Source: an uncultured Alphaproteobacteria bacterium (lineage in GTDB: Bacteria > Pseudomonadota > Alphaproteobacteria > CAAHEQ01 > UBA3637). Taken from it: a DNA stretch of 64,000 nucleotides. The stretch is from assembly GCA_934203105.1 (NCBI GenBank), contig CAKPYQ010000004.1, forward strand, positions 11,336 to 75,335. Reading direction: 5' to 3'. Under the pieces are notes generated by a model that worked only from the letters and a program-made list of their open reading frames with translations, made no database searches and was not told the origin of the DNA. The translations under genes were made by a program, and so were the position numbers. Below, piece by piece: positions 1-64,000 of this stretch (position 1 is the first letter of the stretch; each line of letters starts with the position of its first letter).

Positions 1-882
1 CGTCGATATGTTTTCATAAGCCGTGACGTTTATCGTCAACTTTTCCAACATTTTTAATCGACTTTGTGCTTGGCGTGCTTTGGTCGCTTTATAACGGAAA
101 CGATCGACAAAGGATTGTAAATGTGCGCGTTTGGCTTCTTGCTTTTCAATCAATTTGTTTTGCAAGTCAATTTGGGCTGCGCGCAAACTTTGAAAATCAT
201 CATAATTGCCCGAATAAGCATTTAATTTATGGCTTTCGAAATGGACAATCATATTACACAAATTGTTTAAAAAGTTTTTGTCATGAGAAATCAACAACAA
301 CGTCCCGCGATACTTTTGTAAAAAGTTCAGCAGCCACAAAGAAGATTCCAAATCCAAGTGGTTGGTCGGTTCGTCCAGCAATAAAATGTCGGACGGTTGA
401 AACAAAGTTGCCGCCAACGCAACGCGCATTCTCCATCCGCCTGAAAACTCCGATAACGGGTGATAAAAATCCGTGTCGTGAAAGCCCAAACCTTTTAAAA
501 TTTGGCATGCTCTGGATTCGGCGGTATCTGCGCCAATCGCATTTAATCGTTCGTATATTTCCGCCAGCTCGGTATCCGGTGCGCTTTGCAGGCGGTCAAG
601 CAATTGCGTACGCTCTTTATCCGACGCCAATAAATAAGGCAGTGGCGCAATCGATGTGTCGTCTAATTCTTGGCGCATATAGGCGATTTTGCTGGCACTT
701 GGGTAAGCAATAGATCCCTCTTCAATGCTTTGTTCGCCCAAAATCGCGCGAAACAGTGTCGATTTTCCGCAACCGTTATGCCCAATCAAGCCGACTTTTT
801 TATTGTCGCCGATATGAACGTTGGCGCGTTCCAACAAAGTTTTACCGCAAATGCGAATGGTAATGTTATTTAAATCAATCAT
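1..882 (-). CDS. ABC-F family ATPase (EttA/Uup/YheS-like), N-terminal portion; 3' end lies beyond the window start
   Basis: The six-frame track misses this gene because it runs off the window. The reverse complement from 882 reads MIDLNNITIRICGKTLLERANVHIGDNKKVGLIGHNGCGKSTLFRAILGEQ... and later ...LSEFSGGWRMRVALAATLFQPSDILLLDEPTNHLDLESSLWL... These give a Walker A, an ABC signature and a Walker B followed by the ABC-F linker region. The listed + ORF 66..713 is antisense to it. Confidence 0.85.
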   Translation of the reverse strand, partial: MIDLNNITIRICGKTLLERANVHIGDNKKVGLIGHNGCGKSTLFRAILGEQSIEEGSIAYPSASKIAYMRQELDDTSIAPLPYLLASDKERTQLLDRLQSAPDTELAEIYERLNAIGADTAESRACQILKGLGFHDTDFYHPLSEFSGGWRMRVALAATLFQPSDILLLDEPTNHLDLESSLWLLNFLQKYRGTLLLISHDKNFLNNLCNMIVHFESHKLNAYSGNYDDFQSLRAAQIDLQNKLIEKQEAKRAHLQSFVDRFRYKATKARQAQSRLKMLEKLTINVTAYENIST

Positions 883-978
883 AATGCTTTTTCTTATACA
901 CGATTTCCCGCCAAAAGTCAAAGGAAAGCTTTTCAAAAGGTTTTTTTTGTGCTATAATAAGAAAAAAGGAGGTAAAGG

Positions 979-2511
979 ATGCCCTTAAAAAACAATACCT
1001 TTTTTCATAAAACGTTGAAACGCAGTGCGTCGATATTGGCGGCTGGCAGCTTTTTGATGCCTGCCGTCGCAGCAAATGCGGCAGATGAAAATGTTTTTGC
1101 TTCTCCGTCGGTCGCGGTCGAACAAGCTCAAACAAAATCCGACAATCAGTCGCAAGGCACTTTAATGGATTGTTTTTTGAAGGCGGCTCAAAACAAAGCC
1201 AAAACGGTTGAATATAAAGGGCAAACGTATGATATTAAAAACTTGGCGATTTCTTATTCGGACATTTTGGAAAAACGTCCGGATTTAGTCATTGGAATGA
1301 AAAAGGCGCAAAAGCTTGGGATTGCTCCCAAAACCAGCATTGATATGAACGTCGTTCACGCGAATAAATTAAAAGCATTTGATCAAACAACACAACGCGC
1401 TGTGGAAGATTTTATTTTGACGCAAATGCAGGCGCAAAAAGATAAAAAAAGCGAATTTGAATATGACGGCAACACATACCAAGCCGAAACAGGCGCCAAA
1501 AAGTTTGAAGCTTTTTTAACTGCGCGACAAAATTTTAAGCCTTCTTTTAAATATGAAGGCGAAACCTTTTCAACTGACAGCACATTTGCGATCGAAAAGC
1601 AAATGTCTTTATACGGCAATATCAATGCAGAATTAAGCGGTAAGCAAGACGCATTAACAAAGATGGCTGTGCGTCAAGTGGCGCGGGAAAAAGCAGTGTC
1701 TGAAATATCCGATAAGCGATACAAAAAAATATCGCATATGCAGCACGAAGTTAAACAAGGCGTTAAAAAAGGTATTATATCCGAGGATCAAGCCGATAAA
1801 ATGTACCAAAAAATCGAGGCTCAAACGAAATGGTCAAAAGCAGATTCGGCTGATTTAAATCAAGCGTTTGCAGAACGTTTGGGTCGTACCTATCAATTAA
1901 TGGAGGTATGCGGAAATCCGGGCGTTTATCAGCGCGGCGTGTTTCCAAACATTATGGAATTTGCGGCGGGTAGAAGCGACACTTCTTATTTTTCTCCAAA
2001 TGTATTTTCCGCCGGTGGCGATATGTATTTGTCACAAGTAGATCCAAAAAGGTTTGTGTCTGAATTATCTCACGCTTTCCGACAAAAAAACAATGCGATC
2101 GGAGAGGCAACACAATTTGTCAGAGACGGTTTAAAGGATTTGTTCTCGCTTAACAGTTTTGGTTTTACGCCAAATGCGCAAGCCAAAAACTATGATGAAA
2201 AAGGCAAAATGGAATATGATGCGCATAACGTTGTCCAACCGGTTTTAGAGGATTTTTTGGACGGTAAAATCGACTCTATCCCCAAAGTTTATGCCAAAAT
2301 TGACGCGCTTCGCAAAAAAATAGGAGAGCCTTACGCTCAAACAAGTGATTCAGAAAAAATGATACAGTTGGGTTATCAGCAATTGGCCGAGGAAGCGGAA
2401 AAAGAATTGGCCAAGGAAACGGAAAATGCACCACTTCCCGCGACACAGCCCAAATCTCAATCCTCCGCTTTATTGGCTTGTGCGGCAATGAATAAATCTT
2501 TGCAAAAATAA
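979..2511 (+). CDS. secreted hypothetical protein (510 aa)
   Basis: RBS aaaggaggtaaagg sits just before the ATG. The N-terminal signal peptide ends in AVAANA-ADE. The protein is Lys/Gln-rich and has no catalytic motif I recognise. Confidence 0.5.
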   Translation: MPLKNNTFFHKTLKRSASILAAGSFLMPAVAANAADENVFASPSVAVEQAQTKSDNQSQGTLMDCFLKAAQNKAKTVEYKGQTYDIKNLAISYSDILEKRPDLVIGMKKAQKLGIAPKTSIDMNVVHANKLKAFDQTTQRAVEDFILTQMQAQKDKKSEFEYDGNTYQAETGAKKFEAFLTARQNFKPSFKYEGETFSTDSTFAIEKQMSLYGNINAELSGKQDALTKMAVRQVAREKAVSEISDKRYKKISHMQHEVKQGVKKGIISEDQADKMYQKIEAQTKWSKADSADLNQAFAERLGRTYQLMEVCGNPGVYQRGVFPNIMEFAAGRSDTSYFSPNVFSAGGDMYLSQVDPKRFVSELSHAFRQKNNAIGEATQFVRDGLKDLFSLNSFGFTPNAQAKNYDEKGKMEYDAHNVVQPVLEDFLDGKIDSIPKVYAKIDALRKKIGEPYAQTSDSEKMIQLGYQQLAEEAEKELAKETENAPLPATQPKSQSSALLACAAMNKSLQK

Positions 2512-2568
2512 AATGCTTGCTTTTTAAAGACAATTTTTTATATTATTCCTATAAAAGGAGTTGTTTTT

Positions 2569-3630
2569 ATGTTTTTTCTTTATGTCGTTATTATTACGGT
2601 TTTAATTGCTTTGTATGTGATTAAGTTTGCAGTTTTCCCGTTACCGATTGCCAAAGCATTCAAAATGCTGTTATCCGCATTTATTTTGTTGTCATCGCAA
2701 TCAATCGGCTTGGGATTTTTGTTGTCGTCGATTTTTCCGGTGTTAAATACAGAGGTTGGTATGGCTGTCTTAGGTTTTTGTTTTTCATTTGTTTTGTTTT
2801 TATTTCTGTCCACGTTGGCGTTAAACTTGTTGGCTTTCGTTGGTGTTTTTGCACCGCTGTACAGCGCTTTTGCACTGGCATTTATTTTGTCCGTTGTCGG
2901 CGTGTTTTTGGCCGTTCGTGTGCCGAATGTGAAAACGATTTCGCTGGATTTTGGATTAAATAAGCCCTTTAAATTGGTTCAATTATCGGATTTGCATATC
3001 GGTTCGGGTTTTACGCATAAATGGTTGGAAAAAGTCGTTGAAAAAACAAACGCTTTAAGTCCGGACGCGATTGTTATCACCGGCGATTTAATTGACGGTA
3101 CGCCGGATCGGTTGATGCCGGAATTGCAATCGTTGAAAAAGTTAAAAGCGCCGGTTTATTTCATTTACGGCAATCACGAATACTATTACGGATTGGAAAA
3201 GTGGAAAAATGAATGGGCAAAGTTGAATTTAAACTTATTGGAAAATCAATCCGTGGATTTGGGTGCGATCATTATCGGCGGTGTCGGTATGCCGGGAGCA
3301 AATGCTTTTGGTGCCAAAGCGCCGAATATCAGCGAAACTTTTTTTGGATCAGATCCCCAAAAGCCCAAAATATTGTTGGCGCATTATCCGGAATTATTTA
3401 ACAACGCAGCCCCCGACGGTGTTCGTTTACAATTATCCGGTCATACGCATGGTGGGCAATTATTTTGGCCGTTAAACATATTGACAAAGCGCGCCAACGC
3501 CGGTTATTTAAAAGGTGCTTATTATAAAGACGGTGCGATGCTGTATGTCAGCTCTGGCACAGGCCTATGGGGCGGATTGCCTCTTCGAATGGGCACAACG
3601 CCGGAAATTACTTTGTTTATTTTAAAATAG
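2569..3630 (+). CDS. membrane-anchored metallophosphoesterase (calcineurin-like)
   Basis: The N-terminal ~110 aa are hydrophobic helices. They are followed by DLHIG, GDLIDG, GNHEYYY and GHTHGGQ, the ordered metallophosphoesterase motifs. Confidence 0.7.
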   Translation: MFFLYVVIITVLIALYVIKFAVFPLPIAKAFKMLLSAFILLSSQSIGLGFLLSSIFPVLNTEVGMAVLGFCFSFVLFLFLSTLALNLLAFVGVFAPLYSAFALAFILSVVGVFLAVRVPNVKTISLDFGLNKPFKLVQLSDLHIGSGFTHKWLEKVVEKTNALSPDAIVITGDLIDGTPDRLMPELQSLKKLKAPVYFIYGNHEYYYGLEKWKNEWAKLNLNLLENQSVDLGAIIIGGVGMPGANAFGAKAPNISETFFGSDPQKPKILLAHYPELFNNAAPDGVRLQLSGHTHGGQLFWPLNILTKRANAGYLKGAYYKDGAMLYVSSGTGLWGGLPLRMGTTPEITLFILK

Positions 3631-3663
3631 TTGTTTTGATTTTTTTTGCCCTTTATATCGTCC

Positions 3664-4374
3664 TCAAATCAGCGGTTCAGCGTCCCGCATAATGCGCTCT
3701 ATTTTTTCGGGACGTGTATCGTCGTTGTTGTGCAAAACAAATCCCGTACATAATTCAAAAGGTGCTTTGCTGTTCATTGTGGCTTGGATAATCACGCGTT
3801 TTGGCATAACACACGCTTTTGGCCATAAAGGAATTAAGCGGATTTTTCCCATACGCCCGTTTAAAACGGATAATATTTCGGGGACGGCTTGGGCGCGGTG
3901 AATGATCGTCAAAGTGCCTTTGGCGCGTACCTTTTTAATGCAAAAATCTAACCACGTTTTTAAGGGAACTTGTTCAGCATGCGCCTTGGCCGTTACATCG
4001 TTGTCGCGCAACATCGTTTCCGTAAAATACGGCGGGTTCGTGACAACGTGATGAAATTGCCGCTCTTTCCATTCTTTGGGCGGGTTCGTGACGTCGCCGT
4101 AAACGACTTCAAACGCCATTTTATTTAAACATGCATTTTGCTTTGCCAATTCCAACATTTCAGGTTGAATGTCCAATCCGGTTATGTTGGCTTGTGGGGC
4201 GCGCGCTTTAATACACAAAGCAACCGCCCCCGTTCCGCAGCCGACATCAAGCACGCTTTCGTTGGCTTTTGCGGGGACGGCAGCAGCTAATAAAACCGCA
4301 TCGGAAGTGGCTCTGTAATCGCCTTGTTTTAACTTGATTTTCCCGCCTAAAAAGTCATCGATCGTGTATTGCAA
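3664..4374 (-). CDS. N6-adenine-specific methyltransferase, TrmN6/YfiC-like (tRNA m6A37)
   Basis: SAM motif VLDVGCGTGAVAL is present. NPPY (VVTNPPYF) is the catalytic tetrapeptide of amino-methyltransferases. The size (236 aa) fits the TrmN6 family. Confidence 0.6.
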   Translation of the reverse strand: MQYTIDDFLGGKIKLKQGDYRATSDAVLLAAAVPAKANESVLDVGCGTGAVALCIKARAPQANITGLDIQPEMLELAKQNACLNKMAFEVVYGDVTNPPKEWKERQFHHVVTNPPYFTETMLRDNDVTAKAHAEQVPLKTWLDFCIKKVRAKGTLTIIHRAQAVPEILSVLNGRMGKIRLIPLWPKACVMPKRVIIQATMNSKAPFELCTGFVLHNNDDTRPEKIERIMRDAEPLI

Positions 4375-4386
4375 TTTGTGCTCCGT

Positions 4387-4857
4387 TTAAAATTGGTATC
4401 TGTTCATTTGAATGCCAAGTCGTTGGTCAAGCTTTGTTTCGGTCAACTTTCCGCCCATTTTTAAATAAAAATTATTTGCGGGTTGATAATTTGCGATCGT
4501 CCAAACAAAGGGGCTTTGTTCGCTTTCCCGAATGGTCTTCAACGCATATGAAAATAAAGCGCTGCCAATCCCTTTGCGCGCAAACTTTTGATTGACATAA
4601 AGTCGGTTGATTTTCCCGCTTTTTTGCCACACCGTAAAGCCCAAAACTTTATTTTGGTTGTCACAGGCAACATAAACATTGTCTTTGGCGATAAAGTCCG
4701 CCGTTTGCTTGGATAAAAAAGCCGGTGTCATAAAGTTTGGATTGTCAAGCAATCGGGCGGGAACACAGATGCGATAAACATCGCGCCATATATCCCGATG
4801 TATTTTGATTATGTCGGGTATATCGGTAAGGGTGGCTTTTCGAAGGACTGTGTTCAT
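4387..4857 (-). CDS. GNAT family N-acetyltransferase
   Basis: RKGIGSALFSYAL is a Q/RxxGxG/A acetyl-CoA motif. The protein is 156 aa. Confidence 0.6.
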   Translation of the reverse strand: MNTVLRKATLTDIPDIIKIHRDIWRDVYRICVPARLLDNPNFMTPAFLSKQTADFIAKDNVYVACDNQNKVLGFTVWQKSGKINRLYVNQKFARKGIGSALFSYALKTIRESEQSPFVWTIANYQPANNFYLKMGGKLTETKLDQRLGIQMNRYQF

Positions 4858-4864
4858 AAAATTT

Positions 4865-5938
4865 TTACGCCTTTTTTATAATCCCGCCGCCGATCACAAT
4901 ATCGTCGTCATAAAAGACCATCGATTGACCGGGGGTAAAGGACTTTTGAGGTTCATCATACACAACACGCGCAATCTTGTCTTCGACATAAACAGTGACA
5001 GGCGCGGGCTTGGACGTCGAGCGTTGCTTGGCAAAAGCACGGAATTGTTCCGGCGGTGTTGCAAAGCTGATCCAATGCAAATCTTCCACAAAGCATGTAT
5101 CTTTTTGTGTGTCGGCTGCTGTTCCGACCCAAACGATGTTTTTGTGCGCGTCAACGTCCAAAACAAATAACGGTTCCGGATAAGAGACGCCTAATCCTTT
5201 GCGTTGGCCGATTGTATAGTTCCAATATCCCAAATGTGTTCCGACAACTTTGCCGTTGAGCATCATAATATTGCCCTTTTTGGGTGGCATTTGCAAAAGG
5301 TCATTGTAATTGCCCGAATAAAAATCCTGACTGTCCGGTTTTTCGGCCACAGCCAATCCTTTATCTCGCGCCATTTGGCGAACTTGCTCTTTTGTAAAAG
5401 ACCCCAAAGGAAAAATCACATGCGCCAGTTGATCTTGGCTTAATCGATACAAAAAGTAGCTTTGATCTTTTTTATTATCCAACCCCTTTTTCAATAAATA
5501 GCGGTTCGAGGCAGCATCAAAACCCGTCCTTGCATAATGACCGGTTGCAAAGTAATCATAATTGATGCCTTCTTTTTTGGCTTTTTGCGTCAACAATCCG
5601 AACTTCATCAATTCATTGCATTTTACGCAAGGGTTGGGCGTACGCCCCGCTGCGTATTCGCTTTTGAAGTACGAAAGCACCGTTTGTTTGTATTCTTCCG
5701 AACAATCAAATACATATGTTTTAATGCCAATCTTTTCGCCAAAAGCTTTTATATTTTTAATGTCTTCTTTTTCTTCCGGCCCGTAACAAGCGTTTCCCGC
5801 AACTTGTAAGTTCGGAATGTCGCTGTTATAAATCGACATTGATATGCCGATAACCTCATATCCTTGTTCTTTTAACAACAGCGCCGACAAAGATGAATCC
5901 ACGCCACCGGATAAACCGACAATAACTACATCAGACAT
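4865..5938 (-). CDS. mnmA: tRNA-specific 2-thiouridylase MnmA
   Basis: PP-loop VIVGLSGGVDSS is present. The conserved NPCVKCN and GHYAR motifs are present. The protein is 357 aa. Confidence 0.9.
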   Translation of the reverse strand: MSDVVIVGLSGGVDSSLSALLLKEQGYEVIGISMSIYNSDIPNLQVAGNACYGPEEKEDIKNIKAFGEKIGIKTYVFDCSEEYKQTVLSYFKSEYAAGRTPNPCVKCNELMKFGLLTQKAKKEGINYDYFATGHYARTGFDAASNRYLLKKGLDNKKDQSYFLYRLSQDQLAHVIFPLGSFTKEQVRQMARDKGLAVAEKPDSQDFYSGNYNDLLQMPPKKGNIMMLNGKVVGTHLGYWNYTIGQRKGLGVSYPEPLFVLDVDAHKNIVWVGTAADTQKDTCFVEDLHWISFATPPEQFRAFAKQRSTSKPAPVTVYVEDKIARVVYDEPQKSFTPGQSMVFYDDDIVIGGGIIKKA

Positions 5939-6867
5939 ACAACATACCCCGCATAAGCCAATAAAAATAAAACACCCATCGGACGCGATATCTGCTTAAA
6001 TATTCCGAGCGTAATCAACCACAAAGTCGTCATACACATTACCAGCAAACTTTCCCACACATCGGCCGGAAAATAAAGCGGAGTTAAAATCGCGACAACG
6101 CCCAAAATAAACAATGCATTATATATATTCGATCCGACAATATTGCCGTAGGCCACATCATTTTGCTTGCGAATAGAGGCCATAACGGACGTTGCCAGTT
6201 CCGGCAAGCTGGTTCCAACCGCCACCAATGTCAAGCCGATAACGGTTTCGGATATACCGAATTGTCGTGCGATTACAATTGAGCTGTCTACCAATAATTT
6301 GGCGCCCAACATCGTCATGGCGATACCCGCCAATGTGATTAAAACGTGTTTTAAAACGCTGCCTTTGGTCGGTGCTAATTCGCTCATTTCTTTTTGCATA
6401 TCTTTCAGGGCTTTTTTGTTTTGGTGTTCGACATAATAGCAATAATAAACATATCCGCATAATAAAGCCACAAAAATAACGCCCCCGAAGAAGTTTAAAA
6501 CGCCGCACAGAACAGCGATGACCAAGGCAACGGAGGAAATAACCAAAAACAGACTGTCACGGAAAAAGTTTTTCATATCCAACTTAACCGGAGAAATCAA
6601 AGCCGTTACGCCCAATACTAACAAAATATTGCAGATGTTTGACCCGACAACATTCCCGACAGCAATGCCGGGAGCCGGCGGTGTTTGCATTGCGGCTAAA
6701 ATGCTGGCCATCAATTCGGGTGTGGACGTGCCAAAGCCGACCAAAACAATGCCGACAACCAACGGTGAAATTTTTAACTTATTGGCGACCCCGACGGCAC
6801 CTTTGACCAATGTATCGCCGCCAAAGCCCAATAAAAATAAGCCAAGTACAAAATATAAATAAAGCAT
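5926..6867 (-). CDS. Ca2+/Na+ antiporter (CaCA/YrbG family)
   Basis: There are two alpha-repeat signatures, GDTLVKGAV..GTSTPEL and GTSLPELATS. The protein is a polytopic membrane protein of 313 aa. Confidence 0.85.
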   Translation of the reverse strand: MLYLYFVLGLFLLGFGGDTLVKGAVGVANKLKISPLVVGIVLVGFGTSTPELMASILAAMQTPPAPGIAVGNVVGSNICNILLVLGVTALISPVKLDMKNFFRDSLFLVISSVALVIAVLCGVLNFFGGVIFVALLCGYVYYCYYVEHQNKKALKDMQKEMSELAPTKGSVLKHVLITLAGIAMTMLGAKLLVDSSIVIARQFGISETVIGLTLVAVGTSLPELATSVMASIRKQNDVAYGNIVGSNIYNALFILGVVAILTPLYFPADVWESLLVMCMTTLWLITLGIFKQISRPMGVLFLLAYAGYVVCLM

Positions 6868-6869
6868 TT

Positions 6870-7526
6870 TTACTCCTGTTCAATACTTTCTAATAAAACG
6901 TCCATACTTTCCAAGTCGTGATTGTCATAAGGCACCGCTTCTTTGGCCGGAGTTTCTTTGTCCGATATGGATTCGGTTTGTTCGGGCTTTTGCTTTATTT
7001 CAACGTTTTCGGTTGTTAACGTTTCATCGGACATATCGCGCACCCCGATCATAAAGCTTTCCGGCAAAACGCTTTCCAACACAGGAACCGTTTTTTGTAA
7101 ATAAGCAACGGAAAAGTTTTTATCTTTATACTCTTCGATTGTTTCGGCCGGCATAGCAAACGCCGCAAAAAAGTAAATGATGACAACTAATAACAATCCG
7201 CGTAAAGCACCGAAAATCAAGCCGAGGATTCGGTCCAATCCGCTTAAAACGCTTTTGCGCAATTTGTCGTTGATTTTGGCGTTGACGATTGTGCAAACAA
7301 CCAAGATGACCAAAGCGATTACAATCGCGGCCGTAATGTCGGCAACGGTTGCGTTGGTGATCATTTTACGAAATAAAGGTCGTACAATCAACAGCCCGTA
7401 AAAAGCTCCGAATGCTGCCAAAACCCAAGCAATCAATCCCAATAATTCACGCACCAGCCCGCGATACATCGCAAACAAAGCGGAAATTAAAACAATTGCA
7501 ATAATTCCTAAATCAATCATTCCCAT
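6870..7526 (-). CDS. cvpA: CvpA family membrane protein
   Basis: The N-terminal half has 4 TM helices typical of the CvpA/colicin V production family. The C-terminal tail is acidic. Confidence 0.65.
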   Translation of the reverse strand: MGMIDLGIIAIVLISALFAMYRGLVRELLGLIAWVLAAFGAFYGLLIVRPLFRKMITNATVADITAAIVIALVILVVCTIVNAKINDKLRKSVLSGLDRILGLIFGALRGLLLVVIIYFFAAFAMPAETIEEYKDKNFSVAYLQKTVPVLESVLPESFMIGVRDMSDETLTTENVEIKQKPEQTESISDKETPAKEAVPYDNHDLESMDVLLESIEQE

Positions 7527-7538
7527 TTTTATGTTTCC

Positions 7539-8924
7539 TTACTTTACAAAAAATTCAACCAAGCTTTTTAAATGCCCCATTTCATGAATACTGATGTCGG
7601 CAGATGCTTTTTTCTTGTGCGCGTGTTGAGGCGGCATTAAAGCCTTTTCAAAGCCCAACTTAGCCGCTTCTTTTAAGCGCAAATCCATCTGCGGGACAGC
7701 GCGTACTTCACCCGATAAACCCACTTCGCCAAAGACAACCATATCGGCCGGCATCGCTTTTTGCGTCAGCGATGAAACCACGGCCGCCGCAACGGCTAAA
7801 TCCGCAGCGGGTTCTGTGATCTTTAATCCGCCGGCGATGTTTAAATAAATATCGCGATTGTTTAAAATAATGCCGCAACGCGCTTCCAAAACTGCCAATA
7901 TCATATTCAACCGATTGTTATCCCAACCGACAACCGCACGGCGCGGAGACGTTCCGGACGCCGGCGCGACCAAAGCTTGCACTTCCACCAGCACGGGGCG
8001 CGACCCTTCGATGCCGGCAAAAACACAAGAACCCGAAATATTACCGCGGCGTTCTGCTAAAAACAGAGCAGAGGGATTTGCCACTTCTTCCAATCCTTGT
8101 TCGGTCATTTCAAACACGCCGATTTCATCGGTCGCTCCAAAGCGGTTTTTGACCGCGCGCAAAATCCGAAAATGATGACCTCTGTCACCTTCGAAATACA
8201 GCACTGTATCGACCATATGTTCTAAAACTCTTGGACCCGCAAGTGTACCTTCTTTTGTCACATGACCGACCAGAAATAAAATAAAGCCCTTTCTTTTGGC
8301 AAGCCGGATCAATTCATGACCGGCAGCGCGCACTTGCCCCACCGTTCCGGGTGCCGAATCCAATGTGTCGACAAACATCGTTTGTATCGAATCAATGACA
8401 ACCACATCGGGCGCTTCGTTTGTATCTAATGTCGTCAGAATGTCGCGGACATTCATCGCGCTGGCCAACTCTACTTGCGCATTGCTTAAACCCAATCTGG
8501 ACGCGCGCAAGCGAATTTGTTCAATCGACTCTTCGCCCGAAATGTAAACGCAACGGGCGGGTGATCCTTTTTTATTCACACAATTTGCCAACTTTGCAAC
8601 TGCTTGCAACAATAATGTTGATTTGCCGATACCGGGGTCGCCGCCGACCAAAATGCATGATCCTTCAACCATACCGCCACCGCAAACGCGATCCAATTCA
8701 GCTATACCGGATTTTAAACGAAACGCCTTTTCTGATACGCCTTTTAAATCCACAAATTCAATGGCGCGGCCGCTTCTGCCCGCGACGGATTTGCTGGTTT
8801 CCGGAGTGGCTACGGCTTCTTCTTGGATCGTGTTCCATTTGCCGCAAGCGTCACACTTGCCCGCCCATTTAGCATAAACGGCGCCGCATTCTTGGCAAAC
8901 AAATTGCGTGGTCGATTTGGCCAT
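7539..8924 (-). CDS. radA: DNA repair protein RadA
   Basis: C4 zinc finger CQECGAVYAKWAGKCDACGKW is present. Walker A GDPGIGKST and the KNRFG motif are present. The C-terminal domain is Lon-like. Confidence 0.95.
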   Translation of the reverse strand: MAKSTTQFVCQECGAVYAKWAGKCDACGKWNTIQEEAVATPETSKSVAGRSGRAIEFVDLKGVSEKAFRLKSGIAELDRVCGGGMVEGSCILVGGDPGIGKSTLLLQAVAKLANCVNKKGSPARCVYISGEESIEQIRLRASRLGLSNAQVELASAMNVRDILTTLDTNEAPDVVVIDSIQTMFVDTLDSAPGTVGQVRAAGHELIRLAKRKGFILFLVGHVTKEGTLAGPRVLEHMVDTVLYFEGDRGHHFRILRAVKNRFGATDEIGVFEMTEQGLEEVANPSALFLAERRGNISGSCVFAGIEGSRPVLVEVQALVAPASGTSPRRAVVGWDNNRLNMILAVLEARCGIILNNRDIYLNIAGGLKITEPAADLAVAAAVVSSLTQKAMPADMVVFGEVGLSGEVRAVPQMDLRLKEAAKLGFEKALMPPQHAHKKKASADISIHEMGHLKSLVEFFVK

Positions 8925-8927
8925 TTT

Positions 8928-9743
8928 TTATTCCTTTACAGACATTTGTATTGGGCCTTTGGCAGAGCCGCTGATGAATTGTTTGACGTACGGGTTTGTC
9001 GTCTTTTCGATTTCTTTGACCGTGCCGACCCAAATGATTTTGCCTTGATAAAGCATCGCGATGCGGTCCGCAATTTTGCGCGCGGAAGCCATATCATGAG
9101 TGATTGTCAAAGCCGTTGCTCCCAAGTTTTTAACACACGACACAATCAATTCATTGATGACGTCAGACATAATCGGATCCAATCCCGTTGTCGGTTCGTC
9201 AAAAAAGATAATTTCGGGGTTGGCGGCAATAGCTCTGGCCAATCCGACGCGCTTTTTCATCCCTCCCGACAGGTCGGCCGGATACATATCGCCGACATCG
9301 ACCGTTAAGCCGACTTGTCCCAATTTTTCAATGGCAATGGCTTTGGCTTGTTTTTTGTTCATTTTTTTGCCTTGGATTAAGCCAAAAGCGACGTTTTCCC
9401 AAACGGTCATACTGTCGAACAAAGCCGCTCCTTGAAACAGCATACCGATTTTCGAATTGACCTTTTCCCGTTCGCGAGCGGACATTTTTAAAATGTCTTG
9501 GCCGTCAATTTCAATGACGCCTTTGTCGGGGTAAAGCAAGCCCAAAATGCATTTTAATGTGACGGATTTCCCCGTTCCCGAACCGCCGATGATCACCAAA
9601 GATTCGCCTTTTTTGATTTCCAAGTCGACCCCTTTTAATACGGCTTTTTTCCCAAAGGATTTATAAACGTCCTTCATCTTTATTTTGGGAACTTTTAAAT
9701 CTGTGGGTAACTTTGCCGTCGATTTTTTAAACAATGAAAACAT
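8928..9743 (-). CDS. mlaF: ABC transporter ATP-binding protein, MlaF-like
   Basis: Walker A GGSGTGKS, signature LSGGMKKRV and Walker B IIFFDEPTTGLD are present. The gene is adjacent to an MlaE-type permease. Confidence 0.75.
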   Translation of the reverse strand: MFSLFKKSTAKLPTDLKVPKIKMKDVYKSFGKKAVLKGVDLEIKKGESLVIIGGSGTGKSVTLKCILGLLYPDKGVIEIDGQDILKMSAREREKVNSKIGMLFQGAALFDSMTVWENVAFGLIQGKKMNKKQAKAIAIEKLGQVGLTVDVGDMYPADLSGGMKKRVGLARAIAANPEIIFFDEPTTGLDPIMSDVINELIVSCVKNLGATALTITHDMASARKIADRIAMLYQGKIIWVGTVKEIEKTTNPYVKQFISGSAKGPIQMSVKE

Positions 9744-9755
9744 ACTTTTTTACCT

Positions 9756-10529
9756 TTACGTTTGAAAGAAAATCTCTGTGATGATATAGTTGAAAACCAA
9801 AATTAAAATGGACGATGATACAACGGCATTGGTTGTTGCAGCACCGACGCCTTCGGCACCGCCTTTGGAATGAAAGCCGTTGTAACAGCCCATCAACGTA
9901 ATAATAAAGCCGAAAACGGACGCTTTGACCAATCCGGAAATGACGTCCATAGGCTGCATAAAATTCCAAGTATTGATTAAATAAGATGTCGCGTTAAAAT
10001 CCAATTTATAAACGCCGATCAAGTATCCGCCACAAATGCCCAAAACATCACCGATAAGCACCAAAATCGGCAACATCAGCATACCGGCGATAATTCGCGG
10101 TGAGATTAAGTATTTAAACGGATTCGTCGAAAGCGTGGATAGCGCATCGATTTGTTCTGTGACGCGCATTGTGCCCAACTCTGCTGCCATCGCTGCGCCG
10201 ATTCGGCCGGCTACCATCAAGCCCGCCATAACGGGCGCCAATTCCCGCGTGACGGCAATCCATACAACCATAGAAACCGCTCCTTCTGCAGAAACTCTGG
10301 CAAAACCTGTGTACGTTTGCAAAGCGATTACCATGCCGGCAAAGGTGGTTGTCAATGCAACAACCGGCAAAGAGTAAAAGCCAACTTCCAAAAATTGATT
10401 TAAAAGTTGCTTAAAATAAAACGGTGGTGTGACACAGTTATAAAGCGCTTTTATAGTAAAGATTCCTAAGCGTCCCGCAGCTTCGAAAAAGTTAATAAAA
10501 ACGCGTCCGATCAATCTGACAAATTCCAT
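9756..10529 (-). CDS. mlaE: ABC transporter permease, MlaE family
   Basis: It is a 257-aa polytopic permease lying immediately upstream of the MlaF-like ATPase, in the same orientation. Confidence 0.7.
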   Translation of the reverse strand: MEFVRLIGRVFINFFEAAGRLGIFTIKALYNCVTPPFYFKQLLNQFLEVGFYSLPVVALTTTFAGMVIALQTYTGFARVSAEGAVSMVVWIAVTRELAPVMAGLMVAGRIGAAMAAELGTMRVTEQIDALSTLSTNPFKYLISPRIIAGMLMLPILVLIGDVLGICGGYLIGVYKLDFNATSYLINTWNFMQPMDVISGLVKASVFGFIITLMGCYNGFHSKGGAEGVGAATTNAVVSSSILILVFNYIITEIFFQT

Positions 10530-10635
10530 TTTTTTATCCTTATTTTAATTATTTTTTTGCAGTATAGCCGGCTTTTTGTTTTTTTTCAATAAAAAAAGCC
10601 AAAAAAAGCCAAAAAAATGTGTTGACAAAGTAAAA

Positions 10636-10650
10636 GAACTAATGTAGAAC
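10636..10650 (+). promoter_or_regulatory. LexA operator (alphaproteobacterial SOS box GAAC-N7-GAAC) within the lexA promoter
   Basis: GAACTAATGTAGAAC lies 25 bp upstream of the lexA start. A TTGACA -35-like hexamer sits at 10622-10627. Confidence 0.6.
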
Positions 10651-10674
10651 AAAAAGAGAATATTTAAAGAAAGG

Positions 10675-11352
10675 GTGAATTTAATGTTGACAGAAAAACA
10701 ACACAAATTGCTTTTGTTTATCGCAAAGGAAATTGAAAAGCGCGGTGTTTCGCCGTCTTATGACGAAATGCGTGAGGCGTTGGATTTAAAGTCTAAATCC
10801 GGCATTTTTCGCTTGCTCGGATCATTGGAAGAGCGCGGATTTATTCGGCGGTTGCCTCATCGTGCGCGGGCGTTGGAAGTGGTTAAATTACCCACTGCAA
10901 AGGTTGAAAGTTTGCCCGCTCCTGCGGCTTTGTCTTTTGATGCGCCGGCAAATCCGCCGTTGGAAGATGAAATTGAAATCCCTTTATATGGAAAGATTGC
11001 GGCCGGTACGCCGATCGAAGCTGTGCGTGATATGCAAGCGCGCATTCCTGTTCCGCCGTCGTTGATGGGGCGCGGTGAGCATTATGCTTTAAAAATCGAA
11101 GGCGATTCGATGATTGATGTTGGTATTATGAATGGCGACACGGTGATTATTCAACGGGCAGATACGGCCGAAAACGGTGAAATTGTGGTTGCGTTGGTGG
11201 ACGGATTAGAGGTGACGTTAAAGCGTTTCCGCCGTCAAGGATCGTCTGTGGCGTTAGAGCCTGAAAATCCGGCGTATCAGACGCGTATTTTACCGGCATC
11301 GCGTGTGCGTGTTCAAGGCAAGTTGGTTGCTTTAATGCGTCGATACAGCTGA
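10675..11352 (+). CDS. lexA: SOS repressor LexA
   Basis: N-terminal winged HTH ([26 protein letters not shown]) is present. S24 peptidase motifs GDSM (Ser nucleophile) and the C-terminal K are present. An Ala-Gly cleavage region is present. Confidence 0.9.
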
Positions 11353-11399
11353 TTTTTTTATTTTTCCGTTTTGACTTTTTTCATGGGGACGTTTGGGAT

Positions 11400-11760
11400 T
11401 CGTTTTTTCCGTCGGGTGATTTTGAAACTGCCTCTTTCCTAGCGGTCATTCTGACGGTGTTTTCCCCACCGGTCATTCTGAGCGTCAGCGAAGAATCTCT
11501 TAGTGCCTTGTGTCATTCAGAGCGTTGCTCGGAATGACGGGAGGGAGAAAACGCTCTGATGACTAAAAATAAAACAGCATTTTTTAAGTGGGGGACGCGC
11601 CGCGCGAAAATTTCGCGTCCCCCACTTTGCGCCCAAGGCCACATATTAAAAGATTCTTCACTATAGTTCAGAATGACTGCGTGAATACTAAGAGATTCTT
11701 CACATGCGCTCAGAATGACGCGAAAAAAAATGACCAAAATGACGGGGCGTAAAAAAGCGC
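11400..11760. repeat. repeat-rich intergenic region with a perfect 14-bp GC-rich hairpin
   Basis: Multiple copies of GTCATTCTGA / TCAGAATGAC-type units occur at ~11446, 11467, 11508, 11665 and 11705. An imperfect inverted repeat at 11474-11512 vs 11683-11725 flanks AAGTGGGGGACGCG...CGCGTCCCCCACTT (about 11587-11628). Confidence 0.4.
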
Positions 11761-11942
11761 ACAGAAAATGGCATTGAGGAAGAAAATCCTAAAATCACAT
11801 AAGGAAAATACAGCCCCGTTCTATAAATAAACGCAACTTCTTACCTATAAATAAAAGTGCATCAAACGAATTTCAGATTGAAATTGTTCTTGTCCTTACG
11901 GATTCTTCCCTACAAATAAAATATGTAGCGGACGAATAAAAT

Positions 11943-12578
11943 TTATTGGCTGACCCATAAAACTCGGCTGATCCACAAAATGTCTTCCATTCTAAAGTTG
12001 CAGTCCGGATATTGCGGGTTTAATGATTTTAAATCCAGTTGAAAAGCGGTTTTGCGAATTAACTCTTTGACCATTACTTCGCCGCTTTTGGTCTTGACAA
12101 CAACACGGTCGCCGTGGCGAACTTCCGATTCCGGACACACAATCAACCGATCCCCTTCGCGATAGACCGGCTCCATACTGTGCCCCGATACCTCCAAAGC
12201 ATAAACATCTTTGTCCAATTGTATCGGAAATTCAATGCCGTCCCAACCTTCGCTGTTGGTCGGAAAACCGGCGTCGTCAAAGAAACCGTCGCGCCCCGCT
12301 TGTGCAAAACCCAACAAGGGAATCGTCATTTTGGGCGGCAGGTTTGTTTCACCCGCCAAAGCCATAAATTCCAAAAAAGTGGTCGATGTTGCTTCCAGAA
12401 CTTTATTCAAACTTTCCATTGACAACCACCGTTTGCGCCCGTCCGCTCCGATTCGTTTGCTTTTGTTAAATGAAGTCGGATCCAAGCCGGCTTTTTGGGC
12501 CAACGCCGACGGCGATAATTCCAACTTTTCCGCCAATCGGTCAATCCCTTTCCAAATTTCAAAGTATGATAAATTCAT
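11943..12578 (-). CDS. phage-type repressor, cI/LexA-like (HTH + S24 peptidase)
   Basis: The N-terminal HTH is followed by the C-terminal S24 domain GHSMEP...K. The gene is transcribed divergently from the phage structural genes. Confidence 0.8.
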   Translation of the reverse strand: MNLSYFEIWKGIDRLAEKLELSPSALAQKAGLDPTSFNKSKRIGADGRKRWLSMESLNKVLEATSTTFLEFMALAGETNLPPKMTIPLLGFAQAGRDGFFDDAGFPTNSEGWDGIEFPIQLDKDVYALEVSGHSMEPVYREGDRLIVCPESEVRHGDRVVVKTKSGEVMVKELIRKTAFQLDLKSLNPQYPDCNFRMEDILWISRVLWVSQ

Positions 12579-12632
12579 TTTTTCGTCCTTTCCTTACAGG
12601 TATCTTTTTCCGCTGCTTTTTTTTAAGTATAC

Positions 12633-12664
12633 AATAGGAAAATATAAAAGTAAATAGGAAAATA
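12633..12664 (+). promoter_or_regulatory. candidate operator: two direct AATAGGAAAATA repeats 20 bp apart in the repressor/early divergent promoter region
   Basis: Exact 12-mers lie at 12633-12644 and 12653-12664 in the AT-rich region between the repressor and the first + strand gene. Confidence 0.3.
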
Positions 12665-12792
12665 AATATTTTTATCTTGACATAGTGGGAAAATAATCCT
12701 ATACAAAAGAACTAAACAAGAAAAGCTTTATTTTTAAATCAATTCTTGTTTTAAGTGTAATATAAAATCTTTATATATAGGGGAGTAAGAGA

Positions 12793-13164
12793 ATGTTTAA
12801 ATCGAATAATTTTATGAAAATAGATAACAGGCCGATTCGCTTTTTTGATAATGCGCAAGAAGTTTGGTTGTGGTTTTGCTTTTGTGAAATGACGCCAAAA
12901 TCGGGATCAAAAAGTGATTGCGAAACAACGCGTCCATGCGAAACTTCCGATGTCGCAATTATTGTAAAACGGTTGGTGCGTGACAAAATTTTAACGCAAG
13001 AGCATTTGAAAGTGTTGAGCTTATACGGCTTAAAACAAATGCCGCCATATGAAAAATGTGGAGATCCGATTCGACATTGCGCCTTATGGAAACAAGCTTT
13101 ACAGCGGATTTTAGAGCCTTTGAAAGTAAAAGGTATTGTTTGCATGAATGGAACGGCTTTTTAA
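12793..13164 (+). CDS. hypothetical phage protein
   Basis: RBS GGGGAG lies before the ATG. This is the first gene after the divergent promoter. There are no recognisable motifs. The alternative overlapping minus ORF 12771..13145 was judged less likely. Confidence 0.35.
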   Translation: MFKSNNFMKIDNRPIRFFDNAQEVWLWFCFCEMTPKSGSKSDCETTRPCETSDVAIIVKRLVRDKILTQEHLKVLSLYGLKQMPPYEKCGDPIRHCALWKQALQRILEPLKVKGIVCMNGTAF

Positions 13165-13181
13165 AATAAAGGAGATATAAA

Positions 13182-13589
13182 ATGATTGGAAGACGTTTAA
13201 ACGGATATCGTTATGAAAAGGCGATTGTCGGTTTCGGCGGTACGCCTACTTTGTGGTGGATGCGATTTTTGAAAAAAGGATTTTATCATTGTATCGTCGC
13301 CTTGGGACGGGGTGACGAGTGGTTGATAATTGATCCGCTGCTTTGCTACACCGATGCGATTATGGTGCATGGTGCAGACATTAAAGAATTTTTTAAAAAA
13401 CACGGATATCGATTCGTCGAAACAACTATTTCAGAACCTGAAAATAAACTTTTGCGTGTAATGCCTTACACTTGTGTTGAAACGGCAAAGCGCTTTATTG
13501 GTGTTGATAATCCTTATATTTTAACACCTTATAGCCTGTTTTGCTATTTAAATAAAAAAATAGGAAAAAAATCCTTGACAATGGATTGA
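13182..13589 (+). CDS. hypothetical phage protein
   Basis: RBS AAGGAG lies before the ATG. The ORF is followed by a rho-independent terminator. Confidence 0.4.
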   Translation: MIGRRLNGYRYEKAIVGFGGTPTLWWMRFLKKGFYHCIVALGRGDEWLIIDPLLCYTDAIMVHGADIKEFFKKHGYRFVETTISEPENKLLRVMPYTCVETAKRFIGVDNPYILTPYSLFCYLNKKIGKKSLTMD

Positions 13590-13634
13590 AAATATGGTAT
13601 AGTGTTCTACAGTTGGTTGGGAAAAGTGTATCTG

Positions 13635-13669
13635 AAAAGGCCTCGATTTTAAATCGGGGCCTTTTTTTA
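13635..13669 (+). terminator. rho-independent terminator
   Basis: The stem AAGGCCTCGATT / AATCGGGGCCTT is followed by a T7 run. Confidence 0.5.
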
Positions 13670-13728
13670 TTCCTATCGGCAAAGTCGTCCTTTTTATTAA
13701 ATGGGCGACTTTTTTAACAACAAAAAAG

Positions 13729-13932
13729 TTGGAGATGAAAATGAAAAAAGTCAAAGAAGTCATCGGCTTTGAAACCAAAGTCGAACAAATATCGCCGCAG
13801 TCCGCATCGACAGAACGGGACGACGGTTATTTAGCTCGCCAAGCAGGATTGCAAACCGTTCAAACATCTATGCGTGGCATTTTACGAAGCAATGATAATG
13901 CGCCGCAACGCAAAAAATTATTAGGAGAATAA
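13729..13932 (+). CDS. small hypothetical protein preceding portal
   Basis: It is a 67-aa ORF with a GGAG RBS, abutting the portal start. Confidence 0.3.
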   Translation: MEMKMKKVKEVIGFETKVEQISPQSASTERDDGYLARQAGLQTVQTSMRGILRSNDNAPQRKKLLGE

Positions 13933-13933
13933 A

Positions 13934-15409
13934 ATGCTGGATCAATCCAATTTATATCAACGATTTTTAAAAATGAAATCGCAACGCCAATCGTTGGAAA
14001 ATACTTGGCGCGAATGTTATGAGTTTGCTTTGCCTCAACGGGAAGGGCTGTTTAGCGGCGTATCCACTCAGGTTGATCGCTTGTTTGACGGCACGGCGCC
14101 CGACTGTGTTGATCAACTGGCCGCCTCGATTTTTTCGGAATTGACGCCACCGTGGTCAAAATGGTTCGACTTAAAAGCCGGTATCGACGTTCCCAAAGAC
14201 GATGAAGAAATTTCCAAAAGCTTGCAAGACATCGCGGATATTTTGAAAAATCATCTTAATCAATCAACGTTCAGCGTGGAAATGCATCAATGCTTTTTGG
14301 ATTTGGTGACGGTCGGCACAGCGTGCTTGTTGTTCGAAGAAGCCAAAGCCGGTGAAAAAACGGCGTTTCATTTTACGGCAATTCCTTTGTCCGAAATTTA
14401 CGTTGACGAAGGATATTCGGGACGTTTAGATACGACTTTTCGTTATTGTAAATTACCGCTTTCGGTGATTATGCAACGTTTTGAAAATGCGCGCAAATGT
14501 ATTGATGAAAGGGCTTTGAATGACAAAAATTGTGCAGATATTTTTATTCCTGTTATTGAATGTGTTGTGCCTCGCCAATCAGGCGGTTATGAATATATGG
14601 CATTTGTGGAAAAAGACCCGGACAACTTGTTCGGCATGCAAGAGCAATTTATTTTAAAGCAAGGGACTTTTGACTCATCGCCTTTTATTACTTTCAGATG
14701 GTTAAAAGCGGCGGGCGAAGTTTACGGCAGATCGCCGGTGATGAAAGCTTTACCGGACATTAAAACAACAAATAAAGTTGTTGAGTTGATTTTGAAAAAC
14801 GCGACTATTGCCGTGACGGGGATTTGGCAAGCCGAAGATGACGGCGTTTTAAATCCGGCAAACATTCGTTTAATTCCGGGATCGATTATTCCCAAAGCCG
14901 TCGGATCCAAAGGTTTAACCCCTTTGCAGCCGGCCGGCAATTTCGACGTATCACAATTGATTTTGGACGACCTGCGCGCGCGCATTCGTCATGCTTTGTT
15001 AACCGATAAATTAGGGCAAGTCCAAAATACAAAAATGAGCGCAACGGAAGTTATGGAGCGCAGTGCCGAAATGGTGCGCATTTTGGGAGCAACTTATGGC
15101 CGTTTACAATCCGAATTGTTGACGCCGTTGATCGAACGTGCTTTGAGCATTTTACGCCGACGCGGAGAAATCCCATCGCTGTATTTAGACGGGCATTTGG
15201 TGCAAATCACTTATCAATCCCCGATCGCCAATTTGCAAACAAGCCAAGAAGCCAATAACGCTTTGATGTTTTTGCAATCATTGTCCGGATTGAAAATAGA
15301 TGCTGTCGAAATGTTGGATGTTGCGGCTTTTACAAAATGGTTGGCGTCGCGGTTAAATGTGCCGCTTTCGTTTATCCGCACACAACAGCCAAAAGGAGAT
15401 GACAAATGA
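13934..15409 (+). CDS. phage portal protein (T7 gp8-like position)
   Basis: At 491 aa it is the first large gene of a module with T7-like order (portal-scaffold-capsid-tail tube A/B-terminase). The assignment is by position and size only. Confidence 0.6.
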   Translation: MLDQSNLYQRFLKMKSQRQSLENTWRECYEFALPQREGLFSGVSTQVDRLFDGTAPDCVDQLAASIFSELTPPWSKWFDLKAGIDVPKDDEEISKSLQDIADILKNHLNQSTFSVEMHQCFLDLVTVGTACLLFEEAKAGEKTAFHFTAIPLSEIYVDEGYSGRLDTTFRYCKLPLSVIMQRFENARKCIDERALNDKNCADIFIPVIECVVPRQSGGYEYMAFVEKDPDNLFGMQEQFILKQGTFDSSPFITFRWLKAAGEVYGRSPVMKALPDIKTTNKVVELILKNATIAVTGIWQAEDDGVLNPANIRLIPGSIIPKAVGSKGLTPLQPAGNFDVSQLILDDLRARIRHALLTDKLGQVQNTKMSATEVMERSAEMVRILGATYGRLQSELLTPLIERALSILRRRGEIPSLYLDGHLVQITYQSPIANLQTSQEANNALMFLQSLSGLKIDAVEMLDVAAFTKWLASRLNVPLSFIRTQQPKGDDK

Positions 15410-15657
15410 AATTAGGTTGGTCTTTTTTAGAAAATCAAACGCCTGTCCATGTCGCTGTTGACGACGTTGCAAAAAGCTTTGCACGGTGTTTTTCGTCAGC
15501 GGACGGCCATAAAGTTTTGCTTTATTTGGCGGGACAGACAAAAGAGCGTTTTTTGAATGCTACGGCAACGTCGAACGAGCTGTGGTTTCAAGAAGGCAAG
15601 CGCGCCTTATTCGCGCAAATTGAACATCTGATTAACAAAGGAAAAAAAGGAGAGTAA
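15406..15657 (+). CDS. small phage protein
   Basis: It is an 83-aa ORF translationally coupled to portal by an ATGA overlap. Confidence 0.35.
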   Translation: MKLGWSFLENQTPVHVAVDDVAKSFARCFSSADGHKVLLYLAGQTKERFLNATATSNELWFQEGKRALFAQIEHLINKGKKGE

Positions 15658-15661
15658 AATA

Positions 15662-16375
15662 ATGGAAAATTTAATGCAAATTCAAAACGGTAAGACAAAC
15701 ACAATTCCGGCAAAATTTTTGGATGCCAAAGGCAATTTGAACGTTGATTCTTTGTTGCAATCCTATACCGAGTTGGAAAGAAAATTGGGTAAAATGGTGC
15801 GCATTCCGTCCGATGATTCTTCACCGGAAGAGCGAAAAGATTTTTATCAAAAAATCGGCGTACCGGCCAGCGCAAAAGATTATCAATTAAATATCAAAAA
15901 TGAATTGTTGGCGTCCGATCCTGATGTCAATCAACGCTTATATGATTTAGGTTTTACGAATGCGCAAGTTCAAGCTGTCTACGATTTGGCGGCGGAAAAA
16001 GTTTTGCCGGTCATTCATCAGTTGGCACAAGATTATGAAGCCACAAGACAACGCGCGTTGTTAGAGGAGCACTTCGGTGGTAAAGGACGTTTTGAAGAAA
16101 TTGCACGTCAAATCACAACTTGGGCAAAGCAAAACGTATCGGCGCAAGTTTTTGATGCTTTGTCGACGACTTACGAAGGCGTTTTGACGTTGTATAAAAT
16201 GATGGAAAGCAGCGAACCTTTTATGATGCCAAAAGGGGTGGCTGTTAATGAAATGTTGGACGAAGAAGGTTTGAAAAAGTTAATGATGTCGCCCAAGTAT
16301 TGGCGCGATCAAGATCCGGCAACTTTGAAAAAAGTGGCGGACGGTTTTCACCGGCTTTATCCCAGCAAGCAATAA
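15662..16375 (+). CDS. capsid assembly/scaffolding protein candidate
   Basis: It is 237 aa, helical and charged, and lies between portal and major capsid. Confidence 0.45.
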   Translation: MENLMQIQNGKTNTIPAKFLDAKGNLNVDSLLQSYTELERKLGKMVRIPSDDSSPEERKDFYQKIGVPASAKDYQLNIKNELLASDPDVNQRLYDLGFTNAQVQAVYDLAAEKVLPVIHQLAQDYEATRQRALLEEHFGGKGRFEEIARQITTWAKQNVSAQVFDALSTTYEGVLTLYKMMESSEPFMMPKGVAVNEMLDEEGLKKLMMSPKYWRDQDPATLKKVADGFHRLYPSKQ

Positions 16376-16514
16376 AAGACAATCGCTTTAATTTTTCGGG
16401 GCGACCTTTTATTTGTTTTTATGAAAGGCAGCGTTTTTTTTAAAGCCTATAACCTTTTGTAAAAAGCGTACTTTTAAAAAAATAAATCAACTTTAATCAG
16501 AAAAGGAAAATATT

Positions 16515-17372
16515 ATGAGTGAAAATGATGTAGTCTCTACGGCAATTGATGCCGCGTTTGTCAAACACTTTCAAGCGGAAGTCGTGACAGCTTACCAACA
16601 AATGGGATCGAAATTGCGTTCGACCGTGCGTTCGAAAAATAACGTCGTTGGCGCCAGCACAACTTTCCAAGTCATCGGCAAAGGAAGTGCTACAACCAAA
16701 ACCCGCAACGGGGCAATCACGGCAATGAGCTTGGAGCACAAACCGATTGAATGCACTTTGACGGATTATTATGCCGGCGCTTGGGTGGACAAATTGGACG
16801 AATTAAAAATCGGCCACGATGAACGCCGCGCCGTTGCTCAAATGGGTGCTTATGCTTTGGGACGCAAGACCGACGATTTGATTATTGCCGCATTGAACGG
16901 ATCGGCAAATACAATCGGCACGCAAGCATCTCCGGCGACTATGACCAAAGCTACAATTTTGCAAGCCTTTACAAAATTGAATAACGCAGACGTTCCCGAC
17001 GATGGTGAACGTTATGCTTTGGTTGCGCCGGCGCAATGGAACCAGTTGTTGAATATTGAAGAATTTTCTTCGGCTAACTATGTCGGCGATAAAACACCGT
17101 TCATCGCAGGTTGCGAAAGCCGTAAATGGTTAGGCATTAATTGGATTATGCATACTGCTTTGCCGTCCGGCACAGGTACGCATACATGCTTTATTTACCA
17201 CAAAAACGCAATCGGTCACGCGGTCGGAATGGACATCAAAACCGATATTACATGGCACGGCGACCATGCTGCGCACTTTGTCAACAGTATGATGAGCCAA
17301 GGGGCTTGCTTGATTGATCAAACAGCGGCCGTAAAATTGGTTTGTTCTGATACTGTCAGCACCGGTTCTTAA
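16515..17372 (+). CDS. major capsid protein, T7 gp10-like
   Basis: The N-terminal region FVKHFQAEVVTAYQQMGSKLRSTVRSKNNVVGASTTFQVIGKGSA aligns by eye with T7 gp10A FLKVFGGEVLTAFARTSVTTSRHMVRSISSGKSAQFPVLGRTQA. Confidence 0.75.
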   Translation: MSENDVVSTAIDAAFVKHFQAEVVTAYQQMGSKLRSTVRSKNNVVGASTTFQVIGKGSATTKTRNGAITAMSLEHKPIECTLTDYYAGAWVDKLDELKIGHDERRAVAQMGAYALGRKTDDLIIAALNGSANTIGTQASPATMTKATILQAFTKLNNADVPDDGERYALVAPAQWNQLLNIEEFSSANYVGDKTPFIAGCESRKWLGINWIMHTALPSGTGTHTCFIYHKNAIGHAVGMDIKTDITWHGDHAAHFVNSMMSQGACLIDQTAAVKLVCSDTVSTGS

Positions 17373-17440
17373 AAAATAGGTAAAAAAAGAAGGGGGCTTT
17401 TTTTTAAAGTCCCCTTTTTGTTTTAATAAAGGAGAGAAAA

Positions 17441-18010
17441 ATGGCACAGTCTGCTATTTCTTTATGTTCAAAAGCTTTGATAAAATTAGGAGCGCGTCCG
17501 ATTGTTTCATTTAATGAAAACACAGCAGAAGCGGAAGTTGCTTCACAACTTTATACATCTGTGCGTGACGCGATGTTGTCGGCTTATCCTTGGCGCTTTG
17601 CCACATCGCAAAGCGAATTGGCGCGGTTGGCGGAAAATCCCAAAGCGGATTATGCCTATTCATACCAATTGCCCAATGATTTTTTGCGTGTGTTAAGCGC
17701 GGGGGTCAGCTCGTCCGGACGTGGTTTAAATTACCGCATTTGCGAAAAAACGCTGCAATGCAACGCGTCGAATGTGATGTTGACATACATTTTTGATCCC
17801 AAAGAGGAAAATTATCCGCCGTTTTTTGACGCGCTTTTGGTGGCGCAGTTGGCGGCGGAGTTTTGCTTGCCGTTAACCGAAAGCGCTTCCAGATGTGAGT
17901 TTTTAGTCAAGCAAGCGCAAAAATCTTTTGCCGACGCGAAATTGATTGATGCACAGCAAGACATTCCAAATGCTATTACGGATTTTCCGTTGATCGGGGT
18001 CAGATTATGA
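17441..18010 (+). CDS. tail tubular protein A candidate (T7 gp11-like position)
   Basis: It is 189 aa (T7 gp11 is 196 aa). It lies immediately after capsid and is translationally coupled to the next gene. Confidence 0.45.
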   Translation: MAQSAISLCSKALIKLGARPIVSFNENTAEAEVASQLYTSVRDAMLSAYPWRFATSQSELARLAENPKADYAYSYQLPNDFLRVLSAGVSSSGRGLNYRICEKTLQCNASNVMLTYIFDPKEENYPPFFDALLVAQLAAEFCLPLTESASRCEFLVKQAQKSFADAKLIDAQQDIPNAITDFPLIGVRL

Positions 18011-19914
18011 GCAAGTTAATTAACCATAAAACCAACTTTACGTCGGGTGCGGTTTCGTCGGATTTGTTGGGACGAACGGATTTGTCGGCGTATGATAACG
18101 GCGCGATGGAATTAAAAAATATGTTTATCAGCCCGATCGGCGGCATTGAACGGCGCGCCGGCTTGCGCTATGTGGACGCGATAACGGGTGCGGTACGCTT
18201 GATTTCATTTGCGTTTAATACCGAACAAACGTATTTGTGTGTTGTGGGGGATCATTTTATCCGCATTTACAAAAATGAAAGCTTACTTCAAACATTGACG
18301 ACACCATGGAGCGCGCAAGATGTGCCGCAACTGCGTTGGACGCAAAGCGCGGATACATTGTTATTGACGCACCCCGACTATGCGCCCAAAAGCATTACGC
18401 GCCAAAGCAATGAAAGCTTTACCATCAGCGATTGGGTATTTGATACGAACGAGACGGGACAAAAGTTTTGTCCTTATGAAAAATACGCTCCTGCCGCAAT
18501 GACAATGAGCGCGACCGGCGGAGGGTCGGCCGTTACTTTAACGGCGGGCAGCGACTTTTTTACCGCATCGCATATCGGTCGGCATTTTAAAGTAAACGGA
18601 GGTGAGTTTGTTGTTTCGGCAATCACTTCTGCGACCCAAGCAACGGCTACACAAGTATTGGCCGCCAAAGATGCAACGGCTGTGGTCGATTGGGCAGAGG
18701 AAGCTTTTTGTCCCGAACACGGCTATCCGGCGTGCGTGACGTTTTACCAAGGGCGTTTGGTAATCGGCGGTTCGCGTGATTTGCCAAATAAGCTGTGGTT
18801 TTCCAAAAGCTTTGCAATTATGAACTTTGATACGGGGACGGGGTTGGACGATGAAGCAATCGGATTTTCTTTGCTCTCCGATCAAGTCAATGCTATACGC
18901 GGATTGATGTCCGGCCGACATTTGCAGGTTTTTACATCGGGTTCGGAATGGATGGTTTCGGGCGATCCTTTAACTCCTCAAAGCATTCAGTTAAAGCGTC
19001 AAACGCGTATCGGTTCGCCCAGTTATCGTTATGTGCCGCCGGTTGATGTTTCCGGAGCGACTTTGTTTGCGTCCGAAAACGGTTGCGAGGTGCGCGAATT
19101 TTTGTTCGCGGATTTAGAGCAGGCTTATCAAGCCAAAAATGTTTCTCTGTTATCGGGACAGTTGATTAAAAATCCGATTGATATGGACTATGACGCCAAG
19201 CGTCGTTTGGTGTACGTTGTGATGAGTGACGGCAAAATGGCCACCTTGACCAACTATCGATCAGAGGACGTTTTGGCGTGGAGCAGTCACGAAACCGCGG
19301 GCGATTTTTTGTCGGTTTGCGTTTTGGAAGGCGATGTGTATTTTTTAATCAATCGTTCGGGGCAAATTTATTTGGAAACGTTTGATGATGAAGTTTCAAC
19401 GGATTGCGCGTTTTTGGGCGAAGATGAAACGGCTCATCAAACGTGGACGGGCTTGTCGCCTTTGGTCGGTAAAAAAGTGCAAGTGATTGCGGACGGTCGT
19501 TTTGAAATGGAAACAACGTTGCAATCCAGTGCGTTGACGTTGACAAAGTCAGCTTATCATTTGCAGATAGGCTTGCCGTTTACGCATTCGGTGATACCTT
19601 TACCGCCGACGGTGGGATCGTCCGCCGGTAGCTTGCCTTTAAAGGCTGTACGTTTGGTTGAAATTCGTTTTAAAGTCGTTGATACGTCATCGCTTTTTTT
19701 GGATATCGGCAACGGCTATAACGAATTTTTGGTGAAAAAATTAAATGAAAACTATATCTTGGACGCGAAAAATGAAAAGCAAACCTGCGACGTGGTTATT
19801 CACGCGTTGGGTTGGGTGCGCGACGGTGTAACGCCTTTGTGGAAAATGCAAAGCGATATGCCGCAAGCGTGCAAAATAGTTTCCGTGACTTGTGTGATGA
19901 AAGTGAGTGAATAA
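18007..19914 (+). CDS. tail tubular protein B candidate (T7 gp12-like position)
   Basis: It is 635 aa and follows the gp11-like gene. The assignment is by position only. Confidence 0.45.
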   Translation: MSKLINHKTNFTSGAVSSDLLGRTDLSAYDNGAMELKNMFISPIGGIERRAGLRYVDAITGAVRLISFAFNTEQTYLCVVGDHFIRIYKNESLLQTLTTPWSAQDVPQLRWTQSADTLLLTHPDYAPKSITRQSNESFTISDWVFDTNETGQKFCPYEKYAPAAMTMSATGGGSAVTLTAGSDFFTASHIGRHFKVNGGEFVVSAITSATQATATQVLAAKDATAVVDWAEEAFCPEHGYPACVTFYQGRLVIGGSRDLPNKLWFSKSFAIMNFDTGTGLDDEAIGFSLLSDQVNAIRGLMSGRHLQVFTSGSEWMVSGDPLTPQSIQLKRQTRIGSPSYRYVPPVDVSGATLFASENGCEVREFLFADLEQAYQAKNVSLLSGQLIKNPIDMDYDAKRRLVYVVMSDGKMATLTNYRSEDVLAWSSHETAGDFLSVCVLEGDVYFLINRSGQIYLETFDDEVSTDCAFLGEDETAHQTWTGLSPLVGKKVQVIADGRFEMETTLQSSALTLTKSAYHLQIGLPFTHSVIPLPPTVGSSAGSLPLKAVRLVEIRFKVVDTSSLFLDIGNGYNEFLVKKLNENYILDAKNEKQTCDVVIHALGWVRDGVTPLWKMQSDMPQACKIVSVTCVMKVSE

Positions 19915-20248
19915 AATGGCAGCAAAAGAATCTGCTTTGGGCAGTTTGGTTTATGACGCTTTAACGGGTACGCAAAAATCAGAGTTGAAAAATGAGCGGC
20001 AAAAAGCGCTGTTGGAACAACAAAATAACGTTCAAAATTATAAAAAAAGTTTAAGCTCTTACCGCGCCAAAATGGCCGCCGGCGGTGCTGGTGGTATTTC
20101 CGGCGGCGTGGAGGCGGGATTAGAGCAACAGTTGGACGACAAAAATGCGCTTGTTGCGCAAAGCTTTAATCAAAAAGCAAAGCAAAATAAAAATCAAGCA
20201 CGCAAAAAGACGTTGTTAAGTATGGGATTTAATATCGGTGCCGATTAG
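19907..20248 (+). CDS. hypothetical phage protein
   Basis: It is 113 aa, hydrophilic, with a Gly-rich middle section. Confidence 0.35.
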   Translation: MNKMAAKESALGSLVYDALTGTQKSELKNERQKALLEQQNNVQNYKKSLSSYRAKMAAGGAGGISGGVEAGLEQQLDDKNALVAQSFNQKAKQNKNQARKKTLLSMGFNIGAD

Positions 20249-20262
20249 AAAAGAGGGGAAAA

Positions 20263-20556
20263 ATGGCAAAGGAAAAAATACAAAAAGCAAAAGATTTTTT
20301 CTTGGCAACTATCCCCGAAAAATTAACGCAGGCATTAAAAGAATATGATACGTTTTCGGCTCAAAGTGCCCCAATGGATGCCAAATCTTTTGGGGCTTTT
20401 CATATGGCGTGCAAGAGTGCTTTGTCGCATATTGTGCTGTTGATGAAAATGTTGCAGTTGGTCGAAAATGGCGCGCAAGATCAATCCGATACCGATTGGT
20501 TGGCAAAAGCAAAATCAGCAATTTATGAAGCGGAAGATGAAGGGGACGATGAATAA
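20263..20556 (+). CDS. terminase small subunit candidate
   Basis: It is 97 aa with an acidic C-terminus, lies directly upstream of the large terminase and overlaps it. Confidence 0.3.
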   Translation: MAKEKIQKAKDFFLATIPEKLTQALKEYDTFSAQSAPMDAKSFGAFHMACKSALSHIVLLMKMLQLVENGAQDQSDTDWLAKAKSAIYEAEDEGDDE

Positions 20557-22012
20557 AGCAAACTTAATCGAATTTGTTTGGATTTGGGATCAATTGCAAC
20601 AGCTATCCGTTCCGAAACATCACCGCAAAATTTGTCGTTTTTTGGAAAAAAGCTTTTATGCCAAAACGGGGCAAGCGTTGTTGATGGCTTTTCGTAATTC
20701 GGGCAAATCGACGTTGGTCGGCTTGTTTTGTGCGTGGGTTTTATATGTGCGTCCGAATACGCGGATTTTAATTATGTCGGCGGATTATGAGTTGGCCAAA
20801 AAAATGGTTCGTAACGTCAAGCGAATTATCGAACGCCACCCGTTGACGGCTTTTTTAAAGCCAAAGCAAAAAGATCAATGGGCGTCGGATCGCTTTACGG
20901 TTTGCCGAGATTTGGAGTTGCGCGACCCGTCTGTTTTGGCGCGTGGCGTTGGTGCGAATATTACCGGTTGTCGTGCGGATTTGATTGTTTGCGACGATGT
21001 AGAAGTGCCAAAAAATTGTGATACGTCGGGCAAGCGGTTGGATTTGCGCGAACGTTTGTCGGAATTGGATTTTGTTTTGGTGCCAAAAGGTTTGGTTCTT
21101 TACATCGGTACGCCACACACAAAAGAGACAATTTATAATGTGGAAGAGGGCGGCTTTTTAAAGGGCTTTCCGGTTTTAAGGTTGCCGATTTTGGACGACA
21201 AAGGACAAAGCGCTTGGCCTGAACGATTTCCTTTGTGTAAAATCGAAGCGATAAAAAAACGTTCGGGACCGTTGAAGTTTTTAAGTCAAATGCTGTTAAA
21301 GCCCGTCAATTTAAAATCGGGTCGATTAAATGCGGCGGGGGTGGTTTTTTATGATCAAGAATTGCACTATCAGGAAACAAACCAAACGGCCGTGTTGATG
21401 ATCGGCGATAAGCAAATGGTTTCCGGATCTGCTTGGTGGGATCCGGCGTTTGGGGCTGGTACGAAAGGCGATAACAGCGTTTTGGCTTGTGTGTTTTTCG
21501 ATAAAGAGGGACGGGCTTTTTTGCACGATATTACTTACTTAAAAGTCGAACAAGCCGGCAAAGCGGCCGAAATCCAATGTGAAAAAGTGGCGGATTTGAT
21601 TGAAAAATATCATATCCCGCAAATCAGAATTGAAACAAACGGGATCGGTCGTTTTTTGCCCGAATTATTGAAAAATACGTTGCAACGACGGCGGATTGTT
21701 TGCGCTGTATTGCCTGTTCATTCGCACGTTCCAAAGGCGGTGCGAATTACGGAAAGTTTGGACGCGCGGTTGGCAAACGGGTCGTTGCTTTTCCACAATC
21801 GTGTCAAAGAAACGCCGCTGATGGAAGAATTAAATGCTTGGACACCGGAAAACAGCAAAACGCATGATGACGGCTTGGACGCTTTGGCGGGGTGTTTATT
21901 ATCCGAACCCGTGCGTTTTACGCGCTGTGCCAAGCAAACGGTAAAAGCGGGGGCAGATTGGCGCTATGGCGGGCAAATAACAAATTTAAGTTTAGATGAT
22001 GTCACAATTTAA
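20537..22012 (+). CDS. terminase large subunit
   Basis: Walker A FRNSGKST and Walker B-like LIVCDDVE are present. The C-terminal nuclease region is DPAFGAGTKGDNSVLACVFFD. The track ORF starts at 20468, but the ATG at 20537 or 20549 avoids overlap with the upstream gene. Confidence 0.8.
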   Translation: MKGTMNKANLIEFVWIWDQLQQLSVPKHHRKICRFLEKSFYAKTGQALLMAFRNSGKSTLVGLFCAWVLYVRPNTRILIMSADYELAKKMVRNVKRIIERHPLTAFLKPKQKDQWASDRFTVCRDLELRDPSVLARGVGANITGCRADLIVCDDVEVPKNCDTSGKRLDLRERLSELDFVLVPKGLVLYIGTPHTKETIYNVEEGGFLKGFPVLRLPILDDKGQSAWPERFPLCKIEAIKKRSGPLKFLSQMLLKPVNLKSGRLNAAGVVFYDQELHYQETNQTAVLMIGDKQMVSGSAWWDPAFGAGTKGDNSVLACVFFDKEGRAFLHDITYLKVEQAGKAAEIQCEKVADLIEKYHIPQIRIETNGIGRFLPELLKNTLQRRRIVCAVLPVHSHVPKAVRITESLDARLANGSLLFHNRVKETPLMEELNAWTPENSKTHDDGLDALAGCLLSEPVRFTRCAKQTVKAGADWRYGGQITNLSLDDVTI

Positions 22013-22451
22013 AAAAAAGGAGATTATGATGAAGCAGGACTTTTTCAGTGCGTCCGATATTTTGGCGCGCACTTTATACGGCGAAGCACGTTCGGAAGGT
22101 TTGATTGGAATAGAGGCCGTCGCAAACGTGATTTTAAATCGCGTTCGGTTGGCAAAAACGCATCATGTTTGGTGGGGCAATACGGTCGAGGAGGTTTGTT
22201 TAAAACCGTTTCAATTTTCGTGTTGGATCCCGTCGGATAAAAACTTTTATCATTTAATACGCGCCGATGAAAGGGATCCGACTTTTCGACTGTGTCAACG
22301 TGTTGCTGTGCGCGCTTTGACGGGATTTTTGCCGGATATAACTCACGGCGCAACACATTATCATTCAAAGCAGGTCAGTCCCGCTTGGGCGCGGAAATTA
22401 ACGCCTGTTTACGAATACGGTAATCATTTATTTTACAGGGAGATATCTTAA
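21996..22451 (+). CDS. cell wall hydrolase, SleB family (endolysin)
   Basis: The YGEARSEG...AVANVILNR...HYH pattern of the SleB/CwlJ hydrolase family is present. The protein is 151 aa and sits at the head of a lysis cassette. Confidence 0.7.
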   Translation: MMSQFKKKEIMMKQDFFSASDILARTLYGEARSEGLIGIEAVANVILNRVRLAKTHHVWWGNTVEEVCLKPFQFSCWIPSDKNFYHLIRADERDPTFRLCQRVAVRALTGFLPDITHGATHYHSKQVSPAWARKLTPVYEYGNHLFYREIS

Positions 22452-22453
22452 AA

Positions 22454-22741
22454 ATGGCTTCATTTGATTTGCAAATCGGTAAATTGATGGCGCAGTTTGA
22501 CAGCTTGCAAAGTCGTATAGACGACGTGCGCAAAGGTATGGATAACACGAACCGTCAGTTGGCCAAATGGCACGGGGAATTTGAAACATTCGCCGGTGAC
22601 ATTATGGAAAAAATGGAAAAGCGTTTCATTTTGCGTTCGGAAATAGCGCCGATCAAAGCCGCTTTGTCGGTGGTGTTGGTGGCAACCGTCAGCGCGATTT
22701 GTATCAGCTTATCCGAATTGTTTTTTAAACGTTTATTTTAA
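22454..22741 (+). CDS. membrane protein, holin/antiholin candidate
   Basis: It is 95 aa with a C-terminal TM segment (AALSVVLVATVSAICISL) and lies in the lysis cassette. Confidence 0.3.
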   Translation: MASFDLQIGKLMAQFDSLQSRIDDVRKGMDNTNRQLAKWHGEFETFAGDIMEKMEKRFILRSEIAPIKAALSVVLVATVSAICISLSELFFKRLF

Positions 22742-22761
22742 CATATAAAAGGAGTGAAAAA

Positions 22762-23180
22762 ATGGATTTTATTATGACGCATTTTGATGAAATTTTGGTT
22801 GCAATTACTTCGGTTGTGACGGCAGCCAGCGCTATATGTGCTTTGACGCCGACGCCCAAAGACGACAATTTTATGGCAAAAGTTCGCCAGTATTTGGACG
22901 TGTTGGCTTTGAATGTCGGGAATAGCAATAAAGCCAAAGAGGCGCCGGCGCAATGAAAAATTTATCGGAAATAATCAAAGTTTGCAGCGACTTTTTGTCT
23001 TGGCTGCAATTGGGTAAAAAGATAAAGGAAAATGATGTTTTACAAAAACAAAATAAAGCGTTGCGTCGGCAATTATATTGGGCTGCTTGTCCTTGTTTAT
23101 CTTGGGGCAATTTGCTTGGCTGGTTGCGCGGTGGGGCCGGACAGGGGAGCATGTCCGCCATTTCCGGCTCCAAACCCTGA
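22762..23180 (+). pseudogene. i-spanin (Rz-like) apparently split by an in-frame stop at 22954
   Basis: The 64-aa ORF has an N-terminal TM (ILVAITSVVTAASAICAL) and ends at TGA 22954-22956. A 75-aa coiled-coil ORF starts at the overlapping ATG 22953. Together they resemble one Rz. The o-spanin gene is embedded in an alternate frame. Confidence 0.35.
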
Positions 23181-23280
23181 AATAGCGCAAGAATTACAGC
23201 TTTGCCCGTTAGAGCAAATGCCTTTGTTTTATGATTGGTTAAATAAGCTGTATGTTTTGCAAAAACAGTTAGATAGGTAA
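23032..23280 (+). CDS. o-spanin (Rz1-like) outer-membrane lipoprotein
   Basis: The signal peptide carries the lipobox LAGC. The mature part is Pro-rich (GACPPFPAPNPE). The gene is embedded out of frame in the C-terminal half of the Rz-like ORF. Confidence 0.5.
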   Translation: MMFYKNKIKRCVGNYIGLLVLVYLGAICLAGCAVGPDRGACPPFPAPNPEIAQELQLCPLEQMPLFYDWLNKLYVLQKQLDR

Positions 23281-23285
23281 AAACG

Positions 23286-23322
23286 CAAGGCCTTTTGTAA
23301 CATCAAAAGGCCTTGTTTTGAT
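23286..23322. terminator. bidirectional rho-independent terminator between the lysis cassette and rpoD
   Basis: The stem CAAGGCCTTTTG / CAAAAGGCCTTG is flanked by T/A runs. Confidence 0.5.
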
Positions 23323-25410
23323 TTAGTTGCTTTCCAAGAATGTCCGCAATTTTTTCGAACGGCTCGGGTGCTTTAATTTACGCAAAGCCTTTGCTTCGAT
23401 CTGACGAATACGTTCACGCGTGACGGCAAATTGTTGTCCGACTTCTTCCAATGTGTGATCGGAAGTCATACCGATGCCAAAACGCATACGTAAAACACGC
23501 TCTTCACGCGGGGTTAGGGTTGCCAAAACCGACGAACACGCTTGCCGCAGATTGGAATGAATGGCCGCGTCCAAAGGTTGCAAAGTGCTTTTATCTTCGA
23601 TGAAATCGCCCAAGTGGCTGTCTTCCTCATCACCGACCGGTGTTTCCAAAGAAATAGGCTCTTTGGCAATTTTCATTACTTTGCGCACTTTTTCAATCGG
23701 CATATTCAACCGTTTTGCCAATTCTTCCGGCGTCGGCTCTTGCCCGTTTTCGTGCAACATTTGACGCCCTGTGCGTACCAATTTGTTAATCGTTTCGATC
23801 ATATGAACCGGAATGCGAATTGTGCGCGCCTGATCCGCGATCGAACGTGTAATCGCTTGCCGGATCCACCAAGTCGCATACGTCGAAAATTTATATCCGC
23901 GACGATATTCAAATTTATCAACCGCTTTCATCAAACCGATGTTGCCTTCTTGGATCAAATCCAAAAATTGTAATCCGCGATTGATGTATTTTTTGGCAAT
24001 CGAAATGACCAAACGCAAGTTGGCTTCAATCATTTCACGTTTAGCACGATTGGCTTCTTGCTCACCTTTTTTGACGGTGTTGACGATACGACGGTATTCC
24101 ATAATCGGCATTTGTGTTTCTTTGGATAAGTCCGCAATTGCCGCACGAATGTCGTCAACTTCATCGCCGTACTTTTCGATGAACGTCGTCCAAGCTTTGC
24201 CCGTACGTTTTGCCGCCGCCGGCCGCCATTCTGGTTGCATTTCCGTTTCGTGATAAAACTTTAAAAATTCTTCGCGTTTGATTTTGGCGTGCGTCGCAAC
24301 GCGCAACAACTTACCCTCTAACATCATCAAGCGCTTATTAACCTCGTTAATTTGCTCAATCAATTGTTCAATGCGATTCGGGTTGAAGTGAATCTTTTTC
24401 AACAATTCGATCATTTCCATATGGATTTTTTGATATTTTTCTTCAATATCTTTTGGGATTTTTTCGCCGGTTACCAAGTAAATTAAGCGACCCGTTTGCG
24501 CCCGTTTTAATTTTGCATAGCTTTGTGCGATTTGTTCAAAAATGCCCAAAATTTCCGGCAAAATAGCTTCTTCCATTTGGCGGATAGAATAAGAGGATTC
24601 ATCGTCTTCATCATTTTCGTCGATATCAGCATCAGAAGAAGTATCTTCTTGTTCTTCTTCTTCATCGATTTGATCGATTTGATCGTCATCGGCCAATTCT
24701 TCATCATCATCTTCGTCAACATCGGATAATTCTTCGAATTCATCTTCGTTGTCGTCTTCGTCGCTTTCCGGTTTTTCAGATGCCAATAATAATTCATCGT
24801 CTTTTTCCAACATTTTTTCTTTTTCGTGCTTTTCAATGCTGGCAAGCAAAGCTTTTTTAGACGGATCCGCTTCGTAAGTGGCTTCCAAATCGATGATGTC
24901 GCGCAACTGCATTTCGCCGGTCAACAAAGCGCTGTGCCAACCCATCAAGGCTTTCATTGTCATTGCGCTTTCGGTCAAACCGCCGATCATAACGTTATTG
25001 CCGGCTTCGATTCGTTTGGCAATCGCGATTTCGCCTTCACGAGACAACAATTCCACAATGCCCATTTCGCGCAGATACATACGCACCGGATCATTCGTAC
25101 GACCCAAGTTCGCCAATTCATCTTCGCTGTCTTCGTCATCGTTTCTTTCGATCGCGTCATCGCTGTTTTCTTCGTCGTCTTTTTCAACAACGTGAATGTC
25201 CAAATCAGATAAAATCGTCATTGCTTCTTCAATGGCTTCCGGCCCTTGTTCGGCGGAAATAGCCATATTGACTTCATCAACAGATACAACACCTTTCGCC
25301 TTTGCCTTTTCAACCAGTTTTGCAAAAGCGGGACCTAATGAATCTTCGACAGACACTTCGTCATTGTCCAAATCTGCCAATTCATCGTTTTCATCGTCTA
25401 TGGATCTCAT
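23323..25410 (-). CDS. rpoD: RNA polymerase sigma factor RpoD (sigma-70)
   Basis: Regions 2.4, 3 and 4 are canonical ([53 protein letters not shown]). A long acidic non-conserved insert is present. Confidence 0.95.
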
Positions 25411-25484
25411 TCGTGCACTCTTTCTTTAAAAATTAATTAAAGTCCGTTTCTATTTACACTTTTTTTATGTGTTTGTCAAGTTTA

Positions 25485-27269
25485 TTATACATTTTCTTTA
25501 TTTTTTTCGCGTTCCTGCTTTAAAGATAAAATGTGTGTCCAAAGCTTAGGCGTCGGGTTTGCTTTGAATTCTTGCATTTGCGCTTTAATTTCTTCGTCTA
25601 ACAAATTGCCTTCCAAAGCTTTTATTTTAATTTCGAATTCGGCTTTGGCCTCTTCGGGGGACTTGTTCGCGCGCGCCAAAGTTTCCAATTCTTGGTTTAA
25701 GTAAATAAATAAGTTTTTCGAATATTTTTCTTGCAATAACTTTTTAAAATCCGCCGCGTTTATGGTGGGGTTGTCCGTCAATTCATTGCTTAAAATTTCC
25801 TGTAAACGCAGTACTTTTTTATCCTTGATTTTCAGGTATGACAAGCGTTCCATATAGCGCGCATAAAGCTCGGGAAACAAAATCAAATAAGTCAATAACA
25901 TTTTTGCATCGTTTAAATAGGGCGTTAAAGTCGGAATAAGAGCGACTTTTAATGTCGGGGCTGCGTGTTTGCGCGCGCCGTTTTTGTTTTGATACATCAT
26001 TTCTTTTGTAAACTTTTTTAATTCCAGTTTAAACTCTTTTTCGTAATAGCCGCGAACAGTTGCGTTTTTAATGTTTTGAAGCAATGATTGAATGTCTTTG
26101 TCCAATGCTGCAAAGTGTTCCGGTGTTTCAAACTTTTTGCCCACCGTTAAGGTTTGCCATAACAGCCAAGATAAAGGTTTTGCCGTATTGAGCAGTGCTT
26201 CAAATGCTTGTTTTCCTTTGACTTTTGCAAAATCGTCAGGATCCAATCCGTCGGGTAAAAAGACGAATTTTAATGAATAGCCTTCCTTTAAAATCGGCAA
26301 TACGCGTTTAGCCGCTCGTTCGGCCGCGCGAATACCGGCACCGTCTCCGTCAAAACAAATCGTGGGTTCGGGCGATGTTTTCCATAAAATTTCAATCTGG
26401 CCTTCCGTTAACGCGGTGCCCAGCGGTGCAACCGCATTTGTAATGCCGATTTTATGCAAAGCAATAACGTCCATATAGCCTTCGACCAACACGGCTTTTC
26501 CGGTTTGGCGCATTGTTTCCAGCGCATAAGGCAGAGCATATAAATTTTCCCCTTTATGAAACAACACTGTTTCGGGCGAATTTAAATATTTGGGTTCGGC
26601 TTTGACCATAACGCGACCGCCAAAAGCAATGATATGCTTGCGCTTGTCAGCAATTGAAAACATCACGCGGTTATGAAAATAATCGTAATTTTCGCGTCCT
26701 TTTTCGGTTGCTTTATGAACTAATCCCAAAGCGATTAAATCTTTTTCGGCACAACCTTGTTGCATCAAAGTTTTACGCAACAAATTGCCCGCAGGCGCAT
26801 AGCCCAAACGAAAATGGCGAATATCTTCGTCCGTCAATCCCCGTTTGTGCAGGTAGTTTAAACCTTCTTTCCCTTCGGGCTTATAGAGCATTTGTTCAAA
26901 AAAAGTACATGCTTTTTCCATCACTTCATACAGCGAATTTTGGTTTGCCAATCGTTGCATTTGTTGCGGAGAAGCTTTTGGAACTTCCATGCCGGCCATG
27001 TGCGCCAAAGTTTCGACGGCGTCCATAAACGGCATTTTTTCACAGTTGACCAAAAAAGAAATCGCATCCCCGTGCGCTCCACACCCGAAACAATGATAAA
27101 AGCCTTTTTCTTCGCTGACGGTAAAAGAGGGCGTTTTTTCCTTATGAAAAGGGCATAATCCGGTGTATTCGTGACCGCGGCGTGTCAGCTTTACTTTTTT
27201 ACCGACAACCGAAACCAACGATACCCGTAAGCGTAAATCGTCCAAAAAACGCGGCGGAAGAAAAGCCAT
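25485..27269 (-). CDS. dnaG: DNA primase DnaG
   Basis: Zinc ribbon CPFHKEKTPSFTV...CFGCGAHGD is present. The TOPRIM region EGYMDVIAL...FDGDGAG is present. Confidence 0.95.
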   Translation of the reverse strand: MAFLPPRFLDDLRLRVSLVSVVGKKVKLTRRGHEYTGLCPFHKEKTPSFTVSEEKGFYHCFGCGAHGDAISFLVNCEKMPFMDAVETLAHMAGMEVPKASPQQMQRLANQNSLYEVMEKACTFFEQMLYKPEGKEGLNYLHKRGLTDEDIRHFRLGYAPAGNLLRKTLMQQGCAEKDLIALGLVHKATEKGRENYDYFHNRVMFSIADKRKHIIAFGGRVMVKAEPKYLNSPETVLFHKGENLYALPYALETMRQTGKAVLVEGYMDVIALHKIGITNAVAPLGTALTEGQIEILWKTSPEPTICFDGDGAGIRAAERAAKRVLPILKEGYSLKFVFLPDGLDPDDFAKVKGKQAFEALLNTAKPLSWLLWQTLTVGKKFETPEHFAALDKDIQSLLQNIKNATVRGYYEKEFKLELKKFTKEMMYQNKNGARKHAAPTLKVALIPTLTPYLNDAKMLLTYLILFPELYARYMERLSYLKIKDKKVLRLQEILSNELTDNPTINAADFKKLLQEKYSKNLFIYLNQELETLARANKSPEEAKAEFEIKIKALEGNLLDEEIKAQMQEFKANPTPKLWTHILSLKQEREKNKENV

Positions 27270-27276
27270 CAGAGCA

Positions 27277-27732
27277 TTATCCCAACAAAGATTTGATCAA
27301 TCCGGAAGCTTTTCCAAAATCCATTTGACCGGCATATTTTGCGCGCAGAGCGCCCATAACTTTGCCCATATCTTTCATGGAAGCGGCGCCCGTTTCTTTG
27401 ATAACAGCTTCGATTGCGGCCTTGACAGCGTCATCGTCCATTTGTGCCGGCAAGAAAGAGGATATAATTTCAATTTCCTTTTTTTCTTTTTCTGCCAAAT
27501 CAGCACGTCCGCCTTTTTCATACAAATCAACGCTTTCGCGGCGTTGCTTGATCATCGATTGAAACATCGACAAGATTTCATCATCGCTGATCCCGTCGGT
27601 TTTGCCGGCCGGCCGAGCCGCAATATCTTTGTCTTTTAATGTTGCGCCGATCATACGCAAAGTTGAAACTTTCGCTTCATCTTTTGCTTTCATTGCGGCA
27701 ACTAATTCAGCTTTAATTTGTTCTCTTAACAT
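27277..27732 (-). CDS. yqeY: GatB/YqeY domain protein
   Basis: It has the typical 151-aa YqeY fold sequence (LKDKDIAARPAGK...). It lies upstream of dnaG-rpoD. Confidence 0.85.
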   Translation of the reverse strand: MLREQIKAELVAAMKAKDEAKVSTLRMIGATLKDKDIAARPAGKTDGISDDEILSMFQSMIKQRRESVDLYEKGGRADLAEKEKKEIEIISSFLPAQMDDDAVKAAIEAVIKETGAASMKDMGKVMGALRAKYAGQMDFGKASGLIKSLLG

Positions 27733-27940
27733 TTTATAATCTCCTGAATATTTAAATAAATAAGTACTGTTTTTTATTTTTCAAGTCAAAAACGGATAAA
27801 ATTATAATGTCACAGTTTAGCATATCTTTCAAGTGCAAAAATCATAAAGAGGTATATTTTTTTTAAAAAAAGCTTTTACAGGGGTGTTTTGGTGCTTATT
27901 TGTTTTTTGAAAACTTTTTTTAAAAAAAACGGGGGCATAA

Positions 27941-29263
27941 ATGCACAAAAAATCTTTATTATTTAAAACAGTTTCTTTTGCGGCTTTGGGACTTGGCTTG
28001 TTTGCCGTCAGCGCGTTTTGTGAAACGGCGCCCTTAAAAGCCGATGCCGGTTTTAAATCGGCCGTTGTTTCAACGGGGTCTGATATGGGACGCAAAGAAA
28101 AAATGACGCTTGTCTCGCCGGGACAAAAAAGCGTTCACCGTCGTTTACAAAAACAATCCGACGTTCAAAAGCAAACAACGCCGGAAAGCTTTGATAAACT
28201 CTATTCGGACTTTAAAAAATCGTTAAATGACGCGATCGGATTATCTTATACTTTCGATGTGTCTGTTTTGGGGCAACGCGGCGCGCCAAACGGCAAAGGA
28301 ACAGCTTGGCAAACGCAATATTACGGTTCCGCAAACTGGGATATGTATTCATCACGGTTTGGGTCGGGATCTTTACAAGCAGCCTATACCTATGTTCATT
28401 ATTGGGGCAAAAGCGCAGAGCGAATCGGAAATAATATCGGCGTTGTCAATGATATCAATGATTACAGCTCTAACGCCTATTACTTTGATCAATTAAGCTA
28501 TACACATCAATTTGACGGGGTGATGAAACCGTTGTCCGTTACAATCGGTCAATTTCCGATGTACACATTCGACGGATCAGAATATGACGCAAACCAACAA
28601 ATCAACTTTATCAATTACGCGTTGTCGCAAAACGGATCATCCAGCTATCCCAGCGCCGGCTTGGGCGGCTTTATCACTTTGACGCCGAATGATCAGTTCA
28701 GCTTTACTGTCGGTATGCAGGATGCCAACAACATATCAGGATCGAAAATCCAAACGTCGACGCTTCATCGCAAACAATTTACCAGCTTTGCATCTGTCAG
28801 CTATACGCCGACAATTAAAGGCTTGGGAGCGGGGCAATATTCTGTGATGATTTATAATCAACCGTGGACGATCGAGCAACCGGATACCAGCAACGGGTGG
28901 TCGTTTAACTTGTCGCAAGATTTGAATGATAAGTTGACGGTTTTCGGCCGAATTAACGGATCGACGGGCAATGTTGAAACAATCAAACAATCGTATGTTT
29001 TGGGTGGCGTTGTCAATAACCCGTTTGAACGTAACGCTTTGGATCAAATCGGTTTTGCGGCGGCCGTCAACAAAATCAATAAAGAAGTCGCCGGCGGGAA
29101 CCCCCGATCGGTTGAAACGGTTTTGGAAGGTTATTTGTCTGTTGGAGTATCGAATTATTTAATTTTAACGCCGGACGTTCAATTTTATATCAATCCGGCG
29201 TCCGATAAGGATAACAGCCATACCGCAACAGTTGTCAGTATGCGCGCAACATTGATGTTCTGA
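27941..29263 (+). CDS. outer-membrane beta-barrel porin (OprB-like candidate)
   Basis: A signal peptide is present. Alternating-residue beta-strands run throughout. The C-terminal residue is Phe (ATLMF), typical of OMPs. Confidence 0.55.
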   Translation: MHKKSLLFKTVSFAALGLGLFAVSAFCETAPLKADAGFKSAVVSTGSDMGRKEKMTLVSPGQKSVHRRLQKQSDVQKQTTPESFDKLYSDFKKSLNDAIGLSYTFDVSVLGQRGAPNGKGTAWQTQYYGSANWDMYSSRFGSGSLQAAYTYVHYWGKSAERIGNNIGVVNDINDYSSNAYYFDQLSYTHQFDGVMKPLSVTIGQFPMYTFDGSEYDANQQINFINYALSQNGSSSYPSAGLGGFITLTPNDQFSFTVGMQDANNISGSKIQTSTLHRKQFTSFASVSYTPTIKGLGAGQYSVMIYNQPWTIEQPDTSNGWSFNLSQDLNDKLTVFGRINGSTGNVETIKQSYVLGGVVNNPFERNALDQIGFAAAVNKINKEVAGGNPRSVETVLEGYLSVGVSNYLILTPDVQFYINPASDKDNSHTATVVSMRATLMF

Positions 29264-29287
29264 TCGCCTTATCAGAGCTGTCAGTAA

Positions 29288-29334
29288 AAAACGCCCGTTT
29301 TTTTAAGTTTAACTTGCGGGCGTTTCGTTTTTAT
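29288..29334. terminator. bidirectional terminator between porin and pilin-like genes
   Basis: The stem AACGCCCG / CGGGCGTT is followed by a T-run. Confidence 0.35.
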
Positions 29335-31649
29335 TGGCACATCAGGTAAGCATTCGCCATTTGTCCCAATGAATGATAGTAGCCACATCCTGGTAGGAGC
29401 ATCGAGCCCCCGCTGAATATGTTTCCCGAGCGTTGGGCACAGATGGAGTTGATTGTCTTTGACTGGCACATGTCGTCAACGGGGTCGGCAGCAGCATACG
29501 CGCTGGATATGAAAATTTGCGATAAAAATTCAAGCATTTGAATGGATGCGCTTTGGCTGCAAATCGTCGGAATCTTGACCGTTGATTTGCCTATGGCGGC
29601 ACAGAAATTGGCTGAATTATCTACAAAATAATTGACATAAAAGTTTGAAATTTTACTGATGTAATATCCTTCGATTATATCATATTCGGCGCTGGCGCAA
29701 TATCTGTCGCTTTCATGGATGCTGGGTTGATAACAGAATAACTTTTCACCGCAATCGTCATTTGTCGAGCATGTGGTTTGACTGCACTTTGATCCATTCC
29801 ATGTCGGATTATCGGACGGACACGAAGAACAATAATCGCCGACGGTACATGCGACACATTTGTTGTTTTCTAATATATAACCGGCATTACAGCTGATTGT
29901 TGTGCCGTCACAGGTTGCATTCGCCGGACAAACAAATTGGCATGCTGTTCCGTCCCAAACTGAATCGATGTCCTCGCACGTCGGGCAAGTTTGTCCTACT
30001 GTACAGGCTGTACAGCTTGAAGCGCCTTGCACGGAGGTGTATGTGCCAACCGGACAGGGCGTGCATGCGGTGATTTTTCCGCCGGCGCTGTAAGTATTTT
30101 CCGGACACGCGAAGCATGCCGATTGTCCCGTTGACGGATTGTATGTGCCGGCCGGACAGTCGGAGCATGTTGCATCACCGGCATTGCTGAAAGTACCCGC
30201 CGGACATTGAGAACAAGCCGTTGCACCGGTGCCGGCGCCGATCGTTCCTGCCGGGCATATCGTACAACTTACCGCACCCGTTTGGTTGTTATAATAACCG
30301 TTTGCGCATAATTCGCAACCGTTTGTCATTGATGCACTTCTGTATGAGCCGATCGGACAGGCGGTGCAGGAAGTCGCTCCGCTTGATGCACTCCAATGAC
30401 CGGCGGGGCAACTTTCGCAGCCCGTTGATCCGCTCGACGCATTAAATGTGCCGACAGGACAAGCTTTGCACGATCTTTGACCTTCGATGTCTGTATATTG
30501 GCCGGCGGGGCAGGCTACACATTCCAACCCGTCATTATAATAACCGGCGTTACAAATTTCTGTGCTGGGGGGTAAACACGCGGTTTTAGAGCTGTTTAAT
30601 AAATAGCCGTCATCGCAAGTAAAATTCGATCCGTCACAGGTTGCATTTGCGGGGCAAGCGTTGCACGCAGAGCCGTTCCAAAATTGCGTTGACTTGTCAC
30701 AACAAGAGGTAATGCCGTTTGATGCAGTGTGTTTTTGATAGCCCGTTTTGCAAACAACAGATCCACCGTCACAGGTTGCATTAGCAGGGCATTCCGTGCA
30801 TTGGCTGTCTGCCCAATATTCGGAAGCAGAACAGCATGTGTTTCCGGCGTGCAAAGCTGATCCGTTTAAACAACCGACGATTTTTTCGCCTTGGCAGATA
30901 ACGCCACTGGGGCAGTCATAGCATCCGTCTTGCTCAACAAAGTATTGGTTGGACGAGCAACATTCGACATAAGCCGAACCGGGCGTTTCATCTTCACCGA
31001 TGACGTGCGGATTGCCCGACGGACAATAAAAGCATGTATCATTGATTCGGTCGTATGCATTCGGATAATGACAGCAATCAGCCCCTTGACACCCGTCGGA
31101 CGGTAAGTCGGGGACGCTGGGGATTGTTGTATTATCGCCTGAACCCGTGCCGGCGTAATAATTATATCCGTCGAATTTTTGCGTGCTTGCTTTGATCACA
31201 AAGGATACATCAGCCATTTGATCCGAACAAGTCGTTTGACCGACAGAGCCGACATAAACTTCATCGATGCTTTTTGTTTGGGCAACAGCATCAATTAAAG
31301 CGTCGCACAGTTCTGCATTTGTATTTTTAAAAGTTAAGATAATTGCGGATTTTCCTTTTGAGGTTTGGCCAAGCTCTCTGACCCATGTGCGACCGGTTGT
31401 GTTTTTAAATGATAAGTTGATGGTTTTGCCGTCGCTTTTTGTCGGGATATAGCGCCAAGAGGATATTAAACCGGCTTGGGTTAACGCTTCGTCGATAATG
31501 GCGGTCGTTTGATACGATTCTTTTGCGCTTCTTAATCCGACCAACGCGCCGATTGTCAGCATGCCGATAACGGCCAATACTGCCAACATTTCAATCATCG
31601 AACGCCCCGTATAGCGCCTCCGTATTTTGTAAAAACAATTTTTTTGCAT
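29331..31649 (-). CDS. type IV pilin-like protein with large Cys-rich ephrin-receptor-like (GCC2/GCC3-type) repeat ectodomain
   Basis: The N-terminus GRSMIEMLAVLAVIGMLTIGAL matches the prepilin cleavage/methylation motif (G|xxxxE plus a hydrophobic helix). The C-terminal ~600 aa carry more than 70 Cys in repeated C-x2-CPAG-x-Y/F...G-x3-C units. Confidence 0.6.
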   Translation of the reverse strand: MQKNCFYKIRRRYTGRSMIEMLAVLAVIGMLTIGALVGLRSAKESYQTTAIIDEALTQAGLISSWRYIPTKSDGKTINLSFKNTTGRTWVRELGQTSKGKSAIILTFKNTNAELCDALIDAVAQTKSIDEVYVGSVGQTTCSDQMADVSFVIKASTQKFDGYNYYAGTGSGDNTTIPSVPDLPSDGCQGADCCHYPNAYDRINDTCFYCPSGNPHVIGEDETPGSAYVECCSSNQYFVEQDGCYDCPSGVICQGEKIVGCLNGSALHAGNTCCSASEYWADSQCTECPANATCDGGSVVCKTGYQKHTASNGITSCCDKSTQFWNGSACNACPANATCDGSNFTCDDGYLLNSSKTACLPPSTEICNAGYYNDGLECVACPAGQYTDIEGQRSCKACPVGTFNASSGSTGCESCPAGHWSASSGATSCTACPIGSYRSASMTNGCELCANGYYNNQTGAVSCTICPAGTIGAGTGATACSQCPAGTFSNAGDATCSDCPAGTYNPSTGQSACFACPENTYSAGGKITACTPCPVGTYTSVQGASSCTACTVGQTCPTCEDIDSVWDGTACQFVCPANATCDGTTISCNAGYILENNKCVACTVGDYCSSCPSDNPTWNGSKCSQTTCSTNDDCGEKLFCYQPSIHESDRYCASAEYDIIEGYYISKISNFYVNYFVDNSANFCAAIGKSTVKIPTICSQSASIQMLEFLSQIFISSAYAAADPVDDMCQSKTINSICAQRSGNIFSGGSMLLPGCGYYHSLGQMANAYLMCQ

Positions 31650-31742
31650 TATCTGCCCAACCTTTTTTTGTTATTTGCTGCGTTAATTTTAAACGAAACA
31701 AGCTTTTATTGTCAAGAATGTTTTTTTATTTGATAAATATTC

Positions 31743-33371
31743 TTGTCAAATTATTTAAAATCATATATAACAAAGCTTATGTCATTATTAAAGTCCATAG
31801 CCACCGTCGGTGGATTTACATTGCTCAGCCGGCTTGTCGGCTTTGGGCGCGATGTGTTGATCGCTGCTTTTTTGGGGGCGACGATGTATGCGGACGCTTT
31901 TTTTGTGGCTTTGCGATTCCCAAATTTGTTTCGCAGTCTGTTTGCCGAAGGCACTTTGAATGTTTCCTTTGTGCCTTTGTTTACGGAAAACTTAAAGAAA
32001 AAAGGCGCGCTTTCGGCGCAAAAGTTCGCCGGTGAAGCGTTCAGCTTTTTATTTTATATTCTGCTTATTTTTGTTGTGCTGATCGAATTGATGATGCCCT
32101 TTGCGACGTTTGTTTTGGCCCCCGGGTTTGATCAAATTGCCGGTAAAATCGAAATCACGACTTATTTATCCCGAATTACTTTTCCGTTTTTATTATTTGT
32201 TTCGTTGGTGTCTTTGTTGGCGGGGATTTTAAATTCGGTCGGACGGTTTGCCGCTGCGGCTTTTACACCGTGCATTTTAAATTTGGTAATGATCGCGGCT
32301 TTGGTATTCGTGTCGCCGTTTTTTGATAATCCGGCCATAGCCATTTCTTGGGGCGTGTTTGCGGCCGGCATTATCGAATTGATCTTTATTTATATTTGTG
32401 TCGTGCGCGCCGGATTTAAAGTGCGATTGTTTTCTCCTTTTTGTGTATTTTGGAATATATCAAAAGAGCTGAAAACATTATTTAAGCGTATGTTGCCCGG
32501 TGTTTTCGGATCGGGTGTTTATCAAATCAATTTATTTTTGGATACTTTCTTTGTGTCGTTCGTTGGCGCCGGCGCGATGAGTTGGTTAAATTACGCTCAT
32601 CATTTGTTTCAACTGCCGATCGGGATTATCGGTGTTGCAATCGGGACGGTATTATTGCCGGTGTTGTCACGCTATATTGCCGAAGGCAAAATCAAACAAG
32701 CCGTTTATGATTTAAATCGCGGGTTGGAAGTTTCTTTGGCAATGTCTGTTTCTTCGATGATCGGATTGATGATTTTATCAACCCCGATTGTCAGCGTTTT
32801 ATTTGAACGTGGCGCATTTACTTTTGCGTCAACTTTGCCCACGGCATTTGCTTTGCAAGCGTTTGCGATCGGTTTGCCGGCCTATATGTTGACAAAGGCT
32901 TTGGCGCCGTTCTTTTATGCCCGAGGAGATACAAAAACGCCGGTGCGGATTGCGGTTTTCGGTGTCATCGTTAATGCCGGTTTATGTTTATCTTTGATGC
33001 AATTTTGGGGGCATGTCGGTATTGCATTAGCAACCGGTATCACGGTTTGGGTCAATGCGGCGCAATATATTTATTTATTGAAAAAACAAGGCGAATTTTA
33101 TTTGGACGATTTATTTAAATATCGTATTGTTCGTATTTTGGCTTCATCGCTTGTGATGGGCGTGTTTTTGTTTACCGGCGATTTCGCTTTTACTGTAATG
33201 TTGGGCGATTGGGTGCATTTACGGGGTTTCATTCCTTTGATTTTGCTCCTATTATTAATAGGGTGCAGTGCTGCGGTTTATTTTGCAACGCTGATTTTAA
33301 CGCATGGGATTTTATGGCAAGATGTTAAAGAGTTTGTCTTGTCAATCAAAAAAAGAGGAAAGCATCAATGA
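31743..33371 (+). CDS. murJ: lipid II flippase MurJ
   Basis: It is a 542-aa polytopic protein. The N-terminus MSLLKSIATVGGFTLLSRLVGFGRDVLIAAFLGA matches the MurJ/MviN signature. Confidence 0.9.
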   Translation: MSNYLKSYITKLMSLLKSIATVGGFTLLSRLVGFGRDVLIAAFLGATMYADAFFVALRFPNLFRSLFAEGTLNVSFVPLFTENLKKKGALSAQKFAGEAFSFLFYILLIFVVLIELMMPFATFVLAPGFDQIAGKIEITTYLSRITFPFLLFVSLVSLLAGILNSVGRFAAAAFTPCILNLVMIAALVFVSPFFDNPAIAISWGVFAAGIIELIFIYICVVRAGFKVRLFSPFCVFWNISKELKTLFKRMLPGVFGSGVYQINLFLDTFFVSFVGAGAMSWLNYAHHLFQLPIGIIGVAIGTVLLPVLSRYIAEGKIKQAVYDLNRGLEVSLAMSVSSMIGLMILSTPIVSVLFERGAFTFASTLPTAFALQAFAIGLPAYMLTKALAPFFYARGDTKTPVRIAVFGVIVNAGLCLSLMQFWGHVGIALATGITVWVNAAQYIYLLKKQGEFYLDDLFKYRIVRILASSLVMGVFLFTGDFAFTVMLGDWVHLRGFIPLILLLLLIGCSAAVYFATLILTHGILWQDVKEFVLSIKKRGKHQ

Positions 33372-34243
33372 AAAAAGGAATTGTTATTTTAGTTTTGGTT
33401 TTGTTGTTGGGAATTGGCGGCATTGTTGCAATTTATTATTTTGCGGACGATACGCACAATTTGGAAACATCTTTATCGGAGCCGGCCGTAACGCCCGAAA
33501 TAAAAGCGTATCAAAAATTGGCGTCCTTGCCGATTAAATGGACCGATGTTCAAACAACGGCCGAGTTAAAAGAGTTGTTTAAAGAGGCGCGATATGACAA
33601 AATGCCGCGGATTTTTGTGCGTCGTTTTCCTGATGATTTTGCTTTGCAAGGCAATGAAGGCCTGCTTGCGACAGTGTTACTGCCGCACTTGTTGCGTCAA
33701 AATCAGCTGTTGCAGGCTGAACGAGCCGCTTTTTTGTCGTTGGCGGATAAGGTTAATAAGGGTATAGCTTTTACGCCGGCCGAGGATGCTTTTTGGAATG
33801 ATTTGGTTTTAAAGTACGAAGTTTTAAATCCCGATAAAATCGGTCAAAAAGAAGTTTTGTTTCGTCGAATTGATCGGTTGTCTCCCTCTCTTGCGATTGC
33901 GCAGAGCTTGGAAGCAACCAATATGGGCAAAGAAGATTTAGATGCGCCGTTTGATGTGCGTCGTTGGAATGATCAAAAGCAATATGATTTTGTTCGTTAT
34001 CCGGATTTATCGGCGGCTGTTGCAGATTATGCGTTAGAGCTCAATCGCGGCTATTCTTATTTGAAATTTCATATGTTGCGTTCGTATCAAAGTCGTTCAA
34101 AACGGCCTTTGCGCGGACGTGTGTTTGCCCGTGGATTGGGCTATTATAAAATCGAAGATCCGGCGTATGTGCAAAAATTGCTTGGGATATTCGATTGGTT
34201 TCAATTTGCTGCAATCGATGAAGCAGCGTTTGTAAAGGAGTAA
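33368..34243 (+). CDS. membrane-anchored hypothetical protein
   Basis: It has an N-terminal TM and is translationally coupled to murJ. There are no motifs I recognise. Confidence 0.4.
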   Translation: MKKGIVILVLVLLLGIGGIVAIYYFADDTHNLETSLSEPAVTPEIKAYQKLASLPIKWTDVQTTAELKELFKEARYDKMPRIFVRRFPDDFALQGNEGLLATVLLPHLLRQNQLLQAERAAFLSLADKVNKGIAFTPAEDAFWNDLVLKYEVLNPDKIGQKEVLFRRIDRLSPSLAIAQSLEATNMGKEDLDAPFDVRRWNDQKQYDFVRYPDLSAAVADYALELNRGYSYLKFHMLRSYQSRSKRPLRGRVFARGLGYYKIEDPAYVQKLLGIFDWFQFAAIDEAAFVKE

Positions 34244-34246
34244 AAA

Positions 34247-34725
34247 ATGTACGAAAGCGGATTATCAACACCGGCAAGAATTATATTTTTAATTATGGCT
34301 GTGTTATTGGGGATTGTTTTTATTATGACCAGCGGGTGCCGTTCGGCCAATGCGTCTGATTTAAATTCAAAAGTCGTGATTGAAACTGTATCGGGAACAC
34401 CGCACGCTTTTTTTTAGAATGGGCTGATACGCCGGAAAAATCGCGTATTGGTCTGTCGGGACGCCGTTTTATGCCGGATAATGCCGGAATGATTTTTGTT
34501 CCGGCAACGGCTGTTGATATGCATATGTGGATGAAAGATACATTGATTCCTTTGGATATGTTGTTTTTTGACAACCAAGGGCAGGTTGTTTTTATTCACA
34601 AAAATGCGCGGCCGAATGATTTAACGCCGATTTCGTCGGGGCAAGTTGTGCGTGGCGTGATTGAATTAAAGGGTGGCACTTGCGATCGTTTGCAGATTGG
34701 AGTGGGCAGCCGAATAAAGTTTTAA
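34247..34725 (+). pseudogene. DUF192 (COG1430) protein gene interrupted by a frameshift in a T8 homopolymer
   Basis: The ORF from ATG 34247 (RBS AAAGGAG) stops at TAG 34415 right after T8 (34408-34415). The DUF192 core (FLEWADTPEKSRIGLSGRRFMPDNAGMIFV...WMKDTLIPLDMLFFD) continues in the +1 frame to 34725. A T9 tract would give one ~159-aa protein. Confidence 0.5.
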
Positions 34726-34851
34726 TGATGGTTTGATTTAAAAAAGATAAAAAGTGCTTGACAAGCGCATAAAAAGCGGATATAAGATTTGAGCGTTCGG
34801 GATTTTGTATTGCTTTTGATGCATTATAAAGCGGTAGAGGATCGGAAGAAA

Positions 34852-34928
34852 CGGGGCGTAGCTCAGCCTGGTAGAGTACTTGGTTTGGGACCAAGGTGTC
34901 GCATGTTCGAATCATGTCGCCCCGACCA
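34852..34928 (+). tRNA. tRNA-Pro (anticodon TGG), CCA encoded
   Basis: The 7-bp acceptor stem is CGGGGCG/CGCCCCG. The D-loop AGCCTGGTAGAG is present. The anticodon stem-loop is CTTGG-TTTGGGA-CCAAG and the T-loop is GTTCGAATC. Confidence 0.9.
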
Positions 34929-34932
34929 ATAT

Positions 34933-34965
34933 CAAAAAGCGAAAGGATATACTTTCGCTTTTTTT
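34933..34965 (+). terminator. rho-independent terminator after tRNA-Pro
   Basis: The stem AGCGAAAG / CTTTCGCT is followed by T7. Confidence 0.4.
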
Positions 34966-35419
34966 GTTGCCTTATTCCCCTACAAAGCCCTAGGACAGCC
35001 AACTGCTGAAAAGTGATTTTATACCAAAATCGATGTGGTTGCCGAGATTTTTCCAAATTGATATATACTTTTGCCCGAATATATATACCTTGTGCAATGT
35101 GATTTTTTCGCCAGAGCCAGTTGACCGTAAGTTATTGTTTTTGAATAATTGATTATAATGGTATGACATTAACTTTCCGAATCTTGCCAAGCACTGGTTG
35201 GTTTAGAAACCCAAAAACTGATACCACAATTTGCACACACCTCTAAAAGCCTTATTTTATAAGGAGTTTAAATTTTTTATAACTTACACACATGGTGTTT
35301 GGGGCATATAAAGAGATTTTCATTTTTTTTGAAAAAAATGACTATTTTCTTGCAATTTTAGATAGAAGTCGTTAAAATATGACGGATTATAATTTTATGC
35401 TGATAAATGAGGTGTTTTC

Positions 35420-37246
35420 ATGGCAGACGATATTCAAATTCAAAAAATGGACGGCAAGAGTTTGGATGTGGCAGAAACTGATAAGGAACGCTTAAAAGCC
35501 GTCTTTCCGCAGTGTTTTGTTGAGGGCAAACTGGATATTGATAAGCTGTTGTCGCTGTGTGGCGAATATATCGACAATGATTTTGAAAAGTATAAGTTTG
35601 AATGGAAAGGCAAATCCGAGTGTCTGCGCATTGCCGGTAAGCGTTCAACCGGAACACTCCGTCCTTGTCCGGAAGAGAGCGTGGACTTTGATAATACCAA
35701 GAATCTGTATATAGAGGGGGATAATTTGGAAGTTTTGAAACTCCTGCAAACGGCGTATTATCGCAAAGTGAAGATGATTTACATTGATCCGCCATATAAT
35801 ACCGGCAATGACTTTGTTTATGAAGATGATTTTAAAGATCCGCTGACAAAATATAAAGAAATAACCAGTCAAACCACCAAATCCAACCCCGAAACAATGG
35901 GACGTTATCACACCAACTGGCTGAACATGATGTATCCCCGCTTGCGATTGGCATCAAACTTACTCCGTGATGACGGTGTTATTTTCATGAGTATTGACGA
36001 TAATGAAGTAACCAACCTCCGCCGTCTGTGCGATGAAGTGTTCGGGGAAGAAAATTTTGTTGCAGACTTTTTGTGGAAGAAAAAAAGCACAACTACAAAT
36101 GTTGAAGGTGTTACTGTGAGTGCTTTGACAGAACATATTCTGTGCTATAAAAAAGCTGACAAAGGAATAAATAATCGTGTAGTATCTAAGGAAGAACGTT
36201 CTTATCCTTTTTCTGATGAGCTTGGAAATTATAGAAAAACAATTATCGAAAAGAAAAATGAGGGTTCTTACGCAAGAAAAACAATGGAATTTCCAATTAT
36301 TGGACACAAACCTCGAGAAGGTAAAAGATGGCAGATTGGGGAAGAAAAAGCAAGAGCTTTAGAAAAATTAAACCGTTTTATTTATGAAGATGGCATTGTA
36401 AAATTAAAAATTTATGATTTTGAAGATAAAGATACAACGTCTGCGTATCCTAATTTATTGTTTGAACATGGCTCTACTGATAGTGCAACAAAAGATTTAA
36501 AAGAACTGTTAGGAGGTAATTATTTCGATAATCCTAAACCTATCCAGTTGATTAAACAGTTGGTCGTCTATACTGATACAGATGACAAAGACCATATAAT
36601 TCTCGACTTTTTCTCAGGCTCTGCAACTACGGCTCATGCAGTTATGCAATTAAATGCCGAAGATGGTGGCAAACGTCAGTTCATCATGGTGCAACTTCCG
36701 GAATTAACTGACGAAAAATCCGAGGCATTTAAAGCTGGGTATAAAAATATTTGCGAAATCGGTAAGGAGCGCATCCGCCGTGCCGGTGCTAAAATCAAAG
36801 AACAAAACACCAATGTGGATGTTGGCTTTAAGGTTTTGAAACTTGATACTTCAAATCTTAATAAATGGGATGATACACCGCTTGCCAGCACCGAAACCGC
36901 TGATTTATTCGCTCGTATGAACGGTATGATTGAGAGTATCAAAAAAGGTCGCTCTGAACTTGATGTCGTTTATGAAGTTATGTTGAAACTTGGTGTTCCG
37001 GTTACAGAAAAAGTTTTTGAAAAACAAGTCAACGGCCGTAAAGTTTATTCAATCGGTGATGACAGTTTGATTTTGGTTTGCTTGGATAAATCAAATGGCG
37101 GTATTACACCGGAAGATATTTCGGCTATGTGCGAACTGCCCCCCGCGAAAATCGTTGCCTCCGAAGAAGCCTTTAAGGACGATGTAGCCCTCTCAAACGC
37201 TTATTATATAAGCAAAGACAGCGGTGTGGAAATTATGTTGCTGTAG
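35420..37246 (+). CDS. mod: type III restriction-modification methyltransferase (Mod), N6-adenine beta-class
   Basis: Motif IV DPPYNTG precedes motif I DFFSGSATT. That order is the beta-class arrangement typical of Mod. The protein is 608 aa. Confidence 0.85.
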   Translation: MADDIQIQKMDGKSLDVAETDKERLKAVFPQCFVEGKLDIDKLLSLCGEYIDNDFEKYKFEWKGKSECLRIAGKRSTGTLRPCPEESVDFDNTKNLYIEGDNLEVLKLLQTAYYRKVKMIYIDPPYNTGNDFVYEDDFKDPLTKYKEITSQTTKSNPETMGRYHTNWLNMMYPRLRLASNLLRDDGVIFMSIDDNEVTNLRRLCDEVFGEENFVADFLWKKKSTTTNVEGVTVSALTEHILCYKKADKGINNRVVSKEERSYPFSDELGNYRKTIIEKKNEGSYARKTMEFPIIGHKPREGKRWQIGEEKARALEKLNRFIYEDGIVKLKIYDFEDKDTTSAYPNLLFEHGSTDSATKDLKELLGGNYFDNPKPIQLIKQLVVYTDTDDKDHIILDFFSGSATTAHAVMQLNAEDGGKRQFIMVQLPELTDEKSEAFKAGYKNICEIGKERIRRAGAKIKEQNTNVDVGFKVLKLDTSNLNKWDDTPLASTETADLFARMNGMIESIKKGRSELDVVYEVMLKLGVPVTEKVFEKQVNGRKVYSIGDDSLILVCLDKSNGGITPEDISAMCELPPAKIVASEEAFKDDVALSNAYYISKDSGVEIMLL

Positions 37247-37252
37247 AGGTGG

Positions 37253-37996
37253 ATGATGTGTGATTTTTATGATTTTATTGATAAAATATTGAACATTTTT
37301 TCTTCTCTGTATAAATCCAATGGATTGGAGACTTTGATTTCAACGTTTTTGGGTGCTTGCTTTGCATACCTCTTTAATTTAAAGCAACAAAAGAAAAAGG
37401 AAAAATCAGATAAGGAAGAAAAAAGGAAACAAACCGAAAATGAAAATTTTTCAAAATTGACATATTTATATGTTTATATGGATATTATTTTATCATGTGC
37501 TATAAATACATTAAATTTTTCAAAAAAACAAATAGAAAAATATGATAAATTTTTAAGTTCAAAAGCAACACATGCGAGTGGTGAAATATTAGCCTCAGCA
37601 TTGAATTCATTTCGCGGTATAAAATTTAATTATAATGATTTTTTCTTCACGGCAAAAGAAACTTCCTTTTTGGTTCAACTAGCAACTGTGAATTATTATA
37701 TTCAAACATTATTTGAAAAAATTGAATATTTTAATAAGAATATTGAAATCAATTTTCATAAAGTACCAGTGGTAACAAATGTTAATCTGGTCAACTCCTG
37801 TAAAAAAAATATGCTTTCTATACAAAATAGTGTATATTATCTTTTATTAGCTATAGATAAAATGAAAGCGGAAATCTTAAATTTTAATCAAACATATTTG
37901 ATGCGACCGTTAATCGAAAATCCCGGGAATGAAGAAATAAAAAAGATTTTACAAGAAGCTTATGATTTTTATAAATTAAATGAGGTAACTCAATGA
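37253..37996 (+). CDS. hypothetical protein inserted between mod and res
   Basis: It is 247 aa, very AT-rich and Lys/Asn-rich, with one predicted TM near the N-terminus. It is translationally coupled to res by an ATGA overlap. Confidence 0.4.
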   Translation: MMCDFYDFIDKILNIFSSLYKSNGLETLISTFLGACFAYLFNLKQQKKKEKSDKEEKRKQTENENFSKLTYLYVYMDIILSCAINTLNFSKKQIEKYDKFLSSKATHASGEILASALNSFRGIKFNYNDFFFTAKETSFLVQLATVNYYIQTLFEKIEYFNKNIEINFHKVPVVTNVNLVNSCKKNMLSIQNSVYYLLLAIDKMKAEILNFNQTYLMRPLIENPGNEEIKKILQEAYDFYKLNEVTQ

Positions 37997-40900
37997 AACT
38001 AAAGTTTAAAAATCAAGAGTTCCAGACTGATGCCGTGAATGCGGCTGTAGAATTGTTCAAAGGTCAAGAAAAAGCCAACATGACCTTTTCAATCGCTGAC
38101 AATTCTGCACAAGCTTCTTTCCTGCAAAATGAATTCGGTATCGGGAACAAACTGGTGTTGGATGAAGAGACAATAAACAGCAATCTTCATGCCATCCAAA
38201 AGGCTCATTCCCTGCCACAAACTGATATTGATAGTATAAAGGCCGTGCCACTTTCAATTGAGATGGAGACCGGAACCGGTAAAACTTTCGTTTATACCAA
38301 AACCATTTTAGAGCTTAACCACCGTTATGGCTTTACAAAATTCATTATTGTTGTTCCGAGTGTGGCAATCCGTGAGGGTGTTAATAAATCATTCCAGGTA
38401 ACTGAAGAATACTTCAAAAATCAATATGATGGTGTGCCATACCGGTACTTTATTTATAATTCAGCCAAACTGTCGGATGTTCGGGCGTTTGCGACTTCCA
38501 GTAATATCGAGATTATGATTATCAACATTGACGCTTTCAAAAAGGCCGAAAACATTATCAATCAAGAACAAGATAAACTGGGCGGCGAAACCGCTATGCG
38601 TTATATTCAGGATACAAATCCGGTTGTCATTATTGATGAACCGCAAAGCGTTGATAATACCGCTAAAGCCAAAGAAGCTATCGCGATGCTTAATCCGCTG
38701 TGTGTTTTGCGCTATTCCGCTACCCACCGCGAAAAACAAAACCTTGTTTATCGCTTAACGCCGGTTGATGCATATCAAATGGGATTAGTAAAACAAATTT
38801 GCGTTATTTCAAATTCGGTTATCAATGATTCAAATAAACCCTATATCGCCTTAAAAGACGTTTCAAACGCCAATGGTTTTTCGGCCAAATTGGAAATTGA
38901 TGTGGAAGACGATAATGCCCATATTACCCGTAAGGTAATAACAGTTAAACCGGACGATGATCTGTTTATTAAATCCGGCCATCGCAAAATTTATGAAGGC
39001 TATGTTGTTTCAGGTATTGATTGCACCAAAGGCTTTGAAGGCGTTGAGTTTGCTAATTCGGAGTATGTTGCCCTTGGAAAATCTATCGGAAGCGTTGATG
39101 AAAAAGTATTAAAACGTGCACAAATTTATCAGACCATTAAAACACATCTTGATAAAGAATTACGCTACTTTGATATGGGGATTAAAGTGCTGTCCTTGTT
39201 CTTCATAGATGAGGTAAAAAAATACCGGACCGAGGATGGTGGCAAAGGTATTTATGCCCAAATGTTTGAAGAATGCTATAACGAGCTGATCAATAAGCCT
39301 AAATACGCCATTTTGAAAACAAAGTTTGATACAGACGTTAATAAGGCCCATAACGGTTACTTCTCTCAGGATAAAAAAGGGAAATATAAGGATACCAAGG
39401 GCGACACGCAGGCCGATGATGACACTTATAACACGATTATGAAAGATAAAGAATGGCTGTTGTCGTTTGAATGTCCGCTCCGCTTTATCTTCTCGCACTC
39501 GGCGTTAAAAGAAGGTTGGGATAACCCAAACGTCTTTCAGGTTTGCACGTTGATTGAGCAAAAATCTCTGTTTACCTGCCGTCAGAAGATCGGTCGTGGT
39601 TTAAGACTTTGTGTAAATCAAGACGGCGAACGCGTTGAGGATAAGAACATCAATGTTCTGCACGTGATCGCCAACGAAAGTTTTGCCGAATTTGCCGATA
39701 AGCTGCAAAAAGAAATTGAAGATGAGACCGGTGTTAAATTTGGCGTATTTGAATTGGATATGCTTGTCGGATACTCTTATGATGAAGAAGTGGAAGTTGA
39801 ACGTACAATCAGCGAAAGTGAAGCCACCGCTATTGTTGAAGATTTGCAAAAACATGGTTTAATTGATGATGGCGGTTATATTAAACCAGAAGTTAAGCCA
39901 GAAGAAATTAAAATCGAAAATATCCCGATGCCTGAACCTGTAAAAACACATGTTCAAGATATGATCAAAACTTCAAAGCCAGTGTCAGTTGCCGCGCTTG
40001 CTAATACAACATATAAAGAAACTGTTGTTGAGAAAAAGACATTCTCGTATGAGGAAGCCGCCGCAATTATGGATGAGCTAAAGGATAAAAAGGTCATTGA
40101 TAGCAAGAACAAAATTAAAGACACGATGAAAGCACAGCTCGCCGCTGGTACACTTAATCTGAGTGAGAGATGGTCAAAAGCCGCACAACGTGCAATTTTA
40201 CAATCTATGAATAAGGCTGATAACAAACTCAATATCCGAGATGCTTCAAAAGATGTAACGGTAAAACTTAATAAACGCGCGCTATTATCGCCTGAATTTA
40301 TGGAACTTTGGAATAAGATAAAGCAAAAGACCACTTATCGTGTCCAGTTTGATTTGGATAAACTAATTGCCGACAGTATCAAAGATATTCGCGAAATGCC
40401 GGAGATCACCTCGGCGCGTTTACTCAGTCAGACGGCCTCTGTTAATATTCAAAAATCCGGTGTGACGGCTCAGGCTGGTGCAATGTTTACTCAAAACATC
40501 GAAAAGAGCTATGATATTCTGCCGGATATTTTGCGTTTAATTTCTACCAAAACATTACTGAAACGCTCTACCGTGAATAAAATCATTCAGGAAAGTGGCC
40601 GGGCCGGAGACTTTTTGAAAAATCCGCAAGACTTTTACGAAAAGGTTTTGGAGATTATCCAGCGCAATCGTCATAAATTAGCTATTGATGGAATTAAGTA
40701 TATCAAATTGGCCGGCGAAGAATATGCCGTACAAGAGATTTTCTCAAGTGAAGAATTGATTGCAAACCTTGATCGGAATGCTGTCGCAGTTAAAAACAGC
40801 GTGTATGATTATGTTATTTATGACAGTAGCACGGTTGAAAAGCCATTCGCCGTGGCTTTGGACGAGGATCCTGACGTTAAGATATTCTTCAAAATTCCGA

Positions 40901-41145
40901 GCCGATTTAAGATTGACACACCGATTGGCACTTATAATCCGGACTGGGCGGTCTATTTAGAGAAAAATGGCGAGCAGAAGCTTTATTTTGTGCTTGAAAC
41001 CAAAGGAACTGATTCGTTCTATGGCCTACGTCCGGAAGAGCAACAGAAGATCCATTGCGGTGCACAGCACTTTAAGGCTCTTGATAATGTTATCTACTCC
41101 GAACAACCGGTCAGAAATTGGCAAGAATTCAAAAAGACGGTGTAG
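37993..41145 (+). CDS. res: type III restriction endonuclease Res subunit (SF2 helicase + PD-(D/E)xK nuclease)
   Basis: Helicase motif I METGTGKTF and motif II IIDEPQS are present. The C-terminal nuclease motif is YNPDWAVYLEKNGEQKLYFVLETKG. The protein is 1050 aa. Confidence 0.85.
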   Translation: MKLKFKNQEFQTDAVNAAVELFKGQEKANMTFSIADNSAQASFLQNEFGIGNKLVLDEETINSNLHAIQKAHSLPQTDIDSIKAVPLSIEMETGTGKTFVYTKTILELNHRYGFTKFIIVVPSVAIREGVNKSFQVTEEYFKNQYDGVPYRYFIYNSAKLSDVRAFATSSNIEIMIINIDAFKKAENIINQEQDKLGGETAMRYIQDTNPVVIIDEPQSVDNTAKAKEAIAMLNPLCVLRYSATHREKQNLVYRLTPVDAYQMGLVKQICVISNSVINDSNKPYIALKDVSNANGFSAKLEIDVEDDNAHITRKVITVKPDDDLFIKSGHRKIYEGYVVSGIDCTKGFEGVEFANSEYVALGKSIGSVDEKVLKRAQIYQTIKTHLDKELRYFDMGIKVLSLFFIDEVKKYRTEDGGKGIYAQMFEECYNELINKPKYAILKTKFDTDVNKAHNGYFSQDKKGKYKDTKGDTQADDDTYNTIMKDKEWLLSFECPLRFIFSHSALKEGWDNPNVFQVCTLIEQKSLFTCRQKIGRGLRLCVNQDGERVEDKNINVLHVIANESFAEFADKLQKEIEDETGVKFGVFELDMLVGYSYDEEVEVERTISESEATAIVEDLQKHGLIDDGGYIKPEVKPEEIKIENIPMPEPVKTHVQDMIKTSKPVSVAALANTTYKETVVEKKTFSYEEAAAIMDELKDKKVIDSKNKIKDTMKAQLAAGTLNLSERWSKAAQRAILQSMNKADNKLNIRDASKDVTVKLNKRALLSPEFMELWNKIKQKTTYRVQFDLDKLIADSIKDIREMPEITSARLLSQTASVNIQKSGVTAQAGAMFTQNIEKSYDILPDILRLISTKTLLKRSTVNKIIQESGRAGDFLKNPQDFYEKVLEIIQRNRHKLAIDGIKYIKLAGEEYAVQEIFSSEELIANLDRNAVAVKNSVYDYVIYDSSTVEKPFAVALDEDPDVKIFFKIPSRFKIDTPIGTYNPDWAVYLEKNGEQKLYFVLETKGTDSFYGLRPEEQQKIHCGAQHFKALDNVIYSEQPVRNWQEFKKTV

Positions 41146-41148
41146 ATT

Positions 41149-43251
41149 ATGGAAGAGCCTAAACCGTATCGATTCCCGACCGAATTTGCCGCCATGGTTG
41201 AAGCCAGGCGATTGGCAAGTTTTCGAGATGATGATAATTTACTCGCAGTTTATGCCTCTTCTAAAATTAAAGTGTTACCTTATCAGATAGCGGCGGCACG
41301 TTTTGCCTTACGTTCCACTTTGTTAAAGGGCTGTATTCTGTGTGACGAAGGCTCTCTCGGTAAAACTTACGAAGCACTCCTTGTGCTGGCACAACGTTGG
41401 TACGAGGGTAAAAAACATATTTTGGTGGTTTTACCACAAAACTTGATGAGCCAATGGCAACAAAAACTGGATGAAGAATTTACTTTGCCGGTCATCAAAT
41501 GGGCGGAATACAACAATGAAAGCAAAGGAATTTGTCTTGTTACGTATGATGATGTGGTTCGCGAGGCTGAGAAATTCAAAGCAATTCGTTGGGATTTGGC
41601 GGTATTTGATGAGGCTGACGTATTGTTCAAACCGGATAACAAATCGGTTATAACCCTTAAAGAGGCAGTTGGCGATGCTTTCAAACTGCTCTTAACGCCA
41701 ACGCCGATCACCATAAGTATTATGGATATCTATGGTCTTATTCACTTTATTGATGAAAGTGTTTTGCCGGATCCTGACAGCTTTTATCGCCGGTATTTTA
41801 GAAAGCCCGAGAATTATCCCGAATTATCAAATTGGGTATCGCAATTTGCTTTTCGTACACTTAAAAGACGAGCAAGCCAGTATGTGAACTTTACCAAACG
41901 TCTGCCGGTTGTTCTGAACTATACGCCGAAAGATGACGAGAAAAAAATATTTGATTTAACCGAAAAATACCTAAATTTAGCTGAAAAACAGGCTTATCCG
42001 CAAATGGATAACTATCAGTTAACCTTGATGTTCTACCACATTTTGGCCTCATCACCGCAGGCTTTTGCCAATATGCTGTCGGCTCCGATTGAACGGGCTT
42101 CGTCTGATGAACGCATTATTTTGCAGACAATGCAAAAAATGGCTTTGGAAATTCCCGTTTCTGCTAAAATGGATGCGTTATTAAAGGCTCTTAAAACAAC
42201 CTTTGCTCATTTAAAATCACGCAAAGAAGTGCAAAAAAACATTATTTTTGTTGATAACCTGACAACTTTATCCGTTTTATCAGAGTTATTAAAGGAACAT
42301 TATTCGATTATAAAACACACAGATGATAATGCTTTGAACATTTTTAGAGAAGATAAAAATATTCAAATTCTTATCACAAACGATGCAACTGCCAAAGGCT
42401 TAGACATAGAATACTGTCCGGTTGTCGTGAACTATGATTTACTTTATAATGCCGTTGAGATGGAACAACGAATTTGTCGTTGCCACCGCCAAGGACAACA
42501 ATCCGATGTGTTGGTTATCAATTTGCTCAGTCAGGAAAGTATGTCTGATGTGCGTATTTTGGAATTGATTAACAAACGAACTTTACAATTTCAGGGTGTT
42601 TTCGGCATGTCGGACGATATTGTCGGCTATTTTGATGAAACTTTGGAGGCTGTTTTACAAAAACGCCGAACCTTGCCCGATATTCAAAGGGATTTTGCAC
42701 AGAATTTAGAGATAAATAAAGATGCCAACGCACAAGTTGTTTCGGATGCCGAAAGTGTTTTATTTACGACATTTACAAAGGATGTGGCCGAAAAAATACA
42801 AGTTTCACCGCAGTATATTCAAGAACAAGCCGAATTTCTCAATCGGGACTTATGGGAGGTTGTGAAGTTTTATTTTGAAAAGCATCATCCTCAATATATT
42901 ATTGATGACATCAATCAAACATTAACTTTACCGGATGATTGTGAACAACCGCATATGTTCTATTCTTGGACTGGGACAAGAAACACACTTTATACGGGAA
43001 AACGTCAGTATGGTATGGCCAAAGATTTTAAACCTGCAAGCGGAAGAATTACCTTAACTTCTATTTTAGCCAAGGGAATTTTTAGTGAAATTGAATGTGC
43101 TACAGAGGCTGAAATAAACCTTGAAATAGGTACTGAACCTTGCCAAATTAGTATGTACAATGTTGAATTACGCCGAAAAGGAAAGTTCCTTAAATGTTAT
43201 GATGTTTTAACCGGTAAGACGAGAGATGGCAAGATTTTAACACAAGAATAA
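41149..43251 (+). CDS. SNF2-family helicase-like protein
   Basis: Motif I is CDEGSLGKT, motif II is LAVFDEAD, motif III-like is LLLTPTPI and motif VI is QRICRCHRQGQ. It lies immediately downstream of res. Confidence 0.7.
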   Translation: MEEPKPYRFPTEFAAMVEARRLASFRDDDNLLAVYASSKIKVLPYQIAAARFALRSTLLKGCILCDEGSLGKTYEALLVLAQRWYEGKKHILVVLPQNLMSQWQQKLDEEFTLPVIKWAEYNNESKGICLVTYDDVVREAEKFKAIRWDLAVFDEADVLFKPDNKSVITLKEAVGDAFKLLLTPTPITISIMDIYGLIHFIDESVLPDPDSFYRRYFRKPENYPELSNWVSQFAFRTLKRRASQYVNFTKRLPVVLNYTPKDDEKKIFDLTEKYLNLAEKQAYPQMDNYQLTLMFYHILASSPQAFANMLSAPIERASSDERIILQTMQKMALEIPVSAKMDALLKALKTTFAHLKSRKEVQKNIIFVDNLTTLSVLSELLKEHYSIIKHTDDNALNIFREDKNIQILITNDATAKGLDIEYCPVVVNYDLLYNAVEMEQRICRCHRQGQQSDVLVINLLSQESMSDVRILELINKRTLQFQGVFGMSDDIVGYFDETLEAVLQKRRTLPDIQRDFAQNLEINKDANAQVVSDAESVLFTTFTKDVAEKIQVSPQYIQEQAEFLNRDLWEVVKFYFEKHHPQYIIDDINQTLTLPDDCEQPHMFYSWTGTRNTLYTGKRQYGMAKDFKPASGRITLTSILAKGIFSEIECATEAEINLEIGTEPCQISMYNVELRRKGKFLKCYDVLTGKTRDGKILTQE

Positions 43252-43368
43252 TGTGTAAAAATTCTATCACAGCCAATTAAATCTCTTGAAAATAAGGATA
43301 GAGAACGGTCTTATTGGCTTGCAAACAGTTCCTTTTCTGATAGGTTACCATTAGCTTTAGAAGATGAG

Positions 43369-43725
43369 TTGAAAAACAACTATATCAAGCAACAAGAAAA
43401 TTCTTTTAATGCTGATATTGATATTATTAAAATGCGTTCATCTCGTCAAAAAGCCGTATTAGAGCAAACTATTGAAACCTTACGACAAGAAACATCAAAG
43501 ATAAAAGAGAGTATCGGTAGTGCCAAAGACCGCTTAGAAGAACTTAAAATTCAAAAGCAAATCAACGAAATGGAAAAACAACTCCGCAAAAAAGAAGAAG
43601 GATTGTTTTTTGAACAAATGCGTATTGAAGCCAACGCCGAAGAACAAATAGAGCAACTCTGTGCCACCGACAACATAGAAATCAAACTGTCAAAAGTGTT
43701 TAGGATACTAATAAAAACCCGTTAA
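43369..43725 (+). CDS. small coiled-coil protein
   Basis: It is 118 aa with heptad-rich charged sequence. Confidence 0.3.
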   Translation: MKNNYIKQQENSFNADIDIIKMRSSRQKAVLEQTIETLRQETSKIKESIGSAKDRLEELKIQKQINEMEKQLRKKEEGLFFEQMRIEANAEEQIEQLCATDNIEIKLSKVFRILIKTR

Positions 43726-43743
43726 AGTTTTACCTTTAACGGG
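43718..43743. terminator. bidirectional terminator
   Basis: The stem CCCGTTAAAG / CTTTAACGGG lies between convergent genes. Confidence 0.4.
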
Positions 43744-43759
43744 ATGATAAAATTCAGAG

Positions 43760-44323
43760 TTACTTTATTTTAGAAAAAACATTGATATCTGTTAATTTCT
43801 GTAAACATTCACTGAAACGACCATTACGCTCAATTCCTTCCAATTGATAGCCCAAATTTTGAGCTACTTTTACAGAGTTTAAATTATCAACATCATTTCT
43901 AATAACTAAGCGTTCTGCTCCAGAACTAAAAAGCATATTTTCTAGAGCTCGTACAGCTTCTTGCATATAACCTTTTTTACAAGCGTCTTTTTTAAGCCAA
44001 TAAGCTAATTCAAATTGTTTGTCGACCGTTCGTCCTTTTTTTATTACAGCAACTCCACCTAAAAATTCTTTATCTGTTTTTTTGTAAATTGCATACTCAA
44101 AACGTTCTCCAGCTTTCCATGCACGATCTGCATCTAAAGCAAAATTATAATCATCTTCTGCCCGGCGGGTTATTTCAGGCATTGCCCAATCCATCCAAGG
44201 AAGTATATGTTCTCTATTGGCATCAACGACAGAAAACATTTTTATTGCAAATTCAAAACTCTTTTCTGGTTTTTCTAATAAAAGACGTTCCGTTTCAAGT
44301 GATGGTAAGAAATCTATAGCCAT
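43760..44323 (-). CDS. GNAT family N-acetyltransferase (RimJ/RimL-like)
   Basis: It is 187 aa. The GNAT motif A region is ...CKKGYMQEAVRAL. Confidence 0.65.
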   Translation of the reverse strand: MAIDFLPSLETERLLLEKPEKSFEFAIKMFSVVDANREHILPWMDWAMPEITRRAEDDYNFALDADRAWKAGERFEYAIYKKTDKEFLGGVAVIKKGRTVDKQFELAYWLKKDACKKGYMQEAVRALENMLFSSGAERLVIRNDVDNLNSVKVAQNLGYQLEGIERNGRFSECLQKLTDINVFSKIK

Positions 44324-44471
44324 AATTTTGTCCTTTCTAACAAGTTATCAGAATGACAGTTTAGCAAAGGAAAGTTTAAAAAGCAATCATTTTTTTGATA
44401 AATTATAAAAATATATTGACTTTTGGTAAAAGAGTATATACACTAGACTAGTTTTCAACAATGTAGAAAGG

Positions 44472-45677
44472 ATGCATATGTTTAATCCAGAAGATCATTA
44501 TCTATCAAGAGGGCCTGTCCATCAATTTGGAGATGCTAGTGAATGCGACTATAAAATTAAAAATGTAGGTTGGACGTTGGGAAACTTTTGTCCTTACCAT
44601 TGTCGTCACTGCTATTCTCTTTCGGCAAGAAGGGCCGGTGCGAATATGACTAAAGAAATCGTGGATAGAATTATTAATCAACTATATAAAAATGGTATTG
44701 AAACCATTAATGTTGGAGGAAATGAACCTATTTTTACTAACGGGTCTAAACTTGAAGATACGCTTTTGCCCTACATAATCAATAAAGTGACTGATTTGGG
44801 AATGGAAATAGGCGTCACGACAAGCGGAATAACGTTATTACAATTATACAAGAATTTTCCAGAAGAATTTAAAAAAGTAAACGATTTTGATATAAGTTTA
44901 GACTCCCCTTTTGAGGAAGAACATAATGAGAATAGAGGAGCAAAACTTTATAACTCAGCAATGGAATGTTTAAAAATATGCCAAGATACAGGAAAACCTC
45001 ACGGAATTATTATGACAGGCATGAAATGGAACTTTACGAAACTCCATATAAATGCAATGCTGGAGTTATGTAAAAGAACAAATTCTAACATAAGAATTAA
45101 TATTTTTAAACCAATGTCTAAAATACATTATAAAAATATTATTCTGCCTGATCAGCTATTTGAAGGTTTTGATTATTTAATTAAAAATTGCGAAACTTTG
45201 GATATGAGTGAGTCTATTTTAAAAGCAGCATCTCAAACCCCAAATAAAAGTAGATGTCCTTGCGGGCGAACAAGTTTTAGAATTCATTCTATAACACCTG
45301 ATGGCAAAGTTTATGTTTCACCATGTGTATATATGCATGACTATAAATCCTCTCTTGATTTGTTAACAAATGAATTAAGTGATATTCTTGCTTCAGATGT
45401 TTTTAAAGTATTTAGACAAAGAAATGCTCATCCGGAAAAAATAAAAGGATGCTCCGACTGTGAGTTGTTGGATATTTGTGGTGGAGGTTGTGCTGCACGT
45501 TCTTATCTGCATCATGCGATTCAAACAGGAGAAAAATCTTTTATAGAAAAAGATTTTTATTGTCCTAAAGAGCATAAAAGCAGTCAACATTTTTCTAAGA
45601 ATTACAATATAGCAAAAGAAGAAAAACTTGTTCATATTGATTATTTGTGTACATGGATAGGGAAACCGAAGGTATGA
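44472..45677 (+). CDS. radical SAM enzyme with C-terminal SPASM-like cysteine cluster
   Basis: The Cx3Cx2C motif CPYHCRHCYS lies at residues ~40-48. The glycine-rich SAM region VGGNEP is present. The C-terminal cluster is CSDCELLDICGGGCAARSY. Confidence 0.8.
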   Translation: MHMFNPEDHYLSRGPVHQFGDASECDYKIKNVGWTLGNFCPYHCRHCYSLSARRAGANMTKEIVDRIINQLYKNGIETINVGGNEPIFTNGSKLEDTLLPYIINKVTDLGMEIGVTTSGITLLQLYKNFPEEFKKVNDFDISLDSPFEEEHNENRGAKLYNSAMECLKICQDTGKPHGIIMTGMKWNFTKLHINAMLELCKRTNSNIRINIFKPMSKIHYKNIILPDQLFEGFDYLIKNCETLDMSESILKAASQTPNKSRCPCGRTSFRIHSITPDGKVYVSPCVYMHDYKSSLDLLTNELSDILASDVFKVFRQRNAHPEKIKGCSDCELLDICGGGCAARSYLHHAIQTGEKSFIEKDFYCPKEHKSSQHFSKNYNIAKEEKLVHIDYLCTWIGKPKV

Positions 45678-47431
45678 CAACATCTGTTTTTACTTCTGAT
45701 GATATGAATGATAATACTTCCGACTTATTATTTTGGGGAAAGTCTATTTTCCAGATAGAAAAAAGTATTCGAGCTTCTTGGCGAAAAAAAAATTTATATT
45801 CTTTTTCATCAGATAAACGGAAAAAATGTTTTTTGATTGAACCTCCTCCACCAACGTTAGTAAAAAAATTATATGTGGGGCATTTGTATAATCATTGTCC
45901 TATAGATATTATAGCTCGATATAAAAGAATGCGAGGATACAATGTTTTTTATCCTGTCGGTTTTGACACAACAGGACTTCCAACAAAAGATGCTTTTGAA
46001 CAATGGTTAAACATACAAGAGAATAAAAAACTAGGAGACCGCAATTCCTTTGATATATTTTTAGATGAACGTTCTCAGATGTATTTAAATGTTTTTTCTG
46101 ATTTAGGATTAAGCTTAAATCCTAAGTATAAGTATGAAACATCAAGTAAAGCAATGAGAGATTTTACTAAGAATGTTTTTGAAAAATTATTTAAAGAAAA
46201 TTCTATCTATTTTCATGAAGGTCATTGGTTTCTTAAAGTCTCGGATATAAATAAAGAAGTATCTGCTTTTTTTCAAGATGTTAAGTTTGTTCCACACTTT
46301 AAGTCCAACCAATTTCATAATCATATACGTTCCATGAATCATGATTGGCTTTTTTCAAAAGAAAGAGATTATGGCATTAAAATACCTGTAAAATACTGTT
46401 CTAAATGCAAAAAACCACACTTACTATCTCAATCACACTGTTGTGAAGGTGCAGAGTTTAATATAGAAAAAAATGTCTTTAGTGTATGGTTTATGGCAGC
46501 TTTAATTCCATGGTTTCTTTCCTTCGTAGTTAGAGGCGATAAAAATTTTCAATTATACGATATTCGAGCAAATGGGGCACATAATATTTGTTCTTGGGAT
46601 TTTTATACTGCAATACTTGGATATGTTACATTTAAAAAAGTTCCATGGAAATCAATTGTGGTTTCTGGAATCGTAAAACTAACGGATGAAGAATGGAATG
46701 ATGGAAGAGAAGAATCACCAATGAATCCGCCATATTTAATAAGAAAGTACGGTGCCGATGCGATTCGTTTCTGGTGTTCTAGTGCCAGCACAGGGAAAGA
46801 TGTTGTTTTTTCTGAAAAGAAAATAAAAGAAGGACACCATTTATTATATAAACTTCTCAATGCAGGCATTTTAGTAAAAAAAATAAACCAAAAATCAAAA
46901 AATAGGAACATATCAATTGTACATAATGTTTTTGATGCCTGGATTATAGATGAATATAATAAAATGCTAAATTCTTTTATTCAATATTTGGATGAATATG
47001 ATTTTAATGCAGCACTAAAAAAAATCAATTATTTTTTTAAGATTTTTTCGGGTATATATTTAGAAATAGTAAAAAAACGTTTATATGAAAAAAAACAATT
47101 AAACAACGTTTACTTTGATGTATTTTTTAATCTTTTAAAATGCTATTCTCCTTTTTTCCCTCATATAACAGATTATATTTATCAAAATGTATTTAAACGA
47201 TTTTATCCTCAAAAAAGTAGTATTCACCTTTTTGAAATAGAATATATGAAAACTACAAACAAAAATAATGATAACTCTTTTGTTGAAGAGCTTCTTTTGA
47301 AATTAGAAAAAATGAAAAGGACGCATTCCAATACTTTAGAATTAGATAATAAATATGCTGATATTGCAAATAAAGTTTTAGATGATATAAAAATGTTATC
47401 AGCTGTTGAACAATTGTTATTTGTGCAATAA
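45674..47431 (+). CDS. class Ia aminoacyl-tRNA synthetase paralog (MetRS/LeuRS-like) with degenerate HIGH and KMSKS motifs
   Basis: PPPPTLVKKLYVGHLYNHCPIDIIARYKRMRGYNVFYPVGFDTTGLPTKD aligns with class Ia P-x-x-x-G-x-LH[LM]GH...RYQRM-G-x-V...GWDxxGLP, but HIGH reads YVGH. A Cys knuckle CSKCKK...HCCEG resembles the MetRS zinc knuckle. At the KMSKS position the sequence is REESPMNP, followed by the conserved YGADAIRFW. The start at 45674 is an ATGA overlap with the upstream gene. Confidence 0.7.
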   Translation: MTTSVFTSDDMNDNTSDLLFWGKSIFQIEKSIRASWRKKNLYSFSSDKRKKCFLIEPPPPTLVKKLYVGHLYNHCPIDIIARYKRMRGYNVFYPVGFDTTGLPTKDAFEQWLNIQENKKLGDRNSFDIFLDERSQMYLNVFSDLGLSLNPKYKYETSSKAMRDFTKNVFEKLFKENSIYFHEGHWFLKVSDINKEVSAFFQDVKFVPHFKSNQFHNHIRSMNHDWLFSKERDYGIKIPVKYCSKCKKPHLLSQSHCCEGAEFNIEKNVFSVWFMAALIPWFLSFVVRGDKNFQLYDIRANGAHNICSWDFYTAILGYVTFKKVPWKSIVVSGIVKLTDEEWNDGREESPMNPPYLIRKYGADAIRFWCSSASTGKDVVFSEKKIKEGHHLLYKLLNAGILVKKINQKSKNRNISIVHNVFDAWIIDEYNKMLNSFIQYLDEYDFNAALKKINYFFKIFSGIYLEIVKKRLYEKKQLNNVYFDVFFNLLKCYSPFFPHITDYIYQNVFKRFYPQKSSIHLFEIEYMKTTNKNNDNSFVEELLLKLEKMKRTHSNTLELDNKYADIANKVLDDIKMLSAVEQLLFVQ

Positions 47432-47445
47432 TATAAGGAGAGTAT

Positions 47446-48360
47446 ATGACAAATTCTATAAGAGAAAGTTCTAAAAACATTTGTTGTTATCGTCCAATTT
47501 CTGGAAATAAGACACGTTTAATCTGGAATATAACAGGATTTTGTAATTTAAACTGTCGGCACTGTTTTATAAAAAAATATCCAGCATCTGAAAGAAAAGA
47601 AAGAGAGCTTTCGTTTTCTAGATGTTTAGAACTAATCAGAGAATTTCCTAATGTTAAAATTGGAAAAGTTATGTTAACAGGAGGAGAACCTTTTTCTCGT
47701 TCTGACCTACCCGATATTATAACGGCCATAAAGGAAATTGATAAAAATATAATCATTGATATCACAACAAATTTAACATATTTGAGTGATGATATTATTG
47801 CTCAATTAAAGCGAGTTGGAATTGATGAAATTACAACTTCTTTAGATGGAGATGAAGAAGTACATGATTTTATCCGTCAATCAAAGGGAAATTTTAAAAT
47901 CGTAACACAAAATATAAAAAAATTACGTCAAGCTAATATATTGGTGGATGTTGTCTGTGTCGTTCAACGTTCTAATTTTAGAATTCTGGAAAAAATTATT
48001 GCTATTGCAGAAGAATTAGATATTACTTCATTGACATTTTCTGATTTAATCGTTCCAGAAGGAATAGATTATTCATTAGAAATATTAAGTGCGTCTGAAA
48101 AAACGGAAATAATTAAATATTTAGACGGTATCAGAAAAAGCAGATTAAATATTTCAGATAAAATACCTGTCAGAATGGTTGGTTTTGATTCTGCAAAAAA
48201 GATAAGTCATCCTTGTTTAATGAGTAATATTTTAACTATAACGAACGAAAATAAATTGTGTCGTTGTTTGTTGTCAGATTCTGCTGATGGTGAAAATATA
48301 GCGAATGTTTCTTTGCAAGAAGCTATAAAAAAGATAAAACCAGTAAATTGCTTTAAATAA
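47446..48360 (+). CDS. radical SAM enzyme (304 aa)
   Basis: The Cx3Cx2C motif is NITGFCNLNCRHCF. The GG motif is VMLTGGEPF. There is no SPASM tail. Confidence 0.8.
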   Translation: MTNSIRESSKNICCYRPISGNKTRLIWNITGFCNLNCRHCFIKKYPASERKERELSFSRCLELIREFPNVKIGKVMLTGGEPFSRSDLPDIITAIKEIDKNIIIDITTNLTYLSDDIIAQLKRVGIDEITTSLDGDEEVHDFIRQSKGNFKIVTQNIKKLRQANILVDVVCVVQRSNFRILEKIIAIAEELDITSLTFSDLIVPEGIDYSLEILSASEKTEIIKYLDGIRKSRLNISDKIPVRMVGFDSAKKISHPCLMSNILTITNENKLCRCLLSDSADGENIANVSLQEAIKKIKPVNCFK

Positions 48361-48374
48361 AAAAGGATAAATAC

Positions 48375-49472
48375 ATGTTAAAAGAGTTAGATTTACATAT
48401 AACTAACCGATGCACATCAAAGTGTCAGTACTGTTCATTTTCTTCTGGTCGGTTAAAATTAGACGAATTGAGTTTCGATGAAATAAAACAGCAAATAGAA
48501 GATGCTATTTCTCTCGGTTGTGAACATGTTCACATAACAGGTGGAGAACCATTACTGAGAGATGATGTTTTTGATATTATAGAATTTGTAATATCAAAAA
48601 AACTTAAGGCTAGATTACAAACCAACGGAACATTACTAGATACAGAAAAAATCAAACGATTACAAAATATTGGTTTAAAATCAATCATGATTAGCCTTGA
48701 TTCTTACCTTGAAAATATTCATGATCAGACAAGAGGAAAAGGAACTTATAAAACAACACTATCTGCAATTAAATCTATTTTAAAAACAGATATTTCATTA
48801 CGAGTCAATTCTGTTATTACAAAAGTTAATTATCAGAGTATTTATAAAACGATAAAGTTTCTTTATGATATGGGAATAAAAAATTATTCTGCTTTTTATT
48901 TTTCTCCTATTGGTGTGGGACGATCTCGTATAGAGGATTGGCTTTCTCCAATAGAATATAAAAACTTTTGGAACGAACTAAATCAAAAAATAAAAGAACA
49001 AAAATATTTGTTTCCAGATATGAATATAGTTATTGAAAAAGGTTATGCTGATTGGAATGAAGCACGAAAAATAGATGTGAGCAATTTTTCTGGATGCGGT
49101 GGTGGATGTATGAATTCATACGAAAAAAGAGAATATCTTATTTTAAGGAGTGATGGAAATGTTTATCCATGTATTATGGCAATCGACGGCATTCCTTTAG
49201 GAAATGTGAGACAAACGTCTCTAAAAGATATTCATGAGAACTCTTCTGTGTGGTCAAACATGTGCCTTAAAAATGATCCAGAATGTATTGATTGTGAGCA
49301 TTTTAAACTTTGTGGAGAAGGTTGTAGATTTTATCCCGATATACCTGATACAAAAAAAATGCTTCACGATCATAGATGCATAAAGGGACAAATTGTTCCT
49401 CTATGTCCCATTATGAAGTATAATATGTTAAATGAACGACTAGGAGGGTCTTCAGATGATGTAATGGAGTAA
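48375..49472 (+). CDS. radical SAM enzyme with SPASM-like C-terminal domain
   Basis: The Cx3Cx2C motif is ITNRCTSKCQYCSF and the GG motif is HITGGEPL. The C-terminal Cys clusters are CGGGCMNSY and CIDCEHFKLCGEGCRFY. Confidence 0.8.
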   Translation: MLKELDLHITNRCTSKCQYCSFSSGRLKLDELSFDEIKQQIEDAISLGCEHVHITGGEPLLRDDVFDIIEFVISKKLKARLQTNGTLLDTEKIKRLQNIGLKSIMISLDSYLENIHDQTRGKGTYKTTLSAIKSILKTDISLRVNSVITKVNYQSIYKTIKFLYDMGIKNYSAFYFSPIGVGRSRIEDWLSPIEYKNFWNELNQKIKEQKYLFPDMNIVIEKGYADWNEARKIDVSNFSGCGGGCMNSYEKREYLILRSDGNVYPCIMAIDGIPLGNVRQTSLKDIHENSSVWSNMCLKNDPECIDCEHFKLCGEGCRFYPDIPDTKKMLHDHRCIKGQIVPLCPIMKYNMLNERLGGSSDDVME

Positions 49473-50450
49473 TTATCTACAGTTACATTGTCTTTCCCCG
49501 AGTATAAAACTAATTGTATTTTGAGACGCGATTCTTCTTCGTAATGGTTGTGCTAACCCTTTTAATAAAGTTACTTCATCTTGATAAGTTGTAACATCTT
49601 TTGGGGTTGTTGTCGCTAGTTTTGCGGTATAGTTATACGGCATATCTGTTCCCCATATTAGATTATCGGGTAAAACTTCGTATAAATATCTTAAAACGTT
49701 TAATGGATCATCTTTATTAATTTTAAATGTTGCTTTATGGATATCTTTATTTTTTAAAAAATCGGCATATAGACCCAAAAAAGGACATAAATCAACATAT
49801 AAATTTGGTAATGGATGATTAGAGAGCATTTCAAAGAAAGGTTTATTAAATCGTCCGATGTGGGCTGCACAAATTCTCAGGTGCGGGATGCTTTTCGCCA
49901 ATTTATAAATATTAACAGCCGACGTCATATCATCTTTTCCAGAATGAATCAATAATGGCAAATTATTGTCTTCAAGGAATTGAATTAATTTTGGATGTTT
50001 CAAAATATCTAAAGCGGTGTGCTGATCGCAAAAGGTATGATATTTTAAACCATATATTTCATGATGTTTATTTAATGCTTTTAAATTTTCTACTTGTTCA
50101 GAAACATTAGCATTTAAACTAAAACCCATAAAAGGTAAGATTCGTTCTGTTCCAAAATGTTCTATCTGTTCAACTAAATTTCTGTTTTCAATTTCAAACG
50201 GCAACTTACATAAATTTGACGGCCTAAAATTAAAACCATTGAGGTAACTAGTTATATCATAAAAAAGAGTATTTGGAAAAGGAAAAGTGATAGCAAAATC
50301 AATTTCATTTTCTTTAATAGTTTTTTCTAAATTTACAACATTCTGATTGGTTGGATTTAAGCCATTTACAGTATTATAAAAATCCATTCCGCTACAATGC
50401 GTATGACAGTCTATCAGTTTTTCGCTTAAATCATCTATTTTCTTTTTCAT
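49473..50450 (-). CDS. metal-dependent TIM-barrel amidohydrolase family protein
   Basis: The N-terminal HxH-type motif is IDCHTHC. Later conserved His/Asp residues are present (AAHIGRF, WGTDMPY). The protein is 325 aa. Confidence 0.55.
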   Translation of the reverse strand: MKKKIDDLSEKLIDCHTHCSGMDFYNTVNGLNPTNQNVVNLEKTIKENEIDFAITFPFPNTLFYDITSYLNGFNFRPSNLCKLPFEIENRNLVEQIEHFGTERILPFMGFSLNANVSEQVENLKALNKHHEIYGLKYHTFCDQHTALDILKHPKLIQFLEDNNLPLLIHSGKDDMTSAVNIYKLAKSIPHLRICAAHIGRFNKPFFEMLSNHPLPNLYVDLCPFLGLYADFLKNKDIHKATFKINKDDPLNVLRYLYEVLPDNLIWGTDMPYNYTAKLATTTPKDVTTYQDEVTLLKGLAQPLRRRIASQNTISFILGERQCNCR

Positions 50451-50511
50451 TTTATTGCACCTTATGATTAAAACTAAAACAATGAGATTTTAACACAAAA
50501 ATTAAGAAAAG

Positions 50512-50991
50512 TCAATAGATATATCCATTGTCTATTTTTATAAAAGATTCATCTGCAATTGGTTCTTCAAACTGTTTTTTCAGTTCATCGAAATGTTTTA
50601 AATTGTGAATTGCAATGGCTCCACTTCTTTTAGAAATTCTTTCTTTTAAAACAGCATCCGGAGCATAAATATAATGAATAATCGGGAAAAAGCCTAACTC
50701 AAGTGCTTTTTTTATGGCTTCTTTCCGACTTTCCGTTGTCCAAAACCCCATATCAAAAATAACAGATTTATTTTGTTTGGCATATTCAGAGGCTTTTTCC
50801 CATAGCAGAGCGATTGTTTTTGAAAAGCACTCATCCCAATTTTCTTCATATTCTGTTTTATCGAATAATTCCATACAGTACTGGTCTGGATTTAAATGAA
50901 TAGCTCCCGTTTCTTTTGAAAGTTTTTGGGAATAAGTTGTTTTTCCAGCCCCTAAAAATCCACAAATAAGGTAACACACGGGAACTGTCAT
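50512..50991 (-). CDS. P-loop kinase-like NTPase (AAA_33/zeta-toxin-like fold)
   Basis: Walker A is GFLGAGKTT. The protein is 159 aa. Confidence 0.55.
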   Translation of the reverse strand: MTVPVCYLICGFLGAGKTTYSQKLSKETGAIHLNPDQYCMELFDKTEYEENWDECFSKTIALLWEKASEYAKQNKSVIFDMGFWTTESRKEAIKKALELGFFPIIHYIYAPDAVLKERISKRSGAIAIHNLKHFDELKKQFEEPIADESFIKIDNGYIY

Positions 50992-51404
50992 TTATGAATC
51001 TCCCATTGTTTTACAATTTCTTTTAAAAATGCATCCAATTTGGGATCATCTTTTGTTGTCCAATCATAGACCACATGTTCCGAACTTAAAGTAATTTTTG
51101 GTTTGCTTTGCAATTCAACTTTATAATTTAGTTGCAAGTATCTTTCGGTTTTATCTTCATTCATAAACTCCTCGGAAATACCAATCAGTTCCTTTTTGTT
51201 ATGTGTGATATCAATACCGATTTCTTCTTTTATTTCACGAATTAAAGCATTTTCTATAGTTTCAGATGCCTCCACACCACCACCAGGGAACTCCCAACAG
51301 TTAGGCAAAAAATCATCTGTTTCAGATCGCTTGATAATCAAAAAACGACCTTTATGAATAATCATCCCACAAACACATAATTTAGTTTTTTGTGCCATTT
51401 TCAT
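50988..51404 (-). CDS. NUDIX hydrolase
   Basis: The Nudix box is GGGVEASETIENALIREIKEEIGI (GX5EX7REUXEEXGU). Confidence 0.8.
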   Translation of the reverse strand: MKMAQKTKLCVCGMIIHKGRFLIIKRSETDDFLPNCWEFPGGGVEASETIENALIREIKEEIGIDITHNKKELIGISEEFMNEDKTERYLQLNYKVELQSKPKITLSSEHVVYDWTTKDDPKLDAFLKEIVKQWEIHK

Positions 51405-51838
51405 CCCCTTTCCGAATAATATTTTTTAGTCCAAATACTTTGCAAAGCCTGCAATGTGGTTGGAGCGATTTTTTCAAATGGTAAATTATCCTTTCTAAAA
51501 AATTGCATATCGGCACATTTAGACGGTTCTAGATTTTGCAATTCACCTTTAAAATCTTTTATAAGGAAATACAAATCCATCCGTTTGTTTTCACCGACTA
51601 GATTATGAACGATGTGAGCAAACACAACCTCTTTAACATCTACATCTATGCCCAGTTCTTCTTTGGCTTCTCGGACAACGGCTTGAGACGCGGTTTCATT
51701 TTCTTCTATATGACCGGCCGGCAATACCCACCACCCATCTTTAAAATAACCGTCCGTCCGATAGAACAACAAGATTTTATTGTCTTGCTCCAAAATAAAA
51801 CTGACAGTGGCATTAAACTTGATCCGTTCAGACATCAC
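51401..51838 (-). CDS. NUDIX hydrolase
   Basis: The Nudix box is AGHIEENETASQAVVREAKEELGI. Confidence 0.8.
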   Translation of the reverse strand: MMSERIKFNATVSFILEQDNKILLFYRTDGYFKDGWWVLPAGHIEENETASQAVVREAKEELGIDVDVKEVVFAHIVHNLVGENKRMDLYFLIKDFKGELQNLEPSKCADMQFFRKDNLPFEKIAPTTLQALQSIWTKKYYSERG

Positions 51839-51889
51839 TTCCTCCGTTTAGACTAAATTATAAAACATCTTAAAAAGAAAGTCAAAAAA

Positions 51890-52435
51890 TTAAATGCTTT
51901 CTATCATTTCAACAGGTTTGTTTTCTTTTTTTTTTGCTTTCTCTAATAAAATGGGCAAGTATTTCTTTTCGTATTCATGACTCCACCGTAAAAGACGAAA
52001 AAGCGTAATCGGATTTTCACGGTGTTTTTTAGGCTCAATATGAAACATTCGGCGGAGAGAACGTTTTATTATTCGATACTGCCTTAGTCGGCGGGGCGGT
52101 TTTAAAATTATGACTTTATCGGCTTGTTCAATAACGGGTATAATCCAATCTTGAAAATAGACCCCTTCTAAAATCCAATTTTTATTTTCAGATAAAATTT
52201 GATTTAACAGAGCCAATCTTTCTTCTTTGGGACGACGCAGATTAAATGCATTCGGACGGTTAATCCACTTAACCTCATCCAAATCAAAACAAGGTATATT
52301 TAATTCTTGCGATAATTTTTTGGCATAAGTGGTTTTGCCACTCCCCGGTCCACCTGAAATATAAATTTTAGGCATAAACTTCCTCCCATTTATAGCCTTG
52401 GATTTTGCGTTCCAAGTTCCAATCCGTTTGCCCAT
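51890..52435 (-). CDS. P-loop NTPase, adenylate-kinase/topology-modulation-protein-like
   Basis: Walker A is ISGGPGSGKTTYAKKL at the N-terminus. The protein is 181 aa. A paralog lies at 57840..58343. Confidence 0.6.
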   Translation of the reverse strand: MGKRIGTWNAKSKAINGRKFMPKIYISGGPGSGKTTYAKKLSQELNIPCFDLDEVKWINRPNAFNLRRPKEERLALLNQILSENKNWILEGVYFQDWIIPVIEQADKVIILKPPRRLRQYRIIKRSLRRMFHIEPKKHRENPITLFRLLRWSHEYEKKYLPILLEKAKKKENKPVEMIESI

Positions 52436-52518
52436 GTCTGAGTAAATAAATCACCCGAAATCCTCCTCAGTTCTGGAAATAAGAATAACAAAAAAATCAA
52501 CCGATTTCAAGTTTATTC

Positions 52519-53010
52519 TTACCTATAATTCTTTTTCAAAACGGATGATTGGAATATCAAACTTCCAAAATTTTTTTCAGGAATATCAGATTTTATCATT
52601 CCCTGTTTCTGATAGAACCCGATTGAAGGTCCATCCTTGATTGTCCACACAATTAACTTATTATAGCCGTCTTGTTTTTTTAATCGGCAAATTTCTTCCA
52701 TTAAAGCGCTTCCGACACCTTGTTTTTGAAAGTCAGGATGAACATAAAGCATTTGAATTTCAACAGCTCTCTCTTCCGGATATTCAAGAGTTAAAAATCC
52801 AACAACGTGATTTTCTGTTTCGGCAACATAATATTCAACTTCTTTAATACGGTTGGCTGTTCGTTCTATAACCGCTTCATCAAAAGGCATATTATCCAGA
52901 AAGTCATTAGGTAAAAATCCTCGATAGCAGGCTTGGTAAGCATGATAGTGAGCAGACTTAATATCTCTGGCATCATTTGGTATCGCTTTACGAATTTTTA
53001 TTTGCATCAT
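52519..53010 (-). CDS. GNAT family N-acetyltransferase
   Basis: The acetyl-CoA motif is QKQGVGSALMEEI. The protein is 163 aa. Confidence 0.75.
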   Translation of the reverse strand: MMQIKIRKAIPNDARDIKSAHYHAYQACYRGFLPNDFLDNMPFDEAVIERTANRIKEVEYYVAETENHVVGFLTLEYPEERAVEIQMLYVHPDFQKQGVGSALMEEICRLKKQDGYNKLIVWTIKDGPSIGFYQKQGMIKSDIPEKNFGSLIFQSSVLKKNYR

Positions 53011-53872
53011 TTACTTCCTTTCTGATAATGATGTGAGGAAACCATTGTTCTTGAAATTGAACTTGTTTTTCTATCTCAGCATCAGAAAGATTCATTCCTT
53101 TTGGAACAACAATCAATTTGTCATCATCGTCATCTGTTCTGTGAATAATTGCAATACATTCTCCTGTGAATTTTTCTTGAGGTTCTTGAACACCTAAAAC
53201 ATAGGCATCTAATTCTTCGCCATCCCCAGAAATTGTATCTGGGATGTATCCATAATTTACAGGGTACATAAAACCATGTTTAGGGTGTTTAGAGCCCATA
53301 GGTCTATCCATTATAACAGATACTGCTCGCCCCAGATAATCCCTATTTGAACCATTTTGTTTTTGAGTAGTTTTGTTCACAAACTCCTTAATCTCTTTGG
53401 CGGTTTCTTCTGGTGTTTGATTGTCGTTATTGATAATAAAATCGGAATATGGACGATTCTGATACCCTTCCGCATACATTTGTCGAATGCGATTTCTTTC
53501 CCAATCGTCCAACTCACGCGTGCCACGATTTTTTAAACATTCATCTAAACTGGGTGCAAGGGTAATGTTCAAAAACTTGGTCTCATTATCCGCCAAGGCG
53601 TTCCAATCTTGATAAGTATTATCGGCAATCGGATAAGCAAAAATAACTGTTTCATACTCACGCAATTCTTTAAGCGTTTGCAATTTCTGATTCAATCGTT
53701 TATGACGTTCCCGCCAACCTTGTTGCAGGGATAATCCCAGTTTTTTCTGTTCCGCATCACTCATTAATTCATCCACTTCAATAAAAGTGGCTTTCGGTAA
53801 TAAGTTCACCAAAATCTTAGAAACCGTCGTTTTTCCGGAATTCATTGGCCCGTTGATGTTGAGTATTAGCAT
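52988..53872 (-). CDS. fusion protein: chloramphenicol-phosphotransferase-like P-loop kinase + family I inorganic pyrophosphatase-like domain
   Basis: The N-terminus MLILNINGPMNSGKTTVSKIL resembles CPT MIILNGGSSAGKS. The C-terminus DRPMGSKHPKHGFMYPVNYGYIPDTISGDGEELDAYVLG...DDDKLIVVP aligns with E. coli Ppa [32 protein letters not shown]...EDAKLVAVP. Confidence 0.65.
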   Translation of the reverse strand: MLILNINGPMNSGKTTVSKILVNLLPKATFIEVDELMSDAEQKKLGLSLQQGWRERHKRLNQKLQTLKELREYETVIFAYPIADNTYQDWNALADNETKFLNITLAPSLDECLKNRGTRELDDWERNRIRQMYAEGYQNRPYSDFIINNDNQTPEETAKEIKEFVNKTTQKQNGSNRDYLGRAVSVIMDRPMGSKHPKHGFMYPVNYGYIPDTISGDGEELDAYVLGVQEPQEKFTGECIAIIHRTDDDDDKLIVVPKGMNLSDAEIEKQVQFQEQWFPHIIIRKEVNDANKNS

Positions 53873-53888
53873 AAGAACCTTTAAAATT

Positions 53889-54428
53889 TCATAAATCTGT
53901 TTTTAGTTTTGAAAAAACTAATACATCATGATAATCTCCCAAAAGATATTCTAGTCCACGTAAATTAGCATCTTGATAAAAATTCAATCTTTGAGGAACT
54001 CGTACAGAAGATATATTATCAGCATTACACCATATTTCGAAACGATGATATCCTTCAGAAAAAACTGCTTTTTCTAACAATTTAATCGCCTTAGAAACAA
54101 AACCCTTTCCAGTTTCTGTCTTATTTAACCAGTAACAACCTTCCGCAACATGACCATCATCTTTTATTTTGATACCAACCCTACCAACGATATAGCCTTT
54201 CAAGTTAAAAATGAAATAAAAGAACATGGTTCCAGCATTCCATTTTTGTTGAAAACCTTCTATTTCTGCAACTGCTTTTTCCATTGTTGATATTCCAGAA
54301 GTGTGAGGTAGAAATTTAAATTCTTCTTGATTTTCTGAAACAATTTTAGAAAATTCTTCAGCTTTTGAAATATCTGTAGCTGCTTTTAATGTAAAATCAC
54401 TATGTTCAATAATTGTTGGAAAAGACAT
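53889..54428 (-). CDS. GNAT family N-acetyltransferase (RimL-like)
   Basis: The motif is NKTETGKGFVSKAI. The protein is 179 aa. Confidence 0.7.
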   Translation of the reverse strand: MSFPTIIEHSDFTLKAATDISKAEEFSKIVSENQEEFKFLPHTSGISTMEKAVAEIEGFQQKWNAGTMFFYFIFNLKGYIVGRVGIKIKDDGHVAEGCYWLNKTETGKGFVSKAIKLLEKAVFSEGYHRFEIWCNADNISSVRVPQRLNFYQDANLRGLEYLLGDYHDVLVFSKLKTDL

Positions 54429-54515
54429 TTTATTCTCCTTTATAAAAAATGAGAATTTTTGCTTAGATTTAGTAATTATACAAAATTACATTTAATAATG
54501 CAATTAAAATCTTCA

Positions 54516-54710
54516 TTAAATTCCCCAAATTTCATCATAAACAAGGTTGTTTCTGTCTATTTGACGGATCGTTTCGGGGGTGTCATGCTCATAATCCGCA
54601 TAAATCGGCTCGTAAATCAGGCAAAAATCACCGTTTATATTTGTCGTGCAACCGGCGGATACGGTCAATATCGACAACATTATCACGTACAGTTTTAGCT
54701 TTTTGAACAT
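54516..54710 (-). CDS. o-spanin (Rz1-like) lipoprotein
   Basis: The signal peptide carries the lipobox SAGC. The protein is 64 aa. It overlaps the 3' end of an Rz-like ORF in another frame. Confidence 0.45.
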   Translation of the reverse strand: MFKKLKLYVIMLSILTVSAGCTTNINGDFCLIYEPIYADYEHDTPETIRQIDRNNLVYDEIWGI

Positions 54711-54849
54711 TTTCCAAGGTTCCTTTCATTGTTTTGACTTGTTCTTTATGTTTTCCTTTTTGGTAGCCGAGCAGATATAAAATTGCCAAACCACCGCCAA
54801 TAATCCAATATTTTGCTTTATTCCAAGCTGTCGTTATGAGTGTTAACAT
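54628..54849 (-). CDS. i-spanin (Rz-like)
   Basis: It is 73 aa with an N-terminal TM (WIIGGGLAILYLLGY) followed by a charged coiled-coil region. It overlaps the Rz1-like gene. Confidence 0.4.
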   Translation of the reverse strand: MLTLITTAWNKAKYWIIGGGLAILYLLGYQKGKHKEQVKTMKGTLENVQKAKTVRDNVVDIDRIRRLHDKYKR

Positions 54850-55220
54850 TATTTTTTCCTTTCTTTAACCCAATATCTCGTACTTCGCTTACGCCAAGCA
54901 CAATACCTAGTCCCATTAGCAGATATTCCCAATCCACGTTTGGGACACTAAAAAACGGGACAACCACACAATTATGGAATATCCCGTAGCATAAAATCCA
55001 ACCAATCGTTGGTATCCATTTCCGTTTCATAGAAGTGCAATTCCTTTCTGAATGGTTTCGGCCAGCAATAAGGTGCCGTAGCCTTTTCCTCTGAAAGCGG
55101 GACTGATTGCGCAACCAATATGCCCGCCGCGTTTTAATAGGGTGTTGTCAGAATAGGTCCTGATTTTGGAAAGACCAACAGGTCTCCCATCAATAAAAAA
55201 TATGTAAATTGTGTGGCTTA
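54850..55220 (-). pseudogene. degraded ORF fragments (GNAT-like remnant and small TM ORF)
   Basis: Minus-strand translation of ~55030-55200 gives ...FFIDGRPVGLSKIRTYSDNTLLKRGGHIGCAISPAFRGKGYGTLLLAETIQKGIALL*, a GNAT motif A truncated early. The overlapping ORF 54818..55114 is in another frame. Confidence 0.35.
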
Positions 55221-55224
55221 AATA

Positions 55225-55389
55225 GCCTGGCTGATTCTGAATGTGTTAAGCGGTTGCACAACAAATATAAACGGTGATTTTTGCCTTTTATATGAACCGG
55301 TGTATGCAGATTACGAGCACAACACCTCCGAAACTGTCCGTCAAATTGATAGAAACAATGTGGTGTATGACGATTTATGTACAAATTAA
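55225..55389 (+). pseudogene. inverted partial duplicate of the Rz1-like o-spanin gene, lacking a start codon
   Basis: Plus-strand translation ...AWLILNVLSGCTTNINGDFCLLYEPVYADYEHNTSETVRQIDRNNVVYDDLCTN* compares with the minus-strand gene ...SAGCTTNINGDFCLIYEPIYADYEHDTPETIRQIDRNNLVYDEIWGI. Confidence 0.5.
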
Positions 55390-55456
55390 AAGATTTTGTT
55401 TGCATTCTCTGGTATAATTTGATACTATACTAGATAGTAAAATTGAAAGGGGCGTT

Positions 55457-56338
55457 ATGTTAATACTGAATATCAATGGGCCAATAAATTCTGGTAAATC
55501 AACCGTTTCTAAAATTTTGGTGAATATGCTCCCCAACGCCACTTTTATTGAAGTGGACGAATTGATGAGTGATGAAGAGCAGGAAAAACTGGGGTTGACC
55601 TTGCAACAAGGTTGGCGGGAACGTCATAAACGATTAAATCAGAAACTAAAAGCTCTTAAAAAATCGCATGAGTATGAAACGGTTATTTTTGCTTATCCGA
55701 TTGCTGATAACACCTATCAGGATTGGAAAGCTCTGGAGGATAATGAAACAAAGTTTTTGAACATTACCCTTGCACCCAGTTTAGAGGAATGTTTAAAAAA
55801 TCGTGGTACGCGTGAGCTGGATGATTGGGAGAAAAATCGCATTCGGCAAATGTATGAAGAGGGGTATCAAAACCGCCCATATTCCGACTTTATTATCAAT
55901 AATGACCATCAAACGCCACATGAAACAGCCGAAGTTATTAAAGGTTTTGTAGAACACGCTTTATCGCCTAAACAACAATGGTTGCATTTAGTAGAAAGGC
56001 GTTGGCCAGCCCTATTGAATGGAGAAAAAACTTCCACTTTTCGTTTGAATGAAGGCTTTGTTCATCGGGGATTTTTGGTCTACAAAGATTGCCCAAAAGA
56101 ACAATGGGCAGAGGTGGTTTATGTGACGCGGGTTTATTATGTACCTTTGAAGCAAGCCATAGAAATTGATGGGTATGATGATCATACACCGGATATGGAA
56201 ACAGCCCTTAAACAAATGAAAGTGCATTATCCCGATATTACATTTGATACTCCGATTTTATTTGTTCAGCATTTAGGCGTTCCCGAAACAAAGGCAAAAT
56301 ACCCGGAAGAAGTCAAAAAGATATTGAGAGCAATTTAA
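55457..56338 (+). CDS. fusion protein: CPT-like P-loop kinase + ASCH (PUA-like) domain, paralog of 52988..53872
   Basis: The N-terminal ~165 aa are nearly identical to the minus-strand paralog (MLILNINGPINSGKSTVSKILVNMLPNATFIEVDELMSDEEQEKLGL...). The C-terminus WLHLVERRWPALLNGEKTSTFRLNEGF...EVVYVTRVYYVPL is ASCH-like. Confidence 0.65.
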   Translation: MLILNINGPINSGKSTVSKILVNMLPNATFIEVDELMSDEEQEKLGLTLQQGWRERHKRLNQKLKALKKSHEYETVIFAYPIADNTYQDWKALEDNETKFLNITLAPSLEECLKNRGTRELDDWEKNRIRQMYEEGYQNRPYSDFIINNDHQTPHETAEVIKGFVEHALSPKQQWLHLVERRWPALLNGEKTSTFRLNEGFVHRGFLVYKDCPKEQWAEVVYVTRVYYVPLKQAIEIDGYDDHTPDMETALKQMKVHYPDITFDTPILFVQHLGVPETKAKYPEEVKKILRAI

Positions 56339-56471
56339 GAGTACATAAAAAATGAGGATAATTAATTTTTTTATAAGTCCACAATAAAAAATGTTCAATT
56401 ACCCCATTATCACATTCAGTAAGGCCTATTTCTTTGTATGTTTTATTCTTCTTCAAGTATAGCCTCTATAA

Positions 56472-57401
56472 TTATGCCAAATTATTTTTGTACATTTCAT
56501 AAAAGAGCCTATCACTTCCGTGTCCATGATCAGGAATCAGATAGAATTTTGCTTCAGGTAAAGATTTGTGTAATTCATAGGCTTGATATGGCGGACAACA
56601 GAAATCTAAGCGATTTTGATAAATTTCTGTAGGGATATTTTTTATATTTTTAGCATTGAGTAATAATTGATTTTCCTTCAAGAAGTAATTATTGCATTTA
56701 TAATGCATAAAAATTTGGAACTTCAAAATATCTTTATTGGATGTTTCGCCTTTTGAAAAATCCACCGTCAAAGAGGCATCACATGCTGTTTTTTCAAGTT
56801 TTTTATAGTACTGGACCGCCTTTTCTTGATCAGATCGTTTATTTGAAGCTAACAATTCGTTATAATATTTATCCAAATCCTTTCCATTTGCAGCTTTCTT
56901 AACGGTTTCGACAGCATCTGGGTAAAAATATGAAGCAACCGGCGTCATATTTTCTATATCTTTTTTTCGACCTAAAAATATAGAATTTACAATTATCTTT
57001 TTGACTTTTAAAGGATATGTTTCCGCAAATAGCAACGCTAATGTTGAGCCCCAAGAACCTCCGGTGCAAACTATTTTTTCAGAAATATTTAAATGTTCCA
57101 GAAGCCTTACAGCGTCATTGATTGTATTTTGTGAAGTATTTTTATAGAGTGGCTTATCGAATTTAGATTTGCCACATCCACGTTGATCAAACATGATAAC
57201 TCGTTGTTTTTTTAGATTAAATGTGCAAGCAAAGAATGAATAGCATTGACTTCCGGGGCCACCATGAAACACTATGACCGGTTCTCCTTTTGGATTGCCG
57301 ACTTCTTGGTAAAAAATTTGATGTCCATCCTGTGTGGGTAAATAGCCTGTTGCATATGGTTTTATAAAACGATTCCGAAGTTTAAATGTGAAGATTGACA
57401 T
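56472..57401 (-). CDS. pip: proline iminopeptidase-like alpha/beta hydrolase
   Basis: VFHGGPGS and the nucleophile elbow GGSWGSTLAL (GGSWGS signature of prolyl aminopeptidases) are present. The protein is 309 aa. Confidence 0.75.
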   Translation of the reverse strand: MSIFTFKLRNRFIKPYATGYLPTQDGHQIFYQEVGNPKGEPVIVFHGGPGSQCYSFFACTFNLKKQRVIMFDQRGCGKSKFDKPLYKNTSQNTINDAVRLLEHLNISEKIVCTGGSWGSTLALLFAETYPLKVKKIIVNSIFLGRKKDIENMTPVASYFYPDAVETVKKAANGKDLDKYYNELLASNKRSDQEKAVQYYKKLEKTACDASLTVDFSKGETSNKDILKFQIFMHYKCNNYFLKENQLLLNAKNIKNIPTEIYQNRLDFCCPPYQAYELHKSLPEAKFYLIPDHGHGSDRLFYEMYKNNLA

Positions 57402-57839
57402 GCTTCCTCCTTTGTATTACTGTCTTAAGAATACTTTTTTTTGTCCTTTATTGTCAAGAGCTTTAACTGAAACTATTAAAAAGTTGATTTTTTTTTAATT
57501 GTCTGTTACTCTTCATCTAAGATTGATTAAATCAAAAAAAAGAAAAATGAAAGTGCAAAAAAAATTATTTATTGTGGCATACGGAAAATAATGCTATATT
57601 TGACAGAGATGTTTTTCAAGAAGATATTTTATACGATTATACTCCAAAAAGTTTTATTATAGATCAAAAAAATCTAAAAGCTGAAATTTATTACAAGTTT
57701 TTCTTTTGAAAACTGAAATTTTTCTTGAGAAAAAAGATAAGTTAGAATGAAAAAAGACAAAGAAACCATCAACTCTATTTTTCTTGATATTTACAAATAC
57801 TTGTGTTAATATTTAAGGCATAATTTGTGAGGAAAGAAA

Positions 57840-58343
57840 ATGCCTAAAATCTATATTACGGGAGCATGTGGTTGTGGAAAGTCAACATTTGCTAAAAAGT
57901 TAGCAAAAAAGTTGGGAATTCCTCACCTTGATTTGGACGATATTTCGTGGGAAAAGAGCCCTAATAGAAAAAACTTTATGATCAAAAGAAATGATAAAGA
58001 AAAACAGCAATACATTCACTCTTTCCTTTCAATGTACTCAGATTGGATTGTTGAAGGTTCTCAAAACAAAGATTGGTTACTTCCTTTCGTTGACTCTTGT
58101 ACTCAAGTAATAGTGATTTACGTACATCCAGTTATTAGAGATATAAGGATTATAAAGCGATCTATAAAAAGAAAACTCGGGATTGAAAAAAGTAATCATA
58201 AAGAAAATTTTTTAGGAATATGTCGTTTATTGCGATATAATCACAAGTACAATAAAGATATTTTGCCAAAAATTTTAGAAAAATTTACTTCAAGAAATAA
58301 ATCCATTCATAGTGTGTCAAGAAAAAAACACCTTTCCGGATAG
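57840..58343 (+). CDS. P-loop NTPase, adenylate-kinase/topology-modulation-like (paralog of 51890..52435)
   Basis: The N-terminus is MPKIYITGACGCGKSTFAKKLAKKLGIPHLDLDD. Confidence 0.6.
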   Translation: MPKIYITGACGCGKSTFAKKLAKKLGIPHLDLDDISWEKSPNRKNFMIKRNDKEKQQYIHSFLSMYSDWIVEGSQNKDWLLPFVDSCTQVIVIYVHPVIRDIRIIKRSIKRKLGIEKSNHKENFLGICRLLRYNHKYNKDILPKILEKFTSRNKSIHSVSRKKHLSG

Positions 58344-58497
58344 CATCCTTACTTGATTTGTTTTTTTATCTAGATTCATTATTTTGTATAGAAAGCATAT
58401 TTTTTTTACAGAAGTTGACCAGATTAACATTTGTTACCACCGGTACTTTATTATATTTTATTAAATAATCCAACGGTATTAAAAAAAGGAGAATAAA

Positions 58498-58980
58498 ATG
58501 TTTAAAAATGATATTTCAGAAAAAATTTTAAATAATATTGAAAAAGATTTATTAAAGGATTCTATTGAAAAGGTTGTAGTTGGAGCCGTTATTTTTCTTT
58601 CACAAAAAACTCCTTTGCTTTTAAGGCGAACAGCATCCGATTTTTTGGGTGGGCTTGTAGAGCTACCAAGTGGAACAGTTGACAAAGGCGAAACGCTTAT
58701 TGAAGCTTTGGTGAGAGAAGTTAAAGAAGAAACAGGTTTGTCTATTTCATCTGTCGATTCATATATTGGATGTTTTGATTATCTTTCAGGTTCTGGCAAA
58801 AAAACGCGTCAACTCAGTTTTGTGGTAAAGACTTTTGATACGAATGTTACCTTATCTTCAGAGCATGACGCTTTTTATACATTTTCTACTTCAACTCGAG
58901 AGTTTAAAAAATTAAAGATATCGGATCAAACAAAAAATATAATCCAAACGGCTTGTAAAAAATCACATTCTTGTAATTAG
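58498..58980 (+). CDS. NUDIX hydrolase
   Basis: The Nudix box is GGLVELPSGTVDKGETLIEALVREVKEETGL. Confidence 0.75.
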   Translation: MFKNDISEKILNNIEKDLLKDSIEKVVVGAVIFLSQKTPLLLRRTASDFLGGLVELPSGTVDKGETLIEALVREVKEETGLSISSVDSYIGCFDYLSGSGKKTRQLSFVVKTFDTNVTLSSEHDAFYTFSTSTREFKKLKISDQTKNIIQTACKKSHSCN

Positions 58981-59037
58981 GGGTGTAGAAATGAGCGTCT
59001 TTTAAAAGTTAAAGACTGTTGCAATAAAGGAGTTATT

Positions 59038-59451
59038 ATGAGTGAAGATAAACCTCAACATTTAGCAATCTTGGTTCAACCTTTTTTAGATTTAATTTTA
59101 AAAGGCGAAAAAACCATAGAAACCAGGTTTACGAAAGTAAAATGTCCTCCATTTCAGAAAGTCAAAGAAGGAGATATTATTTTATTAAAAAAATCCGGAG
59201 GTTTAGTTGTAGGAGAGATAACTGCCGGGAAAGTAGAATATTTTTCTGATTTATCCCCCGAAAAAATGGAAGAATTAAAGAAATATAGTTCTGAAATTTG
59301 CGCTGATTATGATCCTTATTTTTGGGAAAAAAGAAAAGATTCACGTTATATTAGTTTTATACATATTGCCAGAGTAAAGAAATATGAAACACCATATCCG
59401 TTTTTCAAAAACGATCGAAGAGCTTGGCTTATCTTAGATTCTATGAAATAA
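59038..59451 (+). CDS. ASCH domain protein
   Basis: It is 137 aa. AILVQPFLDLILKGEKTIETR...GDIILLKK is an ASCH/PUA-like beta-barrel signature. Confidence 0.55.
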   Translation: MSEDKPQHLAILVQPFLDLILKGEKTIETRFTKVKCPPFQKVKEGDIILLKKSGGLVVGEITAGKVEYFSDLSPEKMEELKKYSSEICADYDPYFWEKRKDSRYISFIHIARVKKYETPYPFFKNDRRAWLILDSMK

Positions 59452-59591
59452 AATAGATTTTAATTGCCTGTTCAAAACCTCAAAAAGAAAAAATTTGTTC
59501 ATGGTATATCTTTGAAGTAAAGCACTTTTAAAGAATGCTTGCATTTTTGGGGAAAATATGGTATAATATACACCTGTTAAATGGAGGAAAA

Positions 59592-61769
59592 ATGCCGGTT
59601 AATTTGTTGAATGAAAAAGATTTAAACGCTTATTTGACGGATGTTGTTTATCAAGGACAGGAAAATCATTTGTTCGCGGATGCTAACAGTCGCGGACATT
59701 TCGAAAGCCCCGATTATGTAACACAAAATAAAGATGCTATTACAAAGGCGATTTTGTTGCAATGGGTCAAACATCGTTTGCGCGCGTTTTTGACGGATAA
59801 AGAAAATATGCCGTTTTTGCACCCCGTTTCTTTGCGCGCAGGTTTACCGACGTGGGCGGAAAAATGTTTGTCGGAAAGCAAACAAATATTTGAATTTAAT
59901 GCGCTTTTAATGTCGCAATCTTTAAAAAATGACATTGTCAGCGTTCGGGATTTTTTATATTCTGCGGCAGAAAAATACGTCGAAAAAACAGCCTTGACGG
60001 CTCGGGAAACAAAAACCGCGCCCAAAATCCGTTTCGATTATTTAAAGACAAACAACGAATTTGACAGCTTTGAAAAAGCGCTTTTGCAATCCCAAAAATG
60101 GCATAATTTAATGACAGAGCGCGCTTTGCAAAAAGCAAAAAATAAACAACTTTATGAAAAATCTTTGTCGGGGACGCAGCTGGTTATGGAATTGCCGGAC
60201 GGTATGAAAGTTTATCGTTTAATGACGGCACAAGCTCTGGATTTTGAGTCGGAATATATGGGGCACTGCGTGGGCAAAGGTGCTTATGATGCAAACGTTG
60301 TAAATGGATCGGTTCAAATTTATTCTGTGCGGGACCAAGACGGACAACCGCATGCGACTTTGGAAGTCCGTCACAATGAAGTTTATCAATGCAAAGGCAA
60401 AGGCAACAGAACACCCGTTCAAAAATATATTCCGGCAGTTCAAGCATTTATTGAATCACGCAATTTTGAAATTGTGGGCGATATGAAAAATGTCGGCTTG
60501 ATTAAGCAAGACGGGAAATATTACAGCGTTTGGGATTTGCCCAAAAGAGGGTTTGAATTGAAAGGCAATTTGGATTTTTCGGATATGGATTTGACGGAAT
60601 TGCCAGATTTGTCGAACATTATTGTCGACGGAAACTTTGAATGCCGAAACAATAAATTAGTCAGTTTAAAGGGCGCTCCGCTTCATGTCAGCGGCGGTTT
60701 CGATTGTTCCCATAACCAATTGACCGATTTAAATGGAGCGCCAAAATATATCGCCGGCTCTTTGGATTGTTCCCATAACCAATTGACGACGTTAAAGGGT
60801 TGTCCTGAACGATTGGGTGGTTCTCTTTACTGCATTAACAATCAATTGATGGATTTGCAGGGCGCTCCTGAACACATAGAAGGGTCTTTTGATTGTTCAA
60901 ATAATCAATTGACAACGTTAAAGGGTGCGCCACAAGGAGCAATAAGAGGAGAGTTTGACTGTCAACAAAACAAATTAACTTCTTTGGAAGGTGCACCGCA
61001 AAAAGTATCAGGCTCATTTAATTGTAAAGAAAATGATTTGACGACGTTAAAAGGGGCTCCGCAAAAAGTGGGCGGCAGCTTTTTTTGCTCTTTCAACAAG
61101 TTGGTTTCTTTGGAGGGGGCGCCGCAAGAAATAGGCGGTGCATTTGATTGTTCGGAAAACCAATTGACAACGTTAAAGGGCGCTCCGCAAAACTTAGGCG
61201 ATGGTTTTTATTGTAATAAAAATAAATTGATTTCTTTGGAAGGTGCTCCGCAAAAAGTATCGGGTACATTTGATTGCCATGATAACAATTTAACAACATT
61301 AGAAGGTGGCCCAAATACAGTTGGTCGGAACTTTAAATGTAATAAAAATCAATTGACAACGTTAAAGGGCGCTCCGCAAATTGTCACAGAAAATTTTAAC
61401 TGCGCGATCAACCGGTTGACATCGTTGGAAAATGCGCCCAAAACAATAGCCGGCAAATTTATTTGTTTCAGAAATCAATTGACCGATTTAAAAGGCGGCC
61501 CGCAATGCGTGGGCGACAATTTTGATTGTACGGAAAATCCTTTGCTTTCGCTGGAAGGAGCGCCTGAAAAATTAGGCAGAACATTTATTTGTTGCTTGAC
61601 TGCGAAAAAAGGGATTTATGTACCGGCCTATGTGGCAAATTATGTAAGAGTGCAAGGTGTTGAACGTCATTTATTGCTTAAAATGATCCAAAAGAGTAAA
61701 GAGGCAAATCAAGCTCCTTTAAAGTCGATAGCATCACAGATAAAGGATTTATTTTCTTTTAAGCGTTGA
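59592..61769 (+). CDS. large repeat protein: N-terminal ~290-aa domain + ~24 tandem 22-residue LRR-like repeats
   Basis: The repeat unit is G-A-P-x-x-V-x-G-x-F-x-C-x-x-N-x-L-T-x-L-K/E-G, iterated from ~aa 340 to the C-terminus. The track ORF begins at 59535, but ATG 59592 has a GGAGG RBS and a TATAAT at ~59563. Confidence 0.7.
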   Translation: MPVNLLNEKDLNAYLTDVVYQGQENHLFADANSRGHFESPDYVTQNKDAITKAILLQWVKHRLRAFLTDKENMPFLHPVSLRAGLPTWAEKCLSESKQIFEFNALLMSQSLKNDIVSVRDFLYSAAEKYVEKTALTARETKTAPKIRFDYLKTNNEFDSFEKALLQSQKWHNLMTERALQKAKNKQLYEKSLSGTQLVMELPDGMKVYRLMTAQALDFESEYMGHCVGKGAYDANVVNGSVQIYSVRDQDGQPHATLEVRHNEVYQCKGKGNRTPVQKYIPAVQAFIESRNFEIVGDMKNVGLIKQDGKYYSVWDLPKRGFELKGNLDFSDMDLTELPDLSNIIVDGNFECRNNKLVSLKGAPLHVSGGFDCSHNQLTDLNGAPKYIAGSLDCSHNQLTTLKGCPERLGGSLYCINNQLMDLQGAPEHIEGSFDCSNNQLTTLKGAPQGAIRGEFDCQQNKLTSLEGAPQKVSGSFNCKENDLTTLKGAPQKVGGSFFCSFNKLVSLEGAPQEIGGAFDCSENQLTTLKGAPQNLGDGFYCNKNKLISLEGAPQKVSGTFDCHDNNLTTLEGGPNTVGRNFKCNKNQLTTLKGAPQIVTENFNCAINRLTSLENAPKTIAGKFICFRNQLTDLKGGPQCVGDNFDCTENPLLSLEGAPEKLGRTFICCLTAKKGIYVPAYVANYVRVQGVERHLLLKMIQKSKEANQAPLKSIASQIKDLFSFKR

Positions 61770-62545
61770 TGGCAAAGGGTAAGAAGATGGCTTTTAACAT
61801 TAAAATCGAAGTGCCGACGGCGGAGAAAGCCTTTGCATTTTTGGCGTGGCAAGTGTCGCGTTTGGAATGGTATATAAACCATAATCGATCCAATCGATTG
61901 ACATTTTTAAAATCTTTGCATCAACCGTTAATTGACAAAATGATCAATGATCGAGACCTTTCAAAAGATCAACTTTTTGCAAAATATGTCGACCGCTTTA
62001 CCAAAGAACTATATAATAAAGAAGCTTACCAAGGAGCATTGATTTGTGCGCGCAAGGCTGTACAGGCTTTGCAGACCTGTTATCCGCGTTATTTAGCATT
62101 GCAAAAATCGTGGGGATTTGAAATTTTACCCGAATATCAGATTGATATTAATCTTTTTGGAATAGGAGGGAGTTATCATCGCGATGAAAACAATGTCGGC
62201 CATATTATGACGGGATATAATCAAAAAATTGAATGCCCTTATTATGCGCGTCTGTTGGGGCATGAAATAATACATTTGGGTATTGAAGATTTGCTGATCA
62301 ATCCCGAACACAAAGACAAAGCTCCCATATGGCAAGAAGAAAAAGAACGTATTGTAGATAATTTATGTATTTACGTTATGCGTGGAATTTTACCTTTATA
62401 CTACGTTTGGAGTGACGGGCAAAAATATCCTTATCAGGAAATTGCTCAAAATGCATCTTATATGGACCAGGTTATCGGCGCACAACCAGAAAATAATTTA
62501 CCATTGGCTATAAAAGCTTTTTTAAGCGAATATCACCGTGATTAA
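61766..62545 (+). CDS. hypothetical protein with HExxH zinc-metallopeptidase-like motif
   Basis: LLGHEIIHLGI contains HEIIH. The protein is 259 aa and translationally coupled to the repeat protein (ATGA overlap). Confidence 0.4.
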   Translation: MMAKGKKMAFNIKIEVPTAEKAFAFLAWQVSRLEWYINHNRSNRLTFLKSLHQPLIDKMINDRDLSKDQLFAKYVDRFTKELYNKEAYQGALICARKAVQALQTCYPRYLALQKSWGFEILPEYQIDINLFGIGGSYHRDENNVGHIMTGYNQKIECPYYARLLGHEIIHLGIEDLLINPEHKDKAPIWQEEKERIVDNLCIYVMRGILPLYYVWSDGQKYPYQEIAQNASYMDQVIGAQPENNLPLAIKAFLSEYHRD

Positions 62546-62547
62546 AA

Positions 62548-62575
62548 AAGGGGCTTGATTAAAGCCCCCTTTATA
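62548..62575. terminator. bidirectional terminator
   Basis: The stem AAGGGGCTT / AAGCCCCCTT lies between convergent genes. Confidence 0.4.
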
Positions 62576-62587
62576 TGTAAACAGCCA

Positions 62588-64000
62588 TTATAAAGCTAAA
62601 GCGTTACAAACTCCGTTTATATTTCTTTGATTTGGCGCACAGCAAAGCTCGCCGACCTTTAATAAATTGTCCGGAAAATCACTTGCTGTAATGACTTTAT
62701 AGTGTGCGGAACTGGTGGCATTTTCCGGTTTTGTGTCACAAATGCAAGTATCCGTAACTGCCTTGCCATACGGACATTTTTTCTTTTGCACGCCCGTGCT
62801 TGTCAAACAGTTTTCATTCGTTGTGTCGACGCTCATACTGGCGCAAAAACCGGGAGCGCACATTTCATCGGTAAATGAAGCGCATTTTTGCCAATCATAG
62901 TTGGTGCATGCCGAGCCACAAGCTTCGCCATTATATCTGCAATAGCTGGCGTTTGAAAGCAAATAGCACTCCATGTTGTTTGCCAAATCAACGCAACCAA
63001 AGCCGAAAGTGCTGTCGATATATTTCCATTCGGTGCCATTCGGGCAGACATTTTTGCATAATCCGTTTTCACAAATTTGATCTGCGCCAAATTGAGAACA
63101 AGAGTATCCGCACATATTGCCGCTGGCGACAGAGCCGATATAGCAAGTTGTCTTGTCTCCGCTCAGATCACAAATTAAGTTACCTTTTTGGCAATAGTGG
63201 CCGGTATCATCTTGTGTAAAGCCGTCCGGACAGTAATTGGTGCAAGTTCCACATCCGGCCGGCGTTTCTGGATCACACATTTGAGTCCCGCTGTAACATT
63301 CGGAACTTCCTTTATAGCAGAGCCAACCTTTTGCGCTGTCAGCTATACAGCTGATGCCGTAAGTTTCATTGTGGCAACCCATATAATATTGGTCTTTGAT
63401 TGTTTCATAATCCCAACCGCTGGGACAATTTTTAAAGCAAGATCCACGAATGCAATCGAATTTTTGTGTGCCTGAGTTATATTCGGCTATGCAACACATT
63501 TGGTCGCTGTTTTTTTCTTTGCAACGGTATACGTCCTTAAAACCGTCATCTTCCTCGGCGTAAAAACAACTTAAAATGTAGTCAGAACATTGCCCATATT
63601 CGGTGTTACTTGACCAACCGGTTGTTCCCGGACAGTCTGTGGTGCAATCAGCCATACCATTACAGCAATTTCCATATCGACATTCTGTCCCCGTGGAATT
63701 ACACAATTCACCACAAGGGTGTTTTTGCTCTCCAATAGAGCATTTAAATGCCGGCTCACCGTCCCAAAATCCTGCCGGTGTACAGGTTAGTTTTTCACAT
63801 TTATTCTCATTAACCAGTACATAACCGTCATCACATACTTTCGGCGACGGGGTTCCCCCTATTTTGAAAACAACAGTATTGTTGCCTTTTTGGCATTCGA
63901 CGGAAGCATCATCAACCAATATCGATGTGAAAAGCGGGTGCGTTTGATTGTCCCTTAAAACCAATTTATCGCAAACGCCCTTTGTAATGTTTTCGGCAAA
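62588..64000 (-). CDS. Cys-rich secreted/surface protein (partial; N-terminus probably beyond window end)
   Basis: At least 458 aa with ~60 Cys in irregular C-x-C and CxxGxxC spacing (CPDGFTQDDTGHYC, CPNGTEW...). The minus-strand frame stays open to the window edge. Confidence 0.5.
   Translation of the reverse strand, partial: FAENITKGVCDKLVLRDNQTHPLFTSILVDDASVECQKGNNTVVFKIGGTPSPKVCDDGYVLVNENKCEKLTCTPAGFWDGEPAFKCSIGEQKHPCGELCNSTGTECRYGNCCNGMADCTTDCPGTTGWSSNTEYGQCSDYILSCFYAEEDDGFKDVYRCKEKNSDQMCCIAEYNSGTQKFDCIRGSCFKNCPSGWDYETIKDQYYMGCHNETYGISCIADSAKGWLCYKGSSECYSGTQMCDPETPAGCGTCTNYCPDGFTQDDTGHYCQKGNLICDLSGDKTTCYIGSVASGNMCGYSCSQFGADQICENGLCKNVCPNGTEWKYIDSTFGFGCVDLANNMECYLLSNASYCRYNGEACGSACTNYDWQKCASFTDEMCAPGFCASMSVDTTNENCLTSTGVQKKKCPYGKAVTDTCICDTKPENATSSAHYKVITASDFPDNLLKVGELCCAPNQRNINGVCNALAL

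Follow-up and report, generated by a model that had tools for sequence, protein, structure and literature searches.

A podovirus-derived, T7-type gene cassette among the housekeeping genes of a gut alphaproteobacterium, probably encoding gene transfer agent-like particles

Known gene transfer agents and how the cassette compares

RcGTA (Rhodogtaviriformidae) is a siphovirus-like gene transfer agent (GTA) that delivers DNA to the periplasm, depends on competence proteins of the recipient and is controlled by CtrA, quorum sensing and GafA. BaGTA of Bartonella (Bartogtaviriformidae) comprises 29 genes over about 79 kb together with a run-off replication origin of phage descent. Its own head would physically have room for its main cluster, so the criterion that a GTA head be too small for its own genes is not universal. 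FpGTA of Faecalibacterium, a member of the Firmicutes, is a ~10.5-kb operon of podovirus-type proteins (TerS, TerL, portal, scaffold and capsid) that is near-ubiquitous in the genus; a second locus holds its fibre and lysis genes (Borodovich et al. 2026, PMC12946183). Its particles, their proteomics and ~9 kb of packaged host DNA were shown experimentally, whereas the cassette described here is characterised by comparative genomics. FpGTA was presented as the first GTA of podovirus type and the first from gut commensals (PMC12946183), so the present cassette family is not covered there, and no published description of the family was found in the literature. A podovirus-like GTA operon of 10.5 kb offers a precedent for it.

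The cassette is an 11.4-kb set of T7-type head, short-tail, packaging and lysis genes (positions 11943-23316 of the window, the 64-kb stretch of DNA analysed) in the genome of an uncultured alphaproteobacterium from the gut, with housekeeping genes on either side. Like RcGTA, it is a chromosomally fixed, phage-derived set of head, tail, packaging and lysis genes, which a large clade of Alphaproteobacteria inherits vertically and which is under purifying selection, with neither replication and integration genes nor a full DNA-ejection apparatus. Sister architectures of the cassette also contain a GTA-type holin domain, GTA_holin_3TM (PF11351). However, RcGTA has an HK97 capsid and prohead protease, whereas the cassette is of the T7 supergroup of podoviruses, carries a scaffold, a gp11/gp12-type tail and a T7-type TerL, and has an S24 repressor and a promoter-proximal terminator for control. 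Compared by description, FpGTA shares a gut bacterial host and fibre genes outside the main operon, but the cassette holds its own lysis genes. Like BaGTA, the cassette is alphaproteobacterial, host-associated and co-diverges with its host, but it has neither the extended gene set nor the origin, and its TerL matches T7-like phages whereas that of BaGTA, again by description, groups with Sulfitobacter phages. The phage ancestor of the cassette differs from the lineages of the RcGTA, BaGTA and VSH-1 families.

Gene content and boundaries

The initial annotation had described T7-type structural, packaging and lysis genes with a divergent S24 repressor and without fibre, large internal-core, replication and integrase genes. 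That description holds, and all of its gene calls were confirmed in place by Pfam or PHROG profile matches, the small terminase being putative, by position (Table 1).

Table 1. Features of the cassette and its control regions
Feature	Position	Strand	Evidence
S24 (cI/LexA-type) repressor, 211 aa	11943..12578	-	PF00717 Peptidase_S24 E 2e-21; phrog_4 repressor
Divergent control region between repressor and o123	12579..12792	.	sequence, repeats, promoter scan
Early gene o123, 123 aa, Trp/Cys-rich	12793..13164	+	orthologues in other loci
Early gene o135, 135 aa, phage-derived protein	13182..13589	+	alignments, predicted fold
Late control element: box, promoter, leader motif, intrinsic terminator	13561..13669	+	
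Small ORF o67, 63-67 aa, directly upstream of portal gene	13741..13932	+	called in same-species contigs
Portal, T7 gp8 type, 491 aa	13934..15409	+	PF12236 E 9e-127
Bbp19-like small head-module protein, 83 aa	15406..15657	+	PF25181 E 2.7e-11
Scaffold (capsid assembly), T7 gp9 type, 237 aa	15662..16375	+	PF05396 E 4.8e-12
Major capsid, 285 aa	16515..17372	+	PF19821 E 5e-71; phrog_3437
Intrinsic terminator right behind capsid gene	17387..17419	+	14-bp stem plus T-run
Tail tubular A / adaptor, gp11 type, 189 aa	17441..18010	+	phrog_394 E 2e-47
Tail tubular B / nozzle, gp12 type, 635 aa	18007..19914	+	phrog_376 E 2e-136; PF25675 weak
o110, possible gp14-like internal virion protein	19916..20248	+	faint PF24072 T7_gp14 in L091 orthologue
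o97, putative small terminase, 97 aa, acidic C-terminus	20263..20556	+	phrog_31793; position
Large terminase, T7 gp19 type, 487 aa	20549..22012	+	phrog_38 E 1e-90; PF17289; PF22530
SleB-type cell-wall hydrolase / endolysin	21996 (or 22029)..22451	+	PF07486 Hydrolase_2 E 1.8e-19; phrog_938
Small late ORF o95, C-terminal TM segment	22454..22741	+	hydropathy
Small late ORF o64, N-terminal TM segment	22762..22956	+	hydropathy; phrog_9685
Small late ORF o75, no clear TM segment	22953..23180	+	hydropathy
Bidirectional intrinsic terminator, right boundary facing rpoD	23285..23316	.	

The module had been taken to end at 23280, but its true right end is the bidirectional terminator. To the left lie lexA, mlaEF and radA, and to the right rpoD, dnaG and yqeY. 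These flanks are host housekeeping genes and not the remaining parts of a prophage; tail-fibre and core genes just outside, named initially as grounds for refutation, do not appear. The adjacent lexA (10684-11352) belongs to the host and has a GTTC-N7-GTTC box of its own (10636-10650), a type of box that the module promoter lacks. Conservation at the lexA locus, proposed initially as a sign of domestication, is found in part: the module is conserved clade-wide, but its chromosomal position is fixed only inside sub-clades, the lexA/rpoD site being constant only inside the window's species and the module lying elsewhere in others.

The repressor aligns to the peptidase domain of host LexA across the GxSM motif and the lysine, with a candidate cleavage site at Ala94-Gly95 and a candidate dyad of Ser134 and Lys171. 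Next to it in architectures A, B and D is o123, in whose orthologues W25, W27, P85 and W99 are invariant; it has no match in Pfam, PHROG, PDB or phages and no detectable homologues beyond the cassette family. The phage-derived o135 has invariant His36 and Cys98. Its AF2 model (pLDDT 84.8) resembles five uncharacterised phage proteins (TM 0.63-0.75), while comparison with PDB gave nothing significant, with weak papain-like hints. Orthologues of o67 occur in some type A and D loci. Putative small terminase o97, named by positional inference only, directly precedes terL in nearly all loci of types A and B, despite the differing place of the pair in each architecture. Finally, o95, o64 and o75, with orthologues in type A loci, are candidate holins or lysis accessories.

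Relationship to T7 and to extant podophages

A T7-like module had been proposed from the late gene order and from a by-eye match of the capsid N-terminus, and both observations are borne out. Colinear homologues of gp8, gp9, gp10, gp11, gp12 and gp19 were found, and capsid residues 13-59 match gp10A residues 26-71 at 37.5% identity. The portal matches T7 gp8 (BLASTP E 2e-19) and TerL matches gp19 (E 2.5e-25; profile 8e-42), while the family profiles of scaffold, tubular A and tubular B find their best T7 matches in the positional equivalents gp9, gp11 and gp12 (E 1.4e-4 for gp12). TerL matches 2804 phage records, mostly T7-like phages, and by profile searches the capsid, the portal and the terminase all belong to the T7 supergroup, as expected from the first reading, and not to an HK97 or P22 lineage. 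The terminator directly behind the capsid gene occupies the position of T7 Tphi. However, identity to T7 proteins is very low (22-30% where detectable), and, unlike T7, the cassette lacks gp13, gp15, gp16, gp17 and phage RNA and DNA polymerases, and has host-type sigma-70 promoters and a lysogeny-type repressor. The earlier report of no polymerase or integrase within 11.9-23.3 kb stands. That of no gp13-17 equivalents stands except for the faintly gp14-like o110, the sole post-nozzle gene retained, whose position matches the 159-aa post-nozzle gene of phage Hodr.

By capsid, the closest true phages are Pelagibacter phage EXVC031P Hodr (40% identity), then Vibrio phages and HTVC010P (30%). Phages whose capsid is homologous and about as long have genomes of 32-35 kb, about three times the cassette, and given these sizes the cassette may fail the criterion of a head too small for its own genes. 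Hodr and the Vibrio podophages share with type B relatives of the cassette the order TerL, small ORF, portal, small ORF, scaffold, capsid, small ORF, adaptor and nozzle. In addition, temperate 32-kb Vibrio podophages (e.g. MG592623) share an o135 homologue, located between TerL and portal. Behind the nozzle, however, Hodr and a Vibrio podophage have gp14-, gp15- and gp16-size genes and a fibre (in Hodr, internal proteins of 159, 783 and 1247 aa, plus fibres). The Vibrio podophage has an integrase and both phages have many further genes; the cassette retains about one third of their gene set.

No examined member has large ejection proteins of the gp15/gp16 type. Fibres or tailspikes persist in free-living relatives, gut lineages have a chaperone remnant or fibre stub only, and the window's cassette has neither. 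On this comparison, the cassette appears to be the end of a reductive series relative to real phages. That it is instead a complete, very small temperate podovirus is scarcely credible: a lysogeny-type repressor and structural, packaging and lysis genes do stand in a single block, but replication, integration and excision genes and a receptor-binding protein are missing, ejection proteins are limited to the gp14-like ORF, inheritance is vertical, and the related true phages are the far larger ones described above.

Distribution, inheritance and selection

The protein database holds 4001 capsid homologues, many on contigs of 100-800 kb. Among species-representative genomes, at least 571, from gut Alphaproteobacteria and Azospirillum-type bacteria, carry a capsid relative. 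Cultured Azospirillum, Skermanella, Varunaivibrio and others also carry relatives of the cassette. All 80 species loci examined, from 80 different assemblies, lie among housekeeping genes (e.g. Lnt, ATP synthase, GluRS, CysRS, GspE/F and LspA), and the core genes are intact in every one. Lengths are in the normal range for portal (71/71), scaffold (71/71), capsid (79/79), tubular A (77/78) and tubular B (77/78).

With host genes adjacent to the element as reference, module and host protein divergence are correlated at r = 0.97 (11 species) and 0.98 (13 species), with a slope of 0.72-1.0. None of 2000 permutations reached the observed r (Mantel p < 0.0005), and r is 0.88-0.92 inside the window's own architecture. 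Within the window's species, module dS (0.049-0.065) is close to host dS (0.055-0.062). One short contig, represented by lexA alone, gave a host dS of 0.094. A dN/dS comparison, suggested initially as a check, gave 0.06-0.09 for the module and 0.02-0.05 for the host within this species, and 0.07-0.12 for the module between species. GC3 is 0.460 in the module, 0.468 in the host and 0.355 in a nearby genomic island. The cassette is thus vertically inherited and under purifying selection, and is retained across up to 45% divergence of neighbouring host proteins.

These results discriminate between the readings first offered, of a decaying prophage or a domesticated, GTA-like or tailocin-like particle. 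A defective remnant under neutral decay, with no present function, is extremely unlikely given the intact core genes, the low dN/dS, the co-divergence with host genes, the long retention and a regulatory terminator that survives complete turnover of its sequence, even though the loss of integrase, replication, fibre and large internal-core genes would suit it. One Azospirillum strain, with a portal truncated by an insertion, also fits decay. A gene set inherited like normal host genes in at least 571 species instead points to a GTA-like element, and the domesticated GTA-like option is the one selected by intactness, dN/dS and co-divergence. The tailocin-like reading is contradicted by a module that has a capsid, a portal and a terminase.

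The size of 11 kb, the element's own capsid, portal and terminase, the missing fibres and the repressor control would also be expected of a phage satellite or cf-PICI-like mobile island that makes its own heads and short tails while a helper supplies fibres, replication and excision. IMG/VR also holds many copies as viral contigs of 10-18 kb. Such an element is nonetheless very unlikely, as integrase, excisionase, primase and Rep are absent from all ~170 loci mapped, no tRNA gene adjoins the cassette, examined loci show one copy per genome, and co-divergence and dS are host-like. Moreover, neither presence/absence polymorphism with clean empty sites nor circular or excised forms were seen in 10 same-species contigs, and in some lineages the cluster encloses host genes (a GGDEF-EAL gene, BirA and a DnaB-type gene).

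Control region and late promoter

The direct repeats noted earlier as operator candidates are real: AATAGGAAAATA is present twice (12633-12644 and 12653-12664), and a related third box, GGGAAAATAATCC, lies at 12687-12699. The third box falls between the -35 (TTGACA, 12677-12682) and -10 (TATACA, 12700-12705) of a rightward early promoter found by promoter scan, and a leftward promoter-like site (12654-12626) overlaps both AATAGGAAAATA boxes. The same box type recurs at the late promoter in other species. Support for the TAGGAAAA box comes from this cross-species conservation and not from enrichment, since its 9 matches in the window against 5.8 expected are not statistically enriched.

Between the early and late genes, a box (TAGGAAAAAAATCC, 13561-13574) is followed by the late promoter (TTGACA-17-TATAGT, 13575-13603), a conserved leader motif (AGTGTATCT, 13625-13633) and a strong intrinsic terminator (stem 13634-13666 plus T-run, dG -19 kcal/mol). 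All 35 type A and B loci have a promoter, a conserved leader and a strong terminator in this place, and a late-leader hairpin with T-run and dG <= -10 kcal/mol occurs in 35/35 of them versus 3.1% of shuffles. In lambdoid late operons, a strong terminator likewise comes within tens of nucleotides of the promoter, small regulator genes directly precede that promoter, and the cassette resembles lambda Q/PR'-tR' in this arrangement ahead of a long late operon. This architecture suggests antitermination control, with o123 a candidate late-gene regulator or antiterminator. Unlike in lambda Q control, no cassette protein resembles Q proteins in sequence or fold, that of o135 included. GafYZ of Caulobacter reportedly acts on the GTA cluster of its host through activation plus antitermination.

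Proposed working and possible function

Taken together, gene content and inheritance make it fairly probable that the cassette is a domesticated, non-autonomous derivative of a T7-supergroup podovirus, maintained vertically under purifying selection, that produces GTA-like, DNA-filled particles released by lysis. It is probably SOS-inducible. The S24 repressor would act at two promoters, its own divergent one and the late one, by binding TAGGAAAA-type boxes there, and DNA damage (RecA*) would trigger its self-cleavage at Ala94-Gly95, allowing expression of o123 and o135. Late transcription would then have to pass the terminator ~30 nt downstream of its promoter, possibly through antitermination by an early product, for which o123 is a better candidate than o135. 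The phage homologue of o135 adjoins TerL and portal, a point against an antitermination role.

The late operon would yield portal, scaffold, capsid, adaptor, nozzle and the gp14-like protein, and the T7-type terminase would fill the heads with DNA present in the cell. As the element can neither excise nor replicate, the packaged DNA would be chromosomal. T7-type terminases normally cut specific concatemer junctions, and a loss of this specificity is assumed. The SleB-type lysin and small membrane proteins would release the particles. With no gp15/gp16 and no fibres in the lineage, delivery would need receptor-binding parts encoded elsewhere and probably, as with RcGTA, uptake functions supplied by the recipient. 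Neither the cassette nor the rest of the 64-kb window encodes a receptor-binding protein, which leaves adsorption unexplained and is a point against a GTA-like role.

An unlikely alternative is a domesticated particle that serves some purpose other than gene transfer, such as PBSX-like killing, SOS-triggered altruistic lysis with DNA release, or lateral transduction, in which a fixed engine would package processively from a pac site at the locus into neighbouring host DNA. All evidence for domestication fits it equally, the loss of fibres and gp15/16-type ejection proteins argues against efficient injection, and the FpGTA authors voice the same PBSX-like caveat (PMC12946183). For lateral transduction in particular, the element is chromosomally fixed with its own terS-terL, as directional packaging in situ needs, but no pac site was identified. 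Portal, terminase and nozzle are all under strong constraint, which would be difficult to account for if the DNA-filled particle as such were without a role, and the fibres or tailspikes retained by free-living relatives indicate that their particles target cells.

Gene content and homology to T7

The cassette, an 11.4-kb set of T7-type head, tail, packaging and lysis genes, comprises a leftward repressor gene and a rightward block closed by a terminator. Profile matches and direct comparison with T7 uphold the T7-like structural and lysis genes called in the initial annotation, with small corrections. In direct matches, the cassette portal hits T7 gp8 (E 2e-19) and the large terminase, TerL, hits T7 gp19 (E 2.5e-25), while the capsid N-terminus, earlier likened to T7 gp10, matches gp10A at 37.5% over 48 residues. 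The T7 late gene order described in the same annotation is also borne out: gp8-gp9-gp10-gp11-gp12 ... gp18-gp19 colinearity is present, the best T7 match of each family profile is its positional equivalent, and the terminator behind the capsid gene lies at the same place as Tphi in T7. The phage records matched by the cassette TerL (2804) belong for the most part to T7-like phages.

This homology is confined to the structural module. Neither a phage single-subunit RNA polymerase nor DNA replication genes were found in the cassette or its flanks, and no ORF of gp15, gp16 or gp17 size lies between the nozzle gene and the putative small terminase gene (o97, terS). The earlier statement that equivalents of gp13-17 are missing therefore stands for gp15, gp16 and gp17, but a faint gp14-like ORF is present as the sole trace of an ejectosome.

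Features of the cassette in window coordinates
Feature	Position	Strand	Basis or remark
S24-peptidase repressor, 211 aa	11943-12578	-	PF00717 E 2e-21; phrog_4 'transcriptional repressor'
o123, small early gene	12793-13164	+	
o135, small early gene	13182-13589	+	
Box TAGGAAAAAAATCC	13561-13574		Inside 3' end of o135; recurrence of spacer box, abuts late promoter
Late promoter	13575-13603		Near-consensus TTGACA-17-TATAGT with TG
Leader motif AGTGTATCT	13625-13633		About 20 nt past late promoter
Terminator, 15-bp stem	13634-13666		dG -19 kcal/mol; directly after leader motif, ahead of late genes
o67, small ORF	between o135 and portal	+	
Portal	rightward block, after o67	+	PF12236 E 9e-127
Bbp19-like protein	after portal	+	
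T7-type scaffold	after Bbp19-like protein	+	PF05396
Major capsid protein	after scaffold	+	PF19821 E 5e-71
Intrinsic terminator	17387-17419		Directly 3' of capsid gene
Tail tubular A (tubA)	after capsid	+	phrog_394
Tail tubular B (tubB), nozzle	after tubular A	+	phrog_376 E 2e-136
o110, 110-aa ORF	after nozzle	+	Orthologue with faint T7_gp14 match
o97, 97-aa ORF	upstream of terL	+	Small-terminase position; phrog_31793
T7-type large terminase (terL)	after 97-aa ORF	+	phrog_38 E 1e-90
SleB-type lysin	after terL	+	PF07486
Three small ORFs	right end of block	+	o95, o64: one transmembrane segment each
Bidirectional terminator	23285-23316		Closes rightward block

Genomic context and distribution of relatives

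The cassette is embedded among host genes, with radA, mlaF, mlaE and the host's own lexA on the left and rpoD, dnaG and yqeY on the right. No integrase, excisionase, replication gene or tRNA lies at either edge, and neither a helicase nor an origin module adjoins it. In agreement with the absence of integrase and replication genes first noted for the module, no integrase, excisionase, Rep, primase or polymerase was found in the cassette or its 10-kb flanks, in the window and in 80 other species. Tblastn queries taken from relatives' fibres and from the internal proteins of Pelagibacter phage Hodr gave no match anywhere in the 64-kb window, where the other large ORFs searched, at 35-62 kb, encode restriction-modification, radical-SAM, kinase/NUDIX/GNAT and similar proteins. 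Given the housekeeping flanks and the lack of mobility genes at the edges and of fibre or ejection homologues in 64 kb, it is excluded that the remainder of a complete prophage sits just outside the cassette, an arrangement which the initial annotation had regarded as fatal to its reading.

Within the same species, an identical capsid occurs on at least 20 metagenomic contigs. Gene order is unchanged in the 10 same-species places shown, and every contig that reaches the flanks has lexA or rpoD there. More broadly, 4001 capsid homologues were found in a large protein collection, many of them on contigs of 100-800 kb, and the carriers include at least 571 species-representative genomes in GTDB. 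These are mostly metagenome-assembled genomes, and all inference is from sequence; their labels include Alphaproteobacteria, Ca. Enterousia and Ca. Scatocola, from the guts of humans, ruminants, chickens and termites.

Cassette genes were mapped on 80 loci, one per assembly, and on a further 86 (80 IMG/VR contigs, four metagenome loci and two phage-collection records), among which four architectures were distinguished. Type A, the form in the window, runs repressor (leftward), o123, o135, (o67), portal, Bbp19, scaffold, capsid, tubA, tubB, o110, terS, terL, lysin, o95, o64. Type B runs repressor (leftward), o123, o135, terS, terL, small ORF, lysin, GTA_holin_3TM protein, small ORF, portal ... 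tubB, gp14-like ORF, 64-aa ORF, which is the gene order of related phages. Type C (Enterousia-like) is rearranged, with host genes interleaved. Type D, at 15-18 kb, retains fibre or tailspike genes and is found in cultured Azospirillum, Skermanella, Varunaivibrio, Rhodocista, Caenispirillum and others.

The genes on either side are in all cases ordinary ones of the host (Lnt, ATP synthase beta/gamma/epsilon, GluRS, CysRS, GspE/F, LspA, tRNA methyltransferase), and no integrase or replication gene was found beside the cassette among the relatives' loci. Chromosomal position is constant within types B and C over many species. In type A it differs between sub-clades, frequently beside lnt and in both orientations, so the lexA-rpoD site is a feature of the window's species only. 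Conservation of the module at the lexA locus, proposed earlier as a check on domestication, is therefore seen in part: the module is conserved in many species, but this site is confined to one.

Several relatives carry further rearrangements. In the type C locus L056 (13776-18551; relatives L049-L090, Ca. Enterousia-type), the terL gene is cleanly split into a 197-aa ATPase ORF with Walker A and B motifs (13776-14369) and a 282-aa C-terminal ORF (17703-18551). Between the halves, the opposite strand has an unknown 217-aa ORF and the genes of a 336-aa protein that by eye suggests a regulator of the double-HTH (XRE) type and of a helicase of the DnaB type. This layout, with ORFs intact, is repeated in most type C loci, of which there are roughly 40; the type C repressor is cut down to a 91-aa DNA-binding domain, and a BirA-like gene lies within the cluster. 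At L177:4841-9576 (Azospirillum argentinense-type), a host-type HAMP-PAS-GGDEF-EAL signalling gene and a PRC-barrel gene separate scaffold and capsid, and the portal is truncated to 219 aa beside an inserted block with an integrase-like gene. Other Azospirillum-type loci have a gap of similar size between scaffold and capsid.

Relatives are also found in viral collections. For example, a 5084-bp human faecal virome record named 'Bacteriophage sp.' (L096, MT838907.1) spans the portal-to-nozzle genes with a capsid 60% identical, and at least 578 IMG/VR contigs carry relatives, the examined ones being 3-19 kb long (one 34 kb). This chromosomal element is thus already deposited in viral databases under the label of phage.

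Maintenance and vertical descent

The initial annotation had allowed for a decaying prophage. However, the structural genes are of normal length in nearly all copies: portal (71/71), scaffold (71/71), capsid (79/79), tubular A (77/78) and tubular B (77/78). In pairwise comparisons of concatenated cassette proteins with linked host genes only, cassette divergence tracked that of neighbouring host proteins with r = 0.97 in type B (11 species) and r = 0.98 in type C (13 species). None of 2000 permutations reached the observed r in these two types (Mantel p < 0.0005), and slopes were 0.72-1.0. Co-divergence in type A was r = 0.88 with Lnt and 0.92 with ATP synthase.

Within the window's species, cassette dS (0.049-0.065) is the same as that of flanking host genes (0.055-0.062 in the two well-sampled contigs), with a host dS of 0.094 from lexA alone in L010, a short contig. 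Corresponding dN/dS values are 0.06-0.09 for the cassette and 0.02-0.05 for the host, and cassette dN/dS between species is 0.07-0.12. Composition also follows the host, with a GC3 of 0.460 in the cassette and 0.468 in host genes, compared with 0.355 in a nearby island.

Taken together, intactness, co-divergence with linked host genes, synonymous divergence, constraint and composition rule out a decaying prophage. The same maintenance data, with the absence of mobility genes, also exclude a satellite or small temperate phage. Capsid-forming satellites in particular (cf-PICI and similar) are rejected by the lack of integrase or Rep, the housekeeping flanks, the lack of an adjoining tRNA gene and vertical inheritance. 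A tailocin, likewise suggested at first, does not agree with a capsid, portal and terminase that are present and kept under constraint.

Gene loss relative to true phages

The closest comparisons with true phages are provided by the 34-kb Hodr, whose capsid is 40% identical to that of the cassette, and by integrase-bearing temperate Vibrio podophages of 32 kb (30% identity). In both, the nozzle gene is followed by genes for a small protein and for proteins of about 700-780 and 1050-1250 aa, in the positions of gp14, gp15 and gp16, and then by fibres. Both large post-nozzle proteins are missing from every chromosomal member of the family examined.

Fibre loss, by comparison, is graded across the chromosomal family. 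Varunaivibrio keeps fibre-like proteins of 454 and 772 aa, Azospirillum a 676-aa pectate-lyase-type tailspike, and one gut lineage (L093) a 620-aa fibre and a chaperone. Type C has a 182-aa stub corresponding to the conserved fibre N-terminal domain, which spans residues ~10-120 in L178:14397-15761 or L093:13746-15608, and type B a 64-aa remnant of an L093-type chaperone and nothing more of the fibre region. Type A has no fibre-region remnant, and the small ORF that lies between the capsid and tubular A genes is gone as well; the window thus has the old domesticated element in its most reduced form. If correct, this would be a natural reduction series from 18 kb to 11 kb in which ejection proteins were lost first and fibres afterwards, showing which podovirus parts become dispensable once a particle need not found an infection.

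Control region

The lysogeny-type control proposed in the initial annotation finds support in a divergent S24 repressor gene and repeated operator-like boxes. Features expected of a LexA/cI-type self-cleaving S24 repressor are present, namely an S24 peptidase domain, a candidate cleavage site (Ala94-Gly95), a candidate dyad (GHS134M/Lys171) that aligns with that of the host LexA encoded 600 bp away, a divergent promoter and operator-like boxes. The spacer between the divergently transcribed repressor and o123 has AATAGGAAAATA twice, over the leftward promoter, and GGGAAAATAATCC inside the rightward promoter, between its -35 and -10 elements. Enrichment of the candidate operator, the TAGGAAAA box, was not significant in the window alone. 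Direct control by host LexA is rejected, as the alphaproteobacterial SOS box, GTTC-N7-GTTC, occurs once in the window, at lexA itself (10636-10650), and not in the cassette.

The promoter-leader-terminator unit, which starts inside the 3' end of o135, is kept across types A and B despite wholly different hairpin sequences. Of 27 loci inspected, 25 show a box-TTGAC promoter, and most have the leader motif (A)GTGTATCYAAA. A hairpin with a T-run (dG <= -10 kcal/mol) follows o135 within 200 nt in each of 35 loci, compared with 3.1% of shuffled sequences. An Rfam scan of the control regions found nothing above chance. In Q-dependent late control of lambdoid phages, transcription runs from the promoter directly into a strong terminator, beyond which lies a long late operon. 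Since the cassette has a promoter firing into a strong terminator ahead of its late operon, we infer by analogy that an early product antiterminates this operon. The conserved unit would be a compact, new late-gene switch that lends itself to dissection.

Two early products come into question. The o135 family (125-160 aa) has invariant His36 and Cys98, and its AF2 model, confident at pLDDT 85, is a beta-sheet with helices that resembles uncharacterised phage proteins only. No PDB sequence was found by profile search, and the model had no significant PDB match (best E 0.27), the weak matches being papain-like. A homologue lies between TerL and portal in temperate Vibrio podophages (MG592623.1:1949-2422). 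The reading of o135 as a Q-like antiterminator was dropped on these grounds, and the protein may act as an accessory in packaging or in the head. By elimination, o123 is the remaining candidate. It has no Pfam, PHROG, PDB or phage match and no relatives detected outside the cassette family, and its single-sequence AF2 model (pLDDT 46) is unusable.

Proposed mode of action

From the positions of the boxes, the repressor would keep both early and late promoters off, and its motifs suggest that RecA-stimulated self-cleavage would lift this repression. Early proteins would then permit read-through of the terminator, as the architecture implies. Heads with a short gp11/gp12 tail would be assembled and filled by the T7-type terminase. 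The substrate would be the chromosome, since the cassette is unable to excise or replicate. Particles would be released by the lysin together with the small membrane proteins.

This scheme is weakest at the delivery step. As the cassette encodes neither a fibre nor a gp15/16-type channel, adsorption would have to use the nozzle or unlinked genes. Entry of RcGTA depends on uptake functions of the recipient, and such functions would probably be needed here as well. Fibres at a second locus, together with lysis genes, are documented for the Faecalibacterium agent FpGTA (PMC12946183). The product may instead be a PBSX-like particle, in which DNA is packaged and not delivered.

Relationship to known gene transfer agents

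To our knowledge, only a handful of gene transfer agent (GTA) lineages are known, and most work concerns the siphovirus-like RcGTA. Judged by criteria independent of function, the cassette conforms at the sequence level to the GTA pattern: its phage-like structural, packaging and lysis genes reside in the genome, it cannot replicate, excise or integrate on its own, and it is inherited vertically under purifying selection, with linked genes as the host comparison. Limited head capacity, a further criterion, may fail for the 11.4-kb cassette alone, because phages with homologous capsids carry 32-35 kb.

The cassette differs from known systems in several ways. RcGTA has an HK97-type capsid with a prohead protease, a siphovirus tail and a P22-like headful TerL, whereas the cassette has a PF19821 capsid, a T7 scaffold, no protease, a gp11/gp12-type tail and a T7-type TerL. 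By these gene families, the cassette is not an RcGTA homologue, and the HK97-type capsid that would have spoken against the initial T7 assignment is not what was found. The TerL of BaGTA groups with Sulfitobacter phages in published work, while that of the cassette matches T7-like phages, which would indirectly set the cassette apart from BaGTA as well. BaGTA is also linked to a run-off replication origin, and the cassette has no helicase or origin module beside it. With Autographiviridae it shares the structural module, without RNA polymerase, replication genes or gp15/16/17. The different phage lineage and control circuit would point to a domestication independent of known GTAs.

FpGTA was presented as the first GTA of podovirus-like type, and as the first from gut commensals (2026; PMC12946183). 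For Alphaproteobacteria, no description of a T7-like or tail-tubular GTA, or of a T7-type chromosomal particle cassette, was found in the literature, and the small-capsid candidates of Luque et al. showed no link to the cassette.

We tentatively propose, with rather less than even confidence, that the family is an ancient, independently domesticated GTA of the T7 supergroup, common to Azospirillum/Rhodospirillum-type bacteria and hundreds of uncultured Alphaproteobacteria from gut and rumen. It would combine an SOS-cleavable repressor with an antitermination switch and deliver chromosomal DNA without an ejectosome, the gut form being an 11-kb minimum whose fibres were lost or moved elsewhere. 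If true, this would add a further lineage alongside the established GTA families. As a second, unrelated and very widespread lineage in Alphaproteobacteria, it would indicate that phage particles are domesticated recurrently, and it would hint at a way for genes to move among the little-studied members from gut and rumen. The proposal is directly testable, since close relatives exist in cultured Azospirillum, such as Azospirillum argentinense, and in Varunaivibrio (Varunaivibrio sulfuroxidans, CP119676).

Mitomycin-induced particles containing random host DNA of about 10 kb are on record for Azospirillum lipoferum 4B and strain B510, and the gene cluster responsible has been assigned only tentatively, to RcGTA-like genes. 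Azospirillum also carries a relative of the cassette, which might be the source of these particles, and an S24 repressor would fit their induction by mitomycin. The connection is a lead only, because the original report is said to describe siphovirus-like particles, attributed by its authors to RcGTA-like genes.

Other features of the window

The spacer between lexA and the repressor gene (11353-11942) is REP/MITE-like sequence. It contains six copies of GTCATTCTGAGCG, short inverted and direct, as well as 33-nt inverted arms (11472-11504 / 11687-11719) and a perfect 14-nt hairpin (11586-11627), and its length varies among same-species strains from about 590 nt to 1.14 kb.

Away from the cassette, the sole tRNA of the window (tRNA-Pro, 34852-34928) borders a low-GC island (34852-57400, 27-40% GC) that looks like an unrelated defence and biosynthetic island. 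It includes a type III-like methylase (35420-37246), a Res endonuclease (37993-41145) and an SNF2 helicase (41149-43251), after which come three genes of the radical-SAM/SPASM class accompanied by a truncated paralogue of class-I aminoacyl-tRNA synthetases (44472-49472), and then a series of small genes for P-loop kinases, NUDIX and GNAT proteins (50512-56338). Further right, a 744-aa ORF (59535-61769) has a PcfJ-like domain, a family usually at home in conjugative elements.

Follow-up and report, generated by a model that had tools for sequence, protein, structure and literature searches.

Introduction

Type IV pilins that carry a bulky additional module have been brought together under the modular pilin concept of Raynaud et al. 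2021, in which S. sanguinis PilB bears a vWA module and S. sanguinis PilC a lectin module; the design has been established experimentally for these two proteins and for ETEC CofB (PMC8179133). Here we analyze a 772-aa protein that is an unusual variant of this design, encoded in a stretch of 64,000 nucleotides (hereafter the window) from an uncultured alphaproteobacterium. If its pilin assignment holds, the protein follows the modular layout, with a pilin module at aa 16-155, a linker at aa 156-186, and then Ephrin_rec_like and other Cys-rich modules. As in the described modular pilins, the linker is short and the module that follows it is bulky, not specific to pili and predicted to be adhesive, with display at the filament tip presumed. 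Unlike in those proteins, residue +1 is Arg and the N-terminal motif scores under the IPR012902/PF07963 thresholds; the graft is much longer (~590 aa with 68 Cys, made up of eukaryote-type Ephrin_rec_like repeats and a probable lectin-like terminal domain); and the gene lies outside a pilus operon and has many paralogs per genome.

The protein also resembles the type IVb tip minor pilins and adhesins (ETEC CofB, V. cholerae TcpB, and R64/Salmonella PilV) in being large and in having a C-terminal domain that would set binding, although the domains of CofB itself (a beta-repeat and a beta-sandwich) are unrelated to those found here. In R64 PilV, a DNA rearrangement (shufflon) swaps alternative C-terminal segments. 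The C-terminal module of the present protein is likewise variable, but through recombination between strains: no shufflon, invertase, or silent cassettes occur in the window, and the variation is one between strains rather than one shown within a cell.

A further parallel is provided by invasin and intimin, which consist of a rod of repeated domains with a C-type-lectin-like binding domain at its end. A rigid repeat stalk would similarly present a terminal binding domain in our protein, where the C-type-lectin-like domain (CTLD) is tentative; invasin and intimin differ in having an outer-membrane beta-barrel anchor (type Ve) and an Ig-like stalk, and share no sequence relationship with it. The Ephrin_rec_like domain, for its part, is regarded as eukaryotic, and its rare bacterial occurrences have been ascribed to HGT (PMC6993872). 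Eukaryotic PF07699 proteins (such as Tetrahymena GCC2/GCC3 proteins and ELAPOR1) show the same CxxCPxGxY/F...C periodicity as the protein described here, which is set apart from them by its bacterial host and by fusion to a predicted pilin module in place of a signal peptide and transmembrane anchor.

Results

The ORF encoding the protein starts with ATG and occupies positions 29331-31649 on the minus strand, exactly the extent that an earlier note on this DNA, made from the sequence alone, had given for it. Its features are collected in Table 1. At least 13 independent assemblies encode the same protein, whose 90% cluster comprises 15 members, and the identical protein is found in NCBI, ENA, and Logan assemblies. 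Across several samples, an intact ORF of 772-774 aa has constant neighbors, OprB on one side and MurJ on the other, and because the gene is recurrent and always lies between these two, it is not an artefact of assembly or contamination. Residues 1-560 are under purifying selection (dN/dS 0.09-0.39), the GC content of the gene resembles that of neighboring genes, and a search for tandem DNA repeats within it found none. The promoter-like site given in Table 1 is no more than a match to the consensus, and such sites are no more numerous in the region than expected after shuffling. In a full-length homology search, end-to-end matches were confined to the protein's own 90% cluster, with the remaining matches limited to the Cys-rich part.

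Table 1. Features of the 772-aa gene and of the gene at the window end (positions in the window)
Feature	Position	Strand	Basis or remark
Sigma-70-like promoter site, TTGACA-18-TAAAAT	31686..31715	minus	11/12 match; ~37 nt upstream of ATG
Putative class III leader, aa 1-15 (MQKNCFYKIRRRYTG), invariant Gly last	31605..31649	minus	Sequence; alignment A1; cleavage predicted
Alpha-1 helix, aa 16-64 (RSMIEMLAVLAVIGMLTIGALVG...), Glu +5	31458..31604	minus	AF2; near-invariant motif; profile vs PDB pilins
Pilin-module globular head, aa 65-155, four beta strands and one helix; C115, C141	31185..31457	minus	A1; AF2
Low-complexity linker, aa 156-186 (STQKFDGYNYYAGTGSGDNTTIPSVPDLPSDG)	31092..31184	minus	Sequence; AF2 pLDDT 57-59
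Cys-rich region A, aa 187-365, two CPANATCDG...C..GY modules	30555..31091	minus	Cys map; motifs at 287, 332
Ephrin_rec_like/TNFR-like array, aa 366-560, ~ten CxxC-P/A-x-G-x-Y/F units, 17-residue period	29970..30554	minus	PF07699, PF23091, regex
Cys-rich region B, aa 561-626, third CPANATCDG module	29772..29969	minus	Cys map; strain divergence begins here
C-terminal module, aa 627-772, probable divergent C-type-lectin-like domain	29334..29771	minus	Cys framework, profile vs PDB, Foldseek, diversity
Second Cys-rich GRSM-pilin-like gene	62588..64000 and beyond	minus	Open to window edge; 5' end cut off

The N-terminus of the protein has the sequence MQKNCFYKIRRRYTG/RSMIEMLAVLAVIGMLTIGALVG: a leader of 15 residues, basic and with a terminal Gly, is followed by a putative mature start (G/RSMIEMLAVLAVIGML), Glu at +5, and ~20 hydrophobic residues. 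A six-frame scan of the window found this combination of leader Gly, Glu+5, and hydrophobic stretch in no other complete ORF. Pilin HMMs, whose recognition of the N-terminus had been set beforehand as the refutation test for a pilin reading, score the 772-aa protein below their cut-offs, at 13.6 against 21.2 bits for Pfam N_methyl (PF07963) and 9.9 against 16.3 bits for TIGR02532. The residues at +1 (Arg) and +3 (Met), read from the sequence, both break the PROSITE pattern PS00409, which demands a hydrophobic residue (F/Y/L/I/V/M) at +1, and we know of no characterized pilin with Arg at that position. The protein also falls outside the Flp/Tad (type IVc) class, which is defined by a G/xxxxEY motif, a mature pilin of ~50-80 aa without a globular head, and the Flp_Fap HMM: its +6 residue is Met, not Tyr, Pfam returns no Flp match at E ≤ 1, and most mature members of the family described below are at least 125 aa long, with a globular head present. 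Because its own HMM scores lie below the cut-offs, the pilin assignment of the protein rests on evidence from its family.

That family emerged from an exhaustive HMMER search of aa 1-186 against 1.84 billion representative sequences, which gave at least 322 matches at E ≤ 1e-3, covering up to residues 10-181 (a word-indexed search with the same segment had returned one match only), and a family scan yielded at least 550 confirmed matches. The near-invariant motif GRSM[VI]EMLGVLAIIGVLS defines the N-terminal family, and among the 150 matches listed, 146 representatives contain G[RK]S[ML][VI]EM..., at lengths of 68-746 aa and with many of them Cys-rich. In an alignment of 34 sequences (A1), the Gly, the Arg, the Glu at +5, and two Cys of the head are all invariant. 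Family members span from ~125 aa, an ordinary pilin size, to >1000 aa; the shortest in A1 terminate just past the second invariant Cys, at normal pilin size, while some of 650-980 aa contain 64-80 Cys, and two others (P0021 and P0082) also fuse the pilin-like module to Ephrin_rec_like. The carriers are nearly all MAGs of uncultured gut Alphaproteobacteria, Ca. Enterousia included, which lends no support to the intracellular bacterium that had been envisaged for this protein; at least 18 family copies occur in six loci (~120 kb) of a single MAG. Clustering of 1,599 ORFs from 80 related loci revealed no gene family systematically co-located with the pilin-like genes, whose recurrent neighbors in these loci are housekeeping genes (encoding an ABC transporter, ArgRS, OmpA, Ffh, and others). 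We found no Pfam or NCBIfam model or database name for the family and no description of it in the literature, and we assign the 772-aa protein to it as one member of a large, lineage-specific group.

At the level of the family, the relationship to pilins becomes apparent. Compared with PDB sequences, the A1 profile matched type IV pilins or pseudopilins in 17 of 18 cases (E 1e-4 to 0.8), among them a fimbrial protein (E 1.4e-4), PilA, PilE, TcpA, CofA, and PpdD, with GRSMVEM in register with GFTLIEL; alignment of the family profile by hhalign gave 78% for E. coli PpdD and 62% (E 7.6e-5) for the E. coli major pseudopilin GspG. In the PDB and hhalign comparisons, the leader junction G/R corresponds to the G/F of PilA and PpdD. 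Six of the 34 members match pilin models at E<0.01, and the relative P0137 clears the N_methyl cut-off (23.0 vs 21.2 bits). A likeness to type IVb pilins is seen in one of the 34 (P0135), which carries the PilS_N signature (PF08805, E 4.5e-7), whereas the 772-aa protein gives no match to this model at E ≤ 1. The AF2 model of the N-terminal module, built with A1 (pLDDT 85, pTM 0.71), has a 49-residue helix and a four-strand sheet; the helix corresponds to residues 11-59 of the trimmed sequence, with a block pLDDT of 91-97 dropping to ~90. A Foldseek search of this model against the PDB gave no significant match (best E 0.03, to an unrelated structure), the top entries (gyrase, kinases) being spurious and S. 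Typhi PilS (3fhu) ranking 38th at a nonsignificant E of 0.26. We infer that C115 and C141, both invariant in the family, form a D-region-like disulfide in the head. A type IV pilin module is the best explanation for the N-terminal 150 residues, given the family profile, the hhalign result for PpdD, the lollipop shape of the AF2 model, the invariant Cys pair, and the peptidase of the clade; the earlier note's identification of a type IV pilin N-terminus is thus upheld on these grounds, but not by the scores of the protein itself.

The peptidase in question contains a Peptidase_A24 domain (Pfam, 54.7 vs 26.5 bits) and, in a related locus (L051), is encoded at a distance of 7 kb from a family member. 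Its homologues form at least 165 clusters of 217-265 aa, most of 226-236 aa, one of which is named as a prepilin peptidase of Alphaproteobacteria. The gene adjoins yqeY-dnaG-rpoD, a position conserved in two related species; it is absent from the window and its 78-kb contig, and the window carries OprB and the 772-aa gene where relatives have the peptidase. Within the 226-236 aa enzyme, the Pfam match is restricted to the A24 protease domain, and because nothing beyond that domain was matched in so short an enzyme, the A24 peptidase of the clade is probably non-methylating; such a property would be in keeping with the unusual Arg at +1. Our search for assembly machinery, using motifs and E. 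coli HofB/HofC/GspD/E/F/L/M/O queries, returned one ATPase and one A24 peptidase, the ATPase being a member of the PilT/ComGA/GspE superfamily in another carrier MAG. In the window and the 14 kb beyond it, neither an assembly ATPase nor a platform protein nor a secretin was found; the 1.2 Mb of related loci contain no platform protein (GspF/PilC) or secretin, an outcome that carries no information either way, as ~1 match is expected by chance per single-copy gene; and the window, the flanks, and these loci yielded no homologues of GspD, F, L, or M. Pilus assembly had originally been read from the N-terminal motif; since neither a platform protein nor a secretin was found, it is something that we infer.

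Downstream of the linker, the protein is dominated by cysteines; the whole chain has 71, 70 of them past the putative cleavage site. Pfam recognizes Ephrin_rec_like (PF07699) in five stretches, at 96.8 bits (E 6.2e-28; cut-off 23.1), together with TNFR_ELAPOR1_6th (PF23091) at 40.6 vs 33.2 bits, and the precomputed Pfam annotation of P0001 agrees with the Ephrin_rec_like assignment. Scored in this way, above the Pfam threshold, the Cys-rich part is identified as a true Ephrin_rec_like/GCC2_GCC3-type array, and the proposal of a eukaryote-like Cys-rich ectodomain is borne out. The "dozens" of CxxCPAGxY/F repeats first reported were an overcount: there are about a dozen CxxC units, with nine exact CxxC[P/A/T]xGx[Y/F/W] units at residues 377-606, alongside three CPANATCDG units, a type of module also present in P0021. 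The array also matches eukaryotic GCC2/GCC3 proteins in a homology search, and identity to eukaryotic Ephrin_rec_like/GCC2_GCC3 proteins is 30-38% over 20-55% of the query. Strain diversity in region B is 0.13, compared with at most 0.02 upstream, and dS reaches 0.40.

The C-terminal module is hypervariable across strains, in its last 54 aa most of all. Pairwise diversity of the distal module is 0.10-0.31, compared with 0.00-0.025 upstream, and its dS is 0.63-1.3. Between two alleles whose flanking genes are 99% identical in DNA, dS is 0.66 over the C-terminal 210 residues vs 0.05 upstream, a pattern indicating that these 210 residues have been exchanged between strains through recombination. 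We considered positive selection as a source of this diversity and rejected it, since dS rises 13-fold alongside dN, which favors recombination. A diversity-generating retroelement target was also rejected, as template repeat and reverse transcriptase are both absent: tblastn with four C-terminal variants found no second copy in the window or related loci, and there is no RT domain among the annotated neighbors. In addition, the saturated synonymous sites of the module fit cassette replacement and not adenine mutagenesis.

As to what the variable module might be, Pfam assigned no family to the C-terminal 148 aa. The Cys framework is common to ~20 other family members, and a profile of 20 related modules run against the PDB gave weak matches, 19 of 22 of them to CTLDs (best CLEC4F, E 0.0068). 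The AF2 model of the module is of low confidence (pLDDT 57), and its top 50 Foldseek matches, nearly all CTLDs, are not significant (E ≥ 0.4, TM ~0.3). Together, the profile and the model point to a probable C-type-lectin-like tip.

Discussion

We read the 772-aa protein as a modular type IV pilin-like adhesin, an interpretation whose chances we rate as somewhat better than even, and its role is probably attachment. The A24 peptidase of the clade would cut after Gly15, and the alpha-1 helix would insert the protein into a type IV filament; as with other bulky modular or minor pilins, the tip is its most likely place. A rigid Cys-rich stalk (~440 residues) would then keep the lectin-like module (~150 residues) distant from the cell, where it would bind a ligand on another cell; host epithelium or mucus, gut protists, and other microbes are the candidates. 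The many paralogs share the invariant N-terminus and differ in their C-terminal modules, and the distal module is recombined within the species; the outcome would be a repertoire of interchangeable adhesive tips on a single filament scaffold.

The alternative that survives best, although we consider it unlikely, is that the protein belongs to the envelope, either anchored in the membrane or released by the peptidase, and never polymerizes. Its N-terminus would then be solely an export and anchor signal, possibly trimmed by the A24 enzyme, the Cys-rich domain would be periplasmic or sit on the cell body, and the whole would amount to a lineage-specific sorting system. Such a reading is in keeping with platform and secretin genes having gone unseen in the window, the flanks, and 1.2 Mb of related loci, with a survey covering Rs-D84 genomes in which type IV pilus genes are reported for a different lineage only (PMC12306168), and with the sub-threshold HMM scores and atypical +1 Arg of the protein; the at least 18 paralogs in six loci of one MAG likewise far outnumber the few minor pilins that a system usually has. 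A mere anchor, however, would not need a whole pilin-sized domain conserved together with its Cys pair, Gly-1, and Glu+5, and the proteins matched by the A1 profile are nearly all pilins. Ordinary-size members (~125-150 aa when mature) exist that could be the major subunit, a carrier MAG encodes a PilT/ComGA-like ATPase, and seventy Cys along with adhesin-type modules are more sensible outside the cell.

Distinctly less probable, in our judgment, is that the protein is a component or substrate of a T2SS-like system, with its pilin-like module forming or capping a short periplasmic pseudopilus and its Cys-rich part pushed out or shed. Minor pseudopilins can be large, as GspK shows (PMC8179133), and the hhalign result for GspG and the occurrence of PpdD and other T2SS-related pilins among the PDB matches agree with this view. 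It is contradicted by the failure to find GspD, F, L, and M homologues in the window, the flanks, or the related loci, and by the variable adhesin-like tip, whose recombination between strains suggests that it contacts a ligand outside the cell. A T2SS set includes five pseudopilins, as against the dozens of members in this family. Finally, the notion that eukaryotic DNA was wrongly joined into a bacterial contig during assembly, or that the gene is a decaying pseudogene, draws on the eukaryotic or eukaryote-like best matches of the Cys-rich part (Branchiostoma, Chlamydomonas, Tetrahymena, Macrostomum) and is effectively refuted by the recurrence of the intact ORF between OprB and MurJ, the purifying selection, the promoter-like site, and the GC content described above.

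The adhesin reading can be widened, tentatively, into a possibility that we would not call probable: that the family is an undescribed type IV pilin subclass with an invariant GRSMVEMLGVLAIIGVLS and Arg at +1, found in genome-reduced gut Alphaproteobacteria (Rs-D84/Enterousia-like) and expanded into dozens of interchangeable eukaryote-like tips (Ephrin_rec_like, EGF-like, C-type-lectin-like) whose distal modules are shuffled by recombination. It would represent a programmable attachment apparatus, served by minimal, scattered, unannotated machinery, on which these bacteria would depend to live as epibionts or parasites of host cells, gut protists, or other microbes. Common in the guts of humans, ruminants, and rabbits, the carrier Alphaproteobacteria have never been grown in culture; their genomes are small, and no means by which they interact with partners is known. 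If the family is a set of exchangeable adhesive tips, it would give a first tangible clue to the targets of their attachment, and it fills a visible share of their genomes (at least 18 genes in ~120 kb sampled from one MAG). If true, the wider reading would also broaden pilin sequence space (through the +1 Arg and a peptidase that probably does not methylate) and would bring Cys-rich modules of eukaryote type, together with lectin-like ones, into the modular pilin catalogue. For want of a Pfam or NCBIfam model and of a database name, thousands of family proteins are at present labeled "hypothetical".

The earlier note, which is supported in part but missed the family membership, the strain-swapped C-terminal module, and the paralogy considered here, had pointed to a second Cys-rich protein at the window end, and this protein is real, lying on the minus strand from position 62588 onward. 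With residues 106-573 of P0170 it shares 94% identity, and the P0170 N-terminus (...PPPPTGRSMIEMLAVLAMIAILTVG) contains the same motif in the form GRSMIEML; the ORF is a paralog of the 772-aa gene.

A genuine bacterial gene with a eukaryote-like ectodomain

The open reading frame of the target protein, P0001, lies where an earlier note had placed it, with the length given there (see table), and a strong sigma-70-like site (TTGACA-18-TAAAAT) stands ~37 nt 5' of its ATG; no tandem DNA repeats were found within the gene. Because the identical protein is recorded from NCBI, ENA and Logan assemblies, and an OprB-family porin and murJ flank the gene in every contig examined, this is a genuine bacterial gene. 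Its 90% cluster holds 15 members of 772-774 aa.

Beyond a low-complexity linker, ~440 residues of disulfide-rich modules comprise CPANATCDG...C..GY units and a central Ephrin_rec_like array with a period of 17 residues; the whole protein has 71 Cys. The eukaryote-like Cys-rich ectodomain described in the earlier note is borne out by Pfam, with Ephrin_rec_like at 96.8 bits against a cut-off of 23.1 (E 6e-28) and TNFR_ELAPOR1_6th at 40.6 bits, but its "dozens" of repeats were an overstatement: we count nine exact CxxC[P/A/T]xGx[Y/F/W] units (residues 377-606) and three CPANATCDG units. The nearest matches come from Branchiostoma, Chlamydomonas, Tetrahymena (GCC2/GCC3) and Macrostomum; these surface proteins, eukaryotic or eukaryote-like, align with portions of the query at 30-38% identity. 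Ephrin_rec_like is regarded as a eukaryotic domain, its rare bacterial cases being put down to transfer (PMC6993872); two more proteins, P0021 and P0082, fuse the target's type of N-terminus with such arrays.

Coordinates of the target and of other features in the window and in related loci (L handles)
Feature	Location	Strand	Description
Target ORF	window 29331..31649	minus	ATG start, 772 aa
Low-complexity linker	target aa 156-186		precedes disulfide-rich modules
yqeY junction	window 27277-29263		continues into OprB and target
A24 peptidase beside yqeY-dnaG-rpoD	L087:7403-8687; L092:9431-10687		two related species
VirD4/TraG-type coupling protein (T4SS-DNA_transf)	L092:19371-20687; L093:14717-16033		9 kb from prepilin peptidase
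Split family member	L051:9734-11351		two ORFs
GRSM-pilin paralogs with conserved upstream block	e.g. L013:16638-17489		block of ~90 nt
Prophage or remnant	window about 11900-22500		podovirus-like, adjoining rpoD-dnaG region
tRNA-Pro(TGG)	window 34852-34928		followed by low-GC stretch
Low-GC stretch	window 35420 to about 59000		GC 0.28-0.40
Methylase, helicase-nuclease and helicase genes	window 35420-43251		N6/N4 DNA methylase, ResIII/RE_endonuc helicase-nuclease, SNF2 helicase
Radical-SAM/SPASM genes	window 44472-49472		three, around class I tRNA-synthetase-like gene
Run of enzyme genes	after the radical-SAM/SPASM genes		NUDIX, small P-loop kinase, acetyltransferase genes
PcfJ-like ORF	window 59535-61769		744 aa, just upstream of second pilin-like paralog

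Family-level evidence for a pilin-like N-terminus

Taken by itself, the target's N-terminus (MQKNCFYKIRRRYTG followed by RSMIEMLAVLAVIGMLTIGALVG) falls below the curated cut-offs of both pilin models (N_methyl, 13.6 versus 21.2 bits; TIGR02532, 9.9 versus 16.3), and it has Arg at +1, where the PROSITE pattern demands F/Y/L/I/V/M. A word-indexed search with residues 1-186 returned a single match, the 151-aa protein P0135, which has PilS_N. Modeled by AF2 with A1, a 34-sequence family alignment (pLDDT 85, pTM 0.71), the target's front part starts with a helix of 49 residues, after which comes a four-strand sheet with one helix; Foldseek gave no significant matches to the model (S. Typhi PilS came 38th, E 0.26) and so does not confirm the fold.

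The earlier claim of a type IV pilin N-terminus thus fails on the target's own HMM scores but gains support at the level of the family. When 1.84 billion representatives were searched exhaustively by HMMER with residues 1-186, 322 proteins, here called the GRSM family, came up at E<=1e-3, in alignments that often cover residues 10-180. The motif G[RK]S[ML][VI]EM... is present in 146 of the 150 members listed, the most frequent form in the family being GRSMVEMLGVLAIIGVLS after a short hydrophilic leader; the members listed are 68 to 746 aa long, and many are Cys-rich. Invariant in A1 are Gly-1, Arg+1, Glu+5, three helix residues and two cysteines (C115 and C141 of the target), and the shortest members stop a few residues past the second cysteine, which gives them ordinary pilin size. 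Compared with PDB sequences, the A1 profile gave 18 matches at E<=1, all but one of them type IV pilins or pseudopilins (including fimbrial protein 8tob at E 1.4e-4, PilA 9laa, PilE, TcpA, CofA, geopilin and PpdD), in a register that sets GRSMVEM against GFTLIEL. Gly-1, Glu+5, Gly+14 and Tyr+24-like positions are kept, hhalign of the family profile gave 78% versus E. coli PpdD and 62% versus GspG, and some members pass N_methyl (e.g., P0137, 23.0 bits). We assign the N-terminus to a divergent type IV pilin subclass, on family-level support and no single decisive test.

The C-terminal module and its variation among strains

Residues 627-772 share a Cys framework and the motif ...(M)NWWSAxNWCxAQGK...YALCE with ~20 other family C-termini, and no Pfam family matched this module. 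C-type lectin domains account for 19 of the 22 PDB matches to a profile of these modules (best CLEC4F, E 0.0068); AF2 modeled the domain poorly (pLDDT 57), and almost all of that model's best 50 Foldseek matches are CTLDs, yet at E>=0.4. A divergent C-type-lectin-like fold is likely but unproven. In the related locus L051, a family member is seemingly split into a 385-aa pilin-like Cys-rich ORF and, after it, a 159-aa ORF that overlaps it briefly in another frame and carries the MNWWS...C-type-lectin-like module; this reflects a frameshift in the gene or else an error in sequencing.

Pairwise comparison of 14 near-identical homologues gives a diversity of 0.00-0.025 over residues 1-550 and of 0.10-0.31 over residues 551-772. 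Comparing the window allele with that of ERZ27287381, we found 99% DNA identity in the OprB and murJ flanks, dS of 0.05 (dN/dS 0.18) over codons 1-560, and dS of 0.66 over codons 561-772, reaching up to 1.3 in the last 54 codons. Since synonymous and non-synonymous divergence climb together, the distal module did not evolve by point mutation under selection; recombination has replaced it from a diverged copy. A shufflon-like or DGR mechanism is unsupported here, since the window holds no silent cassette or template repeat and no reverse transcriptase lies near the target.

Pilus machinery and a proposed mechanism

No pilus genes occur in the window or its 78-kb contig. In L051, a family gene has a bona fide Peptidase_A24 gene (54.7 bits versus 26.5) 7 kb away; homologues of this peptidase form at least 165 clusters, mostly of 226-236 aa (one named "prepilin peptidase [Alphaproteobacteria bacterium]"). 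Related loci also encode a PilT/ComGA/GspE-superfamily ATPase of 317 aa. The A24 protease domain is the only Pfam match of the short peptidase, which suggests a non-methylating enzyme, with which Arg at +1 would be less unexpected. In two related species the peptidase gene adjoins yqeY-dnaG-rpoD and is followed by rodZ-prfA-prmC; the window has OprB and the target there instead, pointing to a rearrangement breakpoint exactly at the yqeY junction. The VirD4/TraG-type coupling protein in a related species implies that the clade has genes for conjugative type IV secretion.

The evidence best supports reading the target as a modular adhesin of type IV pilin-like build. The clade's A24 peptidase would cut the leader off after Gly15; the alpha-1 helix and head would dock in a filament made mainly of one small family member; and the Cys-rich stalk would hold out a lectin-like tip able to bind a ligand on another cell. 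Paralog number and recombinational tip exchange could then provide a repertoire of specificities. Of this picture, the analysis directly shows the domain architecture, the family and where it occurs, the peptidase of relatives and the trace of recombination, whereas cleavage, polymerisation, tip location and ligand binding are inferred. In the main alternative, which we consider unlikely, the proteins are only anchored or sorted in the envelope by their conserved N-terminus and form no filament. It keeps some weight as long as platform and secretin genes stay unseen: no GspF/PilC-like platform protein or secretin was detected in 1.2 Mb of related loci (~20 kb per genome), a zero that is uninformative because about one match would be expected for a universal single-copy gene at this coverage. 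A published survey of Rs-D84 mentions type IV pili for a different lineage only (PMC12306168).

As a pilin-like adhesin, the target has the design of the "modular pilins", a class whose defining cases are S. sanguinis PilB/PilC and which also takes in ETEC CofB; >1,200 such proteins in 264 architectures have been counted (PMC8179133). It differs from them in its atypical motif (Arg+1), which falls under the threshold of the signature used to find them, in the length and eukaryote-like nature of its graft, in having no operon context, and in its family's scale of paralogous expansion in small genomes. No name or description of the GRSM family was found in the literature, Pfam, NCBIfam models or database entries.

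Carriers, copy number and genomic setting

When the two conserved peptides were searched for in a single genome of each GTDB species, at least 550 matches were confirmed; the best 80 of these come almost all from uncultured gut Alphaproteobacteria MAGs (humans (Hadza, Nepal), ruminants and rabbits; one labelled Candidatus Enterousia); a few bins with other taxon labels are probably mis-binned. The intracellular bacterium envisaged in the earlier note is unsupported by these carriers. Surveyed Rs-D84 genomes span 671-1,611 kb and have no flagella, TCA cycle or respiration (PMC12306168). The MAG CAKQRZ has at least 18 family genes across six loci and SIG53 at least 11, seven of them encoding 650-980 aa with 64-80 Cys. 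Family genes are dispersed among housekeeping genes, and no gene family is systematically co-located with them in related loci.

In CAKQRZ (loci L009, L013, L027, L041, L066 and L084), a conserved block precedes at least 8 of the 18 paralogs; it encodes the leader MTGGRGANFF, has an inverted repeat (CCTAGGC-N17-GCCTAGG) ending at the ATG, and is predicted to form an RNA hairpin enclosing the start codon (-38.5 kcal/mol, z -2.4). A second upstream type, in four copies, has TTCTTGGG-N5-CCCAAGAA ahead of the ATG and no significant fold. These elements could control translation in common or act as a substrate for recombination; the block is absent 5' of the window's target gene.

Elsewhere in the window, the low-GC stretch looks like a genomic island, and the prophage region encodes S24/LexA-type repressors, a head-tail connector, T7-type capsid and scaffold, Terminase_6C and a SleB-like cell-wall hydrolase. 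The PcfJ-like ORF is so called for a domain resembling PcfJ, a family linked to conjugative plasmids.

Follow-up and report, generated by a model that had tools for sequence, protein, structure and literature searches.

What might an operon achieve that couples three radical SAM (rSAM) enzymes to a paralog of an aminoacyl-tRNA synthetase (aaRS) with degenerate catalytic motifs? The question arises from the window analyzed here, a 64,000-nucleotide stretch of contig CAKPYQ010000004.1 (assembly GCA_934203105.1) from an uncultured alphaproteobacterium.

Layout and conservation of the locus

The initial annotation described a tightly coupled four-gene operon, and a check of the open reading frames (ORFs) found all four, here called A to D, on the + strand exactly where they had been placed: the ATG of B overlaps the stop codon of A as ATGA, and gaps of 14 bp separate B from C and C from D. 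The operon is real, but the conserved unit is larger, since six genes travel together, including two that had been overlooked. The features are as follows.

43760..44323, - strand: GNAT of the RimJ/RimL/MccE type, 187 aa, divergent from the operon
44324..44471, no strand: divergent intergenic region between GNAT and rSAM-A, 148 bp
44472..45677, + strand: rSAM-A, 401 aa, Radical_SAM and full SPASM
45674..47431, + strand: B, ValRS-derived pseudo-synthetase, 585 aa, tRNA-synt_1 and Anticodon_1
47446..48360, + strand: rSAM-C, 304 aa, Radical_SAM without SPASM
48375..49472, + strand: rSAM-D, 365 aa, Radical_SAM and full SPASM
49473..50450, - strand: Amidohydro_2-family metal-dependent hydrolase or decarboxylase, 325 aa, convergent with D
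52988..53872, - strand: P-loop kinase fused to a truncated pyrophosphatase (PPase)-like domain, 294 aa, candidate accessory

Ribosome-binding-site spacing and gene calls make ATG 44478 the likely true start of rSAM-A (399 aa), and an alternative GTG start at 45647 would lengthen B to 594 aa. GNAT adjoins the operon in 13 of 13 related loci, and the Amidohydro_2 gene, whose stop codon directly abuts that of D, is present at every related locus that extends far enough. The association is thus not peculiar to a single genome, although the cassette is confined to two lineages of uncultured gut alphaproteobacteria, with differing flanks, and some strains carry damaged copies. Comparison of the two lineages revealed strong purifying selection, with dN/dS of 0.04-0.16 at dS ~1-1.5 (GNAT 0.049, B 0.156, C 0.104, D 0.079, Amidohydro_2 0.089). 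These ratios, the strong HMM scores and the persistence of ORFs of 304-585 aa at 26-31% GC argue that the operon is not a product of chance; GC content is 0.26-0.31 across the operon region, compared with 0.42-0.45 over the opening 35 kb of the window. Among 5.8 billion proteins, neither B nor rSAM-C had a relative outside the cassette, rSAM-C being represented by two protein clusters only.

The 148-bp intergenic region presumably carries promoters, but consensus promoter matches within it are no commoner than chance. An Rfam search of the region for regulatory RNAs gave zero matches at E<=1, a search for a plausible peptide ORF found none there, and the region is partly deleted at loci L001 and L009. 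Kinase and NUDIX genes next door had been cited in support of a nucleotide-related role. Most of these, plus the PPase gene, are missing near copies of the second (P0002) lineage, which places the kinase and NUDIX genes outside the core; the kinase-PPase fusion likewise lies outside the conserved six.

The synthetase-like protein

B contains the Pfam domains tRNA-synt_1 (1e-37) and Anticodon_1 (2e-21), and its best NCBIfam match is the valyl-tRNA synthetase (ValRS) model PRK13208 valS (1.7e-99, 334 bits, under the 738-bit cutoff), and B derives from ValRS. The initial annotation had called B MetRS/LeuRS-like with a MetRS-like Cys knuckle; B is neither, and the knuckle is that of ValRS. Nor is B a housekeeping synthetase. 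HIGH is degenerate, KMSKS is lost, the valS cutoff is missed, and identity to canonical ValRS is only 25-31%. Its structure model (pLDDT 86.7; Foldseek TM-score 0.82 to Thermus thermophilus ValRS, 1GAX) nonetheless predicts an intact fold, and B shares with canonical ValRS (1GAX; PRK13208/valS) the Rossmann fold, Zn knuckle, valine pocket, SC-fold and helical anticodon-binding domain.

The differences are concentrated on the ATP side. As had been reported, HIGH reads YVGH and KMSKS is gone, its position being occupied by WNDGR within an acidic loop. The HIGH motif, the GxD Asp, His518 and both KMSKS lysines of canonical ValRS are replaced (1GAX to B: H50 to Y67, D490 to H303, H518 to S331, K528 to W341, K531 to G344). 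In contrast, P41/P42, D81, W456 and W495 of 1GAX, which Fukai et al. (2000) reportedly assigned to the valine pocket, are retained as P58/P59, D98, W272 and W308. The entire CP1 editing domain has gone in one 184-residue deletion that follows residue 182, which the initial annotation had not noted. Of ValRS columns at least 85% conserved, B keeps 12/13 in the anticodon-binding domain, which bears out the earlier claim of a retained tRNA-binding domain; for the second catalytic half the count is 22/47. Constraint within B is strongest in the remodelled KMSKS segment itself (residues 331-400; 89% identity, dN/dS 0.037). From these changes, B is predicted to be unable to activate valine with ATP or to proofread.

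The LeuRS of Mycoplasma mobile has intact catalytic motifs. Like B, it belongs to class Ia and has naturally lost CP1, and its structure (PDB 3ZIU) is a match to B; unlike B, which is without those motifs, it is active in translation and was solved with Leu-AMS in its active site.

One explanation for such a protein is that B is a non-catalytic tRNA(Val)-recognition subunit that presents tRNA, or its valine, to one or more of the rSAM enzymes, which would then modify either a tRNA nucleoside or the tRNA-bound valine, making the latter a non-canonical residue. The anticodon-binding domain holds the best-retained ValRS residues of B, CP1 loss removes the hydrolytic editing site, and the genes' ATGA overlap and 14-bp gaps hint that the partners are translated together. 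A separate tRNA-recognition subunit would also be sensible because A, C and D have no Pfam RNA-binding domain of their own. Decoding would then be altered, or tRNA protected or inactivated, an outcome in keeping with a defence island; a Type III restriction-modification (R-M) system and an SNF2 helicase do adjoin the operon. On balance we consider this explanation unlikely, but worth keeping in view.

The radical SAM enzymes, their relatives and the flanking genes

Pfam confirmed the rSAM and SPASM assignments made earlier: Radical_SAM and full SPASM in A (6e-16 for the former), Radical_SAM and SPASM in D (1e-31 for the former), and Radical_SAM in C (4e-27), in which the reported cysteine motif, CNLNCRHCF, is present. 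In rSAM-C, C33/C37/C40 are conserved together with C-terminal C257/C272/C274/C302, and these last four could possibly form a twitch-like auxiliary cluster. The best NCBIfam matches of rSAM-D (AhbD, NirJ2 and TIGR04053) fall far under their cutoffs, its PDB matches are SkfB, BlsE and MoaA, and an rSAM adjoining an A-like gene in Bradyrhizobium shares 34% identity with it from end to end. None of A, C and D reached the NCBIfam cutoffs for MoaA, PqqE, NirJ or viperin.

The nearest structural neighbours of rSAM-A are the peptide- or protein-modifying anSME, SuiB, ChlB and PqqE. Together with the SPASM domains of A and D and NCBIfam peptide-maturase matches, all well under cutoff, they are consistent with RiPP-like maturation, in which the SPASM enzymes would cross-link or modify a peptide encoded elsewhere while B adds valine in a PEARL-like manner or acts as a scaffold. 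The fold of rSAM-A does not separate peptide from small-molecule substrates, and a search of the cassette loci for a conserved small ORF or precursor peptide found none. The peptide-maturation role proposed initially has therefore gained no support, and we regard it as most improbable.

rSAM-A belongs to a widespread uncharacterised family whose gene neighbours encode B12-rSAMs and PPase-like, NUDIX, dNK/thymidylate-kinase-like, adenosine-deaminase-like, HD-associated and RNR-like proteins. Its clusters often carry exporters and acid-activating enzymes (an NRPS-like A-T protein, an Asn-synthase-like protein), and some of those with exporters look like antibiotic clusters. The kinase-PPase fusion (Pfam SKI/AAA_18 and Pyrophosphatase) may be an accessory linked to rSAM-A through this family: its residues 178-284 match small PPase-like proteins encoded beside A-like genes (65% identity in a Rickettsiales MAG, 44% in Phaeobacter, 39% in Agrobacterium), and one protein, P0217, is an A-like/PPase fusion. 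Of the roles first proposed, the making of a nucleotide-type small molecule is the one that comparison with the A family supports most, although no rSAM here is a viperin (35 bits against the 180-bit NCBIfam cutoff).

Defence was considered in its own right. In a viperin-like manner, the rSAM enzymes might turn a cellular nucleotide into a poison of replication or translation during infection, with B as sensor or specificity factor. The cassette lies in an AT-rich island beside the Type III R-M system and DrmD-like helicase, and a 64%-identical relative of A in other gut alphaproteobacteria adjoins R-M, NUDIX, deaminase-like and nucleotide-kinase-like genes, with no exporter. Prokaryotic viperins (pVips) are likewise rSAM enzymes of defence islands that make modified nucleotides, often with nucleotide kinases nearby. 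Yet the weak pVip-model matches are generic to the rSAM core, A and D carry SPASM domains absent from viperins, and an aaRS-like protein is not known from any pVip system. PADLOC recognised no system, no known defence system was matched, decay of the neighbouring R-M/SNF2 genes is not tied to the cassette, a search for viral-contig relatives of B found none, and other A-family clusters have exporters and an antibiotic-like look. We judge this explanation very unlikely.

GNAT matches Pfam Acetyltransf_3 (3e-15) and the NCBIfam RimL model (2e-10, 40.6 bits, under the 184-bit cutoff), and its PDB matches are 2fck, MccE (3r95) and RimL (1s7k). The MccE C-terminal domain and RimL, of the same Pfam family, are aminoacyl-nucleotide N-acetyltransferases. 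Residues M29, M44, W46, F61, V91, W109 and S150 of GNAT align with the nucleotide-pocket residues and catalytic Ser of MccE (roles from PMC4363471), so that the adenine-sandwiching Trp and Phe are kept, and like mccE the gene adjoins a putative biosynthetic operon. GNAT is a candidate self-protection enzyme; however, identity is only ~20% (E 4e-4), the pocket may be shared by RimL-type enzymes at large, which normally act on a ribosomal protein, and GNAT might be no more than a protein acetyltransferase like RimL. The Amidohydro_2 gene exceeds its Pfam cutoff (PF04909, 6.7e-10, 39.6 bits vs. 26.4 bits), and sequence searches of NCBIfam and PDB gave zero matches for its product. A search of other A-family clusters for specific relatives of either protein found none.

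A possible route to a valine-bearing small molecule

Cyclodipeptide synthases (class Ic aaRS-like), which are not known to have the ATP-binding HIGH and KMSKS motifs, resemble B in their class I aaRS-like Rossmann fold, and their substrates are aminoacyl-tRNAs; they differ in their TyrRS/TrpRS-like lineage, much smaller size, lack of an anticodon-binding domain and ping-pong chemistry yielding cyclodipeptides. The closer parallel is SbzA, an IleRS-like aminoacyl transferase of SB-203208 biosynthesis, which passes the Ile of Ile-tRNA to a small molecule; the product mimics an aminoacyl-adenylate and inhibits IleRS (Hu et al., 2019, PMC6331615; review PMC12945691). SbzA, like B, is a paralog of a class Ia aaRS whose operon also encodes tailoring enzymes and a GNAT. 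In ascamycin biosynthesis, the AlaRS-like AcmF similarly moves an amino acid from aminoacyl-tRNA onto a nucleoside analogue to give an aminoacyl-nucleoside antibiotic, although it is of class II and its pathway context and sulfamate-nucleoside chemistry are unrelated (PMC12945691). None of these precedents had been cited in the initial annotation.

With these in mind, we tentatively favor, as possible rather than probable, a horizontally acquired cassette that makes and tolerates a nucleoside- or nucleotide-type small molecule carrying valine. The acceptor scaffold would be assembled or modified by the three rSAM enzymes together with the Amidohydro_2 protein. As the donor of SbzA is charged beforehand by the housekeeping synthetase, so housekeeping ValRS would supply Val-tRNA(Val), which B would bind through its anticodon-binding domain and valine pocket. 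As SbzA holds its acceptor in the aminoacylation site, B would transfer the valyl group to an acceptor sitting in the normal place of AMP, giving an aminoacyl-nucleoside or aminoacyl-adenylate mimic. Inside the producer, any free toxic aminoacyl-nucleotide would be N-acetylated by the divergent GNAT, conferring self-immunity, and the product might serve as an antibiotic or against phage.

This proposal would account for the replacement of B's ATP-side residues beside a retained valine pocket and anticodon-binding domain, in an intact fold that is most constrained at the remodelled KMSKS segment. It is also consistent with the nucleotide and small-molecule neighbourhoods of A relatives, the PPase-like partner of that family in the window, the relative of D beside an A-like gene, the MccE-like pocket of GNAT, the low dN/dS of six genes kept between differing flanks, and the missing precursor peptide. 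Against it, SbzA is full length, with an editing domain, near-intact HYGH and AMSKA motifs that bind the acceptor in the published model, and residual charging activity, whereas B is ValRS-derived and lacks the editing domain and those motifs; rSAM enzymes are not known from the sbz cluster. The cassette lacks an exporter and any obvious gene for nucleoside supply, and the proposal is further weakened by the absence of kinase, NUDIX and PPase genes near the P0002-lineage copies, the lack of specific GNAT and Amidohydro_2 relatives in A-family clusters, the potential generality of the GNAT pocket, the ambivalent fold of A, and the very narrow distribution with its damaged copies.

The same lost catalytic residues and retained pocket would suit a non-enzymatic B that binds a Val-AMP-mimic product or uncharged tRNA(Val), shielding ValRS or regulating the pathway. 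Extra aaRS copies in biosynthetic clusters are a classic self-resistance device, such as the mupirocin-resistant IleRS copy; the agrocin-84 immunity LeuRS AgnB2 (PDB 5ah5) is among B's structural matches, and SbzA was originally identified as a resistance gene. However, a resistance copy must charge tRNA, of which B appears incapable, a Val-AMP mimic would bind B poorly because HIGH and KMSKS contribute to adenylate binding, a stoichiometric decoy would be costly, and the acidic, strongly conserved replacement loop resembles a new functional site. We find a decoy, sensor or immunity role quite unlikely.

The earlier statement that no described pathway pairs a pseudo-aaRS with three rSAM enzymes still holds, as no NCBIfam cutoff, PADLOC system or literature match covers the combination. 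If B does transfer valine to a nucleoside-type acceptor, these gut alphaproteobacteria would possess a route, built on a pseudo-ValRS and three rSAM enzymes, that has probably not been described previously.

Operon layout

The initial annotation had described an operon of three radical SAM genes and one degenerate aminoacyl-tRNA synthetase (aaRS) paralog, and we found the four plus-strand open reading frames (ORFs) where it had put them. Pfam bears out the domain calls, with Radical_SAM and SPASM in rSAM-A and rSAM-D (hereafter A and D), Radical_SAM alone in rSAM-C (C), and tRNA-synt_1 plus Anticodon_1 in the synthetase-derived protein (B). Although the observation itself holds, it is corrected in that B is ValRS-like and lacks the class Ia editing domain CP1, and in that the conserved unit is a cassette of six genes (~6.7 kb).

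Genes of the cassette (window coordinates)
43760-44323, minus strand: GNAT acetyltransferase
44472-45677, plus strand: A, 401 aa; an ATG at 44478 (399 aa) is favoured by RBS spacing and independent gene calls
45674-47431, plus strand: B, 585 aa; its start ATG overlaps the stop of A as ATGA
47446-48360, plus strand: C, 304 aa
48375-49472, plus strand: D, 365 aa
49473-50450, minus strand: Amidohydro_2 protein

Gaps of 14 bp separate B from C and C from D. The GC content of the operon region is 0.26-0.31, versus 0.42-0.45 over the first 35 kb of the window, and the low-GC island starts at a tRNA-Pro(TGG) gene (34852-34928). The stop of D (ending at 49472) abuts that of the convergent Amidohydro_2 gene (starting at 49473) with zero spacer, and no terminator-like hairpin occurs at the junction (49470-49475), so the two transcripts are expected to overlap; in the second lineage that carries the cassette (P0002), 4 bp separate the two stops. 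A promoter and terminator scan was uninformative (38 matches vs. 38.1 expected), and an upstream regulatory RNA or T-box was discarded for want of any Rfam match even at E <= 1.

Origin and anatomy of B

The top curated matches of B are the valine--tRNA ligase models of NCBIfam. The best of these, PRK13208 (1.7e-99, 334 bits, cutoff 738), is a model of ~800 aa whose named relatives are mostly archaeal, and the match indicates that B derives from an archaeal-type valS. TIGR00422, the NCBIfam valS model, gives 249 bits against a cutoff of 612. The MetRS- or LeuRS-like identity that had been assigned to B is ruled out, since those models score far lower than the ValRS models.

B was aligned to two sets of authentic ValRSs (A1, 7 sequences; A3, 56 sequences) and to T. 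thermophilus ValRS (1GAX). It contains a class Ia Rossmann-fold catalytic domain of the Ile/Val/Leu/Met type (Pfam tRNA-synt_1, 1e-37), a helical anticodon-binding domain (Anticodon_1, 1.7e-21) and all four Zn-knuckle cysteines. On the ATP side, the HIGH signature (H-x-G-H) is replaced by YVGH in both lineages, with Y67 at the position of the first His (His50 of 1GAX), which is a His in at least 90% of the A3 sequences. Asp490 of the GxD motif corresponds to H303, and His518, the conserved His before the KMSKS loop, to S331. The KMSKS motif has lost both lysines: K528-M-S-K531-S of 1GAX aligns with W341-N-D-G344-R, so that Lys528 and Lys531 become W341 and G344 within an acidic loop, DEEWNDGREES, conserved in both lineages. 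The valine pocket of 1GAX, reportedly formed by Pro41/Pro42, Asp81, Trp456 and Trp495 (Fukai et al. 2000), is kept in B as P58/P59, D98, W272 and W308, all of them invariant columns of A3. Ile491 of 1GAX aligns with N304, a substitution also found in a genuine ValRS (P0010).

Of 176 columns that are at least 85% conserved in ValRS, B retains 79, substitutes 47 and is without 50, nearly all of the last owing to one deletion of 184 residues past residue 182. This deletion corresponds to CP1, where B has a single gap versus a median of 184 residues across 54 ValRS sequences. Retention is 33/48 in residues 1-182, 22/47 in 183-330, 11/16 in 331-400 and 12/13 in the anticodon-binding segment (401-530). 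The AlphaFold2 model of B is confident (pLDDT 86.7, pTM 0.88), the replaced KMSKS loop being its sole internal low-confidence stretch, and Foldseek gives TM-scores of 0.82 to ValRS 1GAX and 0.82-0.83 to IleRS.

The evidence from motifs, CP1 loss, column retention and the model indicates that B is a folded, ValRS-derived protein that almost certainly can neither adenylate valine nor edit, and that has kept the amino-acid pocket and the tRNA-recognition domain. A housekeeping or duplicated active ValRS is excluded by the motifs, the loss of CP1 and the curated scores. A protein with this anatomy might also serve as a decoy, a sensor or an immunity protein, a role that we consider quite unlikely.

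Distribution, selection and the extent of the unit

Among the 120 best matches listed from a search of 5.8 billion proteins, short forms of B fell into only two clusters, the window's own and P0002, which is 73% identical to B and occurs on ~26 contigs from human-gut-type metagenomes. All other matches listed were ValRSs of ~800 aa with 25-31% identity. C is as isolated as B among the 5.8 billion proteins. No further short forms were detected in GTDB species representatives (scanned twice), viral contigs, JGI metagenomes or plasmids, where the scans returned nothing or ordinary ValRS genes at 20-26% identity, the plasmid matches being ordinary valS and ileS. The window's host is an uncultured alphaproteobacterium, judging by the source organism given for a member of the RadA cluster.

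In all 13 of the 13 loci recovered, the operon is flanked by a divergent gene for a 187-aa Acetyltransf_3 GNAT upstream and, in every locus that reaches that far, a convergent gene for an Amidohydro_2 protein of ~325 aa downstream, and past these two genes the content varies from locus to locus. In the P0002 lineage, the cassette lies on an island of ~10 kb between tRNA-Lys(CTT) and a P4-type integrase gene, adjoining ispH and aas. The same cassette is thus found at different tRNA-associated sites, tRNA-Pro(TGG) in the window and tRNA-Lys(CTT) in the P0002 lineage.

At a dS of ~1-1.5 between the two lineages, dN/dS is 0.05 for GNAT, 0.04 for A, 0.16 for B, 0.10 for C, 0.08 for D and 0.09 for Amidohydro_2. 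The most constrained segment of B is the one that contains the remodelled KMSKS loop (residues 331-400), with 89% identity and a dN/dS of 0.037. Given the conserved flanking pair, the low dN/dS values and the constraint on the loop, selection evidently maintains the unit as a cassette of six genes, and the altered active-site loop of B is itself a selected feature. The values for B as a whole and for its loop, along with the confident full-length fold, also rule out a decaying pseudogene. Strain-level damage was seen in the P0002 lineage, as is expected for an accessory trait.

Damaged copies of the cassette (locus coordinates)
L001, ~7376-7600, and L009, ~3726-3860: deletion of promoter-proximal intergenic DNA and the first 26-31 codons of A
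L006, 11248-12108: D truncated
L003, 1436-3227: IS1595 transposase gene and methyltransferase gene inserted between GNAT and A

The island around the window's cassette carries a complete Type III restriction-modification (R-M) system within 35420-43725, a block between 49500 and 59500 that is unusually dense in small "house-cleaning" genes, and a distal end (59535-62545) that encodes a 744-aa protein with a PcfJ-like domain and, after it, a 259-aa ORF without a family match. Proteins of the PcfJ-like type are characteristic of conjugative elements.

Neighbouring island genes (window coordinates)
35420-37246: Mod (PADLOC, 9e-196)
37253-37996: 247-aa ORF between Mod and Res, function unassigned
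37993-41145: Res (PADLOC, 2e-297), with a C-terminal RE_endonuc domain
41149-43251: DrmD-like SNF2 helicase (1e-79), followed by a 118-aa coiled-coil ORF
50512, 51890, 52988, 55457, 57840: five P-loop kinases
50988, 51401, 58498: three NUDIX hydrolases
52519, 53889: two further GNATs
55457 (fusion), 59038: two ASCH-domain proteins
56472: alpha/beta hydrolase

Neither of the two larger blocks belongs to the unit. The Type III R-M and SNF2 genes are fragmented or deleted upstream of the cassette in several related loci while the cassette is intact, and in L011, a locus of the window's own lineage (P0001), a cysS region takes the place of the R-M block. The cassette-proximal part of the kinase/NUDIX/GNAT/ASCH block (49.5-59.5 kb) is present in L011, but the block is missing beside P0002-lineage cassettes, which excludes it from the core.

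The radical SAM enzymes and a putative pathway

All three radical SAM enzymes carry the CX3CX2C cluster motif (C40/C44/C47 in A, C33/C37/C40 in C and C13/C17/C20 in D), which is conserved in both lineages. A and D also have full SPASM domains for two auxiliary clusters, including CX2CX5CX3C, as recognized by Pfam SPASM and TIGR04085, and the cysteines are conserved. C has just four conserved C-terminal cysteines and is possibly twitch-like. All three fall short of the curated cutoffs for MoaA, PqqE, NirJ/AhbD, MftC, viperin and the named peptide maturases; the best NCBIfam scores, in bits against the cutoff, are 67/265 for A (MftC), 109/395 for C (TIGR04053), 147/500 for D (AhbD) and 35/180 for viperin. 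Since every curated cutoff is missed, we reject the known cofactor-biosynthesis enzymes and viperin as identities for A, C and D. PADLOC (PADLOC-DB v2) found no known anti-phage system, which rules out the cassette as one; the radical SAM enzymes match its pVip models generically, and B and Amidohydro_2 have no match. A viperin-like role in defence overlaps chemically with the pathway that we propose, but the missed family thresholds speak against it, and it is very unlikely.

The fold search of A does not discriminate between a peptide and a small-molecule substrate. Maturation of a peptide, for which SPASM proteins are known, is highly improbable here, and the failure to find a conserved intergenic small ORF for a RiPP-type precursor counts against it; RRE, protease and transporter domains are likewise absent from the six genes. 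It is possible that a precursor is encoded elsewhere. A 65-aa ORF of the P0002 loci was rejected as a candidate, as it is lipoprotein-like and missing from the window.

A belongs to a large family, with at least 563 relatives at E <= 1e-20 (50-64% identical) in Rickettsiales, Blastochloris, Hoeflea, Phaeobacter, Agrobacterium, Bradyrhizobium, Tistrella, Acidimicrobiales and Terriglobia, and also on plasmids of Streptomyces clavuligerus and a human Enterococcus isolate. In the ~10 neighbourhoods sampled, recurrent neighbours are a B12-binding radical SAM protein (~530 aa), a small truncated pyrophosphatase (PPase)-like protein, and NUDIX, dNK/thymidylate-kinase-like, adenosine-deaminase-like, HD-associated, APH-type kinase, DegT aminotransferase and RNR-like proteins. 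Often there is an acid-activating enzyme, such as an NRPS-like A-T protein (Enterococcus) or an Asn-synthase-like protein (Bradyrhizobium), as well as an MFS, MATE or EamA exporter; compact gut versions adjoin R-M systems and are without exporters, in contrast to other A-family clusters. In one protein (P0217), an A-like protein is fused directly to the PPase-like domain, which is the only feature of the window's 49.5-59.5 kb block tied specifically to the A family. No homologs of the window's GNAT and Amidohydro_2 were found among accessory genes of other A-family clusters at E <= 0.01.

Several features of these neighbourhoods deserve mention in their own right. Loci L014-L023 and L026-L030 define an apparently uncharacterised cluster family built on the B12-radical SAM protein, an A-type SPASM protein and the PPase-like protein, with variable partners from among the neighbours named above, and a literature search on the product of such clusters found nothing. 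The family occurs in Alphaproteobacteria, Terriglobia and Acidimicrobiales, as well as on the plasmids of Streptomyces clavuligerus and Enterococcus. A-type enzymes are repeatedly accompanied by the PPase-like domain (window 52988-53872, minus strand; loci L017, L018, L020 and L028; protein P0217), which carries the conserved sequence DRPxG..HP..NYGFxP..GDGExLD..DK. It is encoded on its own (110-137 aa), joined to the radical SAM enzyme in P0217 or, in the window, joined to a P-loop kinase; pipelines annotate it as "inorganic diphosphatase", although it spans only part of that fold. In L014, L015 and L023 (10828-12305), an HSP70/MreB-like ATPase of 434-446 aa, conserved in other gut alphaproteobacteria, directly follows a block of NUDIX, B12-radical SAM, A-like, deaminase and kinase genes.

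The GNAT is of the RimJ/RimL/MccE type (Acetyltransf_3, PF13302, 3e-15) and misses the RimL equivalog cutoff. Aligned to the acetyltransferase domain of MccE (chain numbering +401), it has M29, M44, W46, F61, V91 and W109 at the adenine-pocket positions Leu436, Met451, Trp453, Phe466, Val493 and Trp511, and S150 at the general acid Ser553. The roles of these MccE residues in sandwiching or lining the adenine and as general acid follow PMC4363471, and the GNAT has the aromatic sandwich (W46 and F61) and the catalytic Ser (S150). MccE and RimL N-acetylate aminoacyl-nucleotide antibiotics and thereby detoxify them (PMC4363471). The Amidohydro_2 protein scores above the Pfam cutoff; no closer assignment was found.

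A pathway combining an aaRS-like protein with radical SAM enzymes in this way did not turn up in the literature, yet there are close functional precedents. Cyclodipeptide synthases are class I aaRS-like proteins that use aminoacyl-tRNA, and they are not known to have HIGH or KMSKS. SbzA, an IleRS-like class Ia protein, uses Ile-tRNA supplied by the housekeeping IleRS to acylate altemicidin, giving an IleRS inhibitor, and its sbz operon also holds a GNAT gene (PMC6331615). The AlaRS-like AcmF uses Ala-tRNA to form the aminoacyl nucleoside ascamycin (PMC12945691). Like proteins of the SbzA type, B is a non-housekeeping copy with a class I aaRS fold and a tRNA-binding domain in a tailoring operon, here on an AT-rich island and translationally coupled to radical SAM genes. 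Unlike SbzA, whose near-intact HYGH and AMSKA bind the acceptor in the published model, B has YVGH and WNDGR.

To the observed anatomy, selection, conserved neighbourhood and comparative context we add, by analogy with these precedents and from what B has kept and lost, a tentative model that we consider the best of the explanations, though possible rather than probable. A, C, D and Amidohydro_2 would build or tailor a nucleoside-type acceptor; B would bind Val-tRNA(Val) and move the valine onto the acceptor, seated in the remodelled AMP site; and the GNAT would acetylate free toxic product inside the producer. The product could be either an antibiotic or an anti-phage agent. The cassette is best filed under the theme of aaRS-like, aminoacyl-tRNA-dependent transferases, within a radical SAM small-molecule pathway.

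Another explanation is that the radical chemistry is directed at tRNA, with B as a subunit that recognizes tRNA(Val). This would suit an operon so tightly coupled and an anticodon domain so well preserved, but it accounts neither for the conservation of the valine pocket nor for the selection on the active-site loop nor for the A-family context, and we regard it as rather unlikely. The dead ValRS might, in particular, hold tRNA(Val) while the radical SAM machine acts on a tRNA-bound substrate, either remodelling valine on tRNA(Val) or hypermodifying or inactivating the tRNA itself; this we judge unlikely. On-tRNA radical chemistry would be categorically new, and it has a smaller chance of being correct than the transferase assignment. 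Should either on-tRNA route be true, it would constitute a new class of tRNA-dependent radical SAM system borne on a mobile island.

The cassette matches no curated family and no described system, and is a real finding with a very narrow distribution of carriers (two lineages). ValRS is absent from a 2022 review of aaRS duplications and paralogs, so a ValRS-derived paralog acting outside translation appears not to have been described. B illustrates a clear evolutionary route, by which a synthetase gives up its ATP motifs and editing domain but keeps its amino-acid pocket and tRNA domain, with strong selection on the replacement loop. Its context exposes a widespread cluster family (B12-radical SAM, A-type SPASM radical SAM and truncated pyrophosphatase-like proteins) in Alphaproteobacteria, Streptomyces, Enterococcus plasmids and others. 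If B proves to transfer valine from Val-tRNA, it would follow SbzA as only the second such class Ia protein and be the first to work with radical SAM enzymes, and it would point to an unknown valine-bearing metabolite from human-gut alphaproteobacteria.
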